Source: an uncultured Candidatus Saccharibacteria bacterium (GTDB lineage Bacteria > Patescibacteriota > WWE3 > UBA101185 > 2-01-FULL-41-18). From it: a stretch of DNA of 64,000 nucleotides. Shown in pieces: positions 1 to 64,000 of this stretch (positions are counted from its first letter, which is position 1; every line of letters starts with the position of its first letter). The notes under the pieces are model-generated. The model saw only the letters and a program-made list of their open reading frames with translations. It made no database searches and was not told the DNA's origin. The position numbers and the translations under genes are program-made. The stretch covers positions 7,048 to 71,047 of the forward strand of contig CAZWQF010000001.1 in assembly GCA_964636285.1 (NCBI GenBank), read 5' to 3'.

Positions 1-52
1 GAAAAGATTGGGAACTTATTTAACTGAGGTACAGTTGAGTATAGAACGCAAA

Positions 53-92
53 ACGGGCATCTCATCTCCTTTCGGTAAATGTGAATGCCCGT
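53..92 (-). terminator. GC-stem hairpin (acgggcat...atgcccgt) followed by T-tract on minus strand; member of 'aaaacgggc' hairpin family
   Basis: Inverted repeat 53-60/85-92 read directly; reverse complement gives stem-loop plus TTTT, downstream of minus-strand ORF 103-348. Confidence 0.6.
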
Positions 93-102
93 CACAAGAG
101 TC

Positions 103-348
103 TTAACCTTTCGGTTTTATTTTGAAACAGCCCAAAAGAAGCTTGATCACTTCAGGCTCGCGCCCTTGTGGCCACGACGCATCTTCCTTAACTGCTTGCT
201 TTGCTTGTTCTTCGAGCCAATCGAGCTCTTCGTCGGTCCAATAATCGACCACTGGTAAGAAATAGACAAAGAAAAAACCGTGCTCACATTCAATTGTTCC
301 ACTCAACATGCCGCTGCGCCCACTAGCTAGATGTTTTGAGTCTGCCAT
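103..348 (-). CDS. hypothetical protein, GC-rich compositional outlier (81 aa)
   Basis: ORF in six-frame track; local GC clearly higher than surrounding AT-rich DNA; followed by terminator hairpin. Confidence 0.4.
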   Translation of the reverse strand: MADSKHLASGRSGMLSGTIECEHGFFFVYFLPVVDYWTDEELDWLEEQAKQAVKEDASWPQGREPEVIKLLLGCFKIKPKG

Positions 349-522
349 GTTGTTCTCCTGATCAGACTTGCGATTCTAATGAATGTTCTGGGTATTGTAC
401 TTACTGTTAAAAGTATCGTCAAGTACTATGGGGTACTTACTCTAGTTGCTAGAAAACTCAATAATCCATTCGATTCCGAATTTGTCTCTAAACATCCCCG
501 CATAGGAACCCCATGGGCTGTT

Positions 523-768
523 TTAACTTTCATTTACTCGCCCCATAACTTCTGGAACATCGTTGGCAATAAGAAGTGTGGAAGCGCCTATAGGTAGGGC
601 AATATACATTATTTTATTTTCTTCTTTTTCTGAAGGTTGGAAGTCAGCGTTTGCAATATCTTTGAAACGCACTACTTTAGAAAACTCTCCGCCGAATACA
701 GATTTATAAAAAGTAAACGCCTTCTGCGCATTGCCGTTGAAATTTATCCAAGTATTTAATGTTGCCAT
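523..768 (-). CDS. VOC-superfamily PhnB-like protein, apparently truncated (81 aa)
   Basis: N-terminus 'NFNGNAQKAFTFYKSVFGGEF' matches PhnB/3-demethylubiquinone methyltransferase-like VOC domain; length about half of typical. Confidence 0.45.
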   Translation of the reverse strand: MATLNTWINFNGNAQKAFTFYKSVFGGEFSKVVRFKDIANADFQPSEKEENKIMYIALPIGASTLLIANDVPEVMGRVNES

Positions 769-877
769 TTGCTAATGATATCAAATGAAGGGAGTAACAA
801 TAAACTGATTTTTGGCTTCCTCCACTTTGGTGGAAGTAGGAACTTTTGTTTTTAGTATTTGGAAATTAGATAACAAA

Positions 878-926
878 ACGGGCACCAGTCAGAAGTTGGG
901 GATACTGTACTTCTGAAGGTGCCCGT
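878..926 (-). terminator. GC-stem hairpin of the 'aaaacgggc' family (acgggcacc-agt-cagaag...cttctg-aa-ggtgcccgt)
   Basis: Nested inverted repeats read directly; downstream of minus-strand ORF 965-1513; preceded by AAAA on plus strand = T-tract on minus. Confidence 0.6.
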
Positions 927-964
927 TGAATCTTAAGCAGATTCACGCTAAGGGTAGTGCGTGA

Positions 965-1513
965 TCAGCGCATTGCGAAGATGGTCGCTCCCAAGCTGAC
1001 CGTGATGAGAGGGTCTTCGTCTTGCGGGATGGGGATACCCAGCTCCACGAACCGAGTGTGCACCGCTTTGCAGACCGGGCATTTCTCGGTGTGACGGAGC
1101 CAGTCTCCCCAGGAGACAACGCTCGGGTCCGGCCCAAACGCTTCCGCGAGGAGGTGGTTGGAGACCTGCGTCACATCCATGTGGGCGATCAGTTCATAGA
1201 CCCCTGTGGGGATGGGAAAACGCGTCTCGTCCACGTGGATCCAGATCCCGCCCGCCAGCGTGTAGATGTCCACGTGCTCGAGGGCCGTCTCCTTCCCGAT
1301 GTACGCCTTCGGCGCTTCGGAGCTGGAGAGGACCGGGATGTCGATCGAGGACTTGGAGACGTATGCCTTGACCCAGTCGATGACGGCCTTCACATACTCG
1401 TCCCCCTTCTGCTCGTCACCGGCCCAGATGTCCAGTTGGAGCAGGTCGTGGCCGAGGTCGCGCAAATTCTGCTCATTGTCCATACCCGCGTGGAAATAAA
1501 CTGCGTATGACAT
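965..1513 (-). CDS. hypothetical protein, GC-rich (~60% GC) compositional outlier (183 aa)
   Basis: ORF; Shine-Dalgarno AAGGAG 7 nt upstream of ATG (MSYAVYF...); composition foreign to the AT-rich background. Confidence 0.5.
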   Translation of the reverse strand: MSYAVYFHAGMDNEQNLRDLGHDLLQLDIWAGDEQKGDEYVKAVIDWVKAYVSKSSIDIPVLSSSEAPKAYIGKETALEHVDIYTLAGGIWIHVDETRFPIPTGVYELIAHMDVTQVSNHLLAEAFGPDPSVVSWGDWLRHTEKCPVCKAVHTRFVELGIPIPQDEDPLITVSLGATIFAMR

Positions 1514-1654
1514 GTCAATGCTCCTTGGCAAAAGCCACTAATTTGGATGCGCGTATTATAGGTTATTTAATAAATAAAGTCAAACTATAGGTCTTATAGC
1601 TCCCATAGTGGATGAGGTTAAAATTTTTATAGCTCAGCATTGATATTAATTGAA

Positions 1655-1702
1655 CAAAACGGGCACCCTCATATCCTTTCGGAAAATGTGAATGCCCGTT
1701 GT
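1655..1702 (-). terminator. GC-stem hairpin nearly identical to copy at 53-92 (aaaacgggcaccctcatatcctttcggaaaatgtgaatgcccgt)
   Basis: Direct sequence comparison with 51-92; loop 'ctcatatcctttcgg(a/t)aaatgtga' conserved. Confidence 0.6.
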
Positions 1703-1757
1703 AGCTTTTTTATCCCCAAAGGGAAAGGTATAACTACCTACCTTGTGCAGAGTGCTC

Positions 1758-2048
1758 TCAGCCGCGGTTTATCCTCACGGAATTCCCGCTTCCTTGCACC
1801 ACGATGTTGCCATGTCCCCTTACCTGCAAAGGGCCGGACAAGGCTCCCATCTGCAACGTGGCTCCCGGTACAAACGAAGTGCTGCAGTGCTTGCAGCGGA
1901 GAACTTCGCTTGTCCAAGACTGGAGGATGACGATGGTGTCACCCGAGACTAAGAAGTGTGAGCCTTTTTTCTCATTTGGTAACTCAACTTCCCCTCCGCA
2001 CTGCGAACACTTAGCAGGCACAAAGCCTGCATCCGTAATGTCTGGCAT
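1758..2048 (-). CDS. hypothetical zinc-ribbon protein (CxxC...CxxC), GC-rich outlier (~96 aa)
   Basis: ORF with SD AGGAG 7 nt upstream of ATG (MPDITDAG...); CSQCGG and CKHC motifs. Confidence 0.45.
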   Translation of the reverse strand: MPDITDAGFVPAKCSQCGGEVELPNEKKGSHFLVSGDTIVILQSWTSEVLRCKHCSTSFVPGATLQMGALSGPLQVRGHGNIVVQGSGNSVRINRG

Positions 2049-2170
2049 GTAATATCTCCTGAGTCCTGAATAGTGAATTTGCAAAATTATAATATATTTA
2101 AGAGTAGTTGTAAAACTATAGGCCTCCTATTTTCAATGGAAACCTACAGAGCTTTGTTTGTTTGGTCACC

Positions 2171-2644
2171 TTAACTGATTTCCTCAGGTGATAATATTCG
2201 TAGCGTTTTCTGTATAGCAGGTAAATGCTCTGTTTCCCAATGCCAAATGTCATCTTCCAAAAATCTATAAGCTGTCTGATCTTTTCTGGTTTTCCATACA
2301 GGAACTTCCCAAAGATTTTCAGGCAAAGTTTCATACATACTTAGAAGAGTATTTCCTAAAGTAATGAATTCTTTGTACACTTCTTCCCAGCTTCTATTCT
2401 TTCTCATCTCAATCCCTTTAGAATTAAATGCATCAACATCCGGTTCCCAATAGGGCTCTTTGCCTTCTTTTAAAGCTGATAAGCAATCAATATCGTGTAC
2501 CATCCAGTTGCTTAAATGAGCAACTATATCTTTTAAATTCCAAGTATCAAATAAAGTAGTTAATCTTTGGTTTTCAGGAAATTTATCGATTGTGGATATA
2601 AGGTTTTGTTTAACTTGCTTTAATTCAGCGATTTTTTCTTGCAT
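2171..2644 (-). CDS. ClbS/DfsB-family (DUF1706-like) four-helix-bundle protein
   Basis: 157-aa ORF; overall similarity pattern to ClbS/DfsB family recalled from memory, not verified. Confidence 0.4.
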   Translation of the reverse strand: MQEKIAELKQVKQNLISTIDKFPENQRLTTLFDTWNLKDIVAHLSNWMVHDIDCLSALKEGKEPYWEPDVDAFNSKGIEMRKNRSWEEVYKEFITLGNTLLSMYETLPENLWEVPVWKTRKDQTAYRFLEDDIWHWETEHLPAIQKTLRILSPEEIS

Positions 2645-2684
2645 CTACCGAATTATACTTCACATGAAGCGTGGTTAGAACTTT

Positions 2685-3068
2685 TGGCTCCGACGGTAGG
2701 ATTCGAACCTACAACCATCTCCTTACACCTTACCCCATTGTTTCCATTGGGAGTGGACTATATCATCACCTTATTCGTTTTAAGAATTTAGGTGTCGGGC
2801 GCTTAGTCTCTGAACCTTCCACAAAGAAAGTCTTCACCTTCTAGGGGCTTGGCTGCGAATTACCATACTAGATTGTGCTTACTAGCGTAGGCTTTTCGAC
2901 AATTCACCCGATTTTCACTTGTGGATTTCTCCACAAGGCTGCAGTAAACCTCCATGAATTTCTCTATGACAATTTGCACAAACAAGAATTTATAAGTTCT
3001 TGGACATAAAGATTCATGAGGTTGTCAATGTGCCACAGGGAGCCGCGCTACCGTTGCGCTACGTCGGA
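2685..3068 (-). tRNA. tRNA gene interrupted by ~309-nt group I intron in the anticodon loop; anticodon tentatively UGU (Thr). Exon 1 is 3037-3068, exon 2 is 2685-2727
   Basis: Minus-strand read: 5' exon tccgacg-ta-GCGCaacggtaGCGC-g-gctcc-ct; 3' exon tgtaa-ggaga-tggtt-gtaggTTCGAATcctac-cgtcgga-g-CCA; intron contains group I R element GGTTCAGAGACTAAG, S element GATATAGTCC, AGCCAAGCC motif and terminal G. Confidence 0.6.
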
Positions 3069-3217
3069 ATATGCCAGCTTTTTTCAAAGCAAGGGAATTT
3101 TAGCTTATTAGGACGGTGTTTTCAACAGAGATTTAATAAGAGTAGATCAAAGAATTTTAAATATGTTTAATGAAGCGAAAGGCGACGGGCTTAGGCAAAA
3201 AGCCCGTCGCTTTGAAG

Positions 3218-3445
3218 TCACGAGTGTGCCAGCGAAAAATAGTACTCTGGAAAGAGCGCTCTTGCCGTATCTTTTGCGCGCTTGATTCTTACTCCTTCCA
3301 TTACTTGAACAATCGTTTCAGGAGTTACCTTGTCGCGCGCGTTTGGGTCTATCGTTACCTTTATTAGCTTTTTTGAGGTTGGATCCCAAACTCCGTACCC
3401 AAGTCGGACTCGCTGGCCTGTCCAAAGGTTTACTGCAACTTTCAT
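3218..3445 (-). CDS. hypothetical small protein (75 aa)
   Basis: ORF only. Confidence 0.3.
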   Translation of the reverse strand: MKVAVNLWTGQRVRLGYGVWDPTSKKLIKVTIDPNARDKVTPETIVQVMEGVRIKRAKDTARALFPEYYFSLAHS

Positions 3446-3463
3446 ATCACACCCACCTCTGAG

Positions 3464-3769
3464 TCAGCTTTTGGTGCAATTGATTCTGACCTCTTTGCTT
3501 CTGGCTTTTGGCTCAGCGTGTTCTAGCACGGTGAACTGCTGCCGAGGAGAGGGGGAGCCAATAGGGGCCAAGCCGATTTTTTGGCCTTTCTCAAAAGTCC
3601 TGGGTTCGTCCAGCTTGGCGACGATCGCGTAGAATGACCCCAGGTTTGGTGAGTTTCTGTCTGTGGCCCGTCCCGTTCCAATTCGTTTCCATTCCCCTTC
3701 GATAAGGATAAGTAGGTCCATGTGCCGTTCCTTTCTCCTGTCTGATTTTGTCTCAGAATTATTACTCAC
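3464..3769 (-). CDS. hypothetical protein (101 aa)
   Basis: ORF only; moderately GC-enriched. Confidence 0.3.
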   Translation of the reverse strand: MSNNSETKSDRRKERHMDLLILIEGEWKRIGTGRATDRNSPNLGSFYAIVAKLDEPRTFEKGQKIGLAPIGSPSPRQQFTVLEHAEPKARSKEVRINCTKS

Positions 3770-3927
3770 AATCGTCTTTATTGCAAACTTAATTATTCCT
3801 TTTACCTACAAATAAAAAGCCTCTTACATTTTCTTAAAAATTATTCAAAAAACCATTGCAATCCGTTCCCCAATAATTTATATTTTGGGAGTTAGAAGTT
3901 CTAACAATCCCTGCCCCTCCCAGAATT

Positions 3928-4506
3928 ATGATTCTATCTGATAGAGATTTACTCACAGAGATTAAGTCGGGGAGGCTATCTCTTACACCCTTTAATAAAA
4001 GCCATGTTCAACCGGCTAGCATCGACCTCCTTTTGGATTACGAATTTAAAGTCTTTAAAAACTTCATTAAGCCTTATCTTGATCTAAAAGAGCCCGTTTC
4101 TGACTATATGCAAACTGTAAAAATTAAAAAAGATGAGCCATTAATTGTTCATCCAAGAGAATTTGTTTTAGGTACTAGTATTGAATATGTAAAAATACCA
4201 AATAATCTGCTAGCTAGGCTTGAAGGAAAAAGCAGTCTTGGAAGACTTGGACTTATTGTTCATGCCACTGCAGGTTTTATTGATCCAGGTTTTGAAGGTC
4301 AGATTACATATGAGATCACAAATCTTTCAAATATTCCTCTCGCAATCTACGGAGGCATAAAAGTAGCTCAGATGTCGGTTCACACTTTATCAAGCTCTGT
4401 ATTAACCCCTTATGGAGCAAAATCCCTTAACAGTAAATATTTAAAGCAAAAAGGACCAACACCAAGCAAAATGCATTTGAACTTTAAAAAGAATAAGGAT
4501 GTGTAA
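3928..4506 (+). CDS. dcd: dCTP deaminase
   Basis: MILSDRDL... N-terminus and GKSSLGRLGLIVHATAGFIDPGFEG motif typical of Dcd/dUTPase-fold deaminases. Confidence 0.85.
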   Translation: MILSDRDLLTEIKSGRLSLTPFNKSHVQPASIDLLLDYEFKVFKNFIKPYLDLKEPVSDYMQTVKIKKDEPLIVHPREFVLGTSIEYVKIPNNLLARLEGKSSLGRLGLIVHATAGFIDPGFEGQITYEITNLSNIPLAIYGGIKVAQMSVHTLSSSVLTPYGAKSLNSKYLKQKGPTPSKMHLNFKKNKDV

Positions 4507-6124
4507 GATGTTTACAAAAGATGAGAGGCAAAAGTTATCATATTTTTTTACTTCCCTTGATAAAGATGTTTTTGTATTAACCAACCTTCCTGAAATTTTA
4601 AAAGGAGCTTTGTTTTCGCGTTACAGTAGGTCCACAAAACCTCTAAGACAATTATTTCTAGATGAATATTTAAAAAATGAAGAGCTGGGGATTGATAATA
4701 CTGCCCTTTCCCAGACCTCTTTTGACTCGTCAAAAATATTAGCAACTGAAAAAGCGGAAAAGTTTTTCTCAAAGTGGCTTGCAGAATATGGGGATGACTC
4801 TATAGCAGAGCTTGGTGGGGTTCATGTTGGGGTAGAAAATGTAAGTGTCCTTGCAACAAAATCAATGGAAGACAGACGCGTTGGTGTTTCTCCGCTTGAA
4901 AAATCCACTAGATATGTTCGTTTTGATGACAAGGTTAATGGAAAATACAGATTTTATTTTGACAAAAAGATAGAAGCCTCAAAATTTAATTCTCTTTACG
5001 AGAAAACAATGAACGTACTTTTTGACACATACTCTGAGCTTTTAGATCCTATGATGGAGTATTTTAGAACAAAGTTTAAAAAGCCAGAAGATGCTTCAGA
5101 AAAAGCTTATGAGGCCTCAATCAGAGCAAAGGCTTGCGACACTTTAAGAGGATTATTACCTTTATCTACACTTACAAACATGGGGCTTTTTGCAAACGGG
5201 CGTGCATATGAATATATGCTCACAAAGATGTTTGCAGGCACTCTTACAGAAACAAATAGTCTCGCACAGAATATTTATACAGAGCTTGATAAAGTTATCC
5301 ATAATTTTATAGAAAGAATAAAAACTGAAAAAGGAGAGAACTATGTCAAGTATTTAATTGAAACACATAACTTGATAGAAAGCCTTTCTAAAAAGGTGGA
5401 TAAGAAAACTATTTCCAAAGTTGATTCTAATCCAAAACCTCAAGTAGTTTTAGTTGATTTTGATAAAAATGCTGAAGAAAAACTTTGTGCCTCTATTTTA
5501 TTTTCGGTTTCAAATAAACCTCTTAAAAGTTTACTTAGTCTTTCAAAAAAACTTGGCAAAAAGAAAAGAACAGAACTTATAAAAGCTTATGTAGAAAAGA
5601 GGGTAGGCAGATGGAATAAAGTTGGAAGATCCTTTGAAGAGCCCTACTTTCATTTTGAGATAGTCTCAGACTTTGGGGCATATAAAGATCTTGAGAGGCA
5701 TAGAGTACTAACCCAGGATAAGCAGCTCTTTAGTTGTGATCTTGGATATGATATGCCACAAGAAATCAAAGATGCAGGGTTTGAACATAAATACAAAAAG
5801 GCAATGGATTTTGCAAAAAGCACTTTTGTAAAAATATCTGCAAAGTTTCCTCTTGAAGCCCAGTATATTGTAACTCATGGTTATAAGGTTAGATACAGAA
5901 TGAAGATGAACCTTAGAGAAGCATTTCACTTATGCGAATTAAGAAGCTCTCCACAGGGACACCCTGGTTACAGGTTTATTGCGCAAGAAATGTATAAAAG
6001 AATAAAAGAAGCATACCCACTTTTTGGAGAGGTTATGAAGTATGTAAACATGGAAAGCCCAGGTCTTGAAAGACTTTCTTCAGAAGTAAGAAAGGAGGAA
6101 AAGCTGAAAAAGCTTCATAGTTAA
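4499..6124 (+). CDS. thyX: FAD-dependent thymidylate synthase ThyX-like, unusually long (541 aa; apparent internal duplication or large insertion)
   Basis: N-half has ThyX-like ARVS-type start (ALFSRYSRS) and DRRVGVSPLEKSTRY (RHR-x7-S-like motif); C-half has ERHRVLTQ and NLREAFHLCELRSSPQ matching the ThyX C-terminal block. Confidence 0.55.
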   Translation: MCKMFTKDERQKLSYFFTSLDKDVFVLTNLPEILKGALFSRYSRSTKPLRQLFLDEYLKNEELGIDNTALSQTSFDSSKILATEKAEKFFSKWLAEYGDDSIAELGGVHVGVENVSVLATKSMEDRRVGVSPLEKSTRYVRFDDKVNGKYRFYFDKKIEASKFNSLYEKTMNVLFDTYSELLDPMMEYFRTKFKKPEDASEKAYEASIRAKACDTLRGLLPLSTLTNMGLFANGRAYEYMLTKMFAGTLTETNSLAQNIYTELDKVIHNFIERIKTEKGENYVKYLIETHNLIESLSKKVDKKTISKVDSNPKPQVVLVDFDKNAEEKLCASILFSVSNKPLKSLLSLSKKLGKKKRTELIKAYVEKRVGRWNKVGRSFEEPYFHFEIVSDFGAYKDLERHRVLTQDKQLFSCDLGYDMPQEIKDAGFEHKYKKAMDFAKSTFVKISAKFPLEAQYIVTHGYKVRYRMKMNLREAFHLCELRSSPQGHPGYRFIAQEMYKRIKEAYPLFGEVMKYVNMESPGLERLSSEVRKEEKLKKLHS

Positions 6125-6125
6125 T

Positions 6126-7466
6126 ATGCCAGTTAATAATAAATATTTAAAAAAAATGGATTCCCAAATACATAAATTGATTGAGCAAGAAACAAAAAGA
6201 CAGGTAGAAGGCCTTGAGATGATTCCATCGGAAAACTATGTAAGCAGGGCTGTTCTTGATGCTATGGGGTCAGTTCTAACAAATAAATACTCGGAAGGGT
6301 ACCCTGGAAAAAGATACTATGGTGGAAATGAATACATTGACCAAATTGAAAACCTTGCGATTGAGAGAGCAAAAGAATTATTTAAAGTTCCATATGCAAA
6401 TGTGCAACCGTATTCAGGAAGTCCAGCAAACCAGGCAGTTTGTCTTGCACTAATAAATCCAGGAGATTTGATAATGGGAATGAGTCTTTATGATGGCGGC
6501 CACTTAACACATGGGTGGAAGGTTAGTTTTAGTGGAATATATTATAAAAGTATCTCTTATCATGTTACAACTCAAGGCGCAGTAGACTTTGCTGAAGTAA
6601 TAAAACTTGCCAAAGAGTTTAAGCCAAAACTTATTTGGGTTGGAGGCTCCGCCTATACAAAGGAGTATGAATTTGAGTTATTTTCAAAAATTGCAGATGA
6701 GATTGGAGCTTATCTTGTTGCTGATATAGCGCATGTAGCAGGTTTAGTTGTAGCAGGGGTTCACAAAAGCCCCGCTCCGTTTGCGCATGTAATCACTACC
6801 ACAACTCATAAAACGTTAAGAGGTCCAAGAGGTGCAATAATAATGGTTACCAAAAAAGGAATTAAAAAGGATTTACAAATTTGCCAAAAAATAGATAAAG
6901 CAGTTTTCCCAGGTCTCCAAGGAGGTCCTCACAACCATACAACAGCAGGAGTTGCTGTTGCTTTAAAGGAGGCGTCAACAGACAAGTTTAAAAAATACGG
7001 TAAGCAAATTGTTAAGAATGCAAAAGTGTTATCTAAGGCTTTAAAAAGACACGGTTTTAATCTTGTTGGAGGCATTACAGAAAATCACTTAATCCTCATC
7101 AATTTATCCTCAACAAATGGGGTAGGGAGTGGGTACTTTGCGCAGGAGGTTTTATCCGTTGCAGGTATTACTGTTAATAAAAACACAGTTCCTTCGGAGC
7201 CTTCATCCTCCTATTATCCTTCTGGGATCAGGCTTGGAACACCAGCACTGACCTCAAGAGGAATGGCAGCAGACGAGATGGAAAAAATTGCAGATTTTAT
7301 TTATCAAGCTTTAAGTACAGTTCAGATAAAAAGTCTCCCACAAGATAAAGATGAAAGAGCACTTTTTGTCAAAGAATTTAAAAGTAAAATATCAAGAAAC
7401 AAGGAGCTCCATAAGATTAGAACTGAAGTTAAAAAACTGTGCAAAAAGTTTCCTATTCGTATCTAA
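6126..7466 (+). CDS. glyA: serine hydroxymethyltransferase
   Basis: MIPSENYVSRAVLDAMGSVLTNKYSEGYPGKRYYGG; PLP-lysine region TTTHKTLRGPRG. Confidence 0.9.
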   Translation: MPVNNKYLKKMDSQIHKLIEQETKRQVEGLEMIPSENYVSRAVLDAMGSVLTNKYSEGYPGKRYYGGNEYIDQIENLAIERAKELFKVPYANVQPYSGSPANQAVCLALINPGDLIMGMSLYDGGHLTHGWKVSFSGIYYKSISYHVTTQGAVDFAEVIKLAKEFKPKLIWVGGSAYTKEYEFELFSKIADEIGAYLVADIAHVAGLVVAGVHKSPAPFAHVITTTTHKTLRGPRGAIIMVTKKGIKKDLQICQKIDKAVFPGLQGGPHNHTTAGVAVALKEASTDKFKKYGKQIVKNAKVLSKALKRHGFNLVGGITENHLILINLSSTNGVGSGYFAQEVLSVAGITVNKNTVPSEPSSSYYPSGIRLGTPALTSRGMAADEMEKIADFIYQALSTVQIKSLPQDKDERALFVKEFKSKISRNKELHKIRTEVKKLCKKFPIRI

Positions 7467-8634
7467 GAGCTTCTATTGGCGAAAGCTTTGACGCCCTGAT
7501 TGCCGGAGTAATTCCAAAAACAATTCCAATCAATGCAGAAACTCCAAAAGATAAAAATACAAAGAAGTAATTAATTTCTGTTGCTAAGAAGTTATTAATA
7601 ATTAACGAAGCCCCCATTCCAACAAGAACTCCAATTAAACCTCCTATCAAACTTAGCACAACAGCCTCAATCAAAAATTGAATAAGAATATCAGATCTTC
7701 TTGCCCCTAAGGCTTTCCTAAGGCCTATTTCCCGTGTCCTTTCCGTTACGGAAACAAGCATAATATTCATAATCCCTACACCTCCAACTAAGAGCGAAAT
7801 AGCTGCAATGCCGCCTAGCCCTGTTGATAAAACTCCAAGGATTCTGTTTACAAGATTCATTGTTTCTTCCTGTGTGTAAATTTTAAAGCTATCTTTTACA
7901 TCAATTTGTCTATCAAGTACTTTTTGAACTTTATCTTTAACATCGTTAATATCTTTACCTTCTTGAGTTTTTATATAGAAAAAAGATGGCTTGTCCACTC
8001 CCAAAAGTTTTTTTGCAGACACCGAAGGCATAATTACTATATTGTCTTGGTCCTGCCCAAAAATACTTCCTCTTTTTGCTTGGACTCCTATAACCTTGTA
8101 TTTTTTGTCTTTAATTATTACTTCCTTTCCAAGCGGATTTACATTTGGGAAAAGTTTATCTTTTAAAGTAATTCCTATGACGGCAACATCTCCTCCTTCG
8201 TCTTTTGAAAATGGTCTACCTTGTGCAACAGAAATATTTAATGCCCTAAAATAATTTCCCGTTACGGCCATGATTATTGTTCCGGTTACTTCCTTATTTT
8301 TATATTCCGTAGTGCTTCTTGCTTGAATTCCGGGAATTACTTCTGTGACTTCAGGAACTCTTTGCTCTATTAAATCAGCGTACTCAAATCTAAATCTATT
8401 TACCGCAACCTCATCGGGACCTCCGCCTTCGCCGTTACCTGGAAACACAGAAAGAAGATTTGCCCCAAAGCTATTGAGCTCGTTTCTAATTGTTTTTCCA
8501 AGGCCAGAAACAATTGAAACAAGAATAATAACCGCCGCAACTCCAATGATCATTCCTATCATAGTTAAAATCGATCTAGCTTTATTTAATTTGATAGCCC
8601 TTAATGCAAGCCTTAAAATCTGAAAAACATCCAT
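7453..8634 (-). CDS. ABC transporter permease, MacB/FtsX family
   Basis: N-terminal TM, large periplasmic MacB-like domain, C-terminal FtsX-like 3-TM bundle. Confidence 0.75.
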   Translation of the reverse strand: MDVFQILRLALRAIKLNKARSILTMIGMIIGVAAVIILVSIVSGLGKTIRNELNSFGANLLSVFPGNGEGGGPDEVAVNRFRFEYADLIEQRVPEVTEVIPGIQARSTTEYKNKEVTGTIIMAVTGNYFRALNISVAQGRPFSKDEGGDVAVIGITLKDKLFPNVNPLGKEVIIKDKKYKVIGVQAKRGSIFGQDQDNIVIMPSVSAKKLLGVDKPSFFYIKTQEGKDINDVKDKVQKVLDRQIDVKDSFKIYTQEETMNLVNRILGVLSTGLGGIAAISLLVGGVGIMNIMLVSVTERTREIGLRKALGARRSDILIQFLIEAVVLSLIGGLIGVLVGMGASLIINNFLATEINYFFVFLSFGVSALIGIVFGITPAIRASKLSPIEALRYE

Positions 8635-8635
8635 T

Positions 8636-9316
8636 TTATTTGCCTTTCCTTACGTCCTCAGTTATTTTTCCGTCGCTAACTCTAATTTTTCTGTCGGTAA
8701 CTTCCGCAACATCTGAATCATGTGTAACTATTACAACTGTTTTTCCTTCTCTACTTAAGTTAGTGAGCATTTCCAAAATTTCTTTTCCCGATTTGCTGTC
8801 TAAATTTCCGGTAGGCTCGTCAGCCAAAATAATTTCAGGATTGTTTATAAGCGCTCTAGCTATTGCTACTCTTTGCTGCTGCCCTCCTGATAATTGCGAA
8901 GGTTTATTTGTGAGCCTGTCACCAAGGCCTACTTTAACCAAAAGCTCTTTAGCTCTCTTATCTAGATCTTTTTTGTTTTTACTGTACATTGCAGGAAGTT
9001 TTACATTTTCTATTGCCGGGGTCTTTGCAAGAAGATTAAATGACTGAAAAATAAAACCAATTTTTTGGTTTCTAATTCTTGCAAAGTCGTTGTCTTTAAA
9101 TTTTGTAACATCTGTGCCTTCAAAAAGATAAGCACCTCCTGAAGGGGCATCAAGCATACCTATTACGTGCATAAGAGTTGATTTGCCTGATCCAGAAGGC
9201 CCAATAATAGAAATGAATTCACCTTTATTTATCTCTAGATTTACGCCATCTAAAGCTCTCACTTCTACACCTTCTAGTTTGTAAACTTTGGAAACATTCT
9301 CCATTTTAACCAGCAT
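8636..9316 (-). CDS. ABC transporter ATP-binding protein (MacB/LolD-like)
   Basis: Walker A GPSGSGKST, signature LSGGQQQRVAIARAL, Walker B ILADEPTGNLD. Confidence 0.9.
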   Translation of the reverse strand: MLVKMENVSKVYKLEGVEVRALDGVNLEINKGEFISIIGPSGSGKSTLMHVIGMLDAPSGGAYLFEGTDVTKFKDNDFARIRNQKIGFIFQSFNLLAKTPAIENVKLPAMYSKNKKDLDKRAKELLVKVGLGDRLTNKPSQLSGGQQQRVAIARALINNPEIILADEPTGNLDSKSGKEILEMLTNLSREGKTVVIVTHDSDVAEVTDRKIRVSDGKITEDVRKGK

Positions 9317-9318
9317 AA

Positions 9319-10506
9319 TTATTTGGAAGTGCTATCAGTTGAGACAGTAACCTTTGCGCCTTCCGTAAGTTTGTCACCTCTGACAAATTGTGCGTTCTCA
9401 AAAATGTCCGTGGTTTCTTTTACCTCAGCAAAATCATCGGTTACAAGACCTTCCTCAATCCTGACTTTGTTTGCTTTTCCGTCTTTGATTTTCCATCCGT
9501 ATGGGCCTTTTTCGTCTTCATCAATGTATTCAACAGGGAGGGTTAAAACATTCTCTCTTGTTTGGGTCATGATTTTTATGTCTCCTGAAAGCCCTATTAT
9601 TTTAAGAACATCCTCTTTTTCTATTGCTACTTTTACTTTTACAGCAGTTGCTCCGCTATCAGTAATAACTGTTTTTGCTCCAACCTCGGCTAGCGTTCCA
9701 GATATCTTTTCGTCACCATAGCTGTCTAGGGAGATCTCCACTTTTTGACCTTTTGATACTAACCTTACGTCTGTCTCATCAACCTCTGCCTCAAAAACTA
9801 TATTTTTTGGATTTACTACGGAAAAAAGCTTTGTTCCCGCCATAACCTGCTGCCCTTCGTTTATACCTTCTAGTGCCAAAATTCCATCTACCGGCGATAC
9901 TACGCTTGAACTCTTAAAATCTGTCCAAGCAGATATGTAGGTTGCATAAGTTGCGGAAACATTTTGATTTGTGTAGGTCTCTTTGCTTTGAAGCATTGCA
10001 AGTTCGGCTTCTGCGCCTTTTAGTGATGCCTCCGCGGACTTCCAAACATTTTTGTCTTCCGTGTCCCTATCGCTGTCATATTTTTCTTTGGCAACTATAT
10101 TTAGCCTCTTCTTTGCGTCTACATTAGCTCTTGCAGCTGACAGCTCCTTTTGGTAGGTGTCCTGCCCACTTTTTGCAAGAAGGTATGAAGAGTAAGCAGA
10201 ATCTGCTGCAGCCTTCAAAGAGACCGGATCCAAATCTACTATGGCTTGACCCTTTTTAACTTCAGTGCCGTTCGCAAGATTAACTTTTTTGACGGTTGCT
10301 GAAACAATAGAGTACTTTGTGCTTCCGTCGGTCACCTTTGTTTCACCAGAAGCGGAAACCATTTTGGTAATGGTTCTTTTTTCTACCTTTGATTCAGTCA
10401 CTTTTGTTGCCGCCGTTTTTGTTCTAAAAATAAAGAATGCTCCTATTGCAACAACAATAAGAATTACGGCCACAAGTTTTTTATGAGTTTTAATATACCC
10501 AATCAC
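9319..10506 (-). CDS. periplasmic adaptor/membrane fusion protein (HlyD/MacA-like)
   Basis: N-terminal TM, coiled-coil region, beta-barrel-like C-terminus; operon with MacB-like genes. Confidence 0.7.
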   Translation of the reverse strand: MIGYIKTHKKLVAVILIVVAIGAFFIFRTKTAATKVTESKVEKRTITKMVSASGETKVTDGSTKYSIVSATVKKVNLANGTEVKKGQAIVDLDPVSLKAAADSAYSSYLLAKSGQDTYQKELSAARANVDAKKRLNIVAKEKYDSDRDTEDKNVWKSAEASLKGAEAELAMLQSKETYTNQNVSATYATYISAWTDFKSSSVVSPVDGILALEGINEGQQVMAGTKLFSVVNPKNIVFEAEVDETDVRLVSKGQKVEISLDSYGDEKISGTLAEVGAKTVITDSGATAVKVKVAIEKEDVLKIIGLSGDIKIMTQTRENVLTLPVEYIDEDEKGPYGWKIKDGKANKVRIEEGLVTDDFAEVKETTDIFENAQFVRGDKLTEGAKVTVSTDSTSK

Positions 10507-10568
10507 AGGCTTATTCTACCTTATTATAAGTATTTGACCAATGAGAACATATCGAATATCATCAATAC

Positions 10569-10853
10569 ATGTCATTAAAATTACAATGCTCAAATTGCTT
10601 TAAGGCATTAAGTGTGCCTTCAAGAATGAAATTATATTTACACTTGGAAAAAGTTGGGGAAGCAACGGTAACCCAGCTTGTTAACGGTTCTGGCTTAAAA
10701 CAGCCTACAGTTTCTTATCATCTAAAAGAGATGGAGCACGGGGGTGTTTTGTCCTCAAGAAAAGAAGGAAAAGAAGTTTATTACAAAATTGCGAATGCCT
10801 GTCCCCATGACAGCAAGCAGTGCGTTATCACAGGAATTTATGCTAACAATTAA
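10569..10853 (+). CDS. ArsR/SmtB-family HTH transcriptional regulator (likely start at MKLYLHL, ~10626)
   Basis: wHTH pattern ...ATVTQLVNGSGLKQPTVSYHLKEMEHGGVL...; immediately upstream of suf operon. Confidence 0.65.
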   Translation: MSLKLQCSNCFKALSVPSRMKLYLHLEKVGEATVTQLVNGSGLKQPTVSYHLKEMEHGGVLSSRKEGKEVYYKIANACPHDSKQCVITGIYANN

Positions 10854-11586
10854 AGACCTTAAGGTTTCAGTAGAAGACAAAAGTATTCTAAAAGGCGTTT
10901 CATTGCATGTTAAGCATGGAGAAGCCCACGCAATAATGGGCCCTAACGGTTCTGGAAAAAGCACTCTAGCCCAAACTTTGATGGGCCATCCAAAATATAC
11001 CGTTGAGTCTGGAAGCGTTTCCCTTAACGGGAAAGACCTATTGGAGCTTGATACAACAACAAGAGCTTCTGAAGGTTTGTTTTTGGCTTTTCAGTATCCA
11101 AGTGAAATTCCGGGAGTTACAATCGCCAATTTTTTAAGACTTGTTTACAACAATAAAATGAAACGAACAGGTGGTAGGGAGCTGTCACCAGCTCTTTTTA
11201 GAAAAGTGCTTGAAGAAAAAATGGAAGAGCTTCATATGAATAAAGCTTTTGCTCAAAGATATCTAAACGAAGGGTTCTCAGGTGGAGAAAAAAAGAGAAT
11301 GGAAGTTTTGCAAATGGCTATTTTGGAGCCAAAGATTGCAATTCTTGACGAAACTGACTCGGGGCTTGATATCGACGCTCTTCAGATTGTTTCGCACGGA
11401 GTAAATCTTTTAAGAGAAAAGCTTGGAATGTCTGTGTTGATCATTACTCACTATGCAAGGATTTTAAATTACATAAAACCAGACCATGTCCATGTTTTCA
11501 AAGATGGAAAAGTTATCAGAGAGGGCGGGGCTGAGCTTGCTATTGAGCTTGAAAAAACTGGATATAAAAACTATGACTCAAACTAA
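10840..11586 (+). CDS. sufC: Fe-S cluster assembly ATPase SufC
   Basis: [42 protein letters not shown]; LSGGEKKR. Confidence 0.9.
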
Positions 11587-12979
11587 TCCAATTGATGACT
11601 CCTATAAACTTGGCTTTCACGACGATATTAAATACTCTTTTAAATCACAAAAAGGGCTTAATGAGAATATTGTGAGACAAATTTCTCAGATGAAAGGGGA
11701 GCCCGAATGGATGCTTGAGTATAGGCTTTCCGCATACAAAACTTTCTTGGAAAAGCCTATGCCCATGTGGATGGCGGACGAAAAGGATATAAATGACATT
11801 AAATTTGATGAAATTTATTACTACCTAAAACCCACTGATAAACAGGAGAAAAATTGGGATGATGTTCCAGACGATATTAAAAGAACTTTTGACAAAATTG
11901 GTGTTCCTCAAGCCGAGAGAGAGTTTTTGGGAGGAGTTAAATCCCAATACGACTCAGAAGTAGTTTATGGTTCTGTGTTAAAGGAGCTTGAAGACCAAGG
12001 TGTCATATTTTTAGGAACAGATGAGGCCCTTAAAAAATACCCAGAGATTTTTAAACAGTATTTTGGAACTGTAGTTCCATCTAGAGACAACAAGTTTTCT
12101 GCGTTAAACAGTGCAGTTTGGAGTGGGGGCTCCTTTGTATACATTCCAAAAGGTGTAAAAGTAGAAAGGCCTTTGCAGGCTTACTTTAGAATTAATTCTC
12201 AAAACGCAGGTCAGTTTGAAAGAACTTTAATAATTGCGGAAGAGGGGAGTTTTGTACATTATGTAGAAGGCTGCTCTGCTCCTTCGTTTAGTAGTGGCTC
12301 TTTGCACTCGGCGGTTGTAGAAATAATTGTAAAAGAAGGTGCTAGGGTTAGGTACACAACAATTCAAAACTGGTATAAAAATGTTTTCAACCTTGTTACA
12401 AAAAGAGCTATAGCCCATAAGAATGCAACTATGGAATGGGTGGACGGAAATCTTGGTTCAAGGCTTACGGTAAAGTTTCCTTCGGTATATTTGGTTGGCG
12501 AAGGGGCAAAAGGTGAAATCCTTTCAATAGCGTATGCCGGAGAAGGTCAACATCAACACGCAGGCGGAAAAATAGTTCATGGAGCTCCAAATACTTCGTC
12601 AAGAATTACATCCAAATCTATAAGCGCAAAAGGAGGTAGGGCTTCTTACAGGGGTTTAATTTCTGTAGTTCCGGGAGCCACAAATTCCAAATCAAGAGTT
12701 GAGTGCGACGCTTTAATTCTGGATTCCGATTCAAGAACAGACACATACCCAGTTATGAAAATTAAAGAGCCCGAAGTGAGTATTGAGCATGAAGCCTCCG
12801 TAAGCAAGGTTGGAGAAGATCAGCTTTTTTATTTAATGAGCAGGGGATTATCAGAAGAAGAGGCTATGAATCTTGTTGTCTCTGGATTTATTGAGCCAAT
12901 TGTAAAAGAGCTCCCGCTAGAATATGCAATTGAACTAAACAAGCTCATCGAGCTTGAAATGGAAGGGAGCGTTGGCTAA
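11573..12979 (+). CDS. sufB: Fe-S cluster assembly protein SufB
   Basis: Length and conserved SufB blocks (HYVEGCSAP...; C-terminal [13 protein letters not shown]). Confidence 0.9.
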
Positions 12980-12981
12980 AT

Positions 12982-13632
12982 ATGGCGCACAAAGAATTAA
13001 GATTTGAAGAAATTAAGCCAAACAAAGTTGCGGTATTAAAATATGATTTGCCTTACGAAAGGCTGGAAGTTACTGAGCCTGGACTTACCCAGTTTATTTT
13101 TGATGTGCCAGATTCAAATGTCTCAAAAAAAGTGGATGTTGTCTTAAAAGTTGAAGGTGCTGAGGCAGAAGTTTTGGGTTCTTATGTTGGAAACGGAAAC
13201 CAAGAAATTGATCTGGAGGTTAACAGTATTCATGAGGTTCCAAACACTAGATGCTTAACACAAATTAGGGGCGTAATGACTGATCATTCTGATTCCAAAT
13301 TCAAAGGAATGATTGTGATCAGAGAAGGGGCTCAAAAAACCGCTTCCTACCTTGATCATGACGTCCTGATTTTGGGAAAAAATGCTAAAAATCAGTCAGA
13401 GCCAGGACTAGAAATTGAAGCTGACGACGTTAAAGCTACACATGGAGCTACAACAGGGAGAATTCTTGATGAGCATTTATTCTATTTAATGAGTAGGGGG
13501 ATATCAAAAAAAGAATCAGAAAAACTTGTTATTGAGGGGTTTCTATCGCCCGCGGTTGAAAAAGTACAAGATGAGGAAGTTAAAAATTATTTATCCATAA
13601 GACTTCAGAAGGCTATTGAACAGGCCTGTTAG
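12982..13632 (+). CDS. sufD: SufD-like protein, short form (216 aa)
   Basis: C-terminal [22 protein letters not shown] shared with SufB/SufD family; truncated relative to canonical SufD. Confidence 0.7.
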   Translation: MAHKELRFEEIKPNKVAVLKYDLPYERLEVTEPGLTQFIFDVPDSNVSKKVDVVLKVEGAEAEVLGSYVGNGNQEIDLEVNSIHEVPNTRCLTQIRGVMTDHSDSKFKGMIVIREGAQKTASYLDHDVLILGKNAKNQSEPGLEIEADDVKATHGATTGRILDEHLFYLMSRGISKKESEKLVIEGFLSPAVEKVQDEEVKNYLSIRLQKAIEQAC

Positions 13633-13641
13633 AATTAACAT

Positions 13642-14886
13642 ATGTTTGATGTAAATAAGGTAAGAGAGGATTTCCCAATTTTAAAAAGAAAAATAAATGG
13701 AAAAGATTTGCACTATCTTGATAACGCAGCAACTTCCCAAAAGCCCCAAGTTGTTATTGATTCAATCTCTGATTATTACTCAAATCATAATGCAAATGTC
13801 CACAGAGGTATTCACACTCTTTCAGAAGAAGCCACCGATTTATATGAAAACGCTAGAAAAGAAGTTCAAAAATTTATCAACGCCAGGTATCCGGAAGAGA
13901 TAGTTTTCACAAAAGGGACTACAGACAGTATTAATCTGGTTTCCTCAGCTGTCATGCCTCTTTTATGGGATTCCGGGAAAGAAAACGCAGGGGACGAAAT
14001 GCCTGTTATCAGCTTCACTGAAGTTGAGCATCATAGCAATCTTGTACCATGGCAAGAGCTTGCAAAGAGGGCCTCTATCAAACTTGAGCCAATTCCCGTA
14101 ACGGGAAAAGGATTTTTAGATGGTAATCCAAAAGATTTATTTTCTAAAAATATGAAAATCCTAGCTATCACACACGCATCAAATTTCTTAGGTTCCGTGT
14201 TGCCCCTTAAAGATATAATAAAAACTGCACACTCTGTGGGGTCTTTGGTTGTTGTTGATGGGGCTCAAGCAATTCCTCACATGAAGGTAGATGTCCAGAG
14301 TTTGAATTGTGACTTCTATGCTTTTTCGGGACATAAAATGCTGGGTCCTACAGGAATTGGAGTTCTTTACATTAAAAAGGAAATTCAAGAAAAACTAGGT
14401 GTCTACCAGACAGGAGGGGGAATGATAAGAGAGGTGTATTCTGATAGAGCGGTTTGGGACCAAGCTCCATATAAATTTGAAGCTGGAACACCAAATGTTG
14501 AGGGTGCTGTTGGGCTTATGGCTGCTATCACTTACTTAAAAGGTTTAGGCATGGATTCCGTGAGAGATCACGAACTTTCCCTGATTAAATATTCACTTGA
14601 AAAGCTTACTGATCTTGGTGATATTGATATTTATGGTCCAGAAAATGCAGAGGACAGGACAGGAGTCATTTCATTTAATGTAAAAGGAATTCATTCGCAT
14701 GATCTGGCATCAGTTTTAGACTCTGAGGGCGTTGCAATTAGGAGCGGGCACCACTGCACAATGCCAATGCACCTAAAGCTTGCCATACCTGCTTCGGCAA
14801 GAATGAGTTTTAATGTGTACAGCACAAAAGACGATGTAGATGCACTTATTTCAGGAATTGAAAAAGCAAGAAAGATTTTACTTTGA
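13642..14886 (+). CDS. sufS: cysteine desulfurase SufS (class V aminotransferase)
   Basis: SGHKMLGPTGIGVLY PLP-lysine motif; catalytic RSGHHC. Confidence 0.9.
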   Translation: MFDVNKVREDFPILKRKINGKDLHYLDNAATSQKPQVVIDSISDYYSNHNANVHRGIHTLSEEATDLYENARKEVQKFINARYPEEIVFTKGTTDSINLVSSAVMPLLWDSGKENAGDEMPVISFTEVEHHSNLVPWQELAKRASIKLEPIPVTGKGFLDGNPKDLFSKNMKILAITHASNFLGSVLPLKDIIKTAHSVGSLVVVDGAQAIPHMKVDVQSLNCDFYAFSGHKMLGPTGIGVLYIKKEIQEKLGVYQTGGGMIREVYSDRAVWDQAPYKFEAGTPNVEGAVGLMAAITYLKGLGMDSVRDHELSLIKYSLEKLTDLGDIDIYGPENAEDRTGVISFNVKGIHSHDLASVLDSEGVAIRSGHHCTMPMHLKLAIPASARMSFNVYSTKDDVDALISGIEKARKILL

Positions 14887-14887
14887 T

Positions 14888-15253
14888 ATGGATTTATATA
14901 GAGAAACGCTCTTAGAAAATTTTAAAAATAAAGCTAATAGGGGAAGGATTGAGAACCCTTCGGTTAGTAAAAAAGGTGCCAATCCCTTATGTGGGGATTC
15001 AATTGAGCTTGACCTTGTTGTAACAGATAGCGTAATAACAGATGTAAAATTTGAGGGTTCCGGGTGTGCAGTTAGCATGGCAGCAACATCCATGCTTATA
15101 GATAAGGTAATTGGAATGAAAGTTGAGGAAGCAAAGAAAATTACAAAAGAAGATTTAATTAACAATATTAATCCCAATTTAACTTTAAGCAGAATTAAAT
15201 GCGCATCTTTAGGGTATAGTGCGCTTATGGAAGCGTTAGCTGAAATTAAGTAA
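14888..15253 (+). CDS. sufU: SufU/IscU-like Fe-S scaffold (NifU N-terminal domain)
   Basis: GANPLCGDSIELDLV ... GSGCAVSMAATS conserved Cys pattern. Confidence 0.8.
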   Translation: MDLYRETLLENFKNKANRGRIENPSVSKKGANPLCGDSIELDLVVTDSVITDVKFEGSGCAVSMAATSMLIDKVIGMKVEEAKKITKEDLINNINPNLTLSRIKCASLGYSALMEALAEIK

Positions 15254-15275
15254 TTGAAAGTAGAATAAAAAACTT

Positions 15276-15512
15276 ATGGAAGATAAAGCAAAAACAGAGC
15301 AAAAAATAACAAAGGATTCTAACCTTGGAGAGATTGTTCAAAAATATCCAGACCTTGCGGAGGTTTTACTGGATTATGGACTCCATTGCGTGGGCTGTTT
15401 TGCCAGCGCCTACGATTCCATTGAAATGGGGGCAAAGGTTCACGGTATGACGGATGCTGAGATTTCAGAAATGGTGGGGCGTTTGAATGAAGTTATTGAG
15501 ACGGGTGAATAA
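15276..15512 (+). CDS. DUF1858-like small redox protein (CxxC)
   Basis: 78 aa, LLDYGLHCVGCFAS motif typical of DUF1858/hybrid-cluster-associated domain. Confidence 0.45.
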   Translation: MEDKAKTEQKITKDSNLGEIVQKYPDLAEVLLDYGLHCVGCFASAYDSIEMGAKVHGMTDAEISEMVGRLNEVIETGE

Positions 15513-15530
15513 CCAAGCTACACTTATCAC

Positions 15531-15812
15531 ATGCTAAAGCCTTTGATTCTTGGATTTTTTCTAAGTTTAGCCCTCAGCGGACTATCCCTATTTAATCAAA
15601 TAAACGTACTATGCGATGCCGGAAGTTTTGAAGTGCATGAAAATACATGTAAAAATGGTGAGGTTTTATACATTACAAGGGGCTTTCCACTTGCCTTTGA
15701 AATGAAGCTTACCCTTATGAATGTTTTAGTTTTTATGAGCAACGCTTTTGTATTTTTTGCAATTATTCTGATTGTTCTTATACTTACAAAACGAATTCGT
15801 TTGCTAAAATAA
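15531..15812 (+). CDS. hypothetical small membrane protein
   Basis: ORF with N- and C-terminal hydrophobic helices. Confidence 0.35.
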   Translation: MLKPLILGFFLSLALSGLSLFNQINVLCDAGSFEVHENTCKNGEVLYITRGFPLAFEMKLTLMNVLVFMSNAFVFFAIILIVLILTKRIRLLK

Positions 15813-15829
15813 ACAAACCTAATTTTATT

Positions 15830-16078
15830 ATGGAAAATTCACAAGCCAAAAATTCACGAAAAGTTGCAAAGGTAGTTGTTCAAAGGGACCTCTGTATTGG
15901 TGCAGGTCCTTGCGTTGTAGTAGCGCCAAAGTCTTTTGAGCTGGATGCAGAAAACAAGGCGATAGTTCTTGAAAATCCCGACGCTACTGACAATGAGCTC
16001 CTTTTGGCAGCTCAGTCTTGCCCCACTCAAGCAATATTTCTTTATGATAAAGACGGAAACCTGTTATCAAGGGCGTAG
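15830..16078 (+). CDS. ferredoxin (single [4Fe-4S]/[3Fe-4S]-type small ferredoxin)
   Basis: CIGAGPCVVVAP ... AQSCPTQAI Cys pattern of Pyrococcus-type ferredoxins. Confidence 0.75.
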   Translation: MENSQAKNSRKVAKVVVQRDLCIGAGPCVVVAPKSFELDAENKAIVLENPDATDNELLLAAQSCPTQAIFLYDKDGNLLSRA

Positions 16079-16148
16079 CCGTTGTAAATAAGGCGCTATT
16101 GTTGTAAATTTATAGTGTCCGGAAGGGCAAGATTAGGATCCTGTCTTT

Positions 16149-16236
16149 GGAGGGTTGGCAGAGCGGTAATGCAGCGGCTTGCTAAGCCGTGACGGTTTAT
16201 AGCCGTCCACAGGTTCAAATCCTGTACCCTCCGCCA
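16149..16236 (+). tRNA. tRNA-Ser (anticodon GCU), long variable arm
   Basis: Manual fold: acceptor ggagggt/accctcc, anticodon loop ttGCTaa, long variable arm, T-loop ttcaaat, CCA encoded. Confidence 0.8.
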
Positions 16237-16249
16237 TAAGAAGCCTAAT

Positions 16250-16843
16250 ATGGATTATCTTAAGACTGTTATAGGTGTTTTATCCCCAAAACCTCAAGAA
16301 AAAGACTCACCAAAAAATGAGTTTGTACCTCCGGTAGCGGATAGAGAAAAAGATGTCCCGCCAAATAGAGAGGTTTTATTTTCTTGGGAGTCCCCTGAGA
16401 GAACATTTGTTCCAAGGTCTAGAGAATACTTTAGAAGAATCATTTCCCTTCTTTTCATTGTTAGTGCTGTGCTTATACTTGCAGGGCAGTTTTTGCTTGT
16501 AGCACTTCTTGTTGCACTTGCCGTTCTTTATTACGTTTTAAGTTCGGTTCCGCCTTCTAATGTAAAACATGAGCTTGATAACTACGGAATATTTTATTTG
16601 GGCAGGCAGTATTATTGGCCTGAGCTAAAATTCTATTTTTTCACGAATGAAGCCGGCGAAAATATCCTAAATGTTGATACAAGGGATCCCTATCCAGGAA
16701 GGCTCATTTTGCTTCTTGGAAAAATTAAACCTGAAGAGGTCAAAGAAGTGATGAATAAGTATCTCCCGTTACGAGAAGTTCCCCCAGAGACCATGTTTGA
16801 TAAGGCTTTCAAGTCTGTTTCCAGCAAATTAAACCTTGATTAA
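16250..16843 (+). CDS. hypothetical membrane protein
   Basis: ORF with central double TM segment. Confidence 0.4.
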   Translation: MDYLKTVIGVLSPKPQEKDSPKNEFVPPVADREKDVPPNREVLFSWESPERTFVPRSREYFRRIISLLFIVSAVLILAGQFLLVALLVALAVLYYVLSSVPPSNVKHELDNYGIFYLGRQYYWPELKFYFFTNEAGENILNVDTRDPYPGRLILLLGKIKPEEVKEVMNKYLPLREVPPETMFDKAFKSVSSKLNLD

Positions 16844-16886
16844 CTTCTGTGCTACACTCAAATAGTTTTACTCTTAAGGGTTCTTT

Positions 16887-16963
16887 GCGCCTGTAGCTCA
16901 GGGGATTAGAGCGCAACTTTGCGGAAGTTGAAGTCGGAGGTTCGAATCCTCTCAGGCGCACCA
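16887..16963 (+). tRNA. tRNA-Arg (anticodon GCG by manual fold; anticodon assignment tentative)
   Basis: Cloverleaf: acceptor gcgcctg/caggcgc, D-arm gctcaggggattagagc, anticodon stem caact/agttg loop ttGCGga, T-arm ggaggttcgaatcctct, CCA. Confidence 0.7.
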
Positions 16964-17079
16964 ATCATTTAAATATTTGAAAACTAAAACTTAATGGTCT
17001 TGCATGAGATATATTTGTGAGGCCCTTTTGGTTACCCTCTAGGGCCTCACAAAACAGTGTTGCTGATGACACAGAAAGG

Positions 17080-17577
17080 TCACGAATTCTTCAGAAGTCT
17101 ACCGAGCCCGCCGACGGAGTCCTTACCCCTGAAAAACATGAAAAATACATCGGCCCCTCTCACAAGAGCTGACCCAACTGGGACCTCGCTTGCCCGAATT
17201 GGAGTTTGATAGTCATCCTCCTGCTTCAAGGCAACAACGGGAAAGCCGTCTCTTCCCATGCGTTTGTACAGAGTCCATTCTCCAAGGTTGTAGACTTTGG
17301 AAATTTCTGGATCCCACTGGCGGACTTTCCTCATCGTTCCTTCAAACGTGTCGCTTTGAGCCGCTCCTGACAGAAGGTGCATCCTGATCTCAAAATCAGG
17401 TGCCCAAAAAGCATCGAAAATCTCCCTATCCCCGAATGGCTCCTTTGTAATCTGCACAACACCCCCCAAATGAGGTCTTATAGTAGCAGACAACTGTGAT
17501 GCCCATCTTGACAACTCCTTATTAAGAAAGATTGGTCTGTAGTTAAAGACTATACCTGATTCATCCAAACAATTCAA
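17080..17577 (-). CDS. hypothetical protein, GC-enriched outlier (165 aa)
   Basis: ORF; composition differs from background. Confidence 0.4.
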   Translation of the reverse strand: MNCLDESGIVFNYRPIFLNKELSRWASQLSATIRPHLGGVVQITKEPFGDREIFDAFWAPDFEIRMHLLSGAAQSDTFEGTMRKVRQWDPEISKVYNLGEWTLYKRMGRDGFPVVALKQEDDYQTPIRASEVPVGSALVRGADVFFMFFRGKDSVGGLGRLLKNS

Positions 17578-17628
17578 ATACTATAAGTTATATGAAAAAA
17601 AGTGTTGCGTGATTCTATAAAAAAAGAA

Positions 17629-17687
17629 ACGGGCCCTCTTTGATCCAAACATGTGAGCTGAGACAGACATGATCAAAGGGGGCCCGT
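17629..17687 (-). terminator. large GC-stem hairpin (acgggccctctttgatc...gatcaaagggggcccgt) of the 'aaacgggc' family followed by T-tract on minus strand
   Basis: Inverted repeat read directly; RC ends ...gggcccgtttcttttttt. Confidence 0.6.
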
Positions 17688-17689
17688 AG

Positions 17690-18340
17690 ACAAGAGCAAG
17701 CAGCTTCTTATGGCGCTGGGATTCGCTGGGGAACTTGGGCTTGGCGGGATCTACTTGGGGGCCTCGGGTCTTCTAGCAACCTCAAACGCCGCCTAACCAA
17801 TGGGGCACTGAGTCCCTACTAGCTCCCCGCGTGGCTCCTGACCGGAACAGGTCAGTTCGCGCTTAGCCTTTACCATTCTCTCTCAATCCGATTTAGCTGC
17901 TTCTCTATATCCCAGATTAGGGTAAGTTCACTGAATTTCAGCAAACTTTTTTAGTACTGTGACTTTACAAAACTACCGAGTTCTTGTCAACTTTGTGGCT
18001 ACGTAGCCACAGGTAGTTTGCGCTTTGAAATGGGCCACCCACAAGCAAGTCTGCTTTGCTGGACTGAAGCGACTTTGCCTCTCTGTCCCAGACCTGCAGG
18101 TGGGTGGCCGGGCATCCGCGTGTACTGTTTGGAGTAGAGCCGAGCACTAAAGAAAAGTTTAAACCTACCACAGTGCCCCGTGAGTTTCTGGGGAGTAACT
18201 TAGGGGCTAGGAGTAATGTGGTCAAGTAAGAAACTTCTGGGATCTTTTTCTGTGCTCAGGTTGTACACGCAGTTTGCTTCGAGTGTTGTGCCAGAAAGTT
18301 TACCAAACCCTCAATACCTGTCAACATAACCTTGTAATAG
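17690..18340 (-). ncRNA. candidate structured GC-rich non-coding transcript (identity unknown)
   Basis: ~650 bp GC-rich stretch without convincing ORF; nested helices (aaactacc...gtggctacgtagccac...ggtagttt); plausible minus-strand promoter TTGACA-16/17-TAAACT near 18290-18324; intrinsic terminator at 17629-17687. Confidence 0.25.
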
Positions 18341-18370
18341 TACAATCCATGTTGCTATAATATACTTGCT

Positions 18371-18862
18371 ATGAAGAAGTTTCTAAAAACCGAATATCTA
18401 GCTTTCATGACTCCTATTATTGCCGCACTTATTTTTGGCTACTTTTTTGGGCATCCTCCCGTTAAGGGAAACTTATATTATGTAAAAAGAGTTGTTGACG
18501 GCGACACTATAGAACTCGCAACAGGCGCTACAGTAAGACTTATTGGTATTAACACTCCAGAGACTGTAAAACCCAATTCACCTGTAGAGTGTTTTGGCCC
18601 AGAGTCTTCAGAATTTAGTAAAAAACTAATGCAGAGAAAATACGTCAGGCTTGAATCTGATAAGGACAACATGGATCAGTATGGAAGAATTCTCAGGTAT
18701 GTTTATTTGGATGATCAAATGGTGAATATGGAACTTGTTCGTGAAGGGTTCGCAAAAGCTTACTACTTTTCACCAAATAATAAATACAAAACAGAGTTTG
18801 ACCTTGCACAGACAGAAGCACAGTCAACAGACAAAGGTCTTTGGGGAAAGTGTACTAAATAG
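18371..18862 (+). CDS. thermonuclease (staphylococcal nuclease/SNase family), membrane-anchored/secreted
   Basis: RLIGINTPE...ECFGPE...YGRILRYVY...ELVREGFA typical SNase residues; N-terminal TM. Confidence 0.85.
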   Translation: MKKFLKTEYLAFMTPIIAALIFGYFFGHPPVKGNLYYVKRVVDGDTIELATGATVRLIGINTPETVKPNSPVECFGPESSEFSKKLMQRKYVRLESDKDNMDQYGRILRYVYLDDQMVNMELVREGFAKAYYFSPNNKYKTEFDLAQTEAQSTDKGLWGKCTK

Positions 18863-18871
18863 TTATTAGGG

Positions 18872-18945
18872 CCGGGGAGGGCGCCCGAACGACCGCCCGC
18901 AGACCCGTAAGGGTCGAGGACAGGGAGGAAGGGTGCCCTCCCTGT
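18872..18945. repeat. GC-rich structured intergenic repeat, copy A (inverted partner at 34437-34503)
   Basis: Core 'cgaacgaccgcccgcagacccgtaagggtcgaggacagggagg' matches reverse complement of 34437-34503 with about 3 mismatches; lies at a convergent gene junction. Confidence 0.7.
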
Positions 18946-18950
18946 GCTAG

Positions 18951-19340
18951 TTACATGTTGTACTTTTCCATCAAGGCGTAAGCTTCTTCGTCTGAAAGGC
19001 CAAGCTTCTTTGTGTCAGCGCTTGAGGGCAAGTACCTGTACTTTTTCATATCAACATGAAAAGTATTTGTGTCCTTACTAGTTGAGACGAATACTCCTTC
19101 GGATTCTAAAAGCTTTTTTTGAAGTTCTTGAGGACATTCTGGATTTTTAATGCTGATCATTCCGGCGTTGTTCAAAACTCTCCACCAAGGAATCTCCTCA
19201 CCAGAAGAAAATAAAAACCAGCCTACTTGCCTTGCAGCTCTTGGCACACCTGCCATAAATGCAACTTGGCTGTAGCTAACAACTCTTCCTTTTGGAACGC
19301 TTTTTATAATTCTAAAAATACTATTTTTAAATTCTGACAC
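18951..19340 (-). CDS. alkyltransferase-like (ATL) protein of the MGMT/Ogt DNA-binding family lacking the catalytic Cys
   Basis: VPKGRVVSYSQVAFMAGVPRAARQVG helix-turn-helix block of MGMT family; active-site PCHRV replaced by PWWRV as in Atl proteins. Confidence 0.65.
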   Translation of the reverse strand: MSEFKNSIFRIIKSVPKGRVVSYSQVAFMAGVPRAARQVGWFLFSSGEEIPWWRVLNNAGMISIKNPECPQELQKKLLESEGVFVSTSKDTNTFHVDMKKYRYLPSSADTKKLGLSDEEAYALMEKYNM

Positions 19341-19352
19341 AGGGGGATTTTA

Positions 19353-20336
19353 TCAAAGATCCAGAATAAAATATGCAATCGCAAAATATACACCAAGGCT
19401 TGTTAGATCCTGAATAATTGTTGCTAATGGCCCTGTTCCAAGAGCCGGATCTTTTCCAAATTTTTTAAAGAGGGTTGGGATTATAATTGCAACGGGCGAA
19501 GCTACTGCAAAGTTAATTACCATTGTTAAAGCAAGTATAGTAGCAACTTCTGTACTTCCCTTCCAAAAATATACTATGGTTCCAAGAGAGAGTCCTACGA
19601 TAGTTCCAAGAATAGTGGTTGAGCTAAGGTCTTTAAATATATATTCCAAAAAGTTGAACCTGTCTTTGATTGCCATTGTCCTGATAAATAAAGTTTCGCT
19701 TTGAACATTAACAGCCCCTCCAAGATACACAACCGAAGGGATAAACAGTGCAAGAATAATGTTTTTTTGGAGGTCTCCCTCAAACATATGCAGGAAAGTA
19801 GCTGATAGCATTCCTCCAAGAAGGCCCACAATTAACCATGGAATCCTTGCTTTTACGGCATTAAATACGGATCCAGAAAGAACAAGGTCATATATTTTTT
19901 CATGAGAAAGTCCTGCATGCCTTACTGTTTTTGCAGAGTAAAGTTGGCCTACCAGCTTTAGAAGAGATTCGGCGCTAATTATTCCAACAAGCCTTTTTTG
20001 CTCGTCTACAACTGGAATATCGGTAATATCGTGGTGGATTGCCAGCGCAACAGCCCTGTCTACCGGTGAGTTTTCAAACACATACTTAATATCTATTTCC
20101 ATTTTGTCAGTTACCTTTTGACTGTAATCAAGTTCAAGAAGCTCTTGAAGTGACATCACTCCAACCAGTTTTTTGTCCGAATCAGTAAAGTAAATATGGT
20201 TTAGTTTTCTATAGTTTTCTGGGTGTTTAACAAGGTGCTCTTCAATGTTTTGAACAGGTTCATTAATCAAAAAAGTTGGAATTCCCGCAGTGATAAAATT
20301 TTTGCTAGGAGTAACATTTAGGCCGACAGTACCCAT
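19353..20336 (-). CDS. mgtE: magnesium transporter MgtE-like (CBS pair + MgtE TM domain)
   Basis: Tandem CBS motifs followed by 5-TM MgtE-type domain. Confidence 0.7.
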   Translation of the reverse strand: MGTVGLNVTPSKNFITAGIPTFLINEPVQNIEEHLVKHPENYRKLNHIYFTDSDKKLVGVMSLQELLELDYSQKVTDKMEIDIKYVFENSPVDRAVALAIHHDITDIPVVDEQKRLVGIISAESLLKLVGQLYSAKTVRHAGLSHEKIYDLVLSGSVFNAVKARIPWLIVGLLGGMLSATFLHMFEGDLQKNIILALFIPSVVYLGGAVNVQSETLFIRTMAIKDRFNFLEYIFKDLSSTTILGTIVGLSLGTIVYFWKGSTEVATILALTMVINFAVASPVAIIIPTLFKKFGKDPALGTGPLATIIQDLTSLGVYFAIAYFILDL

Positions 20337-20445
20337 TCACTTATTATAGGCGAAAAGGCGCATATGTCCTAGCCTTCCTGAGGCCTGCTAATTTGAGAGT
20401 GCCTGTGGTAGGTGATAAACTACGGATTACGAGAGTAAAAAATGT

Positions 20446-20535
20446 GGAGGGGTAGCCAAGCGGTCATACGGCGGCGCTCTCGAAAAGCGTTTGGGGGCAA
20501 CTCCAACGCGGGTTCGAATCCCGCCCCCTCCGCCA
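20446..20535 (+). tRNA. tRNA-Ser (anticodon CGA), long variable arm
   Basis: Acceptor ggagggg/cccctcc, anticodon stem gcgct/agcgt loop ctCGAaa, long variable arm, T-loop ttcgaat, CCA. Confidence 0.8.
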
Positions 20536-20541
20536 AAAAAT

Positions 20542-21150
20542 ATGAATTTAGAAAAAGAAGTTATAGGCGAAATAAATAAAGACATTTTTACTTCAAAGAA
20601 ATCAGAATTTATAAACAAATTTGGTAACCCTGTGATAAAAAGGAGGTTGGGCATGATGGTTTTTGATAGAAATAATCCCCAAGTGGATACAAGAGTAAGA
20701 GTTACGAACGGCAAAGCTGAGATCATGCAAAAAGTTATCCAGTCTGACGACGGTCATGGGCACTCCGAAAAATTAGAAATTTCAATAAAAATACCAGATA
20801 ACGTAGAAGCGGCTTTTGATGCATTCAAAACATACAGAAATTTACTGGCTAAAAATTACAGTGAAAAACTAATTCTTCTTTTAGTTCAGACAGAAAACTT
20901 TATTTGGTCAACAAAAGATTTTGAATTAAAACTGAGTTATCAATTTGGGAAAAATGATTATTTCACTTTTGAAATAGAAGCATTGTCTGAAGGTTGTGAT
21001 GTAAGGGAGACTCAGAAAAGTCTAGGCTTAGCCCCAATTGAAAACCACGCTAGCCCTGAGAGAAAAATCTTTAGAGCAACCCAGGTTGATCTAGATGCAA
21101 GTAAAATGTCTGACCAAGAAGTTAAAGCAGTGATCGGACACTATTTTTAA
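20542..21150 (+). CDS. hypothetical protein (start moved to MNLEKEV downstream of tRNA)
   Basis: ORF; track start at 20491 overlaps tRNA-Ser and is unlikely. Confidence 0.4.
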   Translation: MNLEKEVIGEINKDIFTSKKSEFINKFGNPVIKRRLGMMVFDRNNPQVDTRVRVTNGKAEIMQKVIQSDDGHGHSEKLEISIKIPDNVEAAFDAFKTYRNLLAKNYSEKLILLLVQTENFIWSTKDFELKLSYQFGKNDYFTFEIEALSEGCDVRETQKSLGLAPIENHASPERKIFRATQVDLDASKMSDQEVKAVIGHYF

Positions 21151-21917
21151 TGACAGCCTTAATCACAGGGTCCTCATCAGGAATAGGATTAGAACTTGCC
21201 AAAATCCACGCATCAAAAGGCGGGGATCTTGTTCTTGTTTCGCGGGATATTAACTCCTTAAACTTACTCAAAGCTCAGCTAGAATCAGACTTCAAAGTCA
21301 AAGTTTATGTTTTGGAGAAAGATCTTTGTGTCCCCAATTCGGCTTTGGATGTTTTTAATTTCACACAGCAAAACAATCTGCAAATTGACTACCTGATCAA
21401 CAACGCTGGGTTTGGCCTCTACGGACTTTTCAAAGACACCGAATGGGAAAAGGAATCTCAAATGATAAACCTAAACATGCTTACCTTAACTCACCTCACA
21501 AAGCTATACCTTCCTCAAATGATAAACAGAAAATCAGGAAAAATAATGAACGTTGCATCAACTGCGGCTTTTCAGCCCGGGCCTCTTATGTCAGTTTATT
21601 ATGCTACAAAAGCTTATGTTCTAAGTTTCTCTCAGGCTCTTGCAAACGAAGTTAAAGAATACGGAATTACCGTTACGGCACTTTGTCCTGGTGCAACACA
21701 AAGCAATTTTCAAAAAGTTTCAGGGATGGATAAAAGCGGACTTGTGAGAGGCAAAAAACTTCCAACCTCAAAAGAAGTTGCTGAGTTTGGATATAGCGCA
21801 ATGCTAAGAGGAGATCTGATTGCTACACATGGGTTAAAAAATAAAATAATGACAGTCTTGGTTAGGTTTGTCCCTAATAGCATTTTACTATCAGTCACAA
21901 GAAAAATTCAGTCCTGA
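21150..21917 (+). CDS. SDR-family short-chain dehydrogenase/reductase
   Basis: TGSSSGIG Rossmann motif, NNAG, YxxxK (YYATKAY). Confidence 0.85.
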   Translation: MTALITGSSSGIGLELAKIHASKGGDLVLVSRDINSLNLLKAQLESDFKVKVYVLEKDLCVPNSALDVFNFTQQNNLQIDYLINNAGFGLYGLFKDTEWEKESQMINLNMLTLTHLTKLYLPQMINRKSGKIMNVASTAAFQPGPLMSVYYATKAYVLSFSQALANEVKEYGITVTALCPGATQSNFQKVSGMDKSGLVRGKKLPTSKEVAEFGYSAMLRGDLIATHGLKNKIMTVLVRFVPNSILLSVTRKIQS

Positions 21918-21948
21918 TTTGTCACACGTTATGTGAAATAATGCATGT

Positions 21949-22341
21949 ATGTTCTTTAAGCTTTATTTTATTGCCCTTCCTGTCTTCTTTGCGATCGATC
22001 TTGTTTGGCTTGGGCTTGTTGCAAGTAAGTTTTACAAATCTCAAATAGGATTTTTAATGTCAGAAAATGTGAATTGGCCAGCAGCAATAATTTTTTATCT
22101 ACTGTTTTTGGTTGGACTTGTTGTTTTTGTAATAGCGCCTTCAGTTGAGAAAAATTCTCTGAGCCACGCCCTCATATACGGTGCTTTCTTTGGTCTTGTA
22201 ACTTACGCTACTTATGATCTTACTAACTTAGCTACCATCAAGAACTGGCCAGTTCTAGTGACTATAATTGATTTAATTTGGGGCGCAACGCTTTCTGCTT
22301 TAGTTTCCGTAGCAACATTTTTTATAGCCTCTAAACTTTGA
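21949..22341 (+). CDS. small polytopic membrane protein (DUF2177-like)
   Basis: 130 aa, 4 predicted TM helices. Confidence 0.4.
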   Translation: MFFKLYFIALPVFFAIDLVWLGLVASKFYKSQIGFLMSENVNWPAAIIFYLLFLVGLVVFVIAPSVEKNSLSHALIYGAFFGLVTYATYDLTNLATIKNWPVLVTIIDLIWGATLSALVSVATFFIASKL

Positions 22342-23123
22342 TGCACTACTTATATTTGGCCTTAATTCTTTTTATTTACATGAATCTTTGGTTTGTGTTC
22401 TCAGTTGTTAAACGCAGAAATGACTACGCAGACGTAGCCTGGGGTCTTGGGTTTGTTTTGATGGTTTGGTCCTCATATTTGTTCGGTTTAAAAGGTGCTG
22501 AAGATTTTTACATTCAAGGGCTTATAGCCTGCCTTTTGGTTACTTTATGGGGATTGAGGCTCTCATTACACATCTTCAAAAGAAACAAAAATAAGCAGGA
22601 GGATTACAGGTATAAAGCGTGGAGAGATTCGTGGGGGAGTCTGTTTTATCCAAGATCCTATCTTCAAATTTATATGCTTCAAGGCGCGTTTTTGTACTTA
22701 ATAAGTTTGTCCTTTATTTATATAAACTTAAACCCACTTAATAACGGGTTGTTAATCACCGATTTTTTGGGGCTGGCAATCTGGATTATAGGTTTTTACT
22801 TTGAAAGTACTTCAGATGCTCAGTTATCAAAATTTATAGCTAATCCAGAAAATAAAGGACGGGTAATGAAAAGTGGCTTGTGGCGGTATTCCAGGCATCC
22901 AAATTATTTTGGAGAGGTGACAATGTGGTGGGGACTATACGCGCTCAGTCTGTCTACAGGGTTTTGGCCTATTATTTTGGTTAGCCCGTTAACAATATCA
23001 TTCCTGATACTGTTTGTTTCGGGTGTTCCGCTTTTAGAAAAGAAGTACCAAGGCAATCCTGAGTTTGAGGAGTATAAAAGAGTCACTAGTGTATTTTTTC
23101 CTCGTCCACCAAAGAAAATGTAA
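22338..23123 (+). CDS. DUF1295 membrane protein (steroid 5-alpha-reductase/ICMT-like fold)
   Basis: GLWRYSRHPNYFGEVTMWWG C-terminal signature. Confidence 0.65.
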   Translation: MMHYLYLALILFIYMNLWFVFSVVKRRNDYADVAWGLGFVLMVWSSYLFGLKGAEDFYIQGLIACLLVTLWGLRLSLHIFKRNKNKQEDYRYKAWRDSWGSLFYPRSYLQIYMLQGAFLYLISLSFIYINLNPLNNGLLITDFLGLAIWIIGFYFESTSDAQLSKFIANPENKGRVMKSGLWRYSRHPNYFGEVTMWWGLYALSLSTGFWPIILVSPLTISFLILFVSGVPLLEKKYQGNPEFEEYKRVTSVFFPRPPKKM

Positions 23124-23269
23124 TTTCTCTATAAATAAATTTTAGAGTATCATAGCAATATGAAGTTCTTGAGAGACATGGATTCAACAACACTGATTCT
23201 TATTCTACTTGGCGTAATTACCGTACTTGGTTTAACCGTCTTTTACTTTAACGGAATTCCAAAATAATA

Positions 23270-23944
23270 GTGGGAATATTAGATAGTCTAAATAATTCGT
23301 ACATTCAAGCAAAGAAAAATGCATCAGAGATTCTTAAAAAAAGAATGGCTAAAGTTCCTTTTGTTGAAGAGGTGCTTAAATTGCCTTCCAGAGTTCCTCC
23401 ACATCAGAGAGCTGTAAATGCAATGGTTGCAATGCCTCCTGTTGTAAATTCGTATCCTCACATAGAAAAAAACGAATGGGCTTTAAAGCTCTACGGAGAG
23501 GTAGCGCATGAGAAGCAAATTAACTGGGAAGAATTCACAAAGCTACCAATAAAAGACTACACAGTGGATTTTCACTGTGTCACTTCTTGGTCAAAGCTTG
23601 ATCAGAAATTTTCAGGGGTGGATCTCAAAAGTTTATTTGACCTTTGCTCACCTACTGAAAAAGCTAAATATGTAATTTTTGAGTGTATAGAAGGCTACAC
23701 AACCAACATTCCTTACCAAGAACTCAAAAATAATGTGGGGTTTGTTGCAATAAAAATGGACGGCGCAGATATACCTGACAATTTTGGAGGTCCAGCAAGA
23801 GCCGTAGTTCCTCATTTATATGGATGGAAAAGTGCAAAGCATCTTAAGGCAATTAGATTTTCTGAAAAAGATGAACCTGGCTTTTGGGAAATAAGAGGGT
23901 ACAACAATCACGGAGACCCATGGAAAGAAGAGCGTTACAACTAA
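23270..23944 (+). CDS. molybdopterin-binding oxidoreductase-like protein (sulfite oxidase/MsrP family domain)
   Basis: DFHCVTSWSK motif and overall sulfite-oxidase-family Moco domain pattern. Confidence 0.55.
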   Translation: MGILDSLNNSYIQAKKNASEILKKRMAKVPFVEEVLKLPSRVPPHQRAVNAMVAMPPVVNSYPHIEKNEWALKLYGEVAHEKQINWEEFTKLPIKDYTVDFHCVTSWSKLDQKFSGVDLKSLFDLCSPTEKAKYVIFECIEGYTTNIPYQELKNNVGFVAIKMDGADIPDNFGGPARAVVPHLYGWKSAKHLKAIRFSEKDEPGFWEIRGYNNHGDPWKEERYN

Positions 23945-23947
23945 TTT

Positions 23948-24466
23948 TTATCTTCCAAGCAATGCTTCAAACGCTACTATAGCGGCACTCACATGCACAT
24001 TTAGCGAATAATTTTTTCCAAACATTGGAATATAAACCGCCCCGTCACATTTTGAAAGAACTTGAGGAAAAATACCCTTAAATTCGTTGCCAAGAACAAA
24101 GCATGTTTTTTCTGGATATTTAAATTGATTAAATGGAACTGCCCCTTGGCAAATCTCAAGAGCTATTAGGCTGTAACCTTCTGATTTTATGTATTCAAGA
24201 GCATCTTCTATTCGAATAAATTTTCTGAATTTAACTCTGTTTTCTTGCCCTGCCGCAGTTTGTAAAACATCCGGGTCAGGAGGAGTTGGCGTATTTCCTG
24301 TCAAAACAAGATCCGCTTGGCAAGCTTCTGCAAGCCTGATCATGGATCCAACGTTTGAAGCGTTCTGAAAATTTTGAAGCAAAAACATAACCTTCACTTT
24401 TGGTGGGTTCTTTTCTACAAAATTCTCATAAAGCCTTTTTATTGGGACATGCTTCATTGGTCTCAT
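23948..24466 (-). CDS. SpoU/TrmH-family RNA 2'-O-methyltransferase
   Basis: SPOUT motifs: LVLGNEFKGI and SLNVHVSAAIV. Confidence 0.75.
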   Translation of the reverse strand: MRPMKHVPIKRLYENFVEKNPPKVKVMFLLQNFQNASNVGSMIRLAEACQADLVLTGNTPTPPDPDVLQTAAGQENRVKFRKFIRIEDALEYIKSEGYSLIALEICQGAVPFNQFKYPEKTCFVLGNEFKGIFPQVLSKCDGAVYIPMFGKNYSLNVHVSAAIVAFEALLGR

Positions 24467-24503
24467 TGATGGTTATTTTAACTTAAATTTGTATAATTAG
24501 CCC

Positions 24504-25070
24504 ATGAAGAGAATTTACCTATTTAGACATGGTAGCGCATACAACAATAACGAATGTCAGGAGGCAAGTTATTCATTAAATAAAAGTGGGGTAACTCATG
24601 CGGAGGCTCTAGCTGAAAGGTTTAAGCATAACAAAGTTGGCCAAGTTTTTTGTTCTTCACTTGAGAGGGCAAAGGACACTTGCGAAGTGTTTTTAAAGCA
24701 TCACCATGGGAAAAAGCCGGTCATGGATTATAGGCTTAGGGAAGTTCTGGATGAAAAATGTTTTTATAGACACGAAGGGCTTGTTACAAGAATCCACGAA
24801 TTTGATTCAATTAGAAGTGCAGTTTATAAGACTCTTTTATCAATAATTCATGATTCAGACGAAGGGGATGTATACATTTTTACTCATGGGCACTGGATCA
24901 TGTTTGCTGTAATGGCAGTTTTGAAGTCCGATCCTAGGGCATTTTTTAACATGAAGGTGGATTTTGCTTCGGTGACGGTTCTTGAAGCAAATGATGAGGG
25001 AAATATTGACCTTGTGCTCTTTAACGATTGCAGTCATACAAAAGGTTTAGAACATGGGTGCAGCCTTTAG
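24504..25070 (+). CDS. histidine phosphatase family protein (phosphoglycerate mutase-like)
   Basis: RHG catalytic motif at N-terminus (YLFRHGSA). Confidence 0.7.
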   Translation: MKRIYLFRHGSAYNNNECQEASYSLNKSGVTHAEALAERFKHNKVGQVFCSSLERAKDTCEVFLKHHHGKKPVMDYRLREVLDEKCFYRHEGLVTRIHEFDSIRSAVYKTLLSIIHDSDEGDVYIFTHGHWIMFAVMAVLKSDPRAFFNMKVDFASVTVLEANDEGNIDLVLFNDCSHTKGLEHGCSL

Positions 25071-25126
25071 TAAGTCTGCTATAATCGAGCAGTTAAGTGC
25101 CTTGCTGAAACAGTAAGGAAAAATAT

Positions 25127-25216
25127 GGAGGGGTCGCATAGTGGCCTAGTGCGCAAACCTGGAAAGTTTGTTGGGGTGTAAGCTCCTCGCGGGTTCAAAT
25201 CCCGCCCCCTCCGCCA
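25127..25216 (+). tRNA. tRNA-Ser (anticodon GGA), long variable arm
   Basis: Acceptor ggagggg/cccctcc, anticodon stem caaac/gtttg loop ctGGAaa, long variable arm, T-loop ttcaaat, CCA. Confidence 0.8.
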
Positions 25217-25241
25217 AAAATTGGATTAATATTTTGATCTA

Positions 25242-25583
25242 CTAAATCTTTAAACCTTCAGATACTAGATTATCAAAATAAAATTTTGCTTTTGAACTAT
25301 TTTCTGGAACTTTACTTTTCACTTCTTTGAGCTTTGAAAATATTGATTCCTCCATTTGATAGAGTTCTTTTTGGAATTCAGAAGCAGGTTCTCTTAATTC
25401 TGTAAAAGCCTCACCTCTAATAAGCCTGAAAAATTCGTACATTATTACAAGTTTTGGGTATAAAATTTCAATATCTTTATCTGTTGCGGTATCTAGTTCT
25501 GCATTTATCAAACTGTAAATATCCTTGCTTAACTCCTGGTATTTTTTGGCGTCAATAATATAGTTCATTGAATAATTATACAT
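25242..25583 (-). CDS. hypothetical protein (113 aa)
   Basis: ORF only. Confidence 0.35.
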   Translation of the reverse strand: MYNYSMNYIIDAKKYQELSKDIYSLINAELDTATDKDIEILYPKLVIMYEFFRLIRGEAFTELREPASEFQKELYQMEESIFSKLKEVKSKVPENSSKAKFYFDNLVSEGLKI

Positions 25584-25644
25584 CAGGGGATTACCACCTC
25601 ATTTTTGGGTTAGATGCTTGAGCAGGACTCAAAATTTATAAGAA

Positions 25645-26815
25645 TTGTTGTTGACTATTATATTAGCATTTGCTAATTTATTATCTATTATGAAAAACAA
25701 AAATAATTTTAATCCATTAGTTTTCTTATCCTCCTTAGGTGCTGGAGGCATTGCAGTGATGCCGTTTGTATTATTTCAATACACGGTAAGACATGGAGAG
25801 GGTTTAATAACTCGCTCACAGTTATGGTCAGGGGGGTTCAAGTAGTGTCTTTGGCATTTACTATCTGGTTATGGAGGGTATCATGGTGGTGTTTTCGCTT
25901 TTACATGTTGTTATAACCCTTATTTATTCTGGTGGCTTGTTGAAATGGGTGGGTACCCCTGACTTTAAAGATTTTATTAGAAACCCACTTAAGAACTCTG
26001 CAATTCTAGCTCCGTTAGTATCTCTATTAATGACAATGAACTTATTCATAGGGCCTATTAGATATTTTGTTTCAGCCTTATCAGCTAACTTTCAAAGTTT
26101 GTTTTTGCCTGCCTTTAGCATTTGGTTTGTTCTATTTATGACAGCACTTCTATTAGAAGTGAAGCTTCTGAAAACATCTTTTGAAGAAGGTTTTAATATT
26201 TCAGAAATGCATTTTGGATGGTTACTTCGCCCATTTTTATTGAGTATGTTATCAACAGTTGGTACGGGCATTGCAGCTATGAGTAAAGACTCAAGTATAG
26301 CTAATGCAGCTGCGTTTCTGTCCATGGTTTCCTTCACAGCGGGAATCTTTCTTTTTATCGTTCAGCTGGTCATATTATTTAAAAATTATCTTACCGCTCA
26401 TGGTCTTCCTGAGAGTAGCTCGCAGCCCAGTTTCCTTATAGTTATACCAAATATCACGCTCTTTGCTATTAGTGCTTTTAGATTTGGACACTTCTTGGAA
26501 AGGCATCACAGCTTTCATGTGGGTGCGTATTTTTACATAGTCTTAGGTCTAGCTTTTGCCTTTGAGATTTGGTACTTAGTTTTTGGGCTTTCTGTACTGA
26601 GGGGGTATTTTAAAAAATCTCATTTTAAGGAGTTCTATGTTACTCAATGGGGACTAATCTGCCCTTTAGTTGCCTTTGCCGTGCTTGGGTCCTTTGTTTA
26701 CAACGTTGTTCTTCAGTCCCCGATAATTTATGGGGGGATCTTAATTGCTGCGGGTTCAGCTATAGCTTTTTATTTTGAACTTATGTATAAGCAGTTTAGG
26801 TACTATAGGAAGTAG
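25645..26815 (+). CDS. polytopic membrane protein, possibly one gene split by a frameshift (25645-25845 + 25871-26815)
   Basis: Two adjacent same-strand hydrophobic ORFs separated by 25 bp. Confidence 0.35.
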
Positions 26816-26837
26816 CGTTTATATTGTAAGCTAGGTT

Positions 26838-27776
26838 TTACAAAAGAAATCTCTCAAACATAACAAAGGCAATATATGTCATTATGAGAATGGCCGCCTC
26901 AACTTTTCCAAGGCCCCTTCCTTTATAAGAAAAAAACGAAAACAAAGCCAGTGTTCCTATCAAAAAGCCTAGGGAAGAGGTTCCAGCCAAAGTACTAGAA
27001 GAAATTGGGCTTATTATGGAAGTGACTCCAAGCACAAGGGTGGAGTTGGCTATTACGCTCCCTACAATGTTTCCAAGCACCTCATTTTTATGGTGTGTTT
27101 TAATTGCTTTGAGGCCAAAAGCAAGCTCTGGAAGAGACGTACCTATAGCAGTGAGGGTGAGCCCTATTAATATTAGGGGTACATTCGCTAGGATACCTAT
27201 CTGCTCTGCTACTTTTACAATTAAATCCGCAGATGTAAGAAGTAGCACAACTGAAAAAATGAAAATTCCCGTCTCTTTGAGTACATTAGTTCCTCTTATC
27301 TTCTCAATTAACCCTTCTACTGGTGTGCTTCTCCTCAGTACAAGCACCAGGTAAAAAAAGTAACCTAGAATAAGTATTGTGCCATCTAGTCTAGATAGAG
27401 TCCCATCAAGCATAAGAACTAATGGGAGGGTTCCAAAAAACATTGTAAATATTACATCTTTATTCTTAATAATTTCTTTAGTACTTATTGCCCCTCCTAT
27501 TAGAATTGGAATTGAAATTATGATTGTTAAATCTGCAATATTGGATCCCAGAACATTTCCGTACGATAGGGATGGGTTGTTATCCAATGCGGACACTATC
27601 CCTACCATTAGTTCTGGTAGTGACGTTGCAAAGGCAATAACAAGAAAGCTAATAGTGTATTCGGAGATACTAAAATGCCTGGCTAATTTTGAGGATGCCG
27701 CAATCATGAGCTCTGCCGACTTCACAAGAAGTAATGAAAGTACTAATCCAGCTAGTATGTAAGTGAGTATTGTCAT
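26838..27776 (-). CDS. Na+/Ca2+ exchanger (CaCA/YrbG-like) family membrane protein
   Basis: Two alpha-repeat motifs GNVLGSNIADLTIII / G(N)IVGSVIANSTLVLG. Confidence 0.75.
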   Translation of the reverse strand: MTILTYILAGLVLSLLLVKSAELMIAASSKLARHFSISEYTISFLVIAFATSLPELMVGIVSALDNNPSLSYGNVLGSNIADLTIIISIPILIGGAISTKEIIKNKDVIFTMFFGTLPLVLMLDGTLSRLDGTILILGYFFYLVLVLRRSTPVEGLIEKIRGTNVLKETGIFIFSVVLLLTSADLIVKVAEQIGILANVPLILIGLTLTAIGTSLPELAFGLKAIKTHHKNEVLGNIVGSVIANSTLVLGVTSIISPISSSTLAGTSSLGFLIGTLALFSFFSYKGRGLGKVEAAILIMTYIAFVMFERFLL

Positions 27777-28327
27777 CCGGTCCTAAGCCCTACCTTCACA
27801 AGCTCCTCTTCACTTGGTATATCATTAACTCCGTGCCATTCCTTGGTGAACTTTAGGTACCAATTTGGATTTAGTTTTCCAAAAAACAGCAAGTCTTCCA
27901 TGATATCGAATATAAAGTGGCTCGCTACCCCAAATAGAAAAGCTGAGGTTATGTAATGACCTTGATCTAGGTATTTTGCGCCAAACAAAACTGCTAGTAT
28001 TGGAGTGAAAACATTGTGGAGATAGAGTCCTGACAACCCTTTATGGTATTTAGTCATAAAAGAGTATAGATTCTTAACCTTTCTTTTTTTAATGTAGCTT
28101 CTGACTATAGATGAATACGGGCATTTAGCTCCTGTTTTATAATAAAACAAAAAATGCTCTAGGTCAGGAAGTATGGCCCCTAACACACCTGCATATAAAA
28201 GATGCGAATACACGTATAAGTCGGTTTTGAATATTACAATTCCCGCAGCTAACCCTCCAAAAAGTATGTGTAGTGGGATATGAAAGTACTCGCTGAATTT
28301 CCTTGCATATACCAATATCTTTCTCAT
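27773..28327 (-). CDS. hypothetical membrane protein (possibly YdjM-like membrane-bound metal-dependent hydrolase)
   Basis: Hydrophobic, His-containing motifs; weak. Confidence 0.3.
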   Translation of the reverse strand: MRKILVYARKFSEYFHIPLHILFGGLAAGIVIFKTDLYVYSHLLYAGVLGAILPDLEHFLFYYKTGAKCPYSSIVRSYIKKRKVKNLYSFMTKYHKGLSGLYLHNVFTPILAVLFGAKYLDQGHYITSAFLFGVASHFIFDIMEDLLFFGKLNPNWYLKFTKEWHGVNDIPSEEELVKVGLRTG

Positions 28328-28328
28328 A

Positions 28329-28946
28329 ATGATATTCTACCACTTGATGCACAAGCTCAAAAACTATAGTACCAAGATAATCGTGCCTCATCCTCTCCTT
28401 ATCAGATTTCAACGAGCTAAATGTATAAGCGTAGATTTTGATGGGGTTTTAATTAGCCCCTACTCCTGGTCGTACTGGTTCTTTTCAGGGCCCAACATAC
28501 TTCTACCAGAAAGCAAATTTTTTAAACACGTAGAGAGGGCGTTTACCTCTATAACAAGTGGGTTTGGCAGACCTCCTATGGAAGGCTGTTTTCAAAAATT
28601 AACAGAGTTGAAAGACAAAGGGGCCTTTTTATATCTGCTAACCTCAAGAAGGCGTTACATAGAAAAAATGACTTTAAGTTGGTTGGATAGGCATGGCATG
28701 GGCAATTATTTTGACAAATCAATTTTTAACTATAATTCCTTGACTCCTATTGATCATAAGGTATTGTCCCTTAGAAGTAATTCTCAGATTCAAGTTCATG
28801 TTGATGACAGCCTTAAAACTATCCTGGTTTTATCAAAAGAATTTCCGGATAGGTTATTTGTTTGGATTACTGCTGGCTACTCCAATAAAAAGAAAAACCT
28901 GGGAATTAGAAACGTCCTTGAAGTGAACTCTTGGCTTGAGCTTTAA
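28329..28946 (+). CDS. HAD-superfamily hydrolase-like protein
   Basis: ISVDFDGVL (DxDGV-like motif I), ...VHVDDS motif IV-like. Confidence 0.5.
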   Translation: MIFYHLMHKLKNYSTKIIVPHPLLIRFQRAKCISVDFDGVLISPYSWSYWFFSGPNILLPESKFFKHVERAFTSITSGFGRPPMEGCFQKLTELKDKGAFLYLLTSRRRYIEKMTLSWLDRHGMGNYFDKSIFNYNSLTPIDHKVLSLRSNSQIQVHVDDSLKTILVLSKEFPDRLFVWITAGYSNKKKNLGIRNVLEVNSWLEL

Positions 28947-28988
28947 CCTTAGCTTGTTTGTATTTTATATGGGTGGTATATAGATGAT

Positions 28989-30776
28989 ATGGAAAAACAG
29001 GATCTTGAAGAGATAAAATCAAGAACCGACATTGTAACTTTAATCTCTGCATACACTCCGCTTACAAAATCGGGAAGAAATTATAAGGGATTGTGCCCTT
29101 TCCATAACGAGAAAACACCTTCTTTTATGGTTTCACCAGATCTTCAAATTTTTAAGTGTTTTGGGTGTCAAAAGGGTGGGGATGTTTTTAACTTTATTCA
29201 GGAAGCTGAGGGTATAGAATTTGTTGATGCGGCGGTATATTTGGCCGAAAAAGCTGGTGTTAAAATTGAGCTAAAAAAAGGCTCCCCTCAAAATAAAGAT
29301 AGAAAAGATTTAATTAAAGAAATAAATCACAGAGCTTCAGAATTTTATCACTTCATCCTTACAAAGCATCCACTTGGAAAAGATGCACTCGAATATATAA
29401 AAGTGAAAAGAGGTTTATCTGACGAAATGCTCAAAGCATTTAATATTGGTTATGCACCAAATTCTTGGAGAAGCTTAAGTGATTATTTACAGAAGAAAAA
29501 CTATCGAATAGATGACGTTGTGGCATCAGGACTTTCGATTACAAAAGATGGGGGAGGGGTTTATGATAGGTTCAGAGGACGAATTACTTTTCCTATTAAT
29601 GACGTAACTGGAAGCACAATTGGGTTTTCTGCAAGAGCTCTTGGGGACGAGTCACCAAAGTATTTAAATACGCCAGAAACCGAGGTTTTCCATAAAGGGA
29701 AAGTGCTTTATGGAATAGAAAAAGCAAAAGTATTTATTAAAAGAATGGGATTGGCAGTTTTGGTTGAGGGACAGATGGACGTTGTTTCTGCACATATGGC
29801 GGGATTTGGTAATGTTGTTGCATCTGGGGGGACTGCGCTAACTCTTGATCATCTGGAAATTTTAAAAAAACTCACAAAAGACATAGCGTTTTGCTTTGAC
29901 ACTGATTTTGCAGGATTTGAGGCTACTTCAAGAGCCATTGAACTAGCAGAGAGCGTAGGCCTAAATGTGAAAGTCGTGGTAATTCCAAAGCCATTTAAAG
30001 ACCTAGATGAGTGCGTACGAGCGGATAAGGAGGTTTTTGCACAGGCTCTTGAGCAGGCAGGGTCTATATATGACTTTTATTTACTATCTGCCTTTACCAG
30101 AAACAACGTCTTTGACCCCCTTGGCAAAAAGAAGATTGTAGACTTTTTGGCTCCGCTACTTGCAAAAATCAAGAATCCAGTGCTTAAGGAGCACTACATT
30201 AAGAAGGTCGCAGTGGAACTCAATACATCGGAAAGCTCTATTTATGGCCTGGTTGAGGCTTTTTCGGCCAAAAACCAAAATTCTACATCCTATAGAAACG
30301 ATGCTGTGAATGCTTTTGTTGGTTCAAGTTTGCAGGGTACAGCCTTGCAGGAACACATTCTTTCGCTTATACTCAAGACCCCACTTGACTTAGCACAGAC
30401 TAGCCTATATAAATTAGGCCAGCGGGATTTCACGGACAGATCCCTAGAAGGTATTTTTATTGAGTTAAAAGAGCACTTGTTGGGCAGAAAAAGAAAGTTT
30501 GATGTTAAAACTTTCTGCGCTAAACTAGATACAGCTCTTTCTCAAAGAGTAGAAAGCCTTTACCTAAGGGACACTCCGTTCTCTGATGACGAATCGGAAA
30601 CCCAAAAACTAAGGCAAGAAATCTTGGTATCATTAAAAAGGCTTAAAGCCGAAACCGTAAAGCGGGAATTAAAATTAATATCAAACAAAATAAAGGAAGC
30701 CGAATCCTCGTCTAATTTTGAGGAGGTGGAAAGGCTGACAGAAGAGTTTAAAAATGTTTCTGAAAGGCTGATCTAA
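28989..30776 (+). CDS. dnaG: DNA primase
   Basis: Zn-finger CPFHNEKTPSF..C..C, TOPRIM EGQMD, DnaG architecture. Confidence 0.9.
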   Translation: MEKQDLEEIKSRTDIVTLISAYTPLTKSGRNYKGLCPFHNEKTPSFMVSPDLQIFKCFGCQKGGDVFNFIQEAEGIEFVDAAVYLAEKAGVKIELKKGSPQNKDRKDLIKEINHRASEFYHFILTKHPLGKDALEYIKVKRGLSDEMLKAFNIGYAPNSWRSLSDYLQKKNYRIDDVVASGLSITKDGGGVYDRFRGRITFPINDVTGSTIGFSARALGDESPKYLNTPETEVFHKGKVLYGIEKAKVFIKRMGLAVLVEGQMDVVSAHMAGFGNVVASGGTALTLDHLEILKKLTKDIAFCFDTDFAGFEATSRAIELAESVGLNVKVVVIPKPFKDLDECVRADKEVFAQALEQAGSIYDFYLLSAFTRNNVFDPLGKKKIVDFLAPLLAKIKNPVLKEHYIKKVAVELNTSESSIYGLVEAFSAKNQNSTSYRNDAVNAFVGSSLQGTALQEHILSLILKTPLDLAQTSLYKLGQRDFTDRSLEGIFIELKEHLLGRKRKFDVKTFCAKLDTALSQRVESLYLRDTPFSDDESETQKLRQEILVSLKRLKAETVKRELKLISNKIKEAESSSNFEEVERLTEEFKNVSERLI

Positions 30777-30779
30777 ATT

Positions 30780-32033
30780 ATGAAAAACACAAAGGCTAAG
30801 TTTAAAAAAATAAAAGATACAAAACCAGAAAAAGTAGAAAAAAAATTAGCCACAAAAACAAAAGCACCTGTTCCAGCCAAAGTGGATGTAAAGAAAGGAT
30901 CAAAGGAGCAGGTAGCTGAAGTTGTAGCATCTGTAAAAGAGCTATCTCCCAAAGATAAAGCAAAAAGAGAGCTTAATTTAAAAAAGCTAATTGTTAAAGG
31001 TAAGAAGCAAGGGTTTTTGACTCAAGAGGACGTGCTTGCACTATTTCCTGAGGCAGAAGAAAACATTACTGAGCTTGATGATCTCTATGGAAAACTTCTT
31101 GAAGCTGGAGTTGACGTTTTTGATAACACCGCGATTGAGGAAACCGAAAAAGAAGAAGAAGCTCCAGTAGAAATTGACCTTACGGAATTCACTGTAGATA
31201 AAGCAGTTTCCACAGATCCAGTCAGAATGTATCTAAGGGAAATTGGAAAAGTAGCGCTTTTAAAGGCTCCAGATGAAGTGGCTTTGGCAAAAGCTGCAGA
31301 AAAAGGAGATAAAGTTGCAACTGATAAGCTTATTGGAGCAAACCTTAGACTTGTAGTCTCTATCGCAAAAAAATATATGGGTAGAGGACTTCCTTTCCTT
31401 GATTTAATTCAGGAAGGGAACATTGGGCTCATGAGAGCGGTTGAAAAATTTGACTGGCGAAGAGGATTCAAGTTTTCTACATACGCAACATGGTGGATCA
31501 GACAGGCTATTACAAGAGCAATTGCTGACCACGCAAGAACAATAAGAATTCCTGTTCACATGATTGAAACAATAAACAAATTCAAGAGAATTCAGAGAAA
31601 GCTTGAGCAGGAGCTTGAAAGACCTCCAAAGCCAGAAGAAGTAGCAAAAGAAATGGGAATTGATGTGGAGAAGGCAAATGAAATCATTAAAATTTCTCAA
31701 GAACCTACATCAATTGAAACTCCAGTAGGAAAAGAGGAGGATTCAAAGCTTAAGGAGTTTATCCCAGATCTTGATATTGAGTCTCCTTTTGAAGCTGCAA
31801 GTTATGAGCTTTTAAAAGGTCACTTGGATGAAGTGTTGCAGACACTAAATCCAAGAGAGCAAAAAGTTCTTGAATTAAGATTTGGACTTAAAGATGGAAG
31901 GCCAAGAACTCTTGAGGAAGTAGGAAAAGAATTTGGTGTCACAAGAGAAAGAATCAGGCAGATTGAAGCCAAAGCTCTGAGAAAACTCAGACACCCCTCA
32001 AGAAGTAAAAAACTTAGAGATTACCTTGGATAG
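30780..32033 (+). CDS. rpoD: RNA polymerase sigma-70 factor RpoD
   Basis: Regions 1.2-4 conserved ([46 protein letters not shown], region 4 HTH). Confidence 0.9.
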
Positions 32034-32058
32034 TAAGTAATTTAATCTTGGGGCGGTT

Positions 32059-33255
32059 ATGAAAATAGCCTTAGTAACAGACACTTTCTTACCTCAGATA
32101 AATGGCATTGCAACCTATGTTGCAAACATTGCTGAGGAGCTTGGAAGAAGAGGTCATGAGGTACTCATAATCGCTCCTAAGATTAAAAATCCCCACAGAA
32201 AAAAGTTTTCAGCAAAAAATGTAAAGGTAGTAGAGGTGGTATCAGTACCAGTGGACTTTTTATACACTGAATTTAAAGTTCCCGTTATGGGATTTCCTAA
32301 AGTTCTATCTGCGCTTAATGATTTTAAACCTGACTTAATTCATTTTCAGATGCCCCTACCTCTTGGTGTTGATTCAATTCTTTGTTCAAAGATTTTAAAC
32401 ATTCCGTTGGTTTCTACCTTGCATACATTTATGACGGCGTCTGAGTACTTACTCGTTTTAATGCCCGAAAAATTTGCCAACAAGCCTGTTACGGACTTTA
32501 TTATGAATCTTAGTAATTTTATGTACAGCGCTGCGGATTTAAGAATAAGCGTTTCAAAAGAGTTAATCACCGAACTCAAAAAATCAGGTTATAGAAAAGA
32601 AGTGAAATATATCCCAAGCTGCGTTTTGCTACCTGATCCAGAAAACAAGAAGCATGTTGACGTAAAAGCATTGAAAAAGAAGCTTGGGCTTAGGACAGAT
32701 CTTAAAACGGTACTACATTTTGGAAGGATTTCCGGAGAAAAAATGGTAGGGGAGGTAATTGAAGCATTTTCAAAGATGAAAACAAAGGATTCCCAGCTTC
32801 TTATAATTGGAGACGGTCCTGTAAAAAAAGACCTAGAAGGCTTAGTCAAAGAATTAGATCTTGAGAAAAGGGTAGTTTTCACTGGCTTTATTGATCATCA
32901 GGAGCTTGTTTCATCAGGCATTTTATACGTTGGAGATGTATTTATTACGGCCAGTACTACTGAAAATAACCCAATGGTAGCTCTTGAATCCATGGCTCAC
33001 GGACTTCCTCTTATTGCTCCTGCTGCAGGTGGGCTAAAAAGTCTGGTAGATGGAAACGGGTTTTTAGTTGATCCCCATGATGTGGAAGGTTTTTCAAAAT
33101 CGTTAGACCTAGTTTTGTCAGATCCAAAACTCCACTTAAAGTTCTCAAAAAAGTCTTTACTTCTTGCTGAAGAAAGATCCGTAGAAAATGTTGTTACAAA
33201 GCTTCTTGTAGAGTACAAAAAAGCAATTCAAAAAAAGCAAGCCTTGAGATTGTAG
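32059..33255 (+). CDS. glycosyltransferase family 4 (GT-B fold)
   Basis: C-terminal EGFSKSLD... and E-x7-E-like GT4 motif region; overall GT4 architecture. Confidence 0.7.
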   Translation: MKIALVTDTFLPQINGIATYVANIAEELGRRGHEVLIIAPKIKNPHRKKFSAKNVKVVEVVSVPVDFLYTEFKVPVMGFPKVLSALNDFKPDLIHFQMPLPLGVDSILCSKILNIPLVSTLHTFMTASEYLLVLMPEKFANKPVTDFIMNLSNFMYSAADLRISVSKELITELKKSGYRKEVKYIPSCVLLPDPENKKHVDVKALKKKLGLRTDLKTVLHFGRISGEKMVGEVIEAFSKMKTKDSQLLIIGDGPVKKDLEGLVKELDLEKRVVFTGFIDHQELVSSGILYVGDVFITASTTENNPMVALESMAHGLPLIAPAAGGLKSLVDGNGFLVDPHDVEGFSKSLDLVLSDPKLHLKFSKKSLLLAEERSVENVVTKLLVEYKKAIQKKQALRL

Positions 33256-33278
33256 GCTGGTTTAATTTACAATATTGC

Positions 33279-34421
33279 TTGATGCCCAAAAAAACTGCCA
33301 TAAAACCCAATTCAAAGTCTTCAAAAAAGGCTCAAGACAATGCTAAAGCATCTTTTTGGCCGTCGTTCTCACTAAGCAGGCATGTGCTTAGAGACATAAA
33401 AACTATTTGGTCTTATAAAATCACAAAGCTTTTTGCAGGACTTTTAGTTCTGGTTCTTGTTTCGCCATTTATTGTTGCCTTTTCATTAAATTTGCACCCA
33501 GCAAAGAGTATAGACTACGGCGTAACTTTTAGCCCGCCCTATGCCACTTCGCTTGGATTTGATTGGCGAAAAATGTACATTGATATCCTTGATGACCTAA
33601 AAGTTAATAATTTTAGGCTGGTTGCATACTGGAATAGAGTTGAGCCAGAAGAGGGTAAATATGACTTTTCCGAACTCGATTGGCAGATTGATGAAGCAAG
33701 AAAAAGAGATGCAAAGGTAATACTTTCGATTGGAAGAAAAGTCCCAAGATGGCCTGAGTGCCATGATCCAGAGTGGCTCAAATCAAAGTCTAAAGCAGAT
33801 CAGGAAAAAGCAACCTTGAAGCTCCTAGAAGCTTTGGTGACTCATTTCAAAGGCTATGAGAACATCTCCATGTGGCAGGTTGAAAATGAGCCTTATTTTC
33901 CGTTTGGTGAGTGTACTCCTCCAAGATGGGAATTCATAAATCAGGAAATGGAGCTTGTAAAAAAGCTTGACCCGTCAAGACAAACAATCACGCAAGATAG
34001 TGGCGAAGGGGGATTGTGGAAGCCAACTTACCTTTTGAATGGGGAGTATCTTGGAATCTCAATGTACAGGCGAATTTGGTACGACTTCTGGGGAGTTTTT
34101 CTAGGGCACAGCATATTTTTTGAGTACCCGCTTTCTTATTGGTCTTACCCATTAAAAGCTCGAATTGCAGGAGTGCCACTTGAGAAAGTAAAAGTTCTTG
34201 AACTTCAAGCCGAGCCTTGGGGTGATGGCGCTGTTGATAATCTTTCGCAAGAGATTAAAGACAAAACTATGTCTAAGGATAAGTTTTTAGAGACAATAAG
34301 TTACGCACAAAAAACCGGAATAAACACATTGTATTTCTGGGGAGTAGAGTGGTGGTACTGGGAAAAATACTCAAACAATAATCCATTCTTCTGGGAAGCC
34401 TCCAAAGCATTCTGGAGATAG
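33279..34421 (+). CDS. membrane-anchored clan GH-A glycoside hydrolase (GH42/GH5-like TIM barrel)
   Basis: WNRVEPEEGKYDFSELD block and catalytic WQVENEP; N-terminal TM anchor. Confidence 0.5.
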   Translation: MMPKKTAIKPNSKSSKKAQDNAKASFWPSFSLSRHVLRDIKTIWSYKITKLFAGLLVLVLVSPFIVAFSLNLHPAKSIDYGVTFSPPYATSLGFDWRKMYIDILDDLKVNNFRLVAYWNRVEPEEGKYDFSELDWQIDEARKRDAKVILSIGRKVPRWPECHDPEWLKSKSKADQEKATLKLLEALVTHFKGYENISMWQVENEPYFPFGECTPPRWEFINQEMELVKKLDPSRQTITQDSGEGGLWKPTYLLNGEYLGISMYRRIWYDFWGVFLGHSIFFEYPLSYWSYPLKARIAGVPLEKVKVLELQAEPWGDGAVDNLSQEIKDKTMSKDKFLETISYAQKTGINTLYFWGVEWWYWEKYSNNNPFFWEASKAFWR

Positions 34422-34436
34422 AGTAGATAAAAAGAA

Positions 34437-34503
34437 AGGCCGGCACCCTCTCTCCCTGTCCTCGACCCTCACGGGTCTGCGGGCGGTCGTTCGGACGCCG
34501 GCC
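34437..34503. repeat. GC-rich structured intergenic repeat, copy B (inverted relative to 18872-18945)
   Basis: Reverse complement matches 18875-18940; flanked by ggccggc...gccggcc closing stem; convergent gene junction. Confidence 0.7.
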
Positions 34504-34515
34504 TTTGCTTGTTAT

Positions 34516-34830
34516 TTACTTAAGTTTTAGAGTGCCTTTTAGAGACTCCTTTATTTTCTTGGCATTTTCTTTGATTAATGGTTCGTTTTTGCCGTATTCT
34601 TCAACTACTTTATCTACAATCTTTTTGTAAGATTCTTCTGTTAACTCTTTTGTTTCAGAGAGTCTTTTTTCAAGTTCGATTTTAAGTTTATCTGTTACTT
34701 CCTTAAGTTTTTTCCTAGTTTCTTTTCCTTCTTGTGGTGCAAAAAGCACGCCCATTGCAGTACCAACTAAGGCTCCAAGAATAACTCCGGCTGGGAACAA
34801 TACATTGTTTGAATTTTTATTATTTGGCAT
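34516..34830 (-). CDS. YtxH-domain protein
   Basis: N-terminal TM + GVLFAPQEGKETRKKL YtxH signature; start placed at MPNNKN. Confidence 0.6.
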   Translation of the reverse strand: MPNNKNSNNVLFPAGVILGALVGTAMGVLFAPQEGKETRKKLKEVTDKLKIELEKRLSETKELTEESYKKIVDKVVEEYGKNEPLIKENAKKIKESLKGTLKLK

Positions 34831-34903
34831 ACGTAGATTATAGCATTCTAAGAGAATCGCTAAACATAATTCATTCAAAAGGTTATAATAAAGCTCTAAT
34901 TGT

Positions 34904-36658
34904 ATGTACAAGATAGATAAGAAAAAGATTTTAATAGCAGTTGCTTGGCCGTATGTAAATGGAGACTTGCACATTGGGCATTATGCTGGTTACTTATTGC
35001 CGGCAGACATTTCTGCAAGGTTTCACAGGCTGATGGGAAGAGATGTTCTAATGGTCTCAGGCTCAGACTGCTTTGGAACACCCATAACTGTTGAAGCAGA
35101 TAGACTTGGAAAAGCTCCAAAAGACATAGTAGAAACTTACCATCAAAGAGACGTGGACTTAATGAAAACTCTACAGATGTCTTATGACCTTTACACAAAA
35201 ACAGACACACCAAACCATAGAAGACTAACCCAGGAAATATTCATAAAAATGATGGACGAAGGGTACATATTTAAAGATAAGTCCACCCAGTACTATTCGG
35301 ATACTGAAAAAAGATTTTTACCGGATAGATACGTAGAAGGAAAATGTCCAAAATGCGGTTTTGAAGGTGCACGAAGCGATCAATGCGATAAATGTAGCGC
35401 AGTTCTTGATCAAGGTGAGCTGTTAAATCCAATGAGCAAAAATACAAAGACGCCTGTTTCGTTAAAAGAAACTGAGCATTACTTTATAGACTGGACAAAA
35501 CTCCAAACATTTCTTGAGTTTTTTGTTGGGGATCCAAAACTTCACCCTCTTGGCTGGAGAGATTGGGTGCTATCTGAAACAAGAGGCTGGCTTAGGCAGG
35601 GCCTTAAACCCAGAGCAATAACCCGTGACTTGGACTGGGGAGTTGAGCTACCGGCAGAGAGAATTCCTGGAACTTTGAAGATAGAAAACATGGAGAACAA
35701 GAGAATATATGTTTGGTTTGATGCAGTAATCGGTTATCTATCAGCAAGCATGGAGTGGGCGGAAATTCATAATGATGACTGGAGAAGATTTTGGTATGGA
35801 AAGCAGATTACTCATTACTATTTCATGGGTAAAGATAATCTTATTTTCCACGCTCTTTTCTGGCCTGGACAACTCCACGTGTACGATCCTGAGCTTCATC
35901 TTCCTGATTTTTTGGCCATTAACCAGTTTTTAAATCTTGAAGGTAAAAAGTTTTCAAAAAGCAGAGGAGTTATTGTTGACACAAAATATTTAGTTGAGAA
36001 GTATGGAAACGACATAGTTAGATTTTACCTCTGTCTCATAATGCCTGAGGAGAATGATTCCAACTTTTCATGGGATGATTTTTGTGAAAAAACTAACAAT
36101 GTTTTAATTGGAAACATAGGCAACCTTTTTAACAGGGTACTTACATTAGCTAAGGGCGTAGATTTTTCTAAATATTCTGTAGATGATATTTCCTCAAGAG
36201 ATAAGCATACTGCCTTTTCCTCTATGGAAGATGTAGAAAACTTTGTTACAGAGACTTACACTGAGTGCCTAGAAACTTTGGAGCAGTCAAAATTTAAGGC
36301 ATATTTAACAGCAATAATCTCGCTTTCAAGCTTTGCAAATTATTTTATGAGCATTAGGACTCCTTGGAAGTTTAAGGAAAATAATGTGGAGTGGTTTGAA
36401 AAATCCATGTTTAATCTTGTAGTTGTAATTGTTGAGCTTTCTTATCTTTTGATGCCTCTTCTTCCGAATGCAGCTCAGAGAATGTTTGCAGACTTAGGCT
36501 TGGAGTTTCCAGCCACATGGCCTTCAAAAGATGAAGACTTACTAGCATTCTTTATTGCCAAGGCAAAAAGCGTTCGAATAGAAAACGCCGCGCCTATTTT
36601 CTCAAAAATTGATCTTCTAGATATTGATGAAGAAAAGAAAAAGCTCCCTGAAAAATAA
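34904..36658 (+). CDS. metG: methionine--tRNA ligase
   Basis: HIGH motif (DLHIGH), Zn knuckle CPKCG...CDKC, KFSKS. Confidence 0.9.
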   Translation: MYKIDKKKILIAVAWPYVNGDLHIGHYAGYLLPADISARFHRLMGRDVLMVSGSDCFGTPITVEADRLGKAPKDIVETYHQRDVDLMKTLQMSYDLYTKTDTPNHRRLTQEIFIKMMDEGYIFKDKSTQYYSDTEKRFLPDRYVEGKCPKCGFEGARSDQCDKCSAVLDQGELLNPMSKNTKTPVSLKETEHYFIDWTKLQTFLEFFVGDPKLHPLGWRDWVLSETRGWLRQGLKPRAITRDLDWGVELPAERIPGTLKIENMENKRIYVWFDAVIGYLSASMEWAEIHNDDWRRFWYGKQITHYYFMGKDNLIFHALFWPGQLHVYDPELHLPDFLAINQFLNLEGKKFSKSRGVIVDTKYLVEKYGNDIVRFYLCLIMPEENDSNFSWDDFCEKTNNVLIGNIGNLFNRVLTLAKGVDFSKYSVDDISSRDKHTAFSSMEDVENFVTETYTECLETLEQSKFKAYLTAIISLSSFANYFMSIRTPWKFKENNVEWFEKSMFNLVVVIVELSYLLMPLLPNAAQRMFADLGLEFPATWPSKDEDLLAFFIAKAKSVRIENAAPIFSKIDLLDIDEEKKKLPEK

Positions 36659-36695
36659 CAAGGAGCTGTTTTCTTTTACTTCAATTTCTTTTTAG

Positions 36696-37358
36696 TTACT
36701 CTTTATTTTCACTAACAGTTAATGAAATTGCAGTTGTTTTTTCTGCTTTATCTTGGTACATGTAAACTGTCAAAGAGGTATTACCTTTCTTTGAAGTTAC
36801 TGTAGATCCCATACTGCTGTTGTATGTAGATTCTTCCTTCCATCCTGCATCTTCAAGTGCTGATTTGTAGTATGCGTTTACCGTATCAACATCATCGGAT
36901 GTAGAAAGTACAGCCATGTAGAATGTGTTTCCAATCTTTGTGCTGGACTTTGAGCTTGATACAACTTTTGCGCCGTCATAAAGTGGTACATCTGTTGGGA
37001 ATCCTTCAGGTAGCTTACTGTCTCCTACGGAGAATGTGGAGCCATCATCACCTTTGACCTCAAACTTGCCTTCGTCAAAGTTGGTATCAATATCTATTTT
37101 TTTGCCTGTTTCTTTTTCGATCTGATTCTCAATTACACTTTCAACTCCTTTTTCAGTAAGTTTGGAAGTAAGTGTTTTTGATGCAGTTCTAGCAAAGAGT
37201 GCTCCGGCAACACCAACTACAATGACTAATACAAGGCAACATCCTAAAATTCCTAGAACTACTTTGAGTGCTGTGTTTGATTTGTTGCCCTGCGCAGGTT
37301 GTTGAGGCTGTGTTGGTTGTGCCTGTACTGGCTGTGAATTTTGTACTTGTTCAGACAT
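36696..37358 (-). CDS. hypothetical membrane-anchored secreted protein (Q/P-rich N-terminus)
   Basis: ORF with single TM after low-complexity N-terminus. Confidence 0.4.
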   Translation of the reverse strand: MSEQVQNSQPVQAQPTQPQQPAQGNKSNTALKVVLGILGCCLVLVIVVGVAGALFARTASKTLTSKLTEKGVESVIENQIEKETGKKIDIDTNFDEGKFEVKGDDGSTFSVGDSKLPEGFPTDVPLYDGAKVVSSSKSSTKIGNTFYMAVLSTSDDVDTVNAYYKSALEDAGWKEESTYNSSMGSTVTSKKGNTSLTVYMYQDKAEKTTAISLTVSENKE

Positions 37359-37407
37359 AATAACAATTTCAAGAGGCGGAGATTTTACCCCCGCCCCACA
37401 ATATTCC

Positions 37408-37758
37408 TTACTTAATTAACTTAAACTGACCGATAAGTGGTAATGGTTTCATTGTTCCATTTACCACATTCATGATTCCAAGAACCATGTAAACAAGTCC
37501 TCCGATTGCAACAATAGGAAGGATTAAAAATCCTATGAGTACTACTGAAAGTACTGTTGCGGCAACGTTTCCAACTACCAAGAAAATTAGGAGGTTGAGG
37601 TGTTGGTTGGCATGGAATTTAGCAAACTCATTGTTCTTGAGTTCATCCATTACCATAGGTAAAAAGAATAAGAACGGTAAAACATAACCCAAAATTGCAA
37701 TTAGCTTTGCCTGGTCCATTCCTGTACCTTGTGTGCTTGGTTGTGCATTTTGATCCAT
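37408..37758 (-). CDS. DUF4870-family membrane protein
   Basis: KFHANQ motif and 2-3 TM topology typical of DUF4870. Confidence 0.5.
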   Translation of the reverse strand: MDQNAQPSTQGTGMDQAKLIAILGYVLPFLFFLPMVMDELKNNEFAKFHANQHLNLLIFLVVGNVAATVLSVVLIGFLILPIVAIGGLVYMVLGIMNVVNGTMKPLPLIGQFKLIK

Positions 37759-37825
37759 TAAATATCACCGCCTTTCTAATCTAAAAGCATCATATTACCT
37801 AAAGCATTGCAGAGCAAGCGCAGGA

Positions 37826-38143
37826 CTAAAGCTCTAGGTCTGATAGCTTATCTTCACCAAAATCATCAGGATTTGCGTCCTTAATGATAGTGTCTAGGGA
37901 GTTTAGCTCCTGATCAATGTCAGCTTTTGGATCTTCCGGAATAGCCTTTTTTGAATCATTTTCAAGCTCTGATTTTGTCTGCTCTGGCGTTTTTTCCGTA
38001 ACAGTTTGCCCTTCCTGGTTTTGAACAGCAGGTGTTTGTAAGCTAGTTGGCGCTGGTTTTGCTTTAGTGGCAACCAAATACCCCACTCCCGCTAATACTA
38101 GGATAGCCAGAAATACAAAAAGAATATTTTTTGGAGAATTCAT
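37826..38143 (-). CDS. hypothetical small secreted protein
   Basis: N-terminal TM/signal, acidic low-complexity tail. Confidence 0.35.
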   Translation of the reverse strand: MNSPKNILFVFLAILVLAGVGYLVATKAKPAPTSLQTPAVQNQEGQTVTEKTPEQTKSELENDSKKAIPEDPKADIDQELNSLDTIIKDANPDDFGEDKLSDLEL

Positions 38144-38212
38144 ATATTTATTGTAACTGTCGTAACCAGCCGGTCAAGGTTTTGACCGGCGCAGGTTACA
38201 CTATAAACGATA

Positions 38213-38845
38213 TTACTGGTTTTCAGAGGATTTACTATCCTTAATCTGCTCTCTGAGGCTCTTCATTTCTGGCCTGATTGTTTCAATGATGTATTTTCTA
38301 ATTTCTACAGCATCCTGAAACACTACAATTCTTGCTGCTTTAGCTTCATTGAGCTTTGCAACAAAGTCTCCTTGTGAGGCTCCACATGTGTAGTTCTTTG
38401 TTTCCTCAAGCTTTGATATGAAGGTCTGATAGTCAGAAGCCATGTCCTGTATTTTGCTATCAAGCTCTTTAAGGTAAGTCTCAAGATTTCCTGTGCTATA
38501 GCCTTTTTCTTTAAGTCTTGCTACAAGATTTGTGACAGCCTCCTTGATATGCTTATACCTCTCAACATGGTTTTCTTTGTTTTCCTGGAATTTAGAGAGT
38601 TTATTTTGAATTCTTCCCTCAACAACATTACATCTTTCCTCTTTTTTCTCCTCCCTCTCTTCTTTTCTTTCTTCTCTTGCGTTTTCTCTTTCCTCTTTAT
38701 TTTCTTGCATTTGAGTTCTGAACTTTTCTCCACCTTCGTTAAAATCAGGCTTTGTAGAATTCTCAGCAAATGCTACTCCTGATGAGAGCAAAATTGCCGA
38801 ACCTGCCAGACCTGCTACTATTTTGATTTTGGTTGTGTTAAACAT
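38213..38845 (-). CDS. hypothetical secreted coiled-coil protein with K/E/R-rich repeat
   Basis: Signal peptide; EERENAREERKEEREEKKEER low-complexity; coiled coil. Confidence 0.4.
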   Translation of the reverse strand: MFNTTKIKIVAGLAGSAILLSSGVAFAENSTKPDFNEGGEKFRTQMQENKEERENAREERKEEREEKKEERCNVVEGRIQNKLSKFQENKENHVERYKHIKEAVTNLVARLKEKGYSTGNLETYLKELDSKIQDMASDYQTFISKLEETKNYTCGASQGDFVAKLNEAKAARIVVFQDAVEIRKYIIETIRPEMKSLREQIKDSKSSENQ

Positions 38846-38882
38846 ACTTTCACCTCCTTAACTTGTATATTACAGGGCAAAC

Positions 38883-39851
38883 TTAAGAAAAAGATAAGAA
38901 AAATGAGGATCCCTTACCCAGCTTGCTTTCAACTCTAATCTTGCCTTTATTTTGCTCTACAAGCTTTTTTGCAATGGCAAGCCCAAGACCACTTCCAGAT
39001 CCTTTGTTTCCGGAAACTCTATAAAATCTTTCAAATACATGTGAAATCTCACTATCTGGAATTCCCACCCCCTCATCCGCAACCACAATCTCAATGAATC
39101 TTTTTGTTTGGACAGCCTTAATATGTATTTTTGTGGACTCAGAAGAATACTTGATACCGTTATCAATGAGAATTAACATAACTTGTTTTATCTGGTCTCT
39201 GTTCGCTCTTATCATAATACCTTCTGAGACTTGAGCTACAATATCAATCTTTTTTTCTTGAGCTTGTGCTTTCATTTGACTTGCCACCTCTGTTATTAAT
39301 TCCGATATTTTTATGTCAACTACTTGGCTTTGGCTACCGTTTTCTTTTCGAACAAGGAATAGCAGTCCGTCGGTAAGCTTTGACATTCTTTTTACCTCCT
39401 CCTGAATGCTTAGGAACGTCTCTTTGTTTTGTAAAAAAGATTTGTTGTCAGTTCGCTTTAATGATTCTATTTCCATGTTAATTGTAGTAAGTGGGGTTCT
39501 GAGCTCATGAGATGCATCCTGCGAAAACTCTTCCTGTCTTTGAACCATTTCTTGAATTGGTTTAAGAGTGTAACCACTTAAAAAGTAACTTGCAATTGAA
39601 GCTCCAAACAGTACTGCTACATTAAAGGTCATTAAAGTTTCAATAAAGTCAGAATCAAATGCTCTAAGCCTGTTTTCCATAAGTTTGGACAGATTAGGTC
39701 TTTGTGTTCTATCGCTTAAAATCGCATCAATTTTTTTAAAGGCTCTTCTTTCCGATTGAATTGCAGCAAAAGAAAATGCGCCAAGCATTACGGCACTTAA
39801 AATGATATATAGAAATGTCAGTTTTAACCTTGCTTTTAAAAATTCGTTCAT
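38883..39851 (-). CDS. sensor histidine kinase (HisKA + HATPase_c)
   Basis: H-box SHELRTPL, N/G boxes (DNGIGI, GSGLGL). Confidence 0.85.
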   Translation of the reverse strand: MNEFLKARLKLTFLYIILSAVMLGAFSFAAIQSERRAFKKIDAILSDRTQRPNLSKLMENRLRAFDSDFIETLMTFNVAVLFGASIASYFLSGYTLKPIQEMVQRQEEFSQDASHELRTPLTTINMEIESLKRTDNKSFLQNKETFLSIQEEVKRMSKLTDGLLFLVRKENGSQSQVVDIKISELITEVASQMKAQAQEKKIDIVAQVSEGIMIRANRDQIKQVMLILIDNGIKYSSESTKIHIKAVQTKRFIEIVVADEGVGIPDSEISHVFERFYRVSGNKGSGSGLGLAIAKKLVEQNKGKIRVESKLGKGSSFFLSFS

Positions 39852-40526
39852 TTACCCTTCAATTTTATACCCAATTCCCTTTACGGTAATTATTAGTTTA
39901 TCTGATTTTGCAAAAGGTTTTTCTAGCTTATTCCTTAAGTAACCAATGTATACATCTACAACATTTGAAAACGGATCCGCTTCTCCTCCCCAAACATGCT
40001 CAATAATCTGAGTTTTAGACACAACTTTACCTTTGTTTCTTAAAAGATACTCAAGTAGGGCCATCTCTTTTAAAGAAAGTGCAATCTCCGTTTTTCCTCT
40101 TGTTACATTTTTTGCAACAGGGTCAAATGTGATATCTCCTGCTGATAGAACTGGGGACCTATTTTCCTGTGGCCTCCTAAGCAGGGCTCTGATTCTTGCT
40201 AGAAGCTCTTCAAAATCAAATGGTTTTATTATGTAGTCGTCTGCTCCATGATCTAACCCTTCGATTTTATTTTTTACGGCATCTCTTGCAGTTAGCATTA
40301 GTATTGGGATAAGTTTTTTCTTAGACCTAAGCCTTTTACATATTTCCAGTCCGTCCATTGAAGGTAACCCAAGATCCAAAATTACAAGGTCATATTCTTC
40401 ATTCAGTGCTGCTTCCAAACCATCCGCACCGTCTTGGTATGTATCTACTGCATACCCTTCTACCTCTAGGGACTTTTTGACGGCATTTGCCAGTTTTTGT
40501 TCGTCTTCAACAACCAGTATTCTCAT
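39852..40526 (-). CDS. OmpR-family response regulator
   Basis: Receiver domain MRILVVEDE...DLGLP...ILMLTA; winged-helix C-terminus. Confidence 0.85.
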   Translation of the reverse strand: MRILVVEDEQKLANAVKKSLEVEGYAVDTYQDGADGLEAALNEEYDLVILDLGLPSMDGLEICKRLRSKKKLIPILMLTARDAVKNKIEGLDHGADDYIIKPFDFEELLARIRALLRRPQENRSPVLSAGDITFDPVAKNVTRGKTEIALSLKEMALLEYLLRNKGKVVSKTQIIEHVWGGEADPFSNVVDVYIGYLRNKLEKPFAKSDKLIITVKGIGYKIEG

Positions 40527-40607
40527 GTTGTAATTATATCTTTTTGAATAAGAAGAAGCTAAGAGCCTATCTACGGCGTTAAATTTGGGTGTTATAATTT
40601 TTAAAGT

Positions 40608-42056
40608 ATGGATAACCAAATAGTTCCTGATATTGGTTCTACAGATGAGGTAAAGCAGTTTAATCAGACCGATTTTGGAAAGATATATTTTGACCTTCCA
40701 AAAGAATCTGCAGCTCCAAAAACAATTGATGAGCTTGCGGCTACCTTAAGACTTTGCAGTCAAAAAAATCAAAAAGTTAAAATCAGAAACACAGGCCATT
40801 CCGTAAATGGGCAGACTCTCACAAGTGATTTTCAAGTGAGTCTTGTGAATTTGAGAGGAGTGCAATTTGATAGAGACAAACTTGAAGTTGTGGTTAAAGC
40901 AGGAACTCCTTGGCATGAAGTCTTAAACGGAATTGAGTTTCCAAAATTTTGCCTTCCAGTTTTTCCTAACAACCCTGGGCAGAAAATTCATATTGGTGGG
41001 ACAGCAAGTGTTGGCGGTGTAGGTCCTTATTCTTCAAAAAGTGGCGGATTTTGGAATCATATTAAATCAATAAGAATTGTCACAATGTCCGGTGAGATAA
41101 TTGAGTGTTCTAAGGAAAATAATTTTGACTTATTTAAGTACTCTTTGGGAGGGTTTGGTAGGATTGGAGTTATTGCCGAGCTTACACTTACTGTAGTCCC
41201 AAGCAGAGAAAACGTTGCAGCTTTAGCTTTTTTTGATCCTACATTGGAAGGTCATTTTAAACATCTAGAGCAGGCGTTAAAGCATAATGAGGCTGACGGA
41301 ATTTTTACTTACCTTCAGGTTTCTGATACAGAAAAACTTGAGCCTTTTAGAATTAATCCCTGTGGATCTTTTTTGGTTAAAGAGCTTGAAGATTACCATG
41401 ATGCCTCAAAGACCAAGTGGCATTTTGCAAAAGATTTTTTTGGAGAAATAGAATTTTCCGTAACTGAAAAGGTTGGGGATCCAAACAATTTTGATTTAAG
41501 TTTTGGTTCAAAATATATAAAAAAACAGCAACTGGTTTATTTCTTCCCGCAAAGTGATGAAGACGTGGAGTACACGGATCTTTGTCATCCATGGAGTGAT
41601 TACGCAGTTTCAGGCCCTGATTACATTGAGTTTTTAAAAGAAGCAAAAGTTGTAATAAGAAGATTTGGTATGGAGCAGTTTTTGATGAAACAGCACTTCT
41701 TAAATGATTCGTATACGGCTGATTTTGTTGGTTGTTATATCATCAAAAATAATAAAGAAACATTTTTCCCACTTTCGCTTGATTTAGAGGGAGAGGATTT
41801 TACATACCTGTTAAGTATCATGCCAACCGTTCCCCCTTCGTATGTAAAAGATGCCCTTGATATGGTAAGCGACCTCACGGATTTATGTTACGAACTTGGT
41901 GGCAAGAGGTATCTTTATGGTGTGCATGGATTAACACAGGTTCAGCTTGAGAAGCACTTTGGTAAAGATATTCTTCAAAAATGGGGTGAACTAAAGCAAA
42001 AGTACGATCCTAGAAAGCTTTTAAACATTGGAGTAATTGAGCATTTGGACGCTTAG
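40608..42056 (+). CDS. FAD-linked oxidase (FAD_binding_4 family; lactone oxidase/cytokinin dehydrogenase-like)
   Basis: N-terminal PCMH-type FAD-binding domain pattern (IRNTGHS). Confidence 0.55.
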   Translation: MDNQIVPDIGSTDEVKQFNQTDFGKIYFDLPKESAAPKTIDELAATLRLCSQKNQKVKIRNTGHSVNGQTLTSDFQVSLVNLRGVQFDRDKLEVVVKAGTPWHEVLNGIEFPKFCLPVFPNNPGQKIHIGGTASVGGVGPYSSKSGGFWNHIKSIRIVTMSGEIIECSKENNFDLFKYSLGGFGRIGVIAELTLTVVPSRENVAALAFFDPTLEGHFKHLEQALKHNEADGIFTYLQVSDTEKLEPFRINPCGSFLVKELEDYHDASKTKWHFAKDFFGEIEFSVTEKVGDPNNFDLSFGSKYIKKQQLVYFFPQSDEDVEYTDLCHPWSDYAVSGPDYIEFLKEAKVVIRRFGMEQFLMKQHFLNDSYTADFVGCYIIKNNKETFFPLSLDLEGEDFTYLLSIMPTVPPSYVKDALDMVSDLTDLCYELGGKRYLYGVHGLTQVQLEKHFGKDILQKWGELKQKYDPRKLLNIGVIEHLDA

Positions 42057-42058
42057 TT

Positions 42059-42940
42059 TTATTTAGTCACAAAAAGAACAGAATGATCCTCAAGATTGAT
42101 TGGAGTGCTTTGTCCCATCATTTCTATAAAAGCATTTAACGAATACAGCTCCACCTTGTAACCTTTGTCCTCAAGGATAGGCACTAATACTTTGTAGTTT
42201 TCTAGTTTAAATGCTGCCCCAGCACTAAAAAGATGGTCGTTTATAGGTTCTGTGATATCAATAGAAATAAAGAAACCGTTTGGCTCAATATAATTCTCAA
42301 AGAGCTCATTAATTCTGGCTAACATCCCTCCTGCAAAATTTATTGCTGTGTTTTCCTCTTGGTGGGTTGCATCAAGAAAAGCCTGAATATAGTCACCATA
42401 TTCCTGCTTTGAAAGATCTGTAAGCTCAAAGTTTTTAAAAACGGCTTTTCCTATTTTTTCGTACCTTGCATCTTCTTTTGCCCAAACACTATCAAATCCA
42501 TATGAGGTTAGCACTGCATTAAACTTTGATTCCGAATCAAGCCATTCGGGTTTTGGCAATTCTTTTGAAATGTCTACTGGGGTAGGGGCATTTTTGATCT
42601 TCAAAAAACTGCAGTCAAGTTTTGCCAGCAGGTTTTGAGAGGGGAGTGCAACACTAGTAAAATCCGAAAGGGTAACATCCCAAGCTTTGTGCGTTTGGGA
42701 AGCTAGTTCTTGATGAATAATTTCCCACCTGTTCAATCTTTTTCCGCTTGCAATCTCAAATAACTTTATTTTTTGAGCTTCGGTTTTTTGTTCGATAAAA
42801 CTAAGAATTGCTTTTTGAAGAGGCACGTTGGAAACAAGGATGTCTGCAACTCCGTTTTCCGTGAATGCGCCTGAGGTATTTGAACTGTAATATTTGTTAT
42901 TTTGTTTGTTAAAAACTTCCATACTTTCTTTCTCCTGCAA
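42059..42940 (-). CDS. hypothetical protein (293 aa)
   Basis: ORF only. Confidence 0.35.
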   Translation of the reverse strand: MQEKESMEVFNKQNNKYYSSNTSGAFTENGVADILVSNVPLQKAILSFIEQKTEAQKIKLFEIASGKRLNRWEIIHQELASQTHKAWDVTLSDFTSVALPSQNLLAKLDCSFLKIKNAPTPVDISKELPKPEWLDSESKFNAVLTSYGFDSVWAKEDARYEKIGKAVFKNFELTDLSKQEYGDYIQAFLDATHQEENTAINFAGGMLARINELFENYIEPNGFFISIDITEPINDHLFSAGAAFKLENYKVLVPILEDKGYKVELYSLNAFIEMMGQSTPINLEDHSVLFVTK

Positions 42941-43754
42941 TCACTACATTTTTTAACAAGTTTAAGATTGTGAGAGGACCTACTCCTCCAGGTACTGGTG
43001 TGGCATACCCTGCTCTGCTTCCAAGTAAAATTTCCTCAGATGCTTCTGGATTCGGAGCCCCGCAGTCAACAATGAACGCCCCCTCTTTTATGGATTCGTT
43101 TGAAATTACATTTTGTTTTCCGGTTGCTAATACAATAATATCTGCAGTTTTTGAAATTTCCTCTATTTTTATGGACTTGGAGTGGAGAATTGTAACAGAC
43201 GAATTTTTTGAGAGCAGAAGTGCCGCTAATGGCTCTCCAACAATTGTTGACCTTCCAAAAATTACAGCATGCTTACCTTCTAATGAAAAGTTGTCTTGAG
43301 ATGTTAAAAGATCTATCACTGCAAGAGCGGTTGCAGGGGCCAGGGCTGCTTTTGAGTTTTGAAATAAAAGACCAAGGTTTCTAGAGGAAAGTCCATCTAC
43401 ATCTTTTTCTTGTTCAATTAGATTTGATGCCTTTGTAAAATCTAGGTGTTTTGAAATTGGAGCTTGAATAAAAAACCCATCAACTTCTTTATTATTGTTT
43501 AGCTCGATAATTTTATTTTCTAGTTCTGGTTGTGTCACCTCTCTAGGAAGTTTTGTGAGAATTGCATTTATTCCCACTTCCGTTGCTTTTTTAAGTTTCA
43601 TTCGAACATAAATTGTTGAAGCCTGGCCATCACCAACTTGTAGGATGTGTAAAGTTAGCTTTCTGCCAGCTTTCTGCTCAAAGGCTAATGCTCCATTTTT
43701 TATGTCTGTAAAAATGTCTTTTGAGATTTCTTGGGAATTTACAACTTTTGTCAC
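42909..43754 (-). CDS. folD: bifunctional methylenetetrahydrofolate dehydrogenase/cyclohydrolase
   Basis: GRSTIVGEPLAALL and PVPGGVGPLT motifs. Confidence 0.9.
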   Translation of the reverse strand: MTKVVNSQEISKDIFTDIKNGALAFEQKAGRKLTLHILQVGDGQASTIYVRMKLKKATEVGINAILTKLPREVTQPELENKIIELNNNKEVDGFFIQAPISKHLDFTKASNLIEQEKDVDGLSSRNLGLLFQNSKAALAPATALAVIDLLTSQDNFSLEGKHAVIFGRSTIVGEPLAALLLSKNSSVTILHSKSIKIEEISKTADIIVLATGKQNVISNESIKEGAFIVDCGAPNPEASEEILLGSRAGYATPVPGGVGPLTILNLLKNVVIAGERKYGSF

Positions 43755-43853
43755 AATGGAATTATATCCCAGATGGGAAGAGTAAGGCAGACTGGGGTTG
43801 GTAGAGGAGACGACAAAGCGCTCGTACCAACCCCATATGAGGTTGTGTCAAAG

Positions 43854-44014
43854 TCATTCTCCTGAAATGGCGTGAGTGCAGAACAGCACAAATGCCAAAC
43901 CAAGAGCTACCACACTCTTGATGTCGCAGTTTGGAGTAGCGTGCACATAGACGCACACCCCTCCGATTGTCAGTACTGCGACAACCAGGCAACCAACCAC
44001 CTTAAGTTTACTCA
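43854..44014 (-). CDS. small GC-rich hydrophobic protein (53 aa) with strong SD
   Basis: GGCTAGGAGGCC-N5-ATG (MSKLKVVGCLVVAVL...); GC-rich island inserted between folD and rpmH; followed by ggggttggta...taccaacccc hairpin. Confidence 0.4.
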
Positions 44015-44130
44015 TTTGAGGCCTCCTAGCCCTACTAAACCTATAGTAATTGTAAAATATCTGCCAAAATAAGTCAACTACTATGGGGCTAGTTGACTGG
44101 ATACGGTTCATATAGTTTAATAGCTTCGTT

Positions 44131-44283
44131 ATGCCAAAAAGAGTGTACCAACCAAAAAAGAAGAAGAGAGTCAGAACACATGGCTTTAAGATCAGAATGT
44201 CATCACCTGGCGGAAGAAATGTTCTTAAAAGAAGAAGAGCAAAAGGTAGAGTTCGCCTAACAGTGTCAAGACATTCCAAATGA
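44131..44283 (+). CDS. rpmH: 50S ribosomal protein L34
   Basis: Translated by hand: [50 protein letters not shown]; not in ORF track because under 60 aa. Confidence 0.9.
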
Positions 44284-44633
44284 TTCTTTCTAAAGATTTA
44301 AGACTTACTCAGACTTTTCATTACAACATTGTTAAAAAGTACGGTAAGAGTTTTCATGGAGATTTTTTAATTATCTCTGTGCTGAAGGATATTAAAGAAG
44401 CTGCCCACCCTTCGATATTTGGCATCATTGTAACCAACAAAGTAGATAAAAGATCTGTTGAAAGGCACAGAATTAAAAGAATAATTTCAGCCTGCATAAG
44501 AGAAACAAAACCAAAATTTCCAGAAAATCAGTTTTTTATAGTTGTCATTGCAAAAGGTATAATTACAGGAAAGAGCCATGAAGAAATTAGTGCTGACTTT
44601 AATAAAGCTTTATCAAAAATATCTTTCGCTTGA
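44280..44633 (+). CDS. rnpA: ribonuclease P protein component
   Basis: Position directly after rpmH, basic 117-aa protein with RnpA-like RNR motif region. Confidence 0.8.
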
Positions 44634-44823
44634 TCAGGGGTATTTAAGGCATTTCTTACATATTCCGGATGATGCTAGAATATGCAGGTTCACGCCAACC
44701 TGTTCTCAGTACACTTTTGATGCGATCGATAGGTACGGCCTAATTAAAGGAGGTTTTCTTGGGACTTGGAGAATAATCAGGTGTAACCCTTTTACAAAAG
44801 GTGGTGTTGATCCTGTAAAGTAA
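44578..44823 (+). CDS. yidD: membrane protein insertion efficiency factor YidD
   Basis: [19 protein letters not shown]...[11 protein letters not shown] signature. Confidence 0.85.
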
Positions 44824-44836
44824 GTTTAGGAGATTT

Positions 44837-45640
44837 ATGAATTTTTTTAGCGAAATTTGGAACACAGTATTAATTAACCCTCTTCTGAATGCGTTGTTCA
44901 TCCTTTATAAGTATGTAGGAAATATGGGAGTTGCCATTATTCTCCTTTCGCTTGTTGTAAAACTTGTGACGCTTCCTCAGGCTTTGAGTTCAATGAAACT
45001 TATGAAGAAGCAAAGGGATTTAATGCCAGAGCTTGATAAGCTTAAGAAAAAATTTGGCCACGACAAGCAAAAACTTGCCGAGGAGCAAATGAAGCTCTAT
45101 CAGGAGGCTGGAATAAATCCTGCGGCAGGGTGCCTCACTCAAGTATTTCCAATTCTAATTTTTATTGCGTTATTTGGTGTGATTAATATGCTGTACGGAA
45201 CTCAGCATCAAAGTCTGGATGTTATCAATTCAAAACTGTATTTTGACTTTATAAGGTTAGCTAGTGGCCACGCAATTGACTCAAGCTTTTTATATCTTGA
45301 TCTTTCAAAGCCTGACAAGATTTTTATTTTGCCCGTTCTGGCTGCAATTCTTCAGTTTTTGACATCAAAAATGATGATGCCTGTAGTTGATAAGGCGGAA
45401 AAGGCCGCAAAGAAGGCGGGTGACGACCAGGCCGACCTTATGTATAATATGCAGGAGCAAACGCTCTACATGATGCCTATCGTCTTTTTGATTGTAGGTT
45501 TCTCGCTGCCTTCCGGTGTTGTGCTAAACATGTTAGTCTCAACACTTTTTTCTTTAGTTCAGCAATACTATGTGAGTGGCCTTGGAGGTCTTACTCCGTG
45601 GGCACAAAAAATCGGAATTGGCCGAGCTAAAGTTTCTTGA
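44837..45640 (+). CDS. yidC: membrane insertase YidC/Oxa1 (short form)
   Basis: Conserved 60-kDa-IMP core, length 267 aa typical of Gram-positive/CPR YidC. Confidence 0.8.
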   Translation: MNFFSEIWNTVLINPLLNALFILYKYVGNMGVAIILLSLVVKLVTLPQALSSMKLMKKQRDLMPELDKLKKKFGHDKQKLAEEQMKLYQEAGINPAAGCLTQVFPILIFIALFGVINMLYGTQHQSLDVINSKLYFDFIRLASGHAIDSSFLYLDLSKPDKIFILPVLAAILQFLTSKMMMPVVDKAEKAAKKAGDDQADLMYNMQEQTLYMMPIVFLIVGFSLPSGVVLNMLVSTLFSLVQQYYVSGLGGLTPWAQKIGIGRAKVS

Positions 45641-45667
45641 TAAGTAAGTATTTTTTAATAAGGATAT

Positions 45668-46147
45668 ATGAAAGACACACAAAATCTGGAAAATCTAATC
45701 AGGGAGACAGTAGAAAAAATCTTGTTTTTTATTGGGGTTGTAGCAAGCGTAGATGTGGTAGCTGATGTTTCAGAAGAAAACACATTTCACATAAATCTCA
45801 GTGGCGATGACCTAGGTGTTGTTATTGGATACCATGGTGAGGGTCTTGCATCGCTTCAGCACATCTTGAACTTGATAGTAGGCACTTCAAGCGAAAAGTG
45901 GCCACATCTTATTGTTGATGTGAATGGGTACAGAAGAGATAGAGAAGAGAAAGTCAAAGAGATGACAAAGGGTGCGATAGATAGAGTTAAATTTAGCATG
46001 AGGCCTGTTGAGCTTCCTCCAATGGTAGCTTTTGACAGAAGAATTGCTCACCTTGTAGTTTCTGAAACCGAAGGGGTTGCTTCAGAGAGCGTTGGCGTTG
46101 GTTACAACAGAAGAGTTGTAATTACACCAAAGCAAGACGAAGAATAA
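45668..46147 (+). CDS. jag: Jag-like RNA-binding protein (KH/R3H)
   Basis: Synteny after yidC; GYHGEGLASLQHILN KH-like motif. Confidence 0.6.
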   Translation: MKDTQNLENLIRETVEKILFFIGVVASVDVVADVSEENTFHINLSGDDLGVVIGYHGEGLASLQHILNLIVGTSSEKWPHLIVDVNGYRRDREEKVKEMTKGAIDRVKFSMRPVELPPMVAFDRRIAHLVVSETEGVASESVGVGYNRRVVITPKQDEE

Positions 46148-46164
46148 ACCTAAAGTCTTAAAAT

Positions 46165-47292
46165 ATGAAATTTACCTGTCTCCAGGAAAATCTTGTCCGT
46201 GGGCTTTCTATTGTCAGCAAAGCAGTTGCTACAAGAGGTTCGCTTCCTGTTTTGTCTAACGTCCTTATTTCCGCGGTCGACGGTAGAGTTAAGCTTTCTT
46301 CAACAAATCTAGAAACCTCAATAACAACATGGATAGGAGCCTCTGTAGAAGAGGAGGGTGAAATAACAGTCCCATCAAAAGTTTTTCACGAATACGTTTC
46401 AAACATCCCCCCTTCGACAATAACAATTGAAGGAAGCGGAACAAATTTAAAGATCTCAAGTGACAAAGTTTCTTCAAAATTTGTAGGAATTGATGCATCT
46501 GAGTTTCCAAATATTGCAGCAGATGCAGATGAGGTTCACTTAACAATTGATCCAAAAGTTTTTGGCGACGCTGTCCTTGAAACTGCATTTGCTTCGGCAG
46601 CAGATGAGACAAGGCCGGTATTAACAGGCGTATTGTTAATTGGAAACGATGAGGGGTTGTACCTAGTTGGTGTTGATGGGTTTAGGCTTGCAGAAAGATC
46701 TGTAGCTTCAGAGTCCGGAAAAATTAAAAAAGAGTTTTCCGCAATTATTCCTGCAAAGATTCTCTTGGAGGTTGCTAGGCTTACGGCTTCGTTGAAAGAA
46801 CCACTAGAGGTGTCAGTTAACAAAGACAACACTCTTGTAGTGTTTAAGTCCGGCGACGTGGTTATTTCATCAAGGGTTATTGATGGAGATTTCCCTGCAT
46901 ACAAAGGACTTATTCCACATGTTGATACAAGAAGCGTTAAAGTTAAAATGGCCTCAAAGGATTTGGCAAGCGCCCTTAAACTTGCGAATGTATTTGCAAA
47001 AGACTCCGTAACTGTTGTGAGATTTAAGATAAGTAGTGATGACTCCGCAGTTTATATCCTTTCATCAAATTCGGAAGTAGGGGAAAACAGCGCAAAAATT
47101 GATGCTGAAGTTTCAGGTGGGGATTTGGAAATTGCATTTAATTCAAAGTACATTCTTGACGTTCTAAGTAACGTAAAATCTGACGAATTTATTTTTGAGT
47201 GTTCAGATAAAATTGGTCCTGGAGTGCCAGGGGTTTTAAGACCTTCAACTAGAGATAATCACCTTTACCTTATAATGCCCATGCAGTATTAA
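46165..47292 (+). CDS. dnaN: DNA polymerase III beta sliding clamp
   Basis: 375 aa, MKF..LQENL start and three-domain clamp architecture. Confidence 0.85.
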   Translation: MKFTCLQENLVRGLSIVSKAVATRGSLPVLSNVLISAVDGRVKLSSTNLETSITTWIGASVEEEGEITVPSKVFHEYVSNIPPSTITIEGSGTNLKISSDKVSSKFVGIDASEFPNIAADADEVHLTIDPKVFGDAVLETAFASAADETRPVLTGVLLIGNDEGLYLVGVDGFRLAERSVASESGKIKKEFSAIIPAKILLEVARLTASLKEPLEVSVNKDNTLVVFKSGDVVISSRVIDGDFPAYKGLIPHVDTRSVKVKMASKDLASALKLANVFAKDSVTVVRFKISSDDSAVYILSSNSEVGENSAKIDAEVSGGDLEIAFNSKYILDVLSNVKSDEFIFECSDKIGPGVPGVLRPSTRDNHLYLIMPMQY

Positions 47293-49304
47293 AAAATTGA
47301 TGAGACCCCATCGTTTGGCGCTTTTGCAACATCAGGTGTTGCAGGAGTTTGCATTTGTGCGCTTGAGACAGGCCCTGCATTTGAAGTTTGTTCTGTTGCC
47401 ACTTGAACGGGGGCTTGTGGCGCTGGTTGAGACTTTGGAATGTTGATTATTGGTTTGTACACTGCTTTTCCTAAAGTTGGCGTTGGTTCCGCTAGCGTAC
47501 CTTTTTCTCTTAACTTCAGCACATCAGTTGGCTTTGTTGTCACCAGTTTGTATTCTTCGTCAGAGGCCTCAACTTTCATTGCAACGTGATTGCTTCCTGC
47601 AAAGAACAAGCCTTCTCCAATTCCTGCGGATAATAGAAGCCTTTTTTCTCCTTCGGAAAGATAGAATACTTCTGCAAGCTTATCTATTGCAGCAGGGTGC
47701 TGTTTAAGGAGTACTTGAATGGACGAGTTTGTAATAATTGCCGTTCCATATTCGCTTGATAAAAAGTCTCCAACGTCCTGTGTAATTGTTGTAAGGCCAA
47801 GGAAATACTTTCTACATCTTTTTGCAATTCCGTAAAGGAACGTTGCCGAGTCTTTGTTCTGCATTAAGTACCAAGCCTCATCTACAAGCAAAATTCTCTT
47901 TCTTAAATCTCTCTTAATTCTTGTCCAAACAAAGTCCAGAATAATGTAAATTGCGATTGGTCTCAAAACATCTTCAAGTGATTTTGTGGAAAATACTGTA
48001 AATCTGCTTTCAAGGTCAATGTTCGATCTCTGGTCAAAAATTCCAGCAAGTGAACCTTTAATATATCTTTCAAGTCTTGACGCTAGACCTTTTGCTTCTG
48101 GCTCTTCCATTCCCAAAAGCACTTTATAAAGGTCTTCCATAATTGGAGGTTCTTTCTCTTTTTGTGTGACAGGGTCTGTGGTAATTCCCTTGATTCTGTA
48201 CGTTTCTACTAAGGCCTTATCCAAAAGAGACTCTTCAACATTTGTCAGTGTCCCGTAAATAATTTTAAAAAGCGTGTGCAGTGAAAGTATTTTTTGCCCA
48301 AGTTCGTTTTCACCTTCTACTGCAATTCCTGAAAGATCAAACGGATTAATTCTTGATGGCGAAGAGGAAGAGAACGAAATGTAGTTTCCTCCAACAGCTT
48401 CTGAGAGCCTTCTATACTCTTCTTCTGGGTCAACCACAATTATTTGTGCTCCAAAAACAAGTGATCTTAACGCTTCAAGTTTTACAAAGAACGATTTTCC
48501 AGCTCCGGCTTTTGCAAACACCACCATATTTGCGTTTTCCATTGAGAACCTATCAAAAATAATGAGCGAGCCGTTGTGCATGTTAACCCCGTACATAATG
48601 CCTTCGTTCTGAGTTAAGTCTGACGAGGTGAAGGGGAAAGTTGTAGCAAGGCTTGTTGTATCCATGTTTCTTGTAATCAAAAGTTTGTCTAGGCACAGCG
48701 GAATTGTAGATTGAAAAGCCTGCTCCATTTGAAGCGATGCTACTTTTGAGATTAAAAGAAGTGCTCCAAGAGTGGACTCAACTTTTTTTGTAATGTTGTT
48801 AAGTTCTTCAAGGCTGTCCGCCGGAATTGTTATATAAAATGAAAACTGGAAGAACCTCTCAATTCCTTTAACAAGCTGTTCCTGAAGTGACTGAGCGTCT
48901 TCAAGGGCTGCTCTAACTGCTGGGTCTACAACTTTTCCTCTTTCGGAATCTGTTTTTACCGTTGCTTCCATTTCCGCAATTTTTCTTCTGAGATCATCGA
49001 GAATACCTTTAGATTGCACTGGGTAGCAAAACATTGAAATATCAAGCGTGTGGTCAAAGTTGATGAGGGGAGATAGCCAGTTAGCTCCTACAAATCTTGG
49101 ATACCCTGACACAAACAAAGTTCTATAATACGAGTTTCCAATCCTAATATGAGTGAAGTCCACCTCAATACCTGAGGGCGCAATAATGTCTTTAACCGAA
49201 ACCATGCCTTGCGCAATTGTCTGCGCAGCTTTTTCAGCAGACTTATTCTGTGCGCTTGTTGTTTTTGCTTTATCCGATTTATCAAAAAGTTTAAAAATAT
49301 CCAT
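47289..49304 (-). CDS. type IV secretion ATPase VirB4/TrbE/TraC family, ATPase portion (start probably MDIFKLF at 49304, not 49406)
   Basis: Walker A AKAGAGKSFF, Walker B LLVDEAW, VirB4-family blocks; P/Q-rich C-terminal tail. Confidence 0.8.
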   Translation of the reverse strand: MDIFKLFDKSDKAKTTSAQNKSAEKAAQTIAQGMVSVKDIIAPSGIEVDFTHIRIGNSYYRTLFVSGYPRFVGANWLSPLINFDHTLDISMFCYPVQSKGILDDLRRKIAEMEATVKTDSERGKVVDPAVRAALEDAQSLQEQLVKGIERFFQFSFYITIPADSLEELNNITKKVESTLGALLLISKVASLQMEQAFQSTIPLCLDKLLITRNMDTTSLATTFPFTSSDLTQNEGIMYGVNMHNGSLIIFDRFSMENANMVVFAKAGAGKSFFVKLEALRSLVFGAQIIVVDPEEEYRRLSEAVGGNYISFSSSSPSRINPFDLSGIAVEGENELGQKILSLHTLFKIIYGTLTNVEESLLDKALVETYRIKGITTDPVTQKEKEPPIMEDLYKVLLGMEEPEAKGLASRLERYIKGSLAGIFDQRSNIDLESRFTVFSTKSLEDVLRPIAIYIILDFVWTRIKRDLRKRILLVDEAWYLMQNKDSATFLYGIAKRCRKYFLGLTTITQDVGDFLSSEYGTAIITNSSIQVLLKQHPAAIDKLAEVFYLSEGEKRLLLSAGIGEGLFFAGSNHVAMKVEASDEEYKLVTTKPTDVLKLREKGTLAEPTPTLGKAVYKPIINIPKSQPAPQAPVQVATEQTSNAGPVSSAQMQTPATPDVAKAPNDGVSSIF

Positions 49305-49305
49305 A

Positions 49306-50007
49306 TTATTCCTCAATAATTGCGGGTTCCACAATTGGAACTCCATAATCTTCAATTCCTGTTCTAATTCTCTGGTCATGAAGTGAGATTGGGTTGTACA
49401 CGTCAAAGAATAGCTCTACAAGCTCCTGTGTGGTCAGCTGTTTAGCTTTTATATTTAATCTAGCAAAGTCTCTGACTATTGAATCCCTCTTTGGGTACAG
49501 CTCAGTTTCTGCTGTCTTGATCGAACTGGGTACATCCACTTTAACTCTCTTTACTTTATTTCCCGAAAGAGTTTTTAAAAAGTCCAATGGCCCTCCATTA
49601 GGTGCAGCCATGATCATACCTGTTCCTGAAGGAATTGCTACGTAAAAGCTTTTGTCTAAAACTTCGTTCTTTTTAATAAGCTCCTGAACAAATTTTCTGT
49701 AAGCCTCTGCTTGAACTCTAAGAAGGGGATCCCTGATTTTATTTTCGATTGCTTGAACTTTATCTATATAGCTTGAAATATCAAGTTTCTTGCTCCTCAC
49801 TACAATTTGGATTGGATAAGTAAGCGAATTTAGTAACGAAGAGTACGCAGCAATAATTGCATCTTGTTCTACTTCGGATAAAAGGTCAAAGTTTACAGCG
49901 TTTGTTTTAAGTACAAGAACACAAGCCCCAGTTTTAAGAACAACTAGGTCTCTTGAAACTGTCTCAATCTCTAAATGATCTTGTGTGCTTTGTATAACTG
50001 CTGACAT
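49306..50007 (-). CDS. VirB4 N-terminal-domain-like protein (probably split from the downstream ATPase)
   Basis: 233-aa soluble ORF ending 2 nt before the probable VirB4 start; resembles CagE/TrbE N-domain. Confidence 0.45.
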   Translation of the reverse strand: MSAVIQSTQDHLEIETVSRDLVVLKTGACVLVLKTNAVNFDLLSEVEQDAIIAAYSSLLNSLTYPIQIVVRSKKLDISSYIDKVQAIENKIRDPLLRVQAEAYRKFVQELIKKNEVLDKSFYVAIPSGTGMIMAAPNGGPLDFLKTLSGNKVKRVKVDVPSSIKTAETELYPKRDSIVRDFARLNIKAKQLTTQELVELFFDVYNPISLHDQRIRTGIEDYGVPIVEPAIIEE

Positions 50008-50013
50008 ATTTGA

Positions 50014-52170
50014 TTAAAGTTTACCAATAAACTCTACTGGTGGTAATACCTCTCCTTTCACTTCAACACTTGCGGGCTCAAAAGTTTGTGGTATGTCCTC
50101 ATTCGGTTTTGTAACCTCAATTTTATACCTGCCGTTAGTAACCGGCGTTGTGATGCAGAATTGCCCAAGTTTGTTTGTTTTGAGTGCTCTTACCACATCC
50201 TCTTTTGAGTCTTTAATTATAACAACTGCACCTTCAACTAGCTTACCTTCTTTATCTTTCACTATTCCGTTGATCAGATTTGGTTGATTTGCAAACGAAG
50301 GGGCTTGAGCAAAATTTGCCGGTTTAGCCTCTATTGGCGCCTCTTTTATTGGTGGCGGGACTACCGGTTTTAAAATTACGGGCTGTGGTGTTTGCTCAGG
50401 TGCCTTTACTGATGCTGGGTCTGGTGTTGTTTCTGGTAGGTTTAATGGTTCAATCACAATCCCCTGATTTTTTGGTGGTTCTGGTGCTTTTTGTATTGGC
50501 TGTGGGATATCATACGTTTGCTTTTGTGTTTGCACCGTCTGATAAAGCCTCTGTTGAAGCTCGTTTATTTTTTGTTGCAGAGCAGAGATTTGAGTGTCTG
50601 CAACTTTCTTTTCATTCTGAAGTCTTAATAGCTCCATCTCAAATTTTTGCTTGTCGGCGGCACTGGAGTCCTGCATTTTTCTTTTGAGCTCTTCGATTTC
50701 TTTTGATAAATTATCGTTTGAGCTTTTTAGCTGGTTTGCTGCAGATTGGACTTCTTTTTTTGTTGCTTCTGTTTGAGTTGGTGTTTGAGATTTTAGATCT
50801 AGTTTGGCTCCAAGCTTAGCTTGCTGTACTCCTGCCTCTTTTTTAATTCGGTCAATAAGACCCATTAAATCTTTAGTCTTTTTTTCAAGATCTGAGTCAA
50901 ACTTTTGCTCTTCATTGACAGTGTTTAGGACTCTTTCGCCTCGAATGGGGAGAACCAGTTCACCTTGCTCTGCTGTCAGGTGTGTGAACCGCCTACCCGT
51001 TAGTCTGTCCGGAGTGATTGAGTTGTATGGTGTGTAAGTAATCTTTGGTTTACGGACGTTATCATTCACTCTGAATGCATTTGAGACTGCCGTTGGGGTT
51101 AGCTGAGTTTGGGATTTGAATTCTGGTTTTGGAGATTCTTTTGGCAAAATCTGAGGTTTTAGTTCAGGCTTTGAGGTTGCGGTCTGCTGAATTTGAGCCT
51201 GCACCTGAGGCTGTGTCCTAATTGGTTGCTGAGTCTGTGCTTGGGCAGGGGTGGGTTGCGCACTTACAGGGCTTGGAGTAGGCACGCTACTTTGCGTTTG
51301 TGTTGTTGCGGTTGGCTTTGGCATTGCGGGCTCCTTGCTAGCCATAGGTGGTTGCGATTGGGTTTGCTCTGCCAACTTTGGTTTAGGCTCCTGTAATTGA
51401 GGTTTTATTTCAGGTTTAACTTGAGGCGCTGGAGTTTGTGCTGGTGTTGTCTCCATTGCGTTTTCCTCTATGCCTTGAGGCTTGTTTTCTTGAAAGTTTT
51501 TGTTTATGGAGGGCTCTGTTCGAATTGGAGGTAGGCTTGTATCTTGAGCTAATGGGGTTGATGCAACGGGGGTATCAATAACAGATGTTTGCTGAGACTG
51601 GAACGAATGGTAAGGCTTAAAAAGCGTTGCCTGTTTTGTTGAAGCTTGAGCCTGGGTTGTAGTTGTACCCTCAAACGAGTCCCTGACTTTTTGTATGTAT
51701 TCGGCTTCTCTTTGTTCCATTGGGTCAAGAATGTGGTCGGTGACTTCTCTTTCAAGGTATTGTTCCAGTTTTCTTCGGCTTGCTGTTGGGGCAACAGCAA
51801 GCATTTCGTTTTTCAATTGATTTGCATTTTGGTATAGAAAATAGCTTGGAGGCTCAACCTCTTTTTTCCAGATTCGCTGAGTGGGGGAGTAAATGGCCAA
51901 AAAAAAGTTAACTACCCAAATGTCCATGCTTCTGTCTTGAATTGGGAGAAAGGCTACGGCAAGAGCAAGGCCAGCTACGCAGAGGGCTAGAGGGATGGCG
52001 ATGAACTTTGGAAGGCCTGAGGCAAAGGTTCCAAAAGCAAAAACAGCGCCTAGGACAAGATAGGCAAACTGTCTCATGGTCAGCTCTCCAATGACTTTAA
52101 ATTCCACCTGCATTATATTCTGTGGAACTGCATGTTGTTTCACACCTAGTGATACTTCAGAAATGGGCAT
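50014..52170 (-). CDS. T4SS-associated membrane protein: VirB3-like 2-TM N-terminus + P/Q/T-rich linker + coiled coil + C-terminal carboxypeptidase-regulatory-like beta-sandwich
   Basis: N-terminal pair of TM helices immediately upstream of VirB4 (VirB3 position); long low-complexity; C-terminal GIVKDKEGKLVEGAVVIIKD...GRYKIEVTKP CarbopepD_reg-like motif. Confidence 0.5.
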   Translation of the reverse strand: MPISEVSLGVKQHAVPQNIMQVEFKVIGELTMRQFAYLVLGAVFAFGTFASGLPKFIAIPLALCVAGLALAVAFLPIQDRSMDIWVVNFFLAIYSPTQRIWKKEVEPPSYFLYQNANQLKNEMLAVAPTASRRKLEQYLEREVTDHILDPMEQREAEYIQKVRDSFEGTTTTQAQASTKQATLFKPYHSFQSQQTSVIDTPVASTPLAQDTSLPPIRTEPSINKNFQENKPQGIEENAMETTPAQTPAPQVKPEIKPQLQEPKPKLAEQTQSQPPMASKEPAMPKPTATTQTQSSVPTPSPVSAQPTPAQAQTQQPIRTQPQVQAQIQQTATSKPELKPQILPKESPKPEFKSQTQLTPTAVSNAFRVNDNVRKPKITYTPYNSITPDRLTGRRFTHLTAEQGELVLPIRGERVLNTVNEEQKFDSDLEKKTKDLMGLIDRIKKEAGVQQAKLGAKLDLKSQTPTQTEATKKEVQSAANQLKSSNDNLSKEIEELKRKMQDSSAADKQKFEMELLRLQNEKKVADTQISALQQKINELQQRLYQTVQTQKQTYDIPQPIQKAPEPPKNQGIVIEPLNLPETTPDPASVKAPEQTPQPVILKPVVPPPIKEAPIEAKPANFAQAPSFANQPNLINGIVKDKEGKLVEGAVVIIKDSKEDVVRALKTNKLGQFCITTPVTNGRYKIEVTKPNEDIPQTFEPASVEVKGEVLPPVEFIGKL

Positions 52171-52343
52171 GGTATACCTCCCATTATAACTTGGTCAGGG
52201 TGGTTTTAGGAACTAACAAATGTTTTTAGGCTTGAGATGCAAAAATTGCTGTTTAGCCAAAAAAATTTATAGCCATGCCAAAACCTGTAATTATCAATAC
52301 GGCACTAATTTACAGCGAAACAGAGGATTCTACAGCTTTACGC

Positions 52344-52372
52344 TTGAGAAATCAAGCAACCTATAGTATAAT
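52344..52372 (+). promoter_or_regulatory. sigma-70-like promoter TTGAGA-17 nt-TATAAT for the GC-rich ORF at 52429
   Basis: Hexamers and spacing read directly; SD AAGGAGGGG 7 nt before ATG. Confidence 0.45.
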
Positions 52373-52428
52373 ATGCGTAACAAAAAACATTTATCTATTC
52401 ATGATACCTACAAAAGGAGGGGTACATC

Positions 52429-52917
52429 ATGAAAAGTATTTGGAACTTCATCAAGGCCATTCCCGGGAGGATCGTGCACCTAAGCGCAATTGCGGTCATC
52501 GCGATCTCGCTGAACGCAGCACGTCCACTGGTCCCATTTTTCATGAGCCAGCCCCACTGGGCTATCATGATCGGTGGGGCGCTTGCGTTCTTCGCGGGAT
52601 GGACGTTACGTTCCGCATCTATGGGTAACCTCTCCGGCAGGACGCTTGGAGTGGTTTCGGGAGTTTTGATCACGGGGTTCGCCCTTGGTTACAATTTCCC
52701 AAACATCCCTAAAGTACAAGGTGTTGGTGATTTGATCATCGCTACCGGGAGGTTTTTCCAAGCAATTCCGATGGCTGCTTGGAACTCCCTGGGTCTGATG
52801 CACCTAGACCCAATCTCCCTGCCGATCGACCCCGATTACCCCTTGAGGGACGCTATGACGGCGTTTCTATTCATTGCGTCAGGGGTGTTTGGGTCGTACG
52901 GGAGGAAAGGGGCCTAG
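52429..52917 (+). CDS. GC-rich (~55-58% GC) hypothetical polytopic membrane protein inside the T4SS-like locus
   Basis: ORF with strong SD; compositional outlier; followed by hairpin 52927-52985. Confidence 0.5.
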   Translation: MKSIWNFIKAIPGRIVHLSAIAVIAISLNAARPLVPFFMSQPHWAIMIGGALAFFAGWTLRSASMGNLSGRTLGVVSGVLITGFALGYNFPNIPKVQGVGDLIIATGRFFQAIPMAAWNSLGLMHLDPISLPIDPDYPLRDAMTAFLFIASGVFGSYGRKGA

Positions 52918-52926
52918 GCAAAATAA

Positions 52927-52985
52927 GGCGGGTTGGACGAAGATACTAGTTGTGTTTACACAGCCAAGTCTTTGTCCAGCCCGCC
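52927..52985 (+). terminator. GC-stem hairpin (ggcgggttggac...gtccagcccgcc) after GC-rich ORF
   Basis: 12-bp inverted repeat read directly, partial T-tract downstream. Confidence 0.45.
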
Positions 52986-53006
52986 TATTCGTTTCTAAGG
53001 TTTAAT

Positions 53007-54329
53007 TTATTTTTTCTTTGGCCCTTTTAATGCCTGATCAATCATTCCAGGTGCTTTTATTGCAAGACCGCCCATAATTAAAGTTATTGAAGGGCCTACA
53101 AAAGCTCTCATAGGTACGCTAACTAAGAGATTTGCTCCAGGGACCGTTGTACTTCCTGACCAGTCTGTACCTAAAGTTATTGCAGCTCCAAGCATTAAGC
53201 AGAAGAAAATTGACGCAAGGGCTAGTGATGATGAAAGTTGAGTAATAAACCAATCCTTTATTCTGCTTTCTTGGCCTGGTAGGGCTCCAATAGCAAAAAT
53301 GAGTGGTGCAAAAATGGTATACAGAACTATCTTGCACCAGTTAAATATAAAAACAAATAAAGAGATAATCAAAACTGCTAGGTAGACTATAACTGCAATA
53401 AGTAGAATAACTAGCCCCCCTAAGTCCGCCCAGATGCTGTTGTTTTCGCCAGCTTCCATTAAAGATCTAGTAAGAAATTCTGCATAACAGGTTGCATAGC
53501 TAGTGATATTTTGAATTGTGCTGGCACCAATCAAAGTTGGACATTGGGTTGATATGAACCCACCGCCACTAGTGAATGTATCCGGATTGATAGCATAAAG
53601 ACCTGCTTTTGTAGCAGGAATAATAAGCTGGGCAAACATGCTTCCTAATGGATATGAGAATGCAATTAGTACAGCACTAATTGCAATTCTTGGAACAGCC
53701 ATTTGTGCTGTCACTACAGTTTGAGCATCTATTTTTTGTCTTAAAACTATCATGATAGCTATGGCCATTACAAAAACCGCTAACATTCCATATGCAATGT
53801 TTCTAATCCCTCTCCATGCCCCCAGCACTGCTGCATACTGATTCAATGACCCTTCCTGAGCATATGCACTTCTAAAAACAATGGATTCCTCAGACGCGTT
53901 GTTAATAAAATACGCTAGATTTATGGGAGGAGGCGCCTCTGAAAAACCGTCAAAAGCTTGAGCAGTAAAGGCCATGAGGCTTCCATTTCTTCTGAGGTTC
54001 AGATTTGCCGATTCGGATCCTAAATGGAGCATTCTCAAAGAGCAAGAATCCCTATTCAAGAAGATTACATCAATTAACGCGTCGCTAGTGCAACCTATCA
54101 GGCCATATAATGGGGCATCAATACCCATTGCTGTGATCATTGACATTGTAGTGGACCTGATTGAAGTTTCCTCCTCAAAGAATTCTGAGATTCCCCTAAA
54201 TACATTTGTTGAAATTGAAAATCCATTATCTGCATTGGCAACTCTATAAGTTCCAACTACAAAAGTTATTACCGCAAGAAAAATAATCAAATATTTAATG
54301 TTTTTAAGTGTTTTTGCTTTACCTAACAT
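53007..54329 (-). CDS. VirB6/TrbL-like polytopic membrane protein
   Basis: 440 aa, signal/TM N-terminus, >=6 TM helices, position in T4SS-like cluster. Confidence 0.5.
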   Translation of the reverse strand: MLGKAKTLKNIKYLIIFLAVITFVVGTYRVANADNGFSISTNVFRGISEFFEEETSIRSTTMSMITAMGIDAPLYGLIGCTSDALIDVIFLNRDSCSLRMLHLGSESANLNLRRNGSLMAFTAQAFDGFSEAPPPINLAYFINNASEESIVFRSAYAQEGSLNQYAAVLGAWRGIRNIAYGMLAVFVMAIAIMIVLRQKIDAQTVVTAQMAVPRIAISAVLIAFSYPLGSMFAQLIIPATKAGLYAINPDTFTSGGGFISTQCPTLIGASTIQNITSYATCYAEFLTRSLMEAGENNSIWADLGGLVILLIAVIVYLAVLIISLFVFIFNWCKIVLYTIFAPLIFAIGALPGQESRIKDWFITQLSSSLALASIFFCLMLGAAITLGTDWSGSTTVPGANLLVSVPMRAFVGPSITLIMGGLAIKAPGMIDQALKGPKKK

Positions 54330-54412
54330 ATAAAAAATATACAGCTGTGTGTAAATTATAGCAAGTATCTGTTACTATTAAGTTAATTGTAGGTCTATAA
54401 TAACATAATACT

Positions 54413-57400
54413 ATGGCACCAATATTTAAAGCGGGGTATTACCCTGGAGATAAGCCAATAAGAAAAAACCCCATCCAGCCTGTTGAAAACCTAGACCCTT
54501 TTATGGAAGCAGCTATTAATGCTATTTCATTCGATCGGGATGCATTAGGGCTTCCTAATCGAATGGCAACTCTTCTTGAAAAGGACTATAGAAATGGGTT
54601 TGCCATTAGGTATGGTATCAGGGATCAGAATTATGTAGATGACAATATTAACAGAAGCATTAACGCAGGGCTTGCTGGAAGCGACCTTTCAATTGAGGAG
54701 GAATATAATGAGCTTCCAGGCGTTAGAGGGGCAAAGATTAACTTAGATCCAGAAACTATTGCAAAAGTTGGAGCTGGCGGTGTTGTCTCAAATACATTTA
54801 AAAGCATGCTTGATGCAGGATTTGCATTCAAGGACTTTTCGCTCAAGGCAGAGCTATATGGATTATGGGATCCGCTCTTAAACCCAGGAGTCTCATCCGA
54901 TTCTGTTCGGGCTGGTATGAGCCTGTCCTCTAGTGATTACATAAAAAGGTATCAGCCTGGAGTGACAGGTAAAATTTTGACACAACGTGATTTTTCAAAT
55001 GTAGATTCCCTAAATTCATCAATACGAGCGTATGTGCTCTCAAGCGGATCGGCCGTGGAGGAGCAGGCGTCTTTTACACAGGTAAAATATTTTTATTTTC
55101 AGTCTTTTAGGCAGGCATTTGAAAATAGTCCAGAAATTGCAAATATTGATGCCGATATTTTAACTTCAGATGCAAAATCTAGGCAATACGTTACTGATAT
55201 TTCAACTCTTACATCAACACTAGCAACAACGTCCGATCCTGCTACAAGGGCTGTATTATCACAACAGCTTGTACAAGCACAGGCTAATTTGGCAGGAGAG
55301 CAGTCAAAAGCGGCTAATTTACAATCTCTGAAGGCAGAGGCTGATGATTTAAAGCAGCTCTTTAGTGGAGTTAGAACTCCTGAAGACTTAGTCAAAGACG
55401 CAAGGAAACAGAATCCAAAGGCTGGATTTAATATAAAAAAACTAAGGGCTAACGAGAGAAGGTTGATGGATAACTTTTGGAAGGCTTCGGTTCATGGAAA
55501 AAATACCTCCATTACAAGAATGGCTGGAATCATGGGAGATAGGCGGCTTATTGCATGGAGCAGACTTATAGATTATAGAGAACGCGTTTCGGAAACCAGT
55601 GAGGTTATAGATGCAATTGCAAAAGGTGAGTTTTTTCAGCAATTTATTTGGAAAAAGTATGTCCTAAAAAGATTACCTTGGATAACACCAACATACGCAT
55701 TCTCAAAATTTTTTACAAACCCGGGAGACTTCTTTTGGAGAGCCTTTGTTAATGGGAAAATACCGTTGCCATTTACTGAGGCAACACTTCCTTTTTTTAA
55801 AATTCCATTTGTAACAGGGTTGTTTAATAGGTTTGGTGCGCTCGCTGACAGGCTTGTTGGGTGGGTGTCAGATCTTATAGTTAAAAGATTTGCTAAGGTA
55901 ATCAATTTGTTTGGTGGCAATGTTATTAAATCAGCTTTTAGTAAGATAAGTGGTTGGTTATATGGTGTTGGGGCAGGTTCTGGGGTTGGTTTACCCGCGG
56001 TTGTTGTTGCGGCTATAACCCAATATTTAGGAGAAAAAATTTTTGGTTTATTTAAATCCATATTTGATGGCGACTTTTTTGAGTACTTGGAGAAGCTTCA
56101 AGCAGAGGCTGCCCGGTTGGTCAGATTTTTATTTGGAGTAGTGCTACTGCTCATCAGTTCTTGCCTAGTCTTTGTTACAATTGCTACTTCAATCCTATTC
56201 CTTCCTTTTTCAGGAATGATGGTTCAGGACTATGGGTCAGGAGGAGGGGTAGAAGAGACTGACGTTGATTGTCCATTCGTAGATGAAAGCGAGCTTCCAA
56301 GAGATGCTAATGGCGTGAGACTTGATAATGTTAAGCCTCTTGAAGATATGATAAACGCATTAACAAATACATATGCTAATCCTAAGAGATCTCCCATGGG
56401 TGTAGGTACAGCTAACGAAGACAATATAAGGAAATGCTATGGCTACATTATTGCAAGGGCACTGCAGACGGCGAATGATCCTGCTATTGCTTTGGCTATT
56501 TGGATTGAAGAGACGGGTGCAAGCAATTATGAAGTTTATAACTTCCCCATTGATGATTTTGGATGCGGTAGGCCCATAGAATCCAATAACTTTATGGATC
56601 AACTTGAATGTTTCTTAAGATTACAAACTGCATATGCTACAAAACCAAGCCATGCAGAGTGTAGAGCTACAGAACCTTCAAATACCGAGCTTATTGTGCA
56701 TGAGTGGGGGCAGATATTTGCTTGTGGTGATTTAGCGTGTAGAGAGGGTAGGGCATATGATTTTTCTTGCTTGGCTGTGTGCGGTACCAATAAGACAGCC
56801 CCAGAATGTATAGACGGCACGTTGTGGTTTGATAATGTAAACACAATTTATTCGGCTGTATCAATTGGGGACAAAACTTTGGATTTAGATTGTATTTTAA
56901 CGGGCTCTACAATAAGATGGGATGACACTTGTAAACAGGGCTCAAGAATTAATGTTGATATACGAGGGGTGACAGGATTACTTGGACAAAACCTGCCTAA
57001 CTTTTTTAGGCGAATAGGGTATAAGGAAGTAATTTCTGATTATGATGACTACATTATACAGTGCTACGAAACCAGAGTAACTTATAACACAGGTTGTCCT
57101 CTTGCCTCCGGTAATTATCTGCATTGTGGTTTGGATTTAGTTGGAGATACTGTGGATGGAATTTATTCGGTGGAGGGTAAGGATGTTCGATCTCCATATC
57201 GTGGGACTGCCGTAGTGGATACTGTAGGTTATGATGCCGCAGGGTATGGAAATTATGTTGTCCTTGAGATTTCTGGTGATGGGGGAGATGATGACTCCAA
57301 TGAGGACTTCTTATATATTTTAGTTGGGCATTTAATAGATGGTTCTATAGGGGTATCCGTTGGAGAGCAGGTGGCATATAATGATTTTATCGGTCGAGTA

Positions 57401-57565
57401 GGGTCTACAGGTCACTCTACAGGGCCTCATGTGCATTATGAGATCAGATCAGGGGGAAGGTCTGCTGCTTATCAAGTTAATCCCTGTTACGTGGTGGCCT
57501 TCAGTGGGGAGTCCTGTCCTGGGACGACATTTGGCTCAAGTTGCTCGACTGCAATGTTAGAATAA
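54413..57565 (+). CDS. 1050-aa T4SS-associated cell-wall hydrolase: central lysozyme-like region + C-terminal M23 (LytM) metallopeptidase
   Basis: C-terminal HxxxD...HSTGPHVHYEIR M23 motifs; central ...AIALAIWIEETGASNYEV... glycosidase-like block; internal TM segment. Confidence 0.65.
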   Translation: MAPIFKAGYYPGDKPIRKNPIQPVENLDPFMEAAINAISFDRDALGLPNRMATLLEKDYRNGFAIRYGIRDQNYVDDNINRSINAGLAGSDLSIEEEYNELPGVRGAKINLDPETIAKVGAGGVVSNTFKSMLDAGFAFKDFSLKAELYGLWDPLLNPGVSSDSVRAGMSLSSSDYIKRYQPGVTGKILTQRDFSNVDSLNSSIRAYVLSSGSAVEEQASFTQVKYFYFQSFRQAFENSPEIANIDADILTSDAKSRQYVTDISTLTSTLATTSDPATRAVLSQQLVQAQANLAGEQSKAANLQSLKAEADDLKQLFSGVRTPEDLVKDARKQNPKAGFNIKKLRANERRLMDNFWKASVHGKNTSITRMAGIMGDRRLIAWSRLIDYRERVSETSEVIDAIAKGEFFQQFIWKKYVLKRLPWITPTYAFSKFFTNPGDFFWRAFVNGKIPLPFTEATLPFFKIPFVTGLFNRFGALADRLVGWVSDLIVKRFAKVINLFGGNVIKSAFSKISGWLYGVGAGSGVGLPAVVVAAITQYLGEKIFGLFKSIFDGDFFEYLEKLQAEAARLVRFLFGVVLLLISSCLVFVTIATSILFLPFSGMMVQDYGSGGGVEETDVDCPFVDESELPRDANGVRLDNVKPLEDMINALTNTYANPKRSPMGVGTANEDNIRKCYGYIIARALQTANDPAIALAIWIEETGASNYEVYNFPIDDFGCGRPIESNNFMDQLECFLRLQTAYATKPSHAECRATEPSNTELIVHEWGQIFACGDLACREGRAYDFSCLAVCGTNKTAPECIDGTLWFDNVNTIYSAVSIGDKTLDLDCILTGSTIRWDDTCKQGSRINVDIRGVTGLLGQNLPNFFRRIGYKEVISDYDDYIIQCYETRVTYNTGCPLASGNYLHCGLDLVGDTVDGIYSVEGKDVRSPYRGTAVVDTVGYDAAGYGNYVVLEISGDGGDDDSNEDFLYILVGHLIDGSIGVSVGEQVAYNDFIGRVGSTGHSTGPHVHYEIRSGGRSAAYQVNPCYVVAFSGESCPGTTFGSSCSTAMLE

Positions 57566-58506
57566 TGAACTTTATGAATTTTATGGATCAAACAAGAGTA
57601 CTTTTAGGTGATCTGTTAGGTACAAAAAAAGTATTCATACTTATATTCATCTTAATCCTGTCAGTAGCTGTAATTTCTGCATTTAGGTACACATCTTATA
57701 TTGAAAGAAAAGTGGTTGAAGACAGATCTCTTGAGATAGCATCTGCCCAGTTTTCGGAAGCATTGAAAAAAAAAGCCCCTCTTGGGTTAAAGGCTAAAAA
57801 TTTAGTAATAGGAGGAAATTTCACACAAGATCATATCCAAGAAATAAATAATGGTAGTTATGTCATGAAGTACTCCTTAATGGATCCAACTAAAATGGCA
57901 GGCGTGCTTAAGTTGAGGCATGTCTCTTCAAGTAATGTTTTTTTTCTTGCAGAGGGTAGCGGGTCACTGGAGGATTTTAGGTCGGATTATGAAGCTTATC
58001 TTAATTCAGCTGTAGGATCAGATGCAAAAAATGTTAAGTTTGAAGTGAAAGATACCTCTGTTCCTGGTATTAAGATTTATGAGGAGCGGAATGTTTTTGA
58101 GCTTAAAGAGTATACCTTACATGTTAATGGGTCTCCTGTTTATCAACTAGACTATGTTAATCATATTACGGTATACAGAGAGTCAGAAGGCTCAGAAATC
58201 TTTTATGTTAAAATGCCTCCTTTCTTTCCTCAGCCTAATGTTGAGCTGATTAAAAAAGATTTTGTTTCCGGAGTATATAACATGCAGCCGTTTATTCCTT
58301 TGGACCCTTCTCTTAGTAGCTATATTTACAGGGAGCTTCCAAAATTCTCAGTTAGGGATTTTAAAATTATTGATACATCTGCAAGTAGAGCCTTCTTTTT
58401 TGATAATTCTTTAGGTTATATGCTTCCTGTTTTAACAAAAGAGGTGATTTATTTAAGATCTGAGGATGTTAAAAATCCAAACTATTTATTTGTGTACTTT
58501 GATTAA
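57541..58506 (+). CDS. hypothetical bitopic membrane protein (VirB8-like topology)
   Basis: N-terminal TM + ~270-aa extracytoplasmic domain, T4SS locus context. Confidence 0.35.
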   Translation: MLDCNVRIMNFMNFMDQTRVLLGDLLGTKKVFILIFILILSVAVISAFRYTSYIERKVVEDRSLEIASAQFSEALKKKAPLGLKAKNLVIGGNFTQDHIQEINNGSYVMKYSLMDPTKMAGVLKLRHVSSSNVFFLAEGSGSLEDFRSDYEAYLNSAVGSDAKNVKFEVKDTSVPGIKIYEERNVFELKEYTLHVNGSPVYQLDYVNHITVYRESEGSEIFYVKMPPFFPQPNVELIKKDFVSGVYNMQPFIPLDPSLSSYIYRELPKFSVRDFKIIDTSASRAFFFDNSLGYMLPVLTKEVIYLRSEDVKNPNYLFVYFD

Positions 58507-58508
58507 TA

Positions 58509-60542
58509 CTATTCTTTAGGGGTTTCAATTGGAAACGACGATAGTCTAGATATACATTCTTTAGCTGCAGTGACCGTTCCAAGACCCTCGACACCATATG
58601 GCGTCGGTACGTCTGAGTTTCGAATGTTCGCTTTTGTAGTTGTAGTACCTATACCCCCTATACTTTGTAATGGAGTTATTGGGCTGGAAAGAGAGTCGCA
58701 AAGTACTCCACTCACAGCTCCAAGCTCCTTAGCTCTTGGAAGTTTAACATTTGCCATAGAATTGAATGCTTTTTGTGTACTACATCCTGGCGCTTGCGGA
58801 TCGCTTTGGCAGTTAATAATATCAATAAATTGAGAAAATGATGCAGTAAAACCTCCTTCAAGACATCTTCCGTCTGAGTCTTTTCCTCCTGTGCACTCAC
58901 ATTCCTGTCCAAAAAGATGCACATTATAAACATTACCTTTTGGCTTTTGTTTTGTTTGTACCTCACTGTCTGGCGTAGTGACAGTTGAAGCAATTTTGGT
59001 CATATTTGTGATTGTTGATACAGGTGAAAAGGAGCCTCCTCTCAGATTAACACTAGTAATATGTCTATACTCATCAATTCCCGAACCTGGGGAGCACCCA
59101 TATCCTGAGCAGCTTCCGTTGGGATCCACACCTTCTCCTGCTATACTTGGGGTTAGTTCAGCTCTGTCGGGATCAATATCTTTAAGTCTATAGTACGGAA
59201 AAAATTCTGGTTCAAATGAGGTTTCATTAAACTCAAAGCTAAGTTCTTGTTGTGCAATATACATTGGAGGTCTAAAGTTTCTAGCAGATACTTTAGCTCC
59301 ACTATTGTCATAACAAATGTCAGGATTCTCAGAATATAGTTGTAGTACTTGCTTTTTTAGTTCTTCTGGATTTGAAGTTTTGATTAATCCTCCTCCGCAA
59401 GCTCCCTGATTCATCCCACGGAATCTAGCGTTGATGTCTCTTATATCGTCACATGAAGGAGCAAGACCATCTTTTGTGAAAGCAGATGGGTCGCATCCAA
59501 GAGCTGTGCTTGTACCTTCAACAAAAGCAGCTCTGTCGGTTGTTAAATCATCAGGGGTGACTGTGGCACCAGATACGTATGCTACAAGCGCTTGAGCGCA
59601 CATAGCTGGGTTTCTTAAACAAGAAAAGCCTGCATTAAGTATTGGGATTGCATTTCTCCAGAGGTAATCCACTGGGGTCTTATCAAGCTGGTTTATCTGA
59701 TTTTCACATGTATTTTCATAATCGGTTTTATCTACCAGTTGTCTCATACATACATCGTTTTCTTCACAGAAGCACTGTTCGTTTGTACACCTTGTAGCCC
59801 CACTTATATATATCGGAGGGATAGTGACGTCCTTTGTTATTACTCCAGTTTCATCCTGCCACACAATTCCTTTTAATACTTTAATTTCCTTACCACAAAA
59901 AACCCCTATAAACAGGGGTTCTTCAGGTAAATCTGAAATCTTGTACTCACCGCGAGGGCTTTTATTTCCCGTGGATAATGTAGAGTTGCTTTCGGTATAT
60001 GTGTATCTTCTGGTAGCCTTGTATTTCCCAGACTTATTGGCAAGATAGGGATCTTCTATCCAGGCAATCGTAGCACCTATGAGCGGTTTGATTTTTCGCT
60101 TAGCAAGAGGTATCGAGGATTCTTCCTGGGTTGCTATTTCTCCCTCATCAATTGCGTATATTTCTCCTAGTACAGAATGTTCTCCTCTTTTTGAAGGTCT
60201 CCTTTGACATGTTGATTTGTGCTTGGCCAAATCACACGGTGCCCCCTCTTCATCACAATCTGGATGGTTGTTGTCCTCATTATCACAAGTTGATGGGTCG
60301 TCTTGGATAGTCTGACATCTACCAATGTCCCCTCCATTTTCAGCTACGCATCCTCTATGACATGCACCGTTTGCTCTGTTTTCGCAAACAGGTGCGGTGC
60401 TAGAACAATTTTGAGCATACACATTATCCTGACTGTTACATGCAAAAAACAAGTTCATCAAAATAAATATTGAGAGTGTTGTTAATCTGTGCATGAATTT
60501 TTTCATACTGTGTTTAAAATTATTGAGTGAATGGGTCTCCAT
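58509..60542 (-). CDS. large secreted Cys-rich protein (677 aa), putative adhesin/ectodomain
   Basis: Signal peptide, >40 Cys in CxxC/CxC spacing, no TM elsewhere. Confidence 0.5.
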   Translation of the reverse strand: METHSLNNFKHSMKKFMHRLTTLSIFILMNLFFACNSQDNVYAQNCSSTAPVCENRANGACHRGCVAENGGDIGRCQTIQDDPSTCDNEDNNHPDCDEEGAPCDLAKHKSTCQRRPSKRGEHSVLGEIYAIDEGEIATQEESSIPLAKRKIKPLIGATIAWIEDPYLANKSGKYKATRRYTYTESNSTLSTGNKSPRGEYKISDLPEEPLFIGVFCGKEIKVLKGIVWQDETGVITKDVTIPPIYISGATRCTNEQCFCEENDVCMRQLVDKTDYENTCENQINQLDKTPVDYLWRNAIPILNAGFSCLRNPAMCAQALVAYVSGATVTPDDLTTDRAAFVEGTSTALGCDPSAFTKDGLAPSCDDIRDINARFRGMNQGACGGGLIKTSNPEELKKQVLQLYSENPDICYDNSGAKVSARNFRPPMYIAQQELSFEFNETSFEPEFFPYYRLKDIDPDRAELTPSIAGEGVDPNGSCSGYGCSPGSGIDEYRHITSVNLRGGSFSPVSTITNMTKIASTVTTPDSEVQTKQKPKGNVYNVHLFGQECECTGGKDSDGRCLEGGFTASFSQFIDIINCQSDPQAPGCSTQKAFNSMANVKLPRAKELGAVSGVLCDSLSSPITPLQSIGGIGTTTTKANIRNSDVPTPYGVEGLGTVTAAKECISRLSSFPIETPKE

Positions 60543-60981
60543 GCAAATCTAGAAAATCTGAAATTGATTGCAACGTTTCTTCTAATCCGGCTACGCTAGA
60601 ACCTCCAATAAAAATTCTAATAAGAATATTAATCAAACTGACTGCTCCTAAAACTGCTACAAATCCTATCAATCCCCATGTTAAGCTCTTTTTTGCCGCC
60701 TCGATTGCTTTAGAATCTCCTTCTGACAGCGAGTATTTTATGGATCCATAGAGAGTTATTATTATAAATGCAAATCCTACTGCCCCGAGGAGGTAGTTAA
60801 TGCCCGTAGTAATAGGACATGCTAGCTCACTTAAAGCTGGTGGGTCCGAAACGGTGCAATTGAATTGAGCATAAGCTTTGTCTGGAAAAAGGCAGAGAAA
60901 CCCAAATAATATTAATGTTAAGCTTAAATATTTTTGGCTAAACAAAGAAAAAAAATTTCTAATTTTAAATTGAGCTACCAT
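60520..60981 (-). CDS. VirB2/TrbC-like pilin paralog 1 (signal peptide + two hydrophobic helices)
   Basis: Conserved GSIKYSLSEGDSKAIEAAK loop between two TM helices, shared with four downstream paralogs. Confidence 0.55.
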   Translation of the reverse strand: MVAQFKIRNFFSLFSQKYLSLTLILFGFLCLFPDKAYAQFNCTVSDPPALSELACPITTGINYLLGAVGFAFIIITLYGSIKYSLSEGDSKAIEAAKKSLTWGLIGFVAVLGAVSLINILIRIFIGGSSVAGLEETLQSISDFLDLHGDPFTQ

Positions 60982-61264
60982 AATCAGTACCTCCTAACAT
61001 CCTTACTATAATCGCCCTTAATGAAACTGCAACCAAGGCTATAAATAGTGCAGTTATTGCAGCAGTAAGGTAGGACTTTGCCCCTGCGATTGCTTTAGAA
61101 TCCCCCTCTGACATTACATACTTGATACCAGAAATTATAGATGCAATTAAGGCTGCTGCTAAAGCTATTCCAATTAGCACATTCGTCACGATACCCAGTA
61201 CTCTTGAAACAGAAAAATTATATTCCCCAAAAGGACCCTCGACCTGGTTTAAAATCTCGCTCAC
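60965..61264 (-). CDS. VirB2/TrbC-like pilin paralog 2
   Basis: SGIKYVMSEGDSKAIAGAK motif between two TM helices. Confidence 0.55.
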   Translation of the reverse strand: MSEILNQVEGPFGEYNFSVSRVLGIVTNVLIGIALAAALIASIISGIKYVMSEGDSKAIAGAKSYLTAAITALFIALVAVSLRAIIVRMLGGTDYGSSI

Positions 61265-61292
61265 GTGAAGATTCTACTACAACTATTATTTT

Positions 61293-62588
61293 CTAGCTAC
61301 CTAAGAAAGTTGTAACTACCCACTTAAGGAAGCTAATACCTAAAATTGCCATTACAACGCCTGCAGCTGCTGCAGTAAGCTCCTCATGCCCTAATTGTAT
61401 TTTTTGTGGGTCTCCTTCACTCATTAACATGTGATATCCGCCCATTATTGCTTGGTATGCCGCTATTATGACGACTAATGCCCCTACCGCCGTTGCAACG
61501 TAGTTAATTAAACCCGCTGGGTCCATTGCTACCGGAAAGTTGGGAGATGGCGGTGGGTTCTTAATAAGCTCAATTTCCTCCTGCATCCCTTGGCATATTG
61601 CACTGCATGATCCCAGGTTATTGTGAATACAGGCTGTATCAGTGCTTCCTGGAGCACATTCAGAGCAACCACTACCTAGAACGCACTTATATAGTTTAGT
61701 CTCACTAGCTGTAGAAACACATAGCCCATCATCTCCACTCGCATTGATTTGATCGCAATCGCCTCTATTTCCTGCTCCGCTGTCGCATGTTTCATTAGGT
61801 CCGCAATCTACGGGGCTTGAGCAGTTACAGGAGGTTGAAGCTCCAGAAGGGTTTTGACATGTATAGTTACTAGTATTGTTATTTGTAGGCCTGCACAAAA
61901 AGTTTGCACTTGCAGACTGGCAACAGCCTAAATTTCTTAAAGCCCCTGGAGCACTTCTACCGCAAACTTGTCCTGGTGCAATACAGGTTACCTCTGCAAC
62001 GCACCTATTTTGTGTTACATCACATGTGAAGCCGGAGGCACATTGGCTTGATCCAGGGCTGTTACATTCCACACAAGTGCTTATTGTTTCGCCTGGATTT
62101 TTACAGTGTCTGCCTGAGGGATTACTTTGACAATCCTGATCTCCTCTACAGATAACACATTCTGCGGTGTCCACATTACAGATATTTCTAGTTTGATTTT
62201 GACATTGGGAATCATTAGAGCATCCTATAGCCTCACAATTACTGCTACTGGTCCCTTTTTGCTTACAATAGGGGGTACTCCCTGGACAATCATTATTATC
62301 TCTGCAAGCTACACAAATACCGCCTTGACCATTACAAACTGGAAAGCCTTGATTTCCCATACTTGCGCTTGTATCTGCAACATAGCAAATTTTATTTTTT
62401 ACATTACTGTTACAAGAGGAAGGTTGAGCGACACACGTATAAGATCCGCTTGCGGTTACTAATCCCATTCCACACTCACCGTTCACAGCATAAGCTGGTT
62501 TTTGAAGAGTGCTAATAATCCCAATAACTATCAATAAGACTAAAGTAACATTGTTTAGTTTTGAGATTACACTAAGTACCTTCTGCAT
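61293..62588 (-). CDS. Cys-rich ectodomain fused to C-terminal VirB2/TrbC-like pilin module (431 aa)
   Basis: Signal peptide, ~330 aa with ~50 Cys, then ...AYQAIMGGYHMLMSEGDPQKIQLGHEELTAAAAGVVMAILGISF pilin-like hairpin. Confidence 0.55.
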   Translation of the reverse strand: MQKVLSVISKLNNVTLVLLIVIGIISTLQKPAYAVNGECGMGLVTASGSYTCVAQPSSCNSNVKNKICYVADTSASMGNQGFPVCNGQGGICVACRDNNDCPGSTPYCKQKGTSSSNCEAIGCSNDSQCQNQTRNICNVDTAECVICRGDQDCQSNPSGRHCKNPGETISTCVECNSPGSSQCASGFTCDVTQNRCVAEVTCIAPGQVCGRSAPGALRNLGCCQSASANFLCRPTNNNTSNYTCQNPSGASTSCNCSSPVDCGPNETCDSGAGNRGDCDQINASGDDGLCVSTASETKLYKCVLGSGCSECAPGSTDTACIHNNLGSCSAICQGMQEEIELIKNPPPSPNFPVAMDPAGLINYVATAVGALVVIIAAYQAIMGGYHMLMSEGDPQKIQLGHEELTAAAAGVVMAILGISFLKWVVTTFLGS

Positions 62589-62590
62589 AG

Positions 62591-62908
62591 TTATATACCC
62601 ACGGTTGTCCTTGCACTATCAATGTTTCCTCCTAAGGCACTAACAATTATAGATCGGATTGACATTGCAGCTATGACTATGACAAAACCTATAATCGCAT
62701 TGGTGAGCCACTCTCTTGCAACCATCGTGTTTGCTTTATCCCCTTGGCTCATGATGTATTTAATACCACCAAGAATTAAATAAATAATTGTAAGTGCAAT
62801 TCCTGAGCCGAGTGCAATATTGTACACTACTCCAAAAATTGAACTTAAACTTGTAAATCTATTGTTGAGAGGGTCAACAATATTTGAATCTACTTGTGCA
62901 TATACCAT
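62591..62908 (-). CDS. VirB2/TrbC-like pilin paralog 4
   Basis: LGGIKYIMSQGDKANTMVAREWLTNAIIGF; no in-frame upstream start (in-frame TAA 8 codons upstream). Confidence 0.55.
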   Translation of the reverse strand: MVYAQVDSNIVDPLNNRFTSLSSIFGVVYNIALGSGIALTIIYLILGGIKYIMSQGDKANTMVAREWLTNAIIGFVIVIAAMSIRSIIVSALGGNIDSARTTVGI

Positions 62909-63020
62909 ACTTTTATTATAACCACCTTTTTATTTCTGTAAACTCGAATTACACTCGTATCTATTAAAACCAAAACAGGGCGGTTGTCCGCCCTGTACAT
63001 TGGAAAGAAATCAGTTTTTA

Positions 63021-63344
63021 TTAAGCGGGTGTTACTCCACTCACTGCAGTGTTGGATGCGCCTAGAAGATTTCCTACGATTGATCTAATCACGAATGCTC
63101 CAAGGACTACAATAAAACCAATGATTGCGTTTGTGAGCCATTCTCTTGCTACTTGAGTATTAGCTTTATCCCCTTGGCTCATGATGTATTTAATACCACC
63201 AAGAATTAAATAAATAATTGTAAGTGCAATACCAACACCCAGCACTACATTCATTATCATACCAAATAGATTTGGTAGGTTGGTTAATGTTGAACCTTCT
63301 AATGGATTTGTTGGGGTTACATCTACATTTTGTGCGAATACCAT
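63021..63344 (-). CDS. VirB2/TrbC-like pilin paralog 5 (recent tandem duplicate of 62591-62908)
   Basis: 64-bp identical DNA block (62737-62800 = 63167-63230) and near-identical protein core. Confidence 0.55.
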   Translation of the reverse strand: MVFAQNVDVTPTNPLEGSTLTNLPNLFGMIMNVVLGVGIALTIIYLILGGIKYIMSQGDKANTQVAREWLTNAIIGFIVVLGAFVIRSIVGNLLGASNTAVSGVTPA

Positions 63345-63444
63345 GTTACACCTCCTTCAATAGTTTCAATAACTATAAATAAGTTTATACTATTGTTCTT
63401 GAGTGTCAAGAACAGCAGAGTATAGCACATTGTACATTGCATTG

Positions 63445-63951
63445 CTAATGGGTTTGCTGAGGGCCGCTATTTTGAAATCCACAGTCTTTGTAGACAATCA
63501 GGAAGCGATTCTTAACAGTTATCAGCTCCTTCTGGCTACACCTATTCAAGATACTCAGGGCTACCTGGTCTTGGTCGTAATAATATTCAAAATTTCCCCA
63601 AGTGTCCGTGTCTGTTACAGTATAAACGAACCTATCAGAATTTGATTCCTTAAGTTTTTCAATTACACTTTCATTATTCTTGTATATGAAGTTGCCGTCA
63701 TATAGTAATGTACTCTTGCTTATTTTAGCGTTTGCTTTAACTGGAGTAAAAAGGCTTAGAGGTATAGCTTTCTCAGATTGGGAGAAGTAGCCCTGTTTTC
63801 TTACAAAAGCTTCAATAGGATGTCTATCTATTACGCCAGTTAACTCAGTGGATGCTAATTCTCCAATTTTTTTACTAACAAGTTCATAGTTCAGGTAACC
63901 TTGGTTTATCGCTACAAAGTTTAAAATGCTGTTGATCTGAAATAGGGTCAC
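63445..63951 (-). CDS. hypothetical protein (168 aa)
   Basis: ORF only. Confidence 0.3.
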   Translation of the reverse strand: MTLFQINSILNFVAINQGYLNYELVSKKIGELASTELTGVIDRHPIEAFVRKQGYFSQSEKAIPLSLFTPVKANAKISKSTLLYDGNFIYKNNESVIEKLKESNSDRFVYTVTDTDTWGNFEYYYDQDQVALSILNRCSQKELITVKNRFLIVYKDCGFQNSGPQQTH

Positions 63952-64000
63952 AAATCCTACTGCTAGATGCCTGTGCTCACCTGACTTTGAATATAAATCT

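What the first reader, a model, noticed from the sequence alone, without database searches (positions are those of the whole stretch)
61293..62588. Pilin-like module fused to a ~330-aa Cys-rich extracellular domain
The C-terminal 70 aa carry the same two-helix pilin-like hairpin (…MSEGDxxKI…) as the four small paralogs. About 330 residues with ~50 cysteines precede it behind a signal peptide. A pilin subunit carrying a large disulfide-rich head is unusual for VirB2/TrbC-type pilins. It could be a minor or tip pilin that presents an adhesin.
Basis: seen in the sequence. Interest (0 to 1): 0.7.

Follow-up and report, generated by a model that had tools for sequence, protein, structure and literature searches.

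The report
T4SS pilin carrying a disulfide-rich head
A candidate-phyla-radiation (WWE3-like) bacterium encodes, inside the pilin operon of its type IV secretion system, a real and conserved protein with a ~310-residue, 40-cysteine extracellular domain attached to an ordinary VirB2-like pilin hairpin; this would be a built-in way to put a binding domain on (or at the tip of) the secretion pilus that these epibiotic bacteria need to live on their hosts.

Summary
ORF 61293-62588(-) is an intact 431-aa gene with a signal peptide (1-34), a Cys-rich ectodomain (35-345; 40 Cys, not ~50), a Pro-rich linker and a two-helix pilin module (357-428). The module is homologous to the four small paralogs (hhalign 98.3%, E 1e-14) and to Pfam PF18895 T4SS_pilin, though below its gathering cutoff.

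It is not an artefact. An independent assembly carries the identical gene. Diverged orthologs (46%, 34% and 37% identity) keep the architecture at the same position in a syntenic Patescibacteria T4SS locus.

All 40 Cys align between the two closest members, while non-Cys ectodomain residues are 34% identical. 13 of 14 related ectodomain-bearing pilins have even Cys counts, which points to a fully disulfide-bonded scaffold.

p107 (80% conserved, with its own promoter and a conserved terminator) looks like the major pilin. The fused gene lies in the downstream operon.

Best reading: a modular minor or tip pilin that displays an adhesin-like head. No pilus has been shown for this system, the ectodomain fold could not be predicted (pLDDT ~50), and no ligand is known.

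Modular pilins are known for type IV pili and chaperone-usher pili. I found none described for VirB2-type pilins, so I rate this a new variant of a known kind.

The parts
61293..62588 (-). Whole gene: 431-aa modular T4SS pilin (signal peptide + Cys-rich ectodomain + linker + pilin hairpin); stop codon at 61293-61295
   Evidence: ORF list; identical protein in an independent assembly; full-length ortholog P0002 at 46% identity, E=1.8e-83
62487..62588 (-). Signal peptide, residues 1-34 (basic n-region, 13-residue hydrophobic core, A-Y-A cleavage motif before VNGEC)
   Evidence: Sequence and hydropathy; helix 2-28 in the model; same layout in orthologs. No SignalP was available, so the cleavage site is read by eye
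61554..62486 (-). Extracytoplasmic Cys-rich domain, residues 35-345; 40 Cys (12.9%), rich in S/G/N, few aromatics
   Evidence: 40/40 Cys aligned with P0002 while non-Cys identity is 33.6%; even Cys count in 13 of 14 related ectodomains; no Pfam or NCBIfam family; no reliable fold
61989..62336 (-). Residues 85-200: three C-[VI]-x-C-x5-7-C-x5-8-C units (CVACRDNNDC..., CVICRGDQDC..., CVECNSPGSSQC...)
   Evidence: the loose pattern is not significant against shuffles, p~0.075; similar units in non-pilin proteins P0034 and P0046 at marginal E-values of 6e-4 and 9e-4
61560..61691 (-). Residues 300-343: conserved membrane-proximal module (beta-hairpin + helix 325-343), the only confidently modelled part of the ectodomain
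   Evidence: pLDDT ~90; C302 and C308 invariant in alignment A2
61521..61559 (-). Residues 344-356: Pro-rich linker (NPPPSPNFPVAMD-P) ending in the D-P motif that also precedes helix 1 in the small pilins
   Evidence: Alignments A1, A2 and A5; P352 and P357 invariant in A2
61425..61520 (-). Pilin helix 1, residues 357-388
   Evidence: Hydropathy; AF2 helix with pLDDT 86-94; PF18895 match 359-416
61410..61424 (-). Loop residues 389-393 (MSEGD); S-x-G-D is invariant across the fused protein and all four paralogs
   Evidence: invariant S47, G49, D50 of A1; S and G invariant in 35 sequences
61305..61409 (-). Pilin helix 2, residues 394-428 (contains the invariant L-T)
63021..63344 (-). p107: small pilin without signal peptide; candidate major pilin
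   Evidence: PF18895 31.7 bits; 79.8% identical to its L006 ortholog against 27-46% for every other gene of the locus; strong RBS
63382..63409 (-). Promoter-like site TTGACA-16-TAAACT upstream of p107
   Evidence: same hexamers at the same position in L006. A consensus match only
62975..62996 (-). Intrinsic-terminator-like hairpin (9-bp stem, 7 GC) plus T-run, immediately after p107
   Evidence: stem arms identical and loop different in L006
62915..62942 (-). Promoter-like site TTTACA-16-TATAAT (11/12), 6 nt before the p105 ATG; presumed start of the operon p105-fused-p99-p153-p677
   Evidence: conserved in L006
62591..62908 (-). p105: small pilin; its stop codon lies 2 nt before the ATG of the fused gene
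   Evidence: PF18895 30.6 bits; sequence
60965..61264 (-). p99: small pilin paralog
   Evidence: PF18895 18.7 bits, below cutoff; aligns in A1 and A5
60520..60981 (-). p153: pilin with signal peptide and a short N-terminal two-Cys loop
   Evidence: PF18895 31.6 bits; the two mature Cys are also present in the L006 and L007 orthologs
58509..60542 (-). p677: secreted Cys-rich (31 Cys) protein with no known family; last gene of the operon; syntenic orthologs of 632 and 696 aa
47289..57565 (.). T4SS machinery: VirB4-like ATPase 47289-49406(-), TrsD-like 49306-50007(-), PrgI/VirB3-like with CarboxypepD_reg 50014-52170(-), polytopic VirB6-like candidate 53007-54329(-), 1050-aa M23 peptidase 54413-57565(+)
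   Evidence: Pfam and NCBIfam; same genes in the same order in L003 and L007

Best explanation
The gene encodes a modular VirB2-like T4SS pilin.

Shown: a Sec-type signal peptide is followed by a ~310-residue domain whose 40 cysteines form a strictly conserved scaffold. A Pro-rich linker joins it to a two-helix hairpin homologous to the Patescibacteria T4SS_pilin family. The gene is a conserved positional member of a five-pilin cluster next to a monoderm-type T4SS (VirB4, TrsD, PrgI, VirB6-like, M23 hydrolase) close to dnaN.

Inferred topology: the signal peptide exports the N-terminus. Helix 1 spans out-to-in, the S-E-G-D loop is cytoplasmic, and helix 2 returns. Both termini and the whole Cys-rich domain are therefore outside the membrane, where an MdbA/VKOR-type system (enriched in CPR) would oxidise it to about 20 disulfides.

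Inferred mechanism: in solved VirB2/TraA pili the hairpin loop lines the lumen and the termini lie on the outer surface. If the T4SS assembles p107 (the candidate major pilin) into a pilus or short conduit in the same way, the fused subunit can co-assemble through its conserved hairpin and hold its head on the outside. Its bulk and its position in the downstream, probably less expressed, operon argue for low stoichiometry. It would either be scattered along the fibre or form the first-assembled, distal layer. There it would act as a built-in adhesin or cap and substitute for the missing VirB5 tip protein and PrgB-type adhesins. Variable loops on a fixed disulfide scaffold would set host-surface specificity.
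For: Real gene: intact ORF and an identical gene in an independent assembly.

Orthologs P0002 (46%), P0003 (WWE3 MAG) and P0004 have the same architecture. They occupy the same slot in syntenic loci: pilin, pilin, FUSED, pilin, pilin, ~650-aa Cys-rich protein, M23, VirB6-like, PrgI, VirB4.

Pilin homology: PF18895 hit at 359-416; 32 of 35 relatives hit PF18895 and 5 hit TrbC/VirB2; hhalign 98.3% against the small pilins. The loop motif S-x-G-D and the L-T are invariant between the fused and small pilins. A plain membrane anchor would not need to keep them.

The hairpin is modelled with pLDDT ~90.

Disulfide scaffold: 40/40 Cys aligned with P0002, against 33.6% identity at non-Cys positions and 60% in the pilin module. 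Cys counts are even in 13 of 14 ectodomain-bearing relatives (binomial p~0.0009).

Major/minor logic: p107 is 80% conserved against 27-46% for the rest of the locus. It has its own promoter-like site and a terminator hairpin, and both are conserved in L006. The fused gene starts 2 nt after the p105 stop.

Other ectodomain-bearing pilins also sit in small-pilin arrays. Tandem two- and three-module pilins exist, which fits both termini lying on the same, outer face.

Literature: pilin arrays in the Saccharibacteria T4SS are essential for epibiotic growth (PMC10633639). No VirB5 or PrgB-type adhesins were found in Patescibacteria T4SS (PMC12102498, PMC12857230). MdbA-like oxidoreductase and VKOR are enriched in CPR (bioRxiv 10.1101/335083).
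Against: No pilus built from these pilins has been observed in any Patescibacterium; reviews speak only of 'potential'.

The PF18895 score of the fused protein is below the curated cutoff (19.3 against 26.6 bits), and there is no direct hit to TrbC/VirB2.

The ectodomain fold is unknown (pLDDT <50 over most of it in both runs). No binding domain, lectin or known adhesin family is detectable, so 'adhesin' is argued only from location and evolutionary pattern.

Overall divergence of the fused gene (34-37%) is typical for the locus, not exceptional.

Stoichiometry and tip location are steric and operon-order arguments only. Promoter and terminator calls are consensus matches, and their total number in the region does not exceed that in shuffles.

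No disulfide-forming enzyme is encoded in this 64-kb window.
Confidence: 0.5

Rival explanations
1. Membrane-anchored surface protein or channel accessory. The pilin-like hairpin never leaves the cytoplasmic membrane. It acts as a two-helix anchor or as a docking module for the VirB6/PrgI platform, and holds the Cys-rich domain at the cell surface next to the T4SS as a static adhesin, spacer through the wall or S-layer, or receptor. No fibre incorporation occurs.
For: Gram-positive-type (MPF-FATA) T4SSs, to which this system is related, generally make no pilus and rely on surface adhesins (PMC12102498, PMC12857230). No Patescibacteria T4SS pilus has been seen. NCBIfam's nearest models are 'pilin-like conjugal transfer proteins' of Mycoplasma ICEs, which are wall-less monoderms not known to form conjugative pili (the last point is from my own knowledge). 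A 310-aa head on every subunit is hard to fit into a VirB2-type lattice.
Against: The fused module keeps the same invariant loop and helix residues as the small pilins. That suggests the same assembly or recognition constraints rather than a generic anchor. It is encoded inside the pilin operon at a conserved position. Five different pilin genes per locus are hard to explain without some polymer or oligomer.
Confidence: 0.3
2. Pro-protein. The Cys-rich region is cleaved off at the Pro-rich linker. This would either release a normal small pilin (an extreme version of the long leaders of TraA and VirB2) or release the Cys-rich domain as a secreted factor.
For: VirB2, TraA and TrbC propilins are processed at the N-terminus, and some at the C-terminus (established knowledge; see PMC12037004 and PMC13434634 for cyclic pilins). 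The linker N-P-P-P-S-P...D-P sits exactly where the small pilins begin. Relatives show a continuum of N-terminal extension lengths from 18 to 359 aa.
Against: A true signal peptide already precedes the domain. A 40-Cys scaffold conserved 40/40 between orthologs at 34% background identity indicates a folded, selected domain, which would be costly for a discarded leader in a reduced genome. No protease or recognisable cleavage motif is apparent. Pro-rich segments are typical inter-domain tethers.
Confidence: 0.1
3. The cysteines bind metal (Zn or Fe-S, metallothionein-like) or serve extracellular redox chemistry rather than forming structural disulfides.
For: There are four C-x2-C motifs, one CC and one C-x-C. 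Many CPR organisms live in anoxic groundwater, where extracellular disulfides are less favoured (general knowledge).
Against: Even Cys parity in 13 of 14 family members. The spacing resembles small disulfide-rich modules, and predicted short beta-hairpins are present. The location is extracytoplasmic, behind a signal peptide. CPR genomes are enriched in MdbA/VKOR (10.1101/335083). No His or Asp co-ligand pattern is evident: only 2 His in the ectodomain.
Confidence: 0.05
4. Artefact: a frameshift, chimeric assembly or gene-calling error joins a secreted Cys-rich gene to a pilin gene.
For: GenBank annotates the WWE3 ortholog as only a 116-aa protein. This shows that gene callers disagree here.
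Against: The ORF is continuous. The identical sequence occurs in an independent assembly. The full-length ORF is intact in the WWE3 contig itself. Four or more diverged orthologs and about 10 more distant relatives share the architecture.
Confidence: 0.01

Closest known systems
Patescibacteria VirB2-like pilins (Pfam PF18895 T4SS_pilin) in T4SS pilin arrays (PMC12102498; essential array in Ca. Southlakia epibionticum, PMC10633639)
   Same: Homologous two-helix hairpin with the conserved G-G-[YI]-x-x-x-x-S-x-G-D loop and L-T. Encoded in a 5-gene pilin array beside VirB4, TrsD, PrgI and dnaN, exactly as described for Microgenomatia-type genomes.
   Different: Described members are small: all 120 listed hits are <=162 aa. 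This protein carries an extra ~310-aa disulfide-rich ectodomain. It scores below the Pfam cutoff and just above the i-E<0.001 criterion of the published survey (whole-protein E=0.0012). It would therefore probably be counted there as a 'non-pilin gene' interrupting an array; that last step is my inference.
TrbC/VirB2/TraA conjugative pilins of diderm T4SS (PF04956; F, T, RP4, R388 and H pili)
   Same: Signal peptide followed by two hydrophobic helices. Expected N-out/C-out topology, with the loop facing the cytoplasm and later the pilus lumen. Five relatives give weak PF04956 hits.
   Different: The query itself has no significant PF04956 match. Known VirB2-type pilins are ~70-120-aa propilins with no extra folded domain (my own knowledge; no counter-example appeared). 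Lipid binding, cyclisation and pilus formation are untested here. The host is a monoderm.
VirB5/TraC/TrwJ pilus-tip protein
   Same: Proposed role only: a minor, distal, adhesive component that could nucleate or cap the fibre. VirB5 is absent from Patescibacteria T4SS (PMC12857230).
   Different: No sequence or fold similarity. VirB5 is a soluble helical protein that docks on VirB6, not a pilin-module fusion.
Modular (bimodular) type IV pilins, e.g. Streptococcus sanguinis PilB (vWA module) and PilC (lectin module) (PMC8179133, PMC9934059)
   Same: Same design principle: a pilin module for incorporation into the fibre, fused to a bulky functional domain, used as a minor pilin for adhesion.
   Different: Unrelated filament class. 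T4P pilins have a class III signal peptide, an N-terminal alpha-1 helix and a C-terminal extra module. Here the pilin module is a VirB2-like hairpin at the C-terminus and the extra domain is N-terminal.
Two-domain tip adhesins of chaperone-usher pili (FimH, PapG)
   Same: N-terminal receptor-binding domain plus C-terminal pilin domain; a single or few copies at the fibre tip; encoded downstream of the major subunit, which is separated by a terminator or attenuator (textbook knowledge).
   Different: Ig-like pilin fold with donor-strand exchange; unrelated assembly machinery; found in diderms.
Variable VirB2/VirB5 paralog arrays of Bartonella Trw and Anaplasma
   Same: Multiple diverged pilin paralogs in one T4SS locus, thought to broaden or vary host-surface recognition (PMC12857230, PMC12102498).
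   Different: Those paralogs are all small. Variation there comes from paralog number, not from appended domains.

Membership tests
Pfam PF18895 T4SS_pilin (Patescibacteria VirB2-like pilin) | HMM match at or above the curated gathering score (26.6 bits) | tested here: not met
   19.3 bits, E=0.0012, residues 359-416. Paralogs p105, p107 and p153 score 30.6-31.7 bits and pass; p99 scores 18.7 and does not.
Pfam PF18895 T4SS_pilin (Patescibacteria VirB2-like pilin) | Homology to bona fide members by more sensitive profile methods | tested here: met
   hhalign of fused modules against small pilins: 98.3%, E=1.3e-14, 76 columns. 32 of 35 aligned relatives hit PF18895. phmmer returns about 40 small pilins aligned to 345-430.
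Pfam PF18895 T4SS_pilin (Patescibacteria VirB2-like pilin) | Two hydrophobic helices joined by a short conserved polar loop (S-x-G-D) | tested here: met
   Hydropathy, alignment, AF2 helices 357-388 and 394-428 at pLDDT ~90.
Pfam PF18895 T4SS_pilin (Patescibacteria VirB2-like pilin) | Encoded in a T4SS cluster or pilin array near virB4 | tested here: met
   syntenic in L003, L006 and L007.
Pfam PF18895 T4SS_pilin (Patescibacteria VirB2-like pilin) | Small single-module protein (about 50-160 aa) | tested here: not met
   431 aa with a 310-aa extra domain. All 120 listed family hits are <=162 aa (biased sample).
TrbC/VirB2 pilin family (PF04956) | Significant HMM match | tested here: not met
   No hit at E<=0.1 for the query. 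Only 5 of 35 relatives hit it, best E=7.6e-4.
TrbC/VirB2 pilin family (PF04956) | Polymerises into an extracellular pilus (with or without stoichiometric phospholipid) | not testable with these tools
   Needs microscopy or biochemistry. The literature reports only 'potential' pili in Patescibacteria (PMC12857230).
TrbC/VirB2 pilin family (PF04956) | Structural match of the hairpin to solved pilins | tested here: inconclusive
   Foldseek against PDB gave only generic helical hairpins, all with E>1. A profile search of PDB sequences found nothing relevant.
VirB5-type pilus tip protein | Sequence or fold similarity to VirB5/TraC | tested here: not met
   No Pfam or NCBIfam hit. The predicted ectodomain is beta/coil and disulfide-rich, not a helical bundle (low confidence).
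Modular type IV pilins (T4P) | Class III signal peptide and N-terminal alpha-1 pilin helix | tested here: not met
   The N-terminus is a Sec-type signal peptide with an A-x-A site. The pilin module is a C-terminal two-helix hairpin. The resemblance is an analogy only.
Known Cys-rich extracellular repeats (EGF, furin-like/VSP, knottin, TNFR-CRD, Myxococcus Cys-rich repeat) | Match to a family profile or a confident fold match | tested here: not met
   Ectodomain alone: no Pfam family at E<=10. NCBIfam found none and PDB sequences none. The AF2 models are too poor for a fold search (mean pLDDT 52).

The most novel reading that the evidence does not exclude
VirB2-type pilins can be modular. In WWE3 and other Patescibacteria, the essential T4SS builds a pilus or short conduit whose distal end (or surface) carries pilin subunits with built-in, disulfide-knotted host-recognition heads. 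These would replace VirB5 and PrgB-type adhesins. The variable loops of the heads (and the continuum of head sizes from 60 to 310 aa across lineages) would encode the host range of these epibionts. The 'non-pilin genes' that interrupt published pilin arrays would in part be such modular pilins, missed by HMM thresholds.
Probability: 0.35. Interest if true: 0.75.

Novelty: new variant of a known kind. Interest (0 to 1): 0.6.

Why it matters
Patescibacteria (CPR) make up a large share of bacterial diversity and live attached to host cells. In the one genetically tractable member, the T4SS and its pilin array are essential for that lifestyle (PMC10633639). What the system does and how it recognises a host are still open questions, and no adhesin or VirB5 has been found (PMC12102498).

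A conserved pilin subunit with a large, fast-varying, disulfide-stabilised head is a concrete candidate for the missing recognition element. It also gives an experimental handle: express the ectodomain, probe host envelopes, raise antibodies for immuno-EM.

For T4SS biology more broadly, it would extend the 'pilin module plus functional module' principle, known from type IV and chaperone-usher pili, to the VirB2 pilin class.

Practically, these proteins fall below Pfam thresholds, and at least one GenBank record truncates the gene. Surveys therefore under-count them.

Tried and rejected
- Word-indexed homolog searches with the full protein and with the family alignment returned essentially only the query. 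Candidates were probably swamped by low-complexity words. The exhaustive HMMER search was needed.
- The last word-indexed search, with the module profile, returned only proteins <=162 aa and not the query's own family. It cannot be used to estimate how often the fusion occurs.
- AlphaFold2 with a 35-sequence alignment was confident only for residues 300-431. AlphaFold2 on the ectodomain alone with 7 sequences gave mean pLDDT 52. No fold assignment was possible, so I did not run further fold searches on it.
- Foldseek against PDB gave only generic helical hairpins, all with E>1.
- PDB sequence searches with the protein and with the module profile found nothing meaningful.
- BLAST self-comparison found no significant internal repeats in the ectodomain. 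The C-x2-C-x4-7-C-x5-9-C pattern occurs 3 times against 0.97 expected (p~0.075). The 'repeat' is visible by eye but not statistically secure.
- Similarity of the ectodomain to the neighbouring Cys-rich p677 is not significant (best E=0.098).
- The genome-collection scan found only one species-representative relative, the WWE3 MAG. The metagenome scan added only duplicates and small-pilin arrays.
- No DsbA, MdbA or VKOR gene is encoded in the window.
- Alternative genetic code or a hidden upstream signal peptide for p105 and p107: rejected. Upstream frames contain several stops of different kinds, and good RBS or promoter signals precede the annotated starts.
- Host gene of the group I intron: no rRNA hit and no tRNA after in-silico intron removal.
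Full report
**1. What is in the sequence**

ORF 61293-62588 (minus strand) is an uninterrupted 431-codon gene. Its product has four parts.

- An N-terminal signal-peptide-like segment, MQKVLSVISKLNNVTLVLLIVIGIISTLQKPAYA|VNGEC.
- A region (residues 35-345) that holds all 40 cysteines (12.9% Cys). It is rich in Ser, Gly and Asn and poor in aromatics.
- A Pro-rich linker, NPPPSPNFPVAMDP.
- Two hydrophobic helices joined by MSEGDPQKI.

The rest of the description is accurate.

The four small neighbours are two-helix proteins that share the S-x-G-D loop and an L-T in helix 2 with the large protein:

| Paralog | Coordinates | Length |
|---|---|---|
| p107 | 63021-63344 | 107 aa |
| p105 | 62591-62908 | 105 aa |
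| p99 | 60965-61264 | 99 aa |
| p153 | 60520-60981 | 153 aa |

p105 and p107 start directly at MV[YF]AQ behind good ribosome-binding or promoter signals. They have no hidden upstream signal peptide.

**2. Is the C-terminal module a pilin module?**

Pfam PF18895 (T4SS_pilin) scores are as follows; the gathering score is 26.6 bits.

| Protein | PF18895 score | Passes cutoff |
|---|---|---|
| p105 | 30.6 bits | yes |
| p107 | 31.7 bits | yes |
| p153 | 31.6 bits | yes |
| p99 | 18.7 bits | no |
| Fused protein (residues 359-416) | 19.3 bits (E=0.0012) | no |

More sensitive tests settle the homology.

- A profile of nine fused-type modules aligns to a profile of twelve small pilins with 98.3% probability and E=1.3e-14 over 76 columns.
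- 32 of 35 aligned relatives hit PF18895, and five also weakly hit TrbC/VirB2 PF04956.
- An exhaustive phmmer search of 1.84 billion representatives with the full protein returns about 40 small pilins, all aligned to residues ~345-430.
- NCBIfam's nearest models are the 'pilin-like conjugal transfer proteins' of Mycoplasma ICEs, all below cutoff.
- AlphaFold2 models the hairpin with pLDDT ~90.
- Foldseek and PDB sequence searches are uninformative for such a simple fold.

**3. Context**

Downstream on the same strand lie p99, p153 and a 677-aa secreted protein with 31 Cys and no family assignment (p677).

Beyond them are a 321-aa protein, a 1050-aa M23 peptidase, a 440-aa polytopic membrane protein with a faint CD3337/EF1877 (VirB6-like) signal, a 718-aa PrgI/VirB3-like protein, a TrsD-like protein and a VirB4-like ATPase. 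These are followed by dnaN, a KH/R3H protein and yidC.

This is the monoderm-type T4SS described for Patescibacteria, located near the replication origin. [quoted passage not shown] In Ca. Southlakia epibionticum the T4SS and its pilin series are essential for epibiotic growth (PMC10633639).

The nearest named relative of the fused protein comes from a candidate division WWE3 MAG. The window is therefore probably from a WWE3-like Patescibacterium. This is inferred from homology and synteny, not from a marker-gene phylogeny.

**4. Not an artefact, and not unique**

- A Logan assembly of run SRR12762304 holds the identical gene with the same neighbours.
- P0002 (424 aa) is 46% identical over the full length (E=1.8e-83).
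- P0003 (348 aa, WWE3 MAG, seen on 16 contigs) and P0004 (358 aa, GCA_964430495.1) share the architecture.
- Gene order is conserved: [pilin, pilin,] fused, pilin, pilin, 632-696-aa Cys-rich protein, 318-aa protein, M23, VirB6-like, PrgI, VirB4.

More distant relatives form a continuum. Each has a signal peptide, a Cys-rich extension of ~60-215 aa and one pilin module: P0005, P0025, P0021, P0047, P0020, P0019, P0007, P0040, P0045 and P0036. Where context is available, they also sit in small-pilin arrays (L013, L016).

The window's protein and P0002 are the largest found. Proteins with two or three tandem pilin modules also exist: P0008, P0010, P0011 and P0035.

GenBank annotates the WWE3 ortholog as a 116-aa hypothetical protein, although the full ORF is intact in that contig.

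**5. The ectodomain**

No Pfam family matches it even at E<=10. NCBIfam and PDB sequences give nothing.

By eye there are three C-[VI]-x-C-x5-7-C-x5-8-C units. Similar units occur in two non-pilin proteins: P0034 (legume-lectin domain plus repeats plus a PEP-CTERM-like tail) and P0046. Those matches are marginal (E ~6-9e-4). The loose pattern is also not significantly enriched over shuffles.

Two AlphaFold runs failed to give a usable fold. Only the membrane-proximal module 300-343 is confident. The EGF/knottin question stays open.

What can be said is evolutionary.

- Against P0002, all 40 Cys align with all 40 Cys. Non-Cys ectodomain positions are 33.6% identical and the pilin module is 60% identical.
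- 28 of the 30 Cys of P0003 and 28 of the 34 Cys of P0004 align to Cys of the window protein.
- 13 of 14 single-module ectodomain-bearing relatives have an even number of mature Cys (p~0.0009 under random parity).

This pattern is the signature of a fully disulfide-bonded scaffold with variable loops. CPR genomes are enriched in an MdbA-like oxidoreductase with VKOR (bioRxiv 10.1101/335083). None is encoded in this window.

**6. Operon logic**

p107 is by far the most conserved gene of the locus: 79.8% identical to its L006 ortholog, against 27-46% for all other genes, including 34-37% for the fused gene.

- p107 has a strong RBS.
- It has a promoter-like site, TTGACA-16-TAAACT.
- Directly after its stop lies the best terminator-like hairpin of the region (9-bp stem, 7 GC, T-run).
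- A second promoter-like site, TTTACA-16-TATAAT, ends 6 nt before the p105 ATG.

Both promoter-like sites recur in L006 with identical hexamers at the same positions. The terminator stem recurs with identical arms and a different loop.

From p105 onward the genes are packed tightly: 2-nt and 28-nt gaps, then overlaps. The most economical reading is a monocistronic, highly expressed major pilin (p107) followed by an operon of minor subunits that includes the fused gene. These are consensus matches supported by conservation, not measured transcripts.

**7. Mechanism (inferred)**

With a cleaved signal peptide, the ectodomain and the N-terminus of helix 1 are outside, the S-E-G-D loop is cytoplasmic and the C-terminus is outside again.

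In solved VirB2/TraA pili the loop lines the lumen and both termini lie on the outer surface (established knowledge; structural papers are listed). An N-terminal head would therefore project outward.

The existence of tandem multi-module pilins fits termini that lie on the same, outer face of neighbouring subunits.

A ~33-kDa head on a ~8-kDa module is unlikely to be tolerated on every subunit. Together with the operon position, this favours a minor subunit, either scattered along the fibre or forming the first-assembled distal layer. There it could cap the fibre and mediate contact. That role is played by VirB5 in diderm systems and by PrgB-type adhesins in Gram-positive ones, and both are missing from Patescibacteria (PMC12102498, PMC12857230).

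I put about 0.5 on this reading. The main rival (0.3) is that the hairpin never leaves the membrane and simply anchors or docks a surface protein at the T4SS, because no pilus has yet been seen in these organisms. Cleavage of the head as a pro-region (0.1), metal binding (0.05) and artefact (0.01) are less likely, for the reasons given in the rival entries.

**8. Comparison and novelty**

- By homology the protein belongs to the PF18895 superfamily, but it fails the curated cutoff and the family's small-size character.
- It is not demonstrably a TrbC/VirB2 family member.
- It is not related to VirB5.
- It only resembles in design the modular type IV pilins (S. sanguinis PilB and PilC; PMC8179133, PMC9934059) and the FimH-type two-domain adhesins.

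A literature search found modular pilins only for type IV pili and none for VirB2-type pilins. The Patescibacteria T4SS survey and a recent T4SS review do not mention ectodomain-bearing pilins.

I therefore rate it a new variant of a known kind, with interest 0.6. The anatomy is solid and the family is recurrent and unannotated, but the function is inferred.

Noticed in passing
window 2734-2957 (-): Complete group I intron (Rfam RF00028, 103.6 bits, full model) with no rRNA anywhere in the window. A weak partial tRNA-like hit overlaps its 3' end (2696-2775, 17.5 bits, E=0.7). In-silico removal of the intron over a grid of boundaries gave no tRNA with ARAGORN. The host gene is unknown.
   Followed up: partly
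window 62915-62942 and p105 start at 62908 (-); L006 3376-3403 and 3410: The -10-like TATAAT ends only 6 nt before the p105 ATG, and the spacing is identical in the orthologous locus. The operon that contains the fused pilin may therefore be transcribed as a leaderless mRNA.
   Followed up: partly
window 63021-63344 (-) and 62975-62996 (-): p107 is 80% identical to its ortholog in L006 while the rest of the T4SS locus is 27-46% identical. It is followed by a terminator hairpin whose stem is conserved and whose loop differs. It is the candidate major pilin under much stronger constraint than the rest of the locus.
   Followed up: yes
window 58509-60542 (-): A 677-aa secreted protein with 31 Cys and no Pfam or NCBIfam match is the last gene of the pilin operon. 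It is conserved in synteny (632 aa in the WWE3 MAG, 696 aa in L006) at only 27-28% identity. It is another uncharacterised surface component of this T4SS.
   Followed up: partly
proteins P0008, P0010, P0011, P0012, P0013, P0018, P0028, P0035, P0041: Single polypeptides carry two or three tandem T4SS_pilin modules joined by short linkers (concatenated pilins). This is another unannotated architectural variant of the family.
   Followed up: partly
L007 284-1339 (MEUZ01000001.1, WWE3 MAG); protein P0048 / OGC50956.1: GenBank annotates the ortholog of the fused pilin as a 116-aa hypothetical protein that starts at an internal GTG. The intact 348/351-aa ORF is present in the contig, so the public annotation hides the ectodomain.
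   Followed up: yes
window 50014-52170 (-): The PrgI/VirB3-like protein is 718 aa. It has an N-terminal PrgI domain, a long central region with weak coiled-coil/SMC-like hits, and a C-terminal CarboxypepD_reg/SdrD-B-like Ig-fold domain. This is far larger than classical VirB3. The same fusion (555 aa) occurs in the WWE3 locus L003.
   Followed up: no
window 49306-50007 and 47289-49406 (-): A TrsD-like ORF (233 aa, matching the N-terminal part of VirB4 models) overlaps by ~100 nt the start of the 705-aa VirB4-like ORF as listed. This is the split TrsD+VirB4 arrangement reported for Patescibacteria. The true VirB4 start is probably downstream of the listed TTG.
   Followed up: no
window 4499-6124 (+): The ThyX (Thy1) ORF is 541 aa with two matched stretches, about twice the usual ThyX length. 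It may be a duplicated or fused ThyX.
   Followed up: no
window 1-2000: GC content is 0.48 against ~0.38 for the rest of the window, with long overlapping ORFs on both strands (965-1531 minus, 1022-1510 plus) and no family assignment attempted. The segment may be foreign or otherwise atypical.
   Followed up: no
protein P0034: A non-pilin protein combines a legume-lectin domain, C-V-E-C-x2-D-x-x-C repeats resembling those of the fused pilin's ectodomain, and a PEP-CTERM-like tail. This hints that the Cys-rich unit serves as a stalk or spacer for surface-displayed binding domains in other phyla. The match is marginal (E=5.9e-4).
   Followed up: partly
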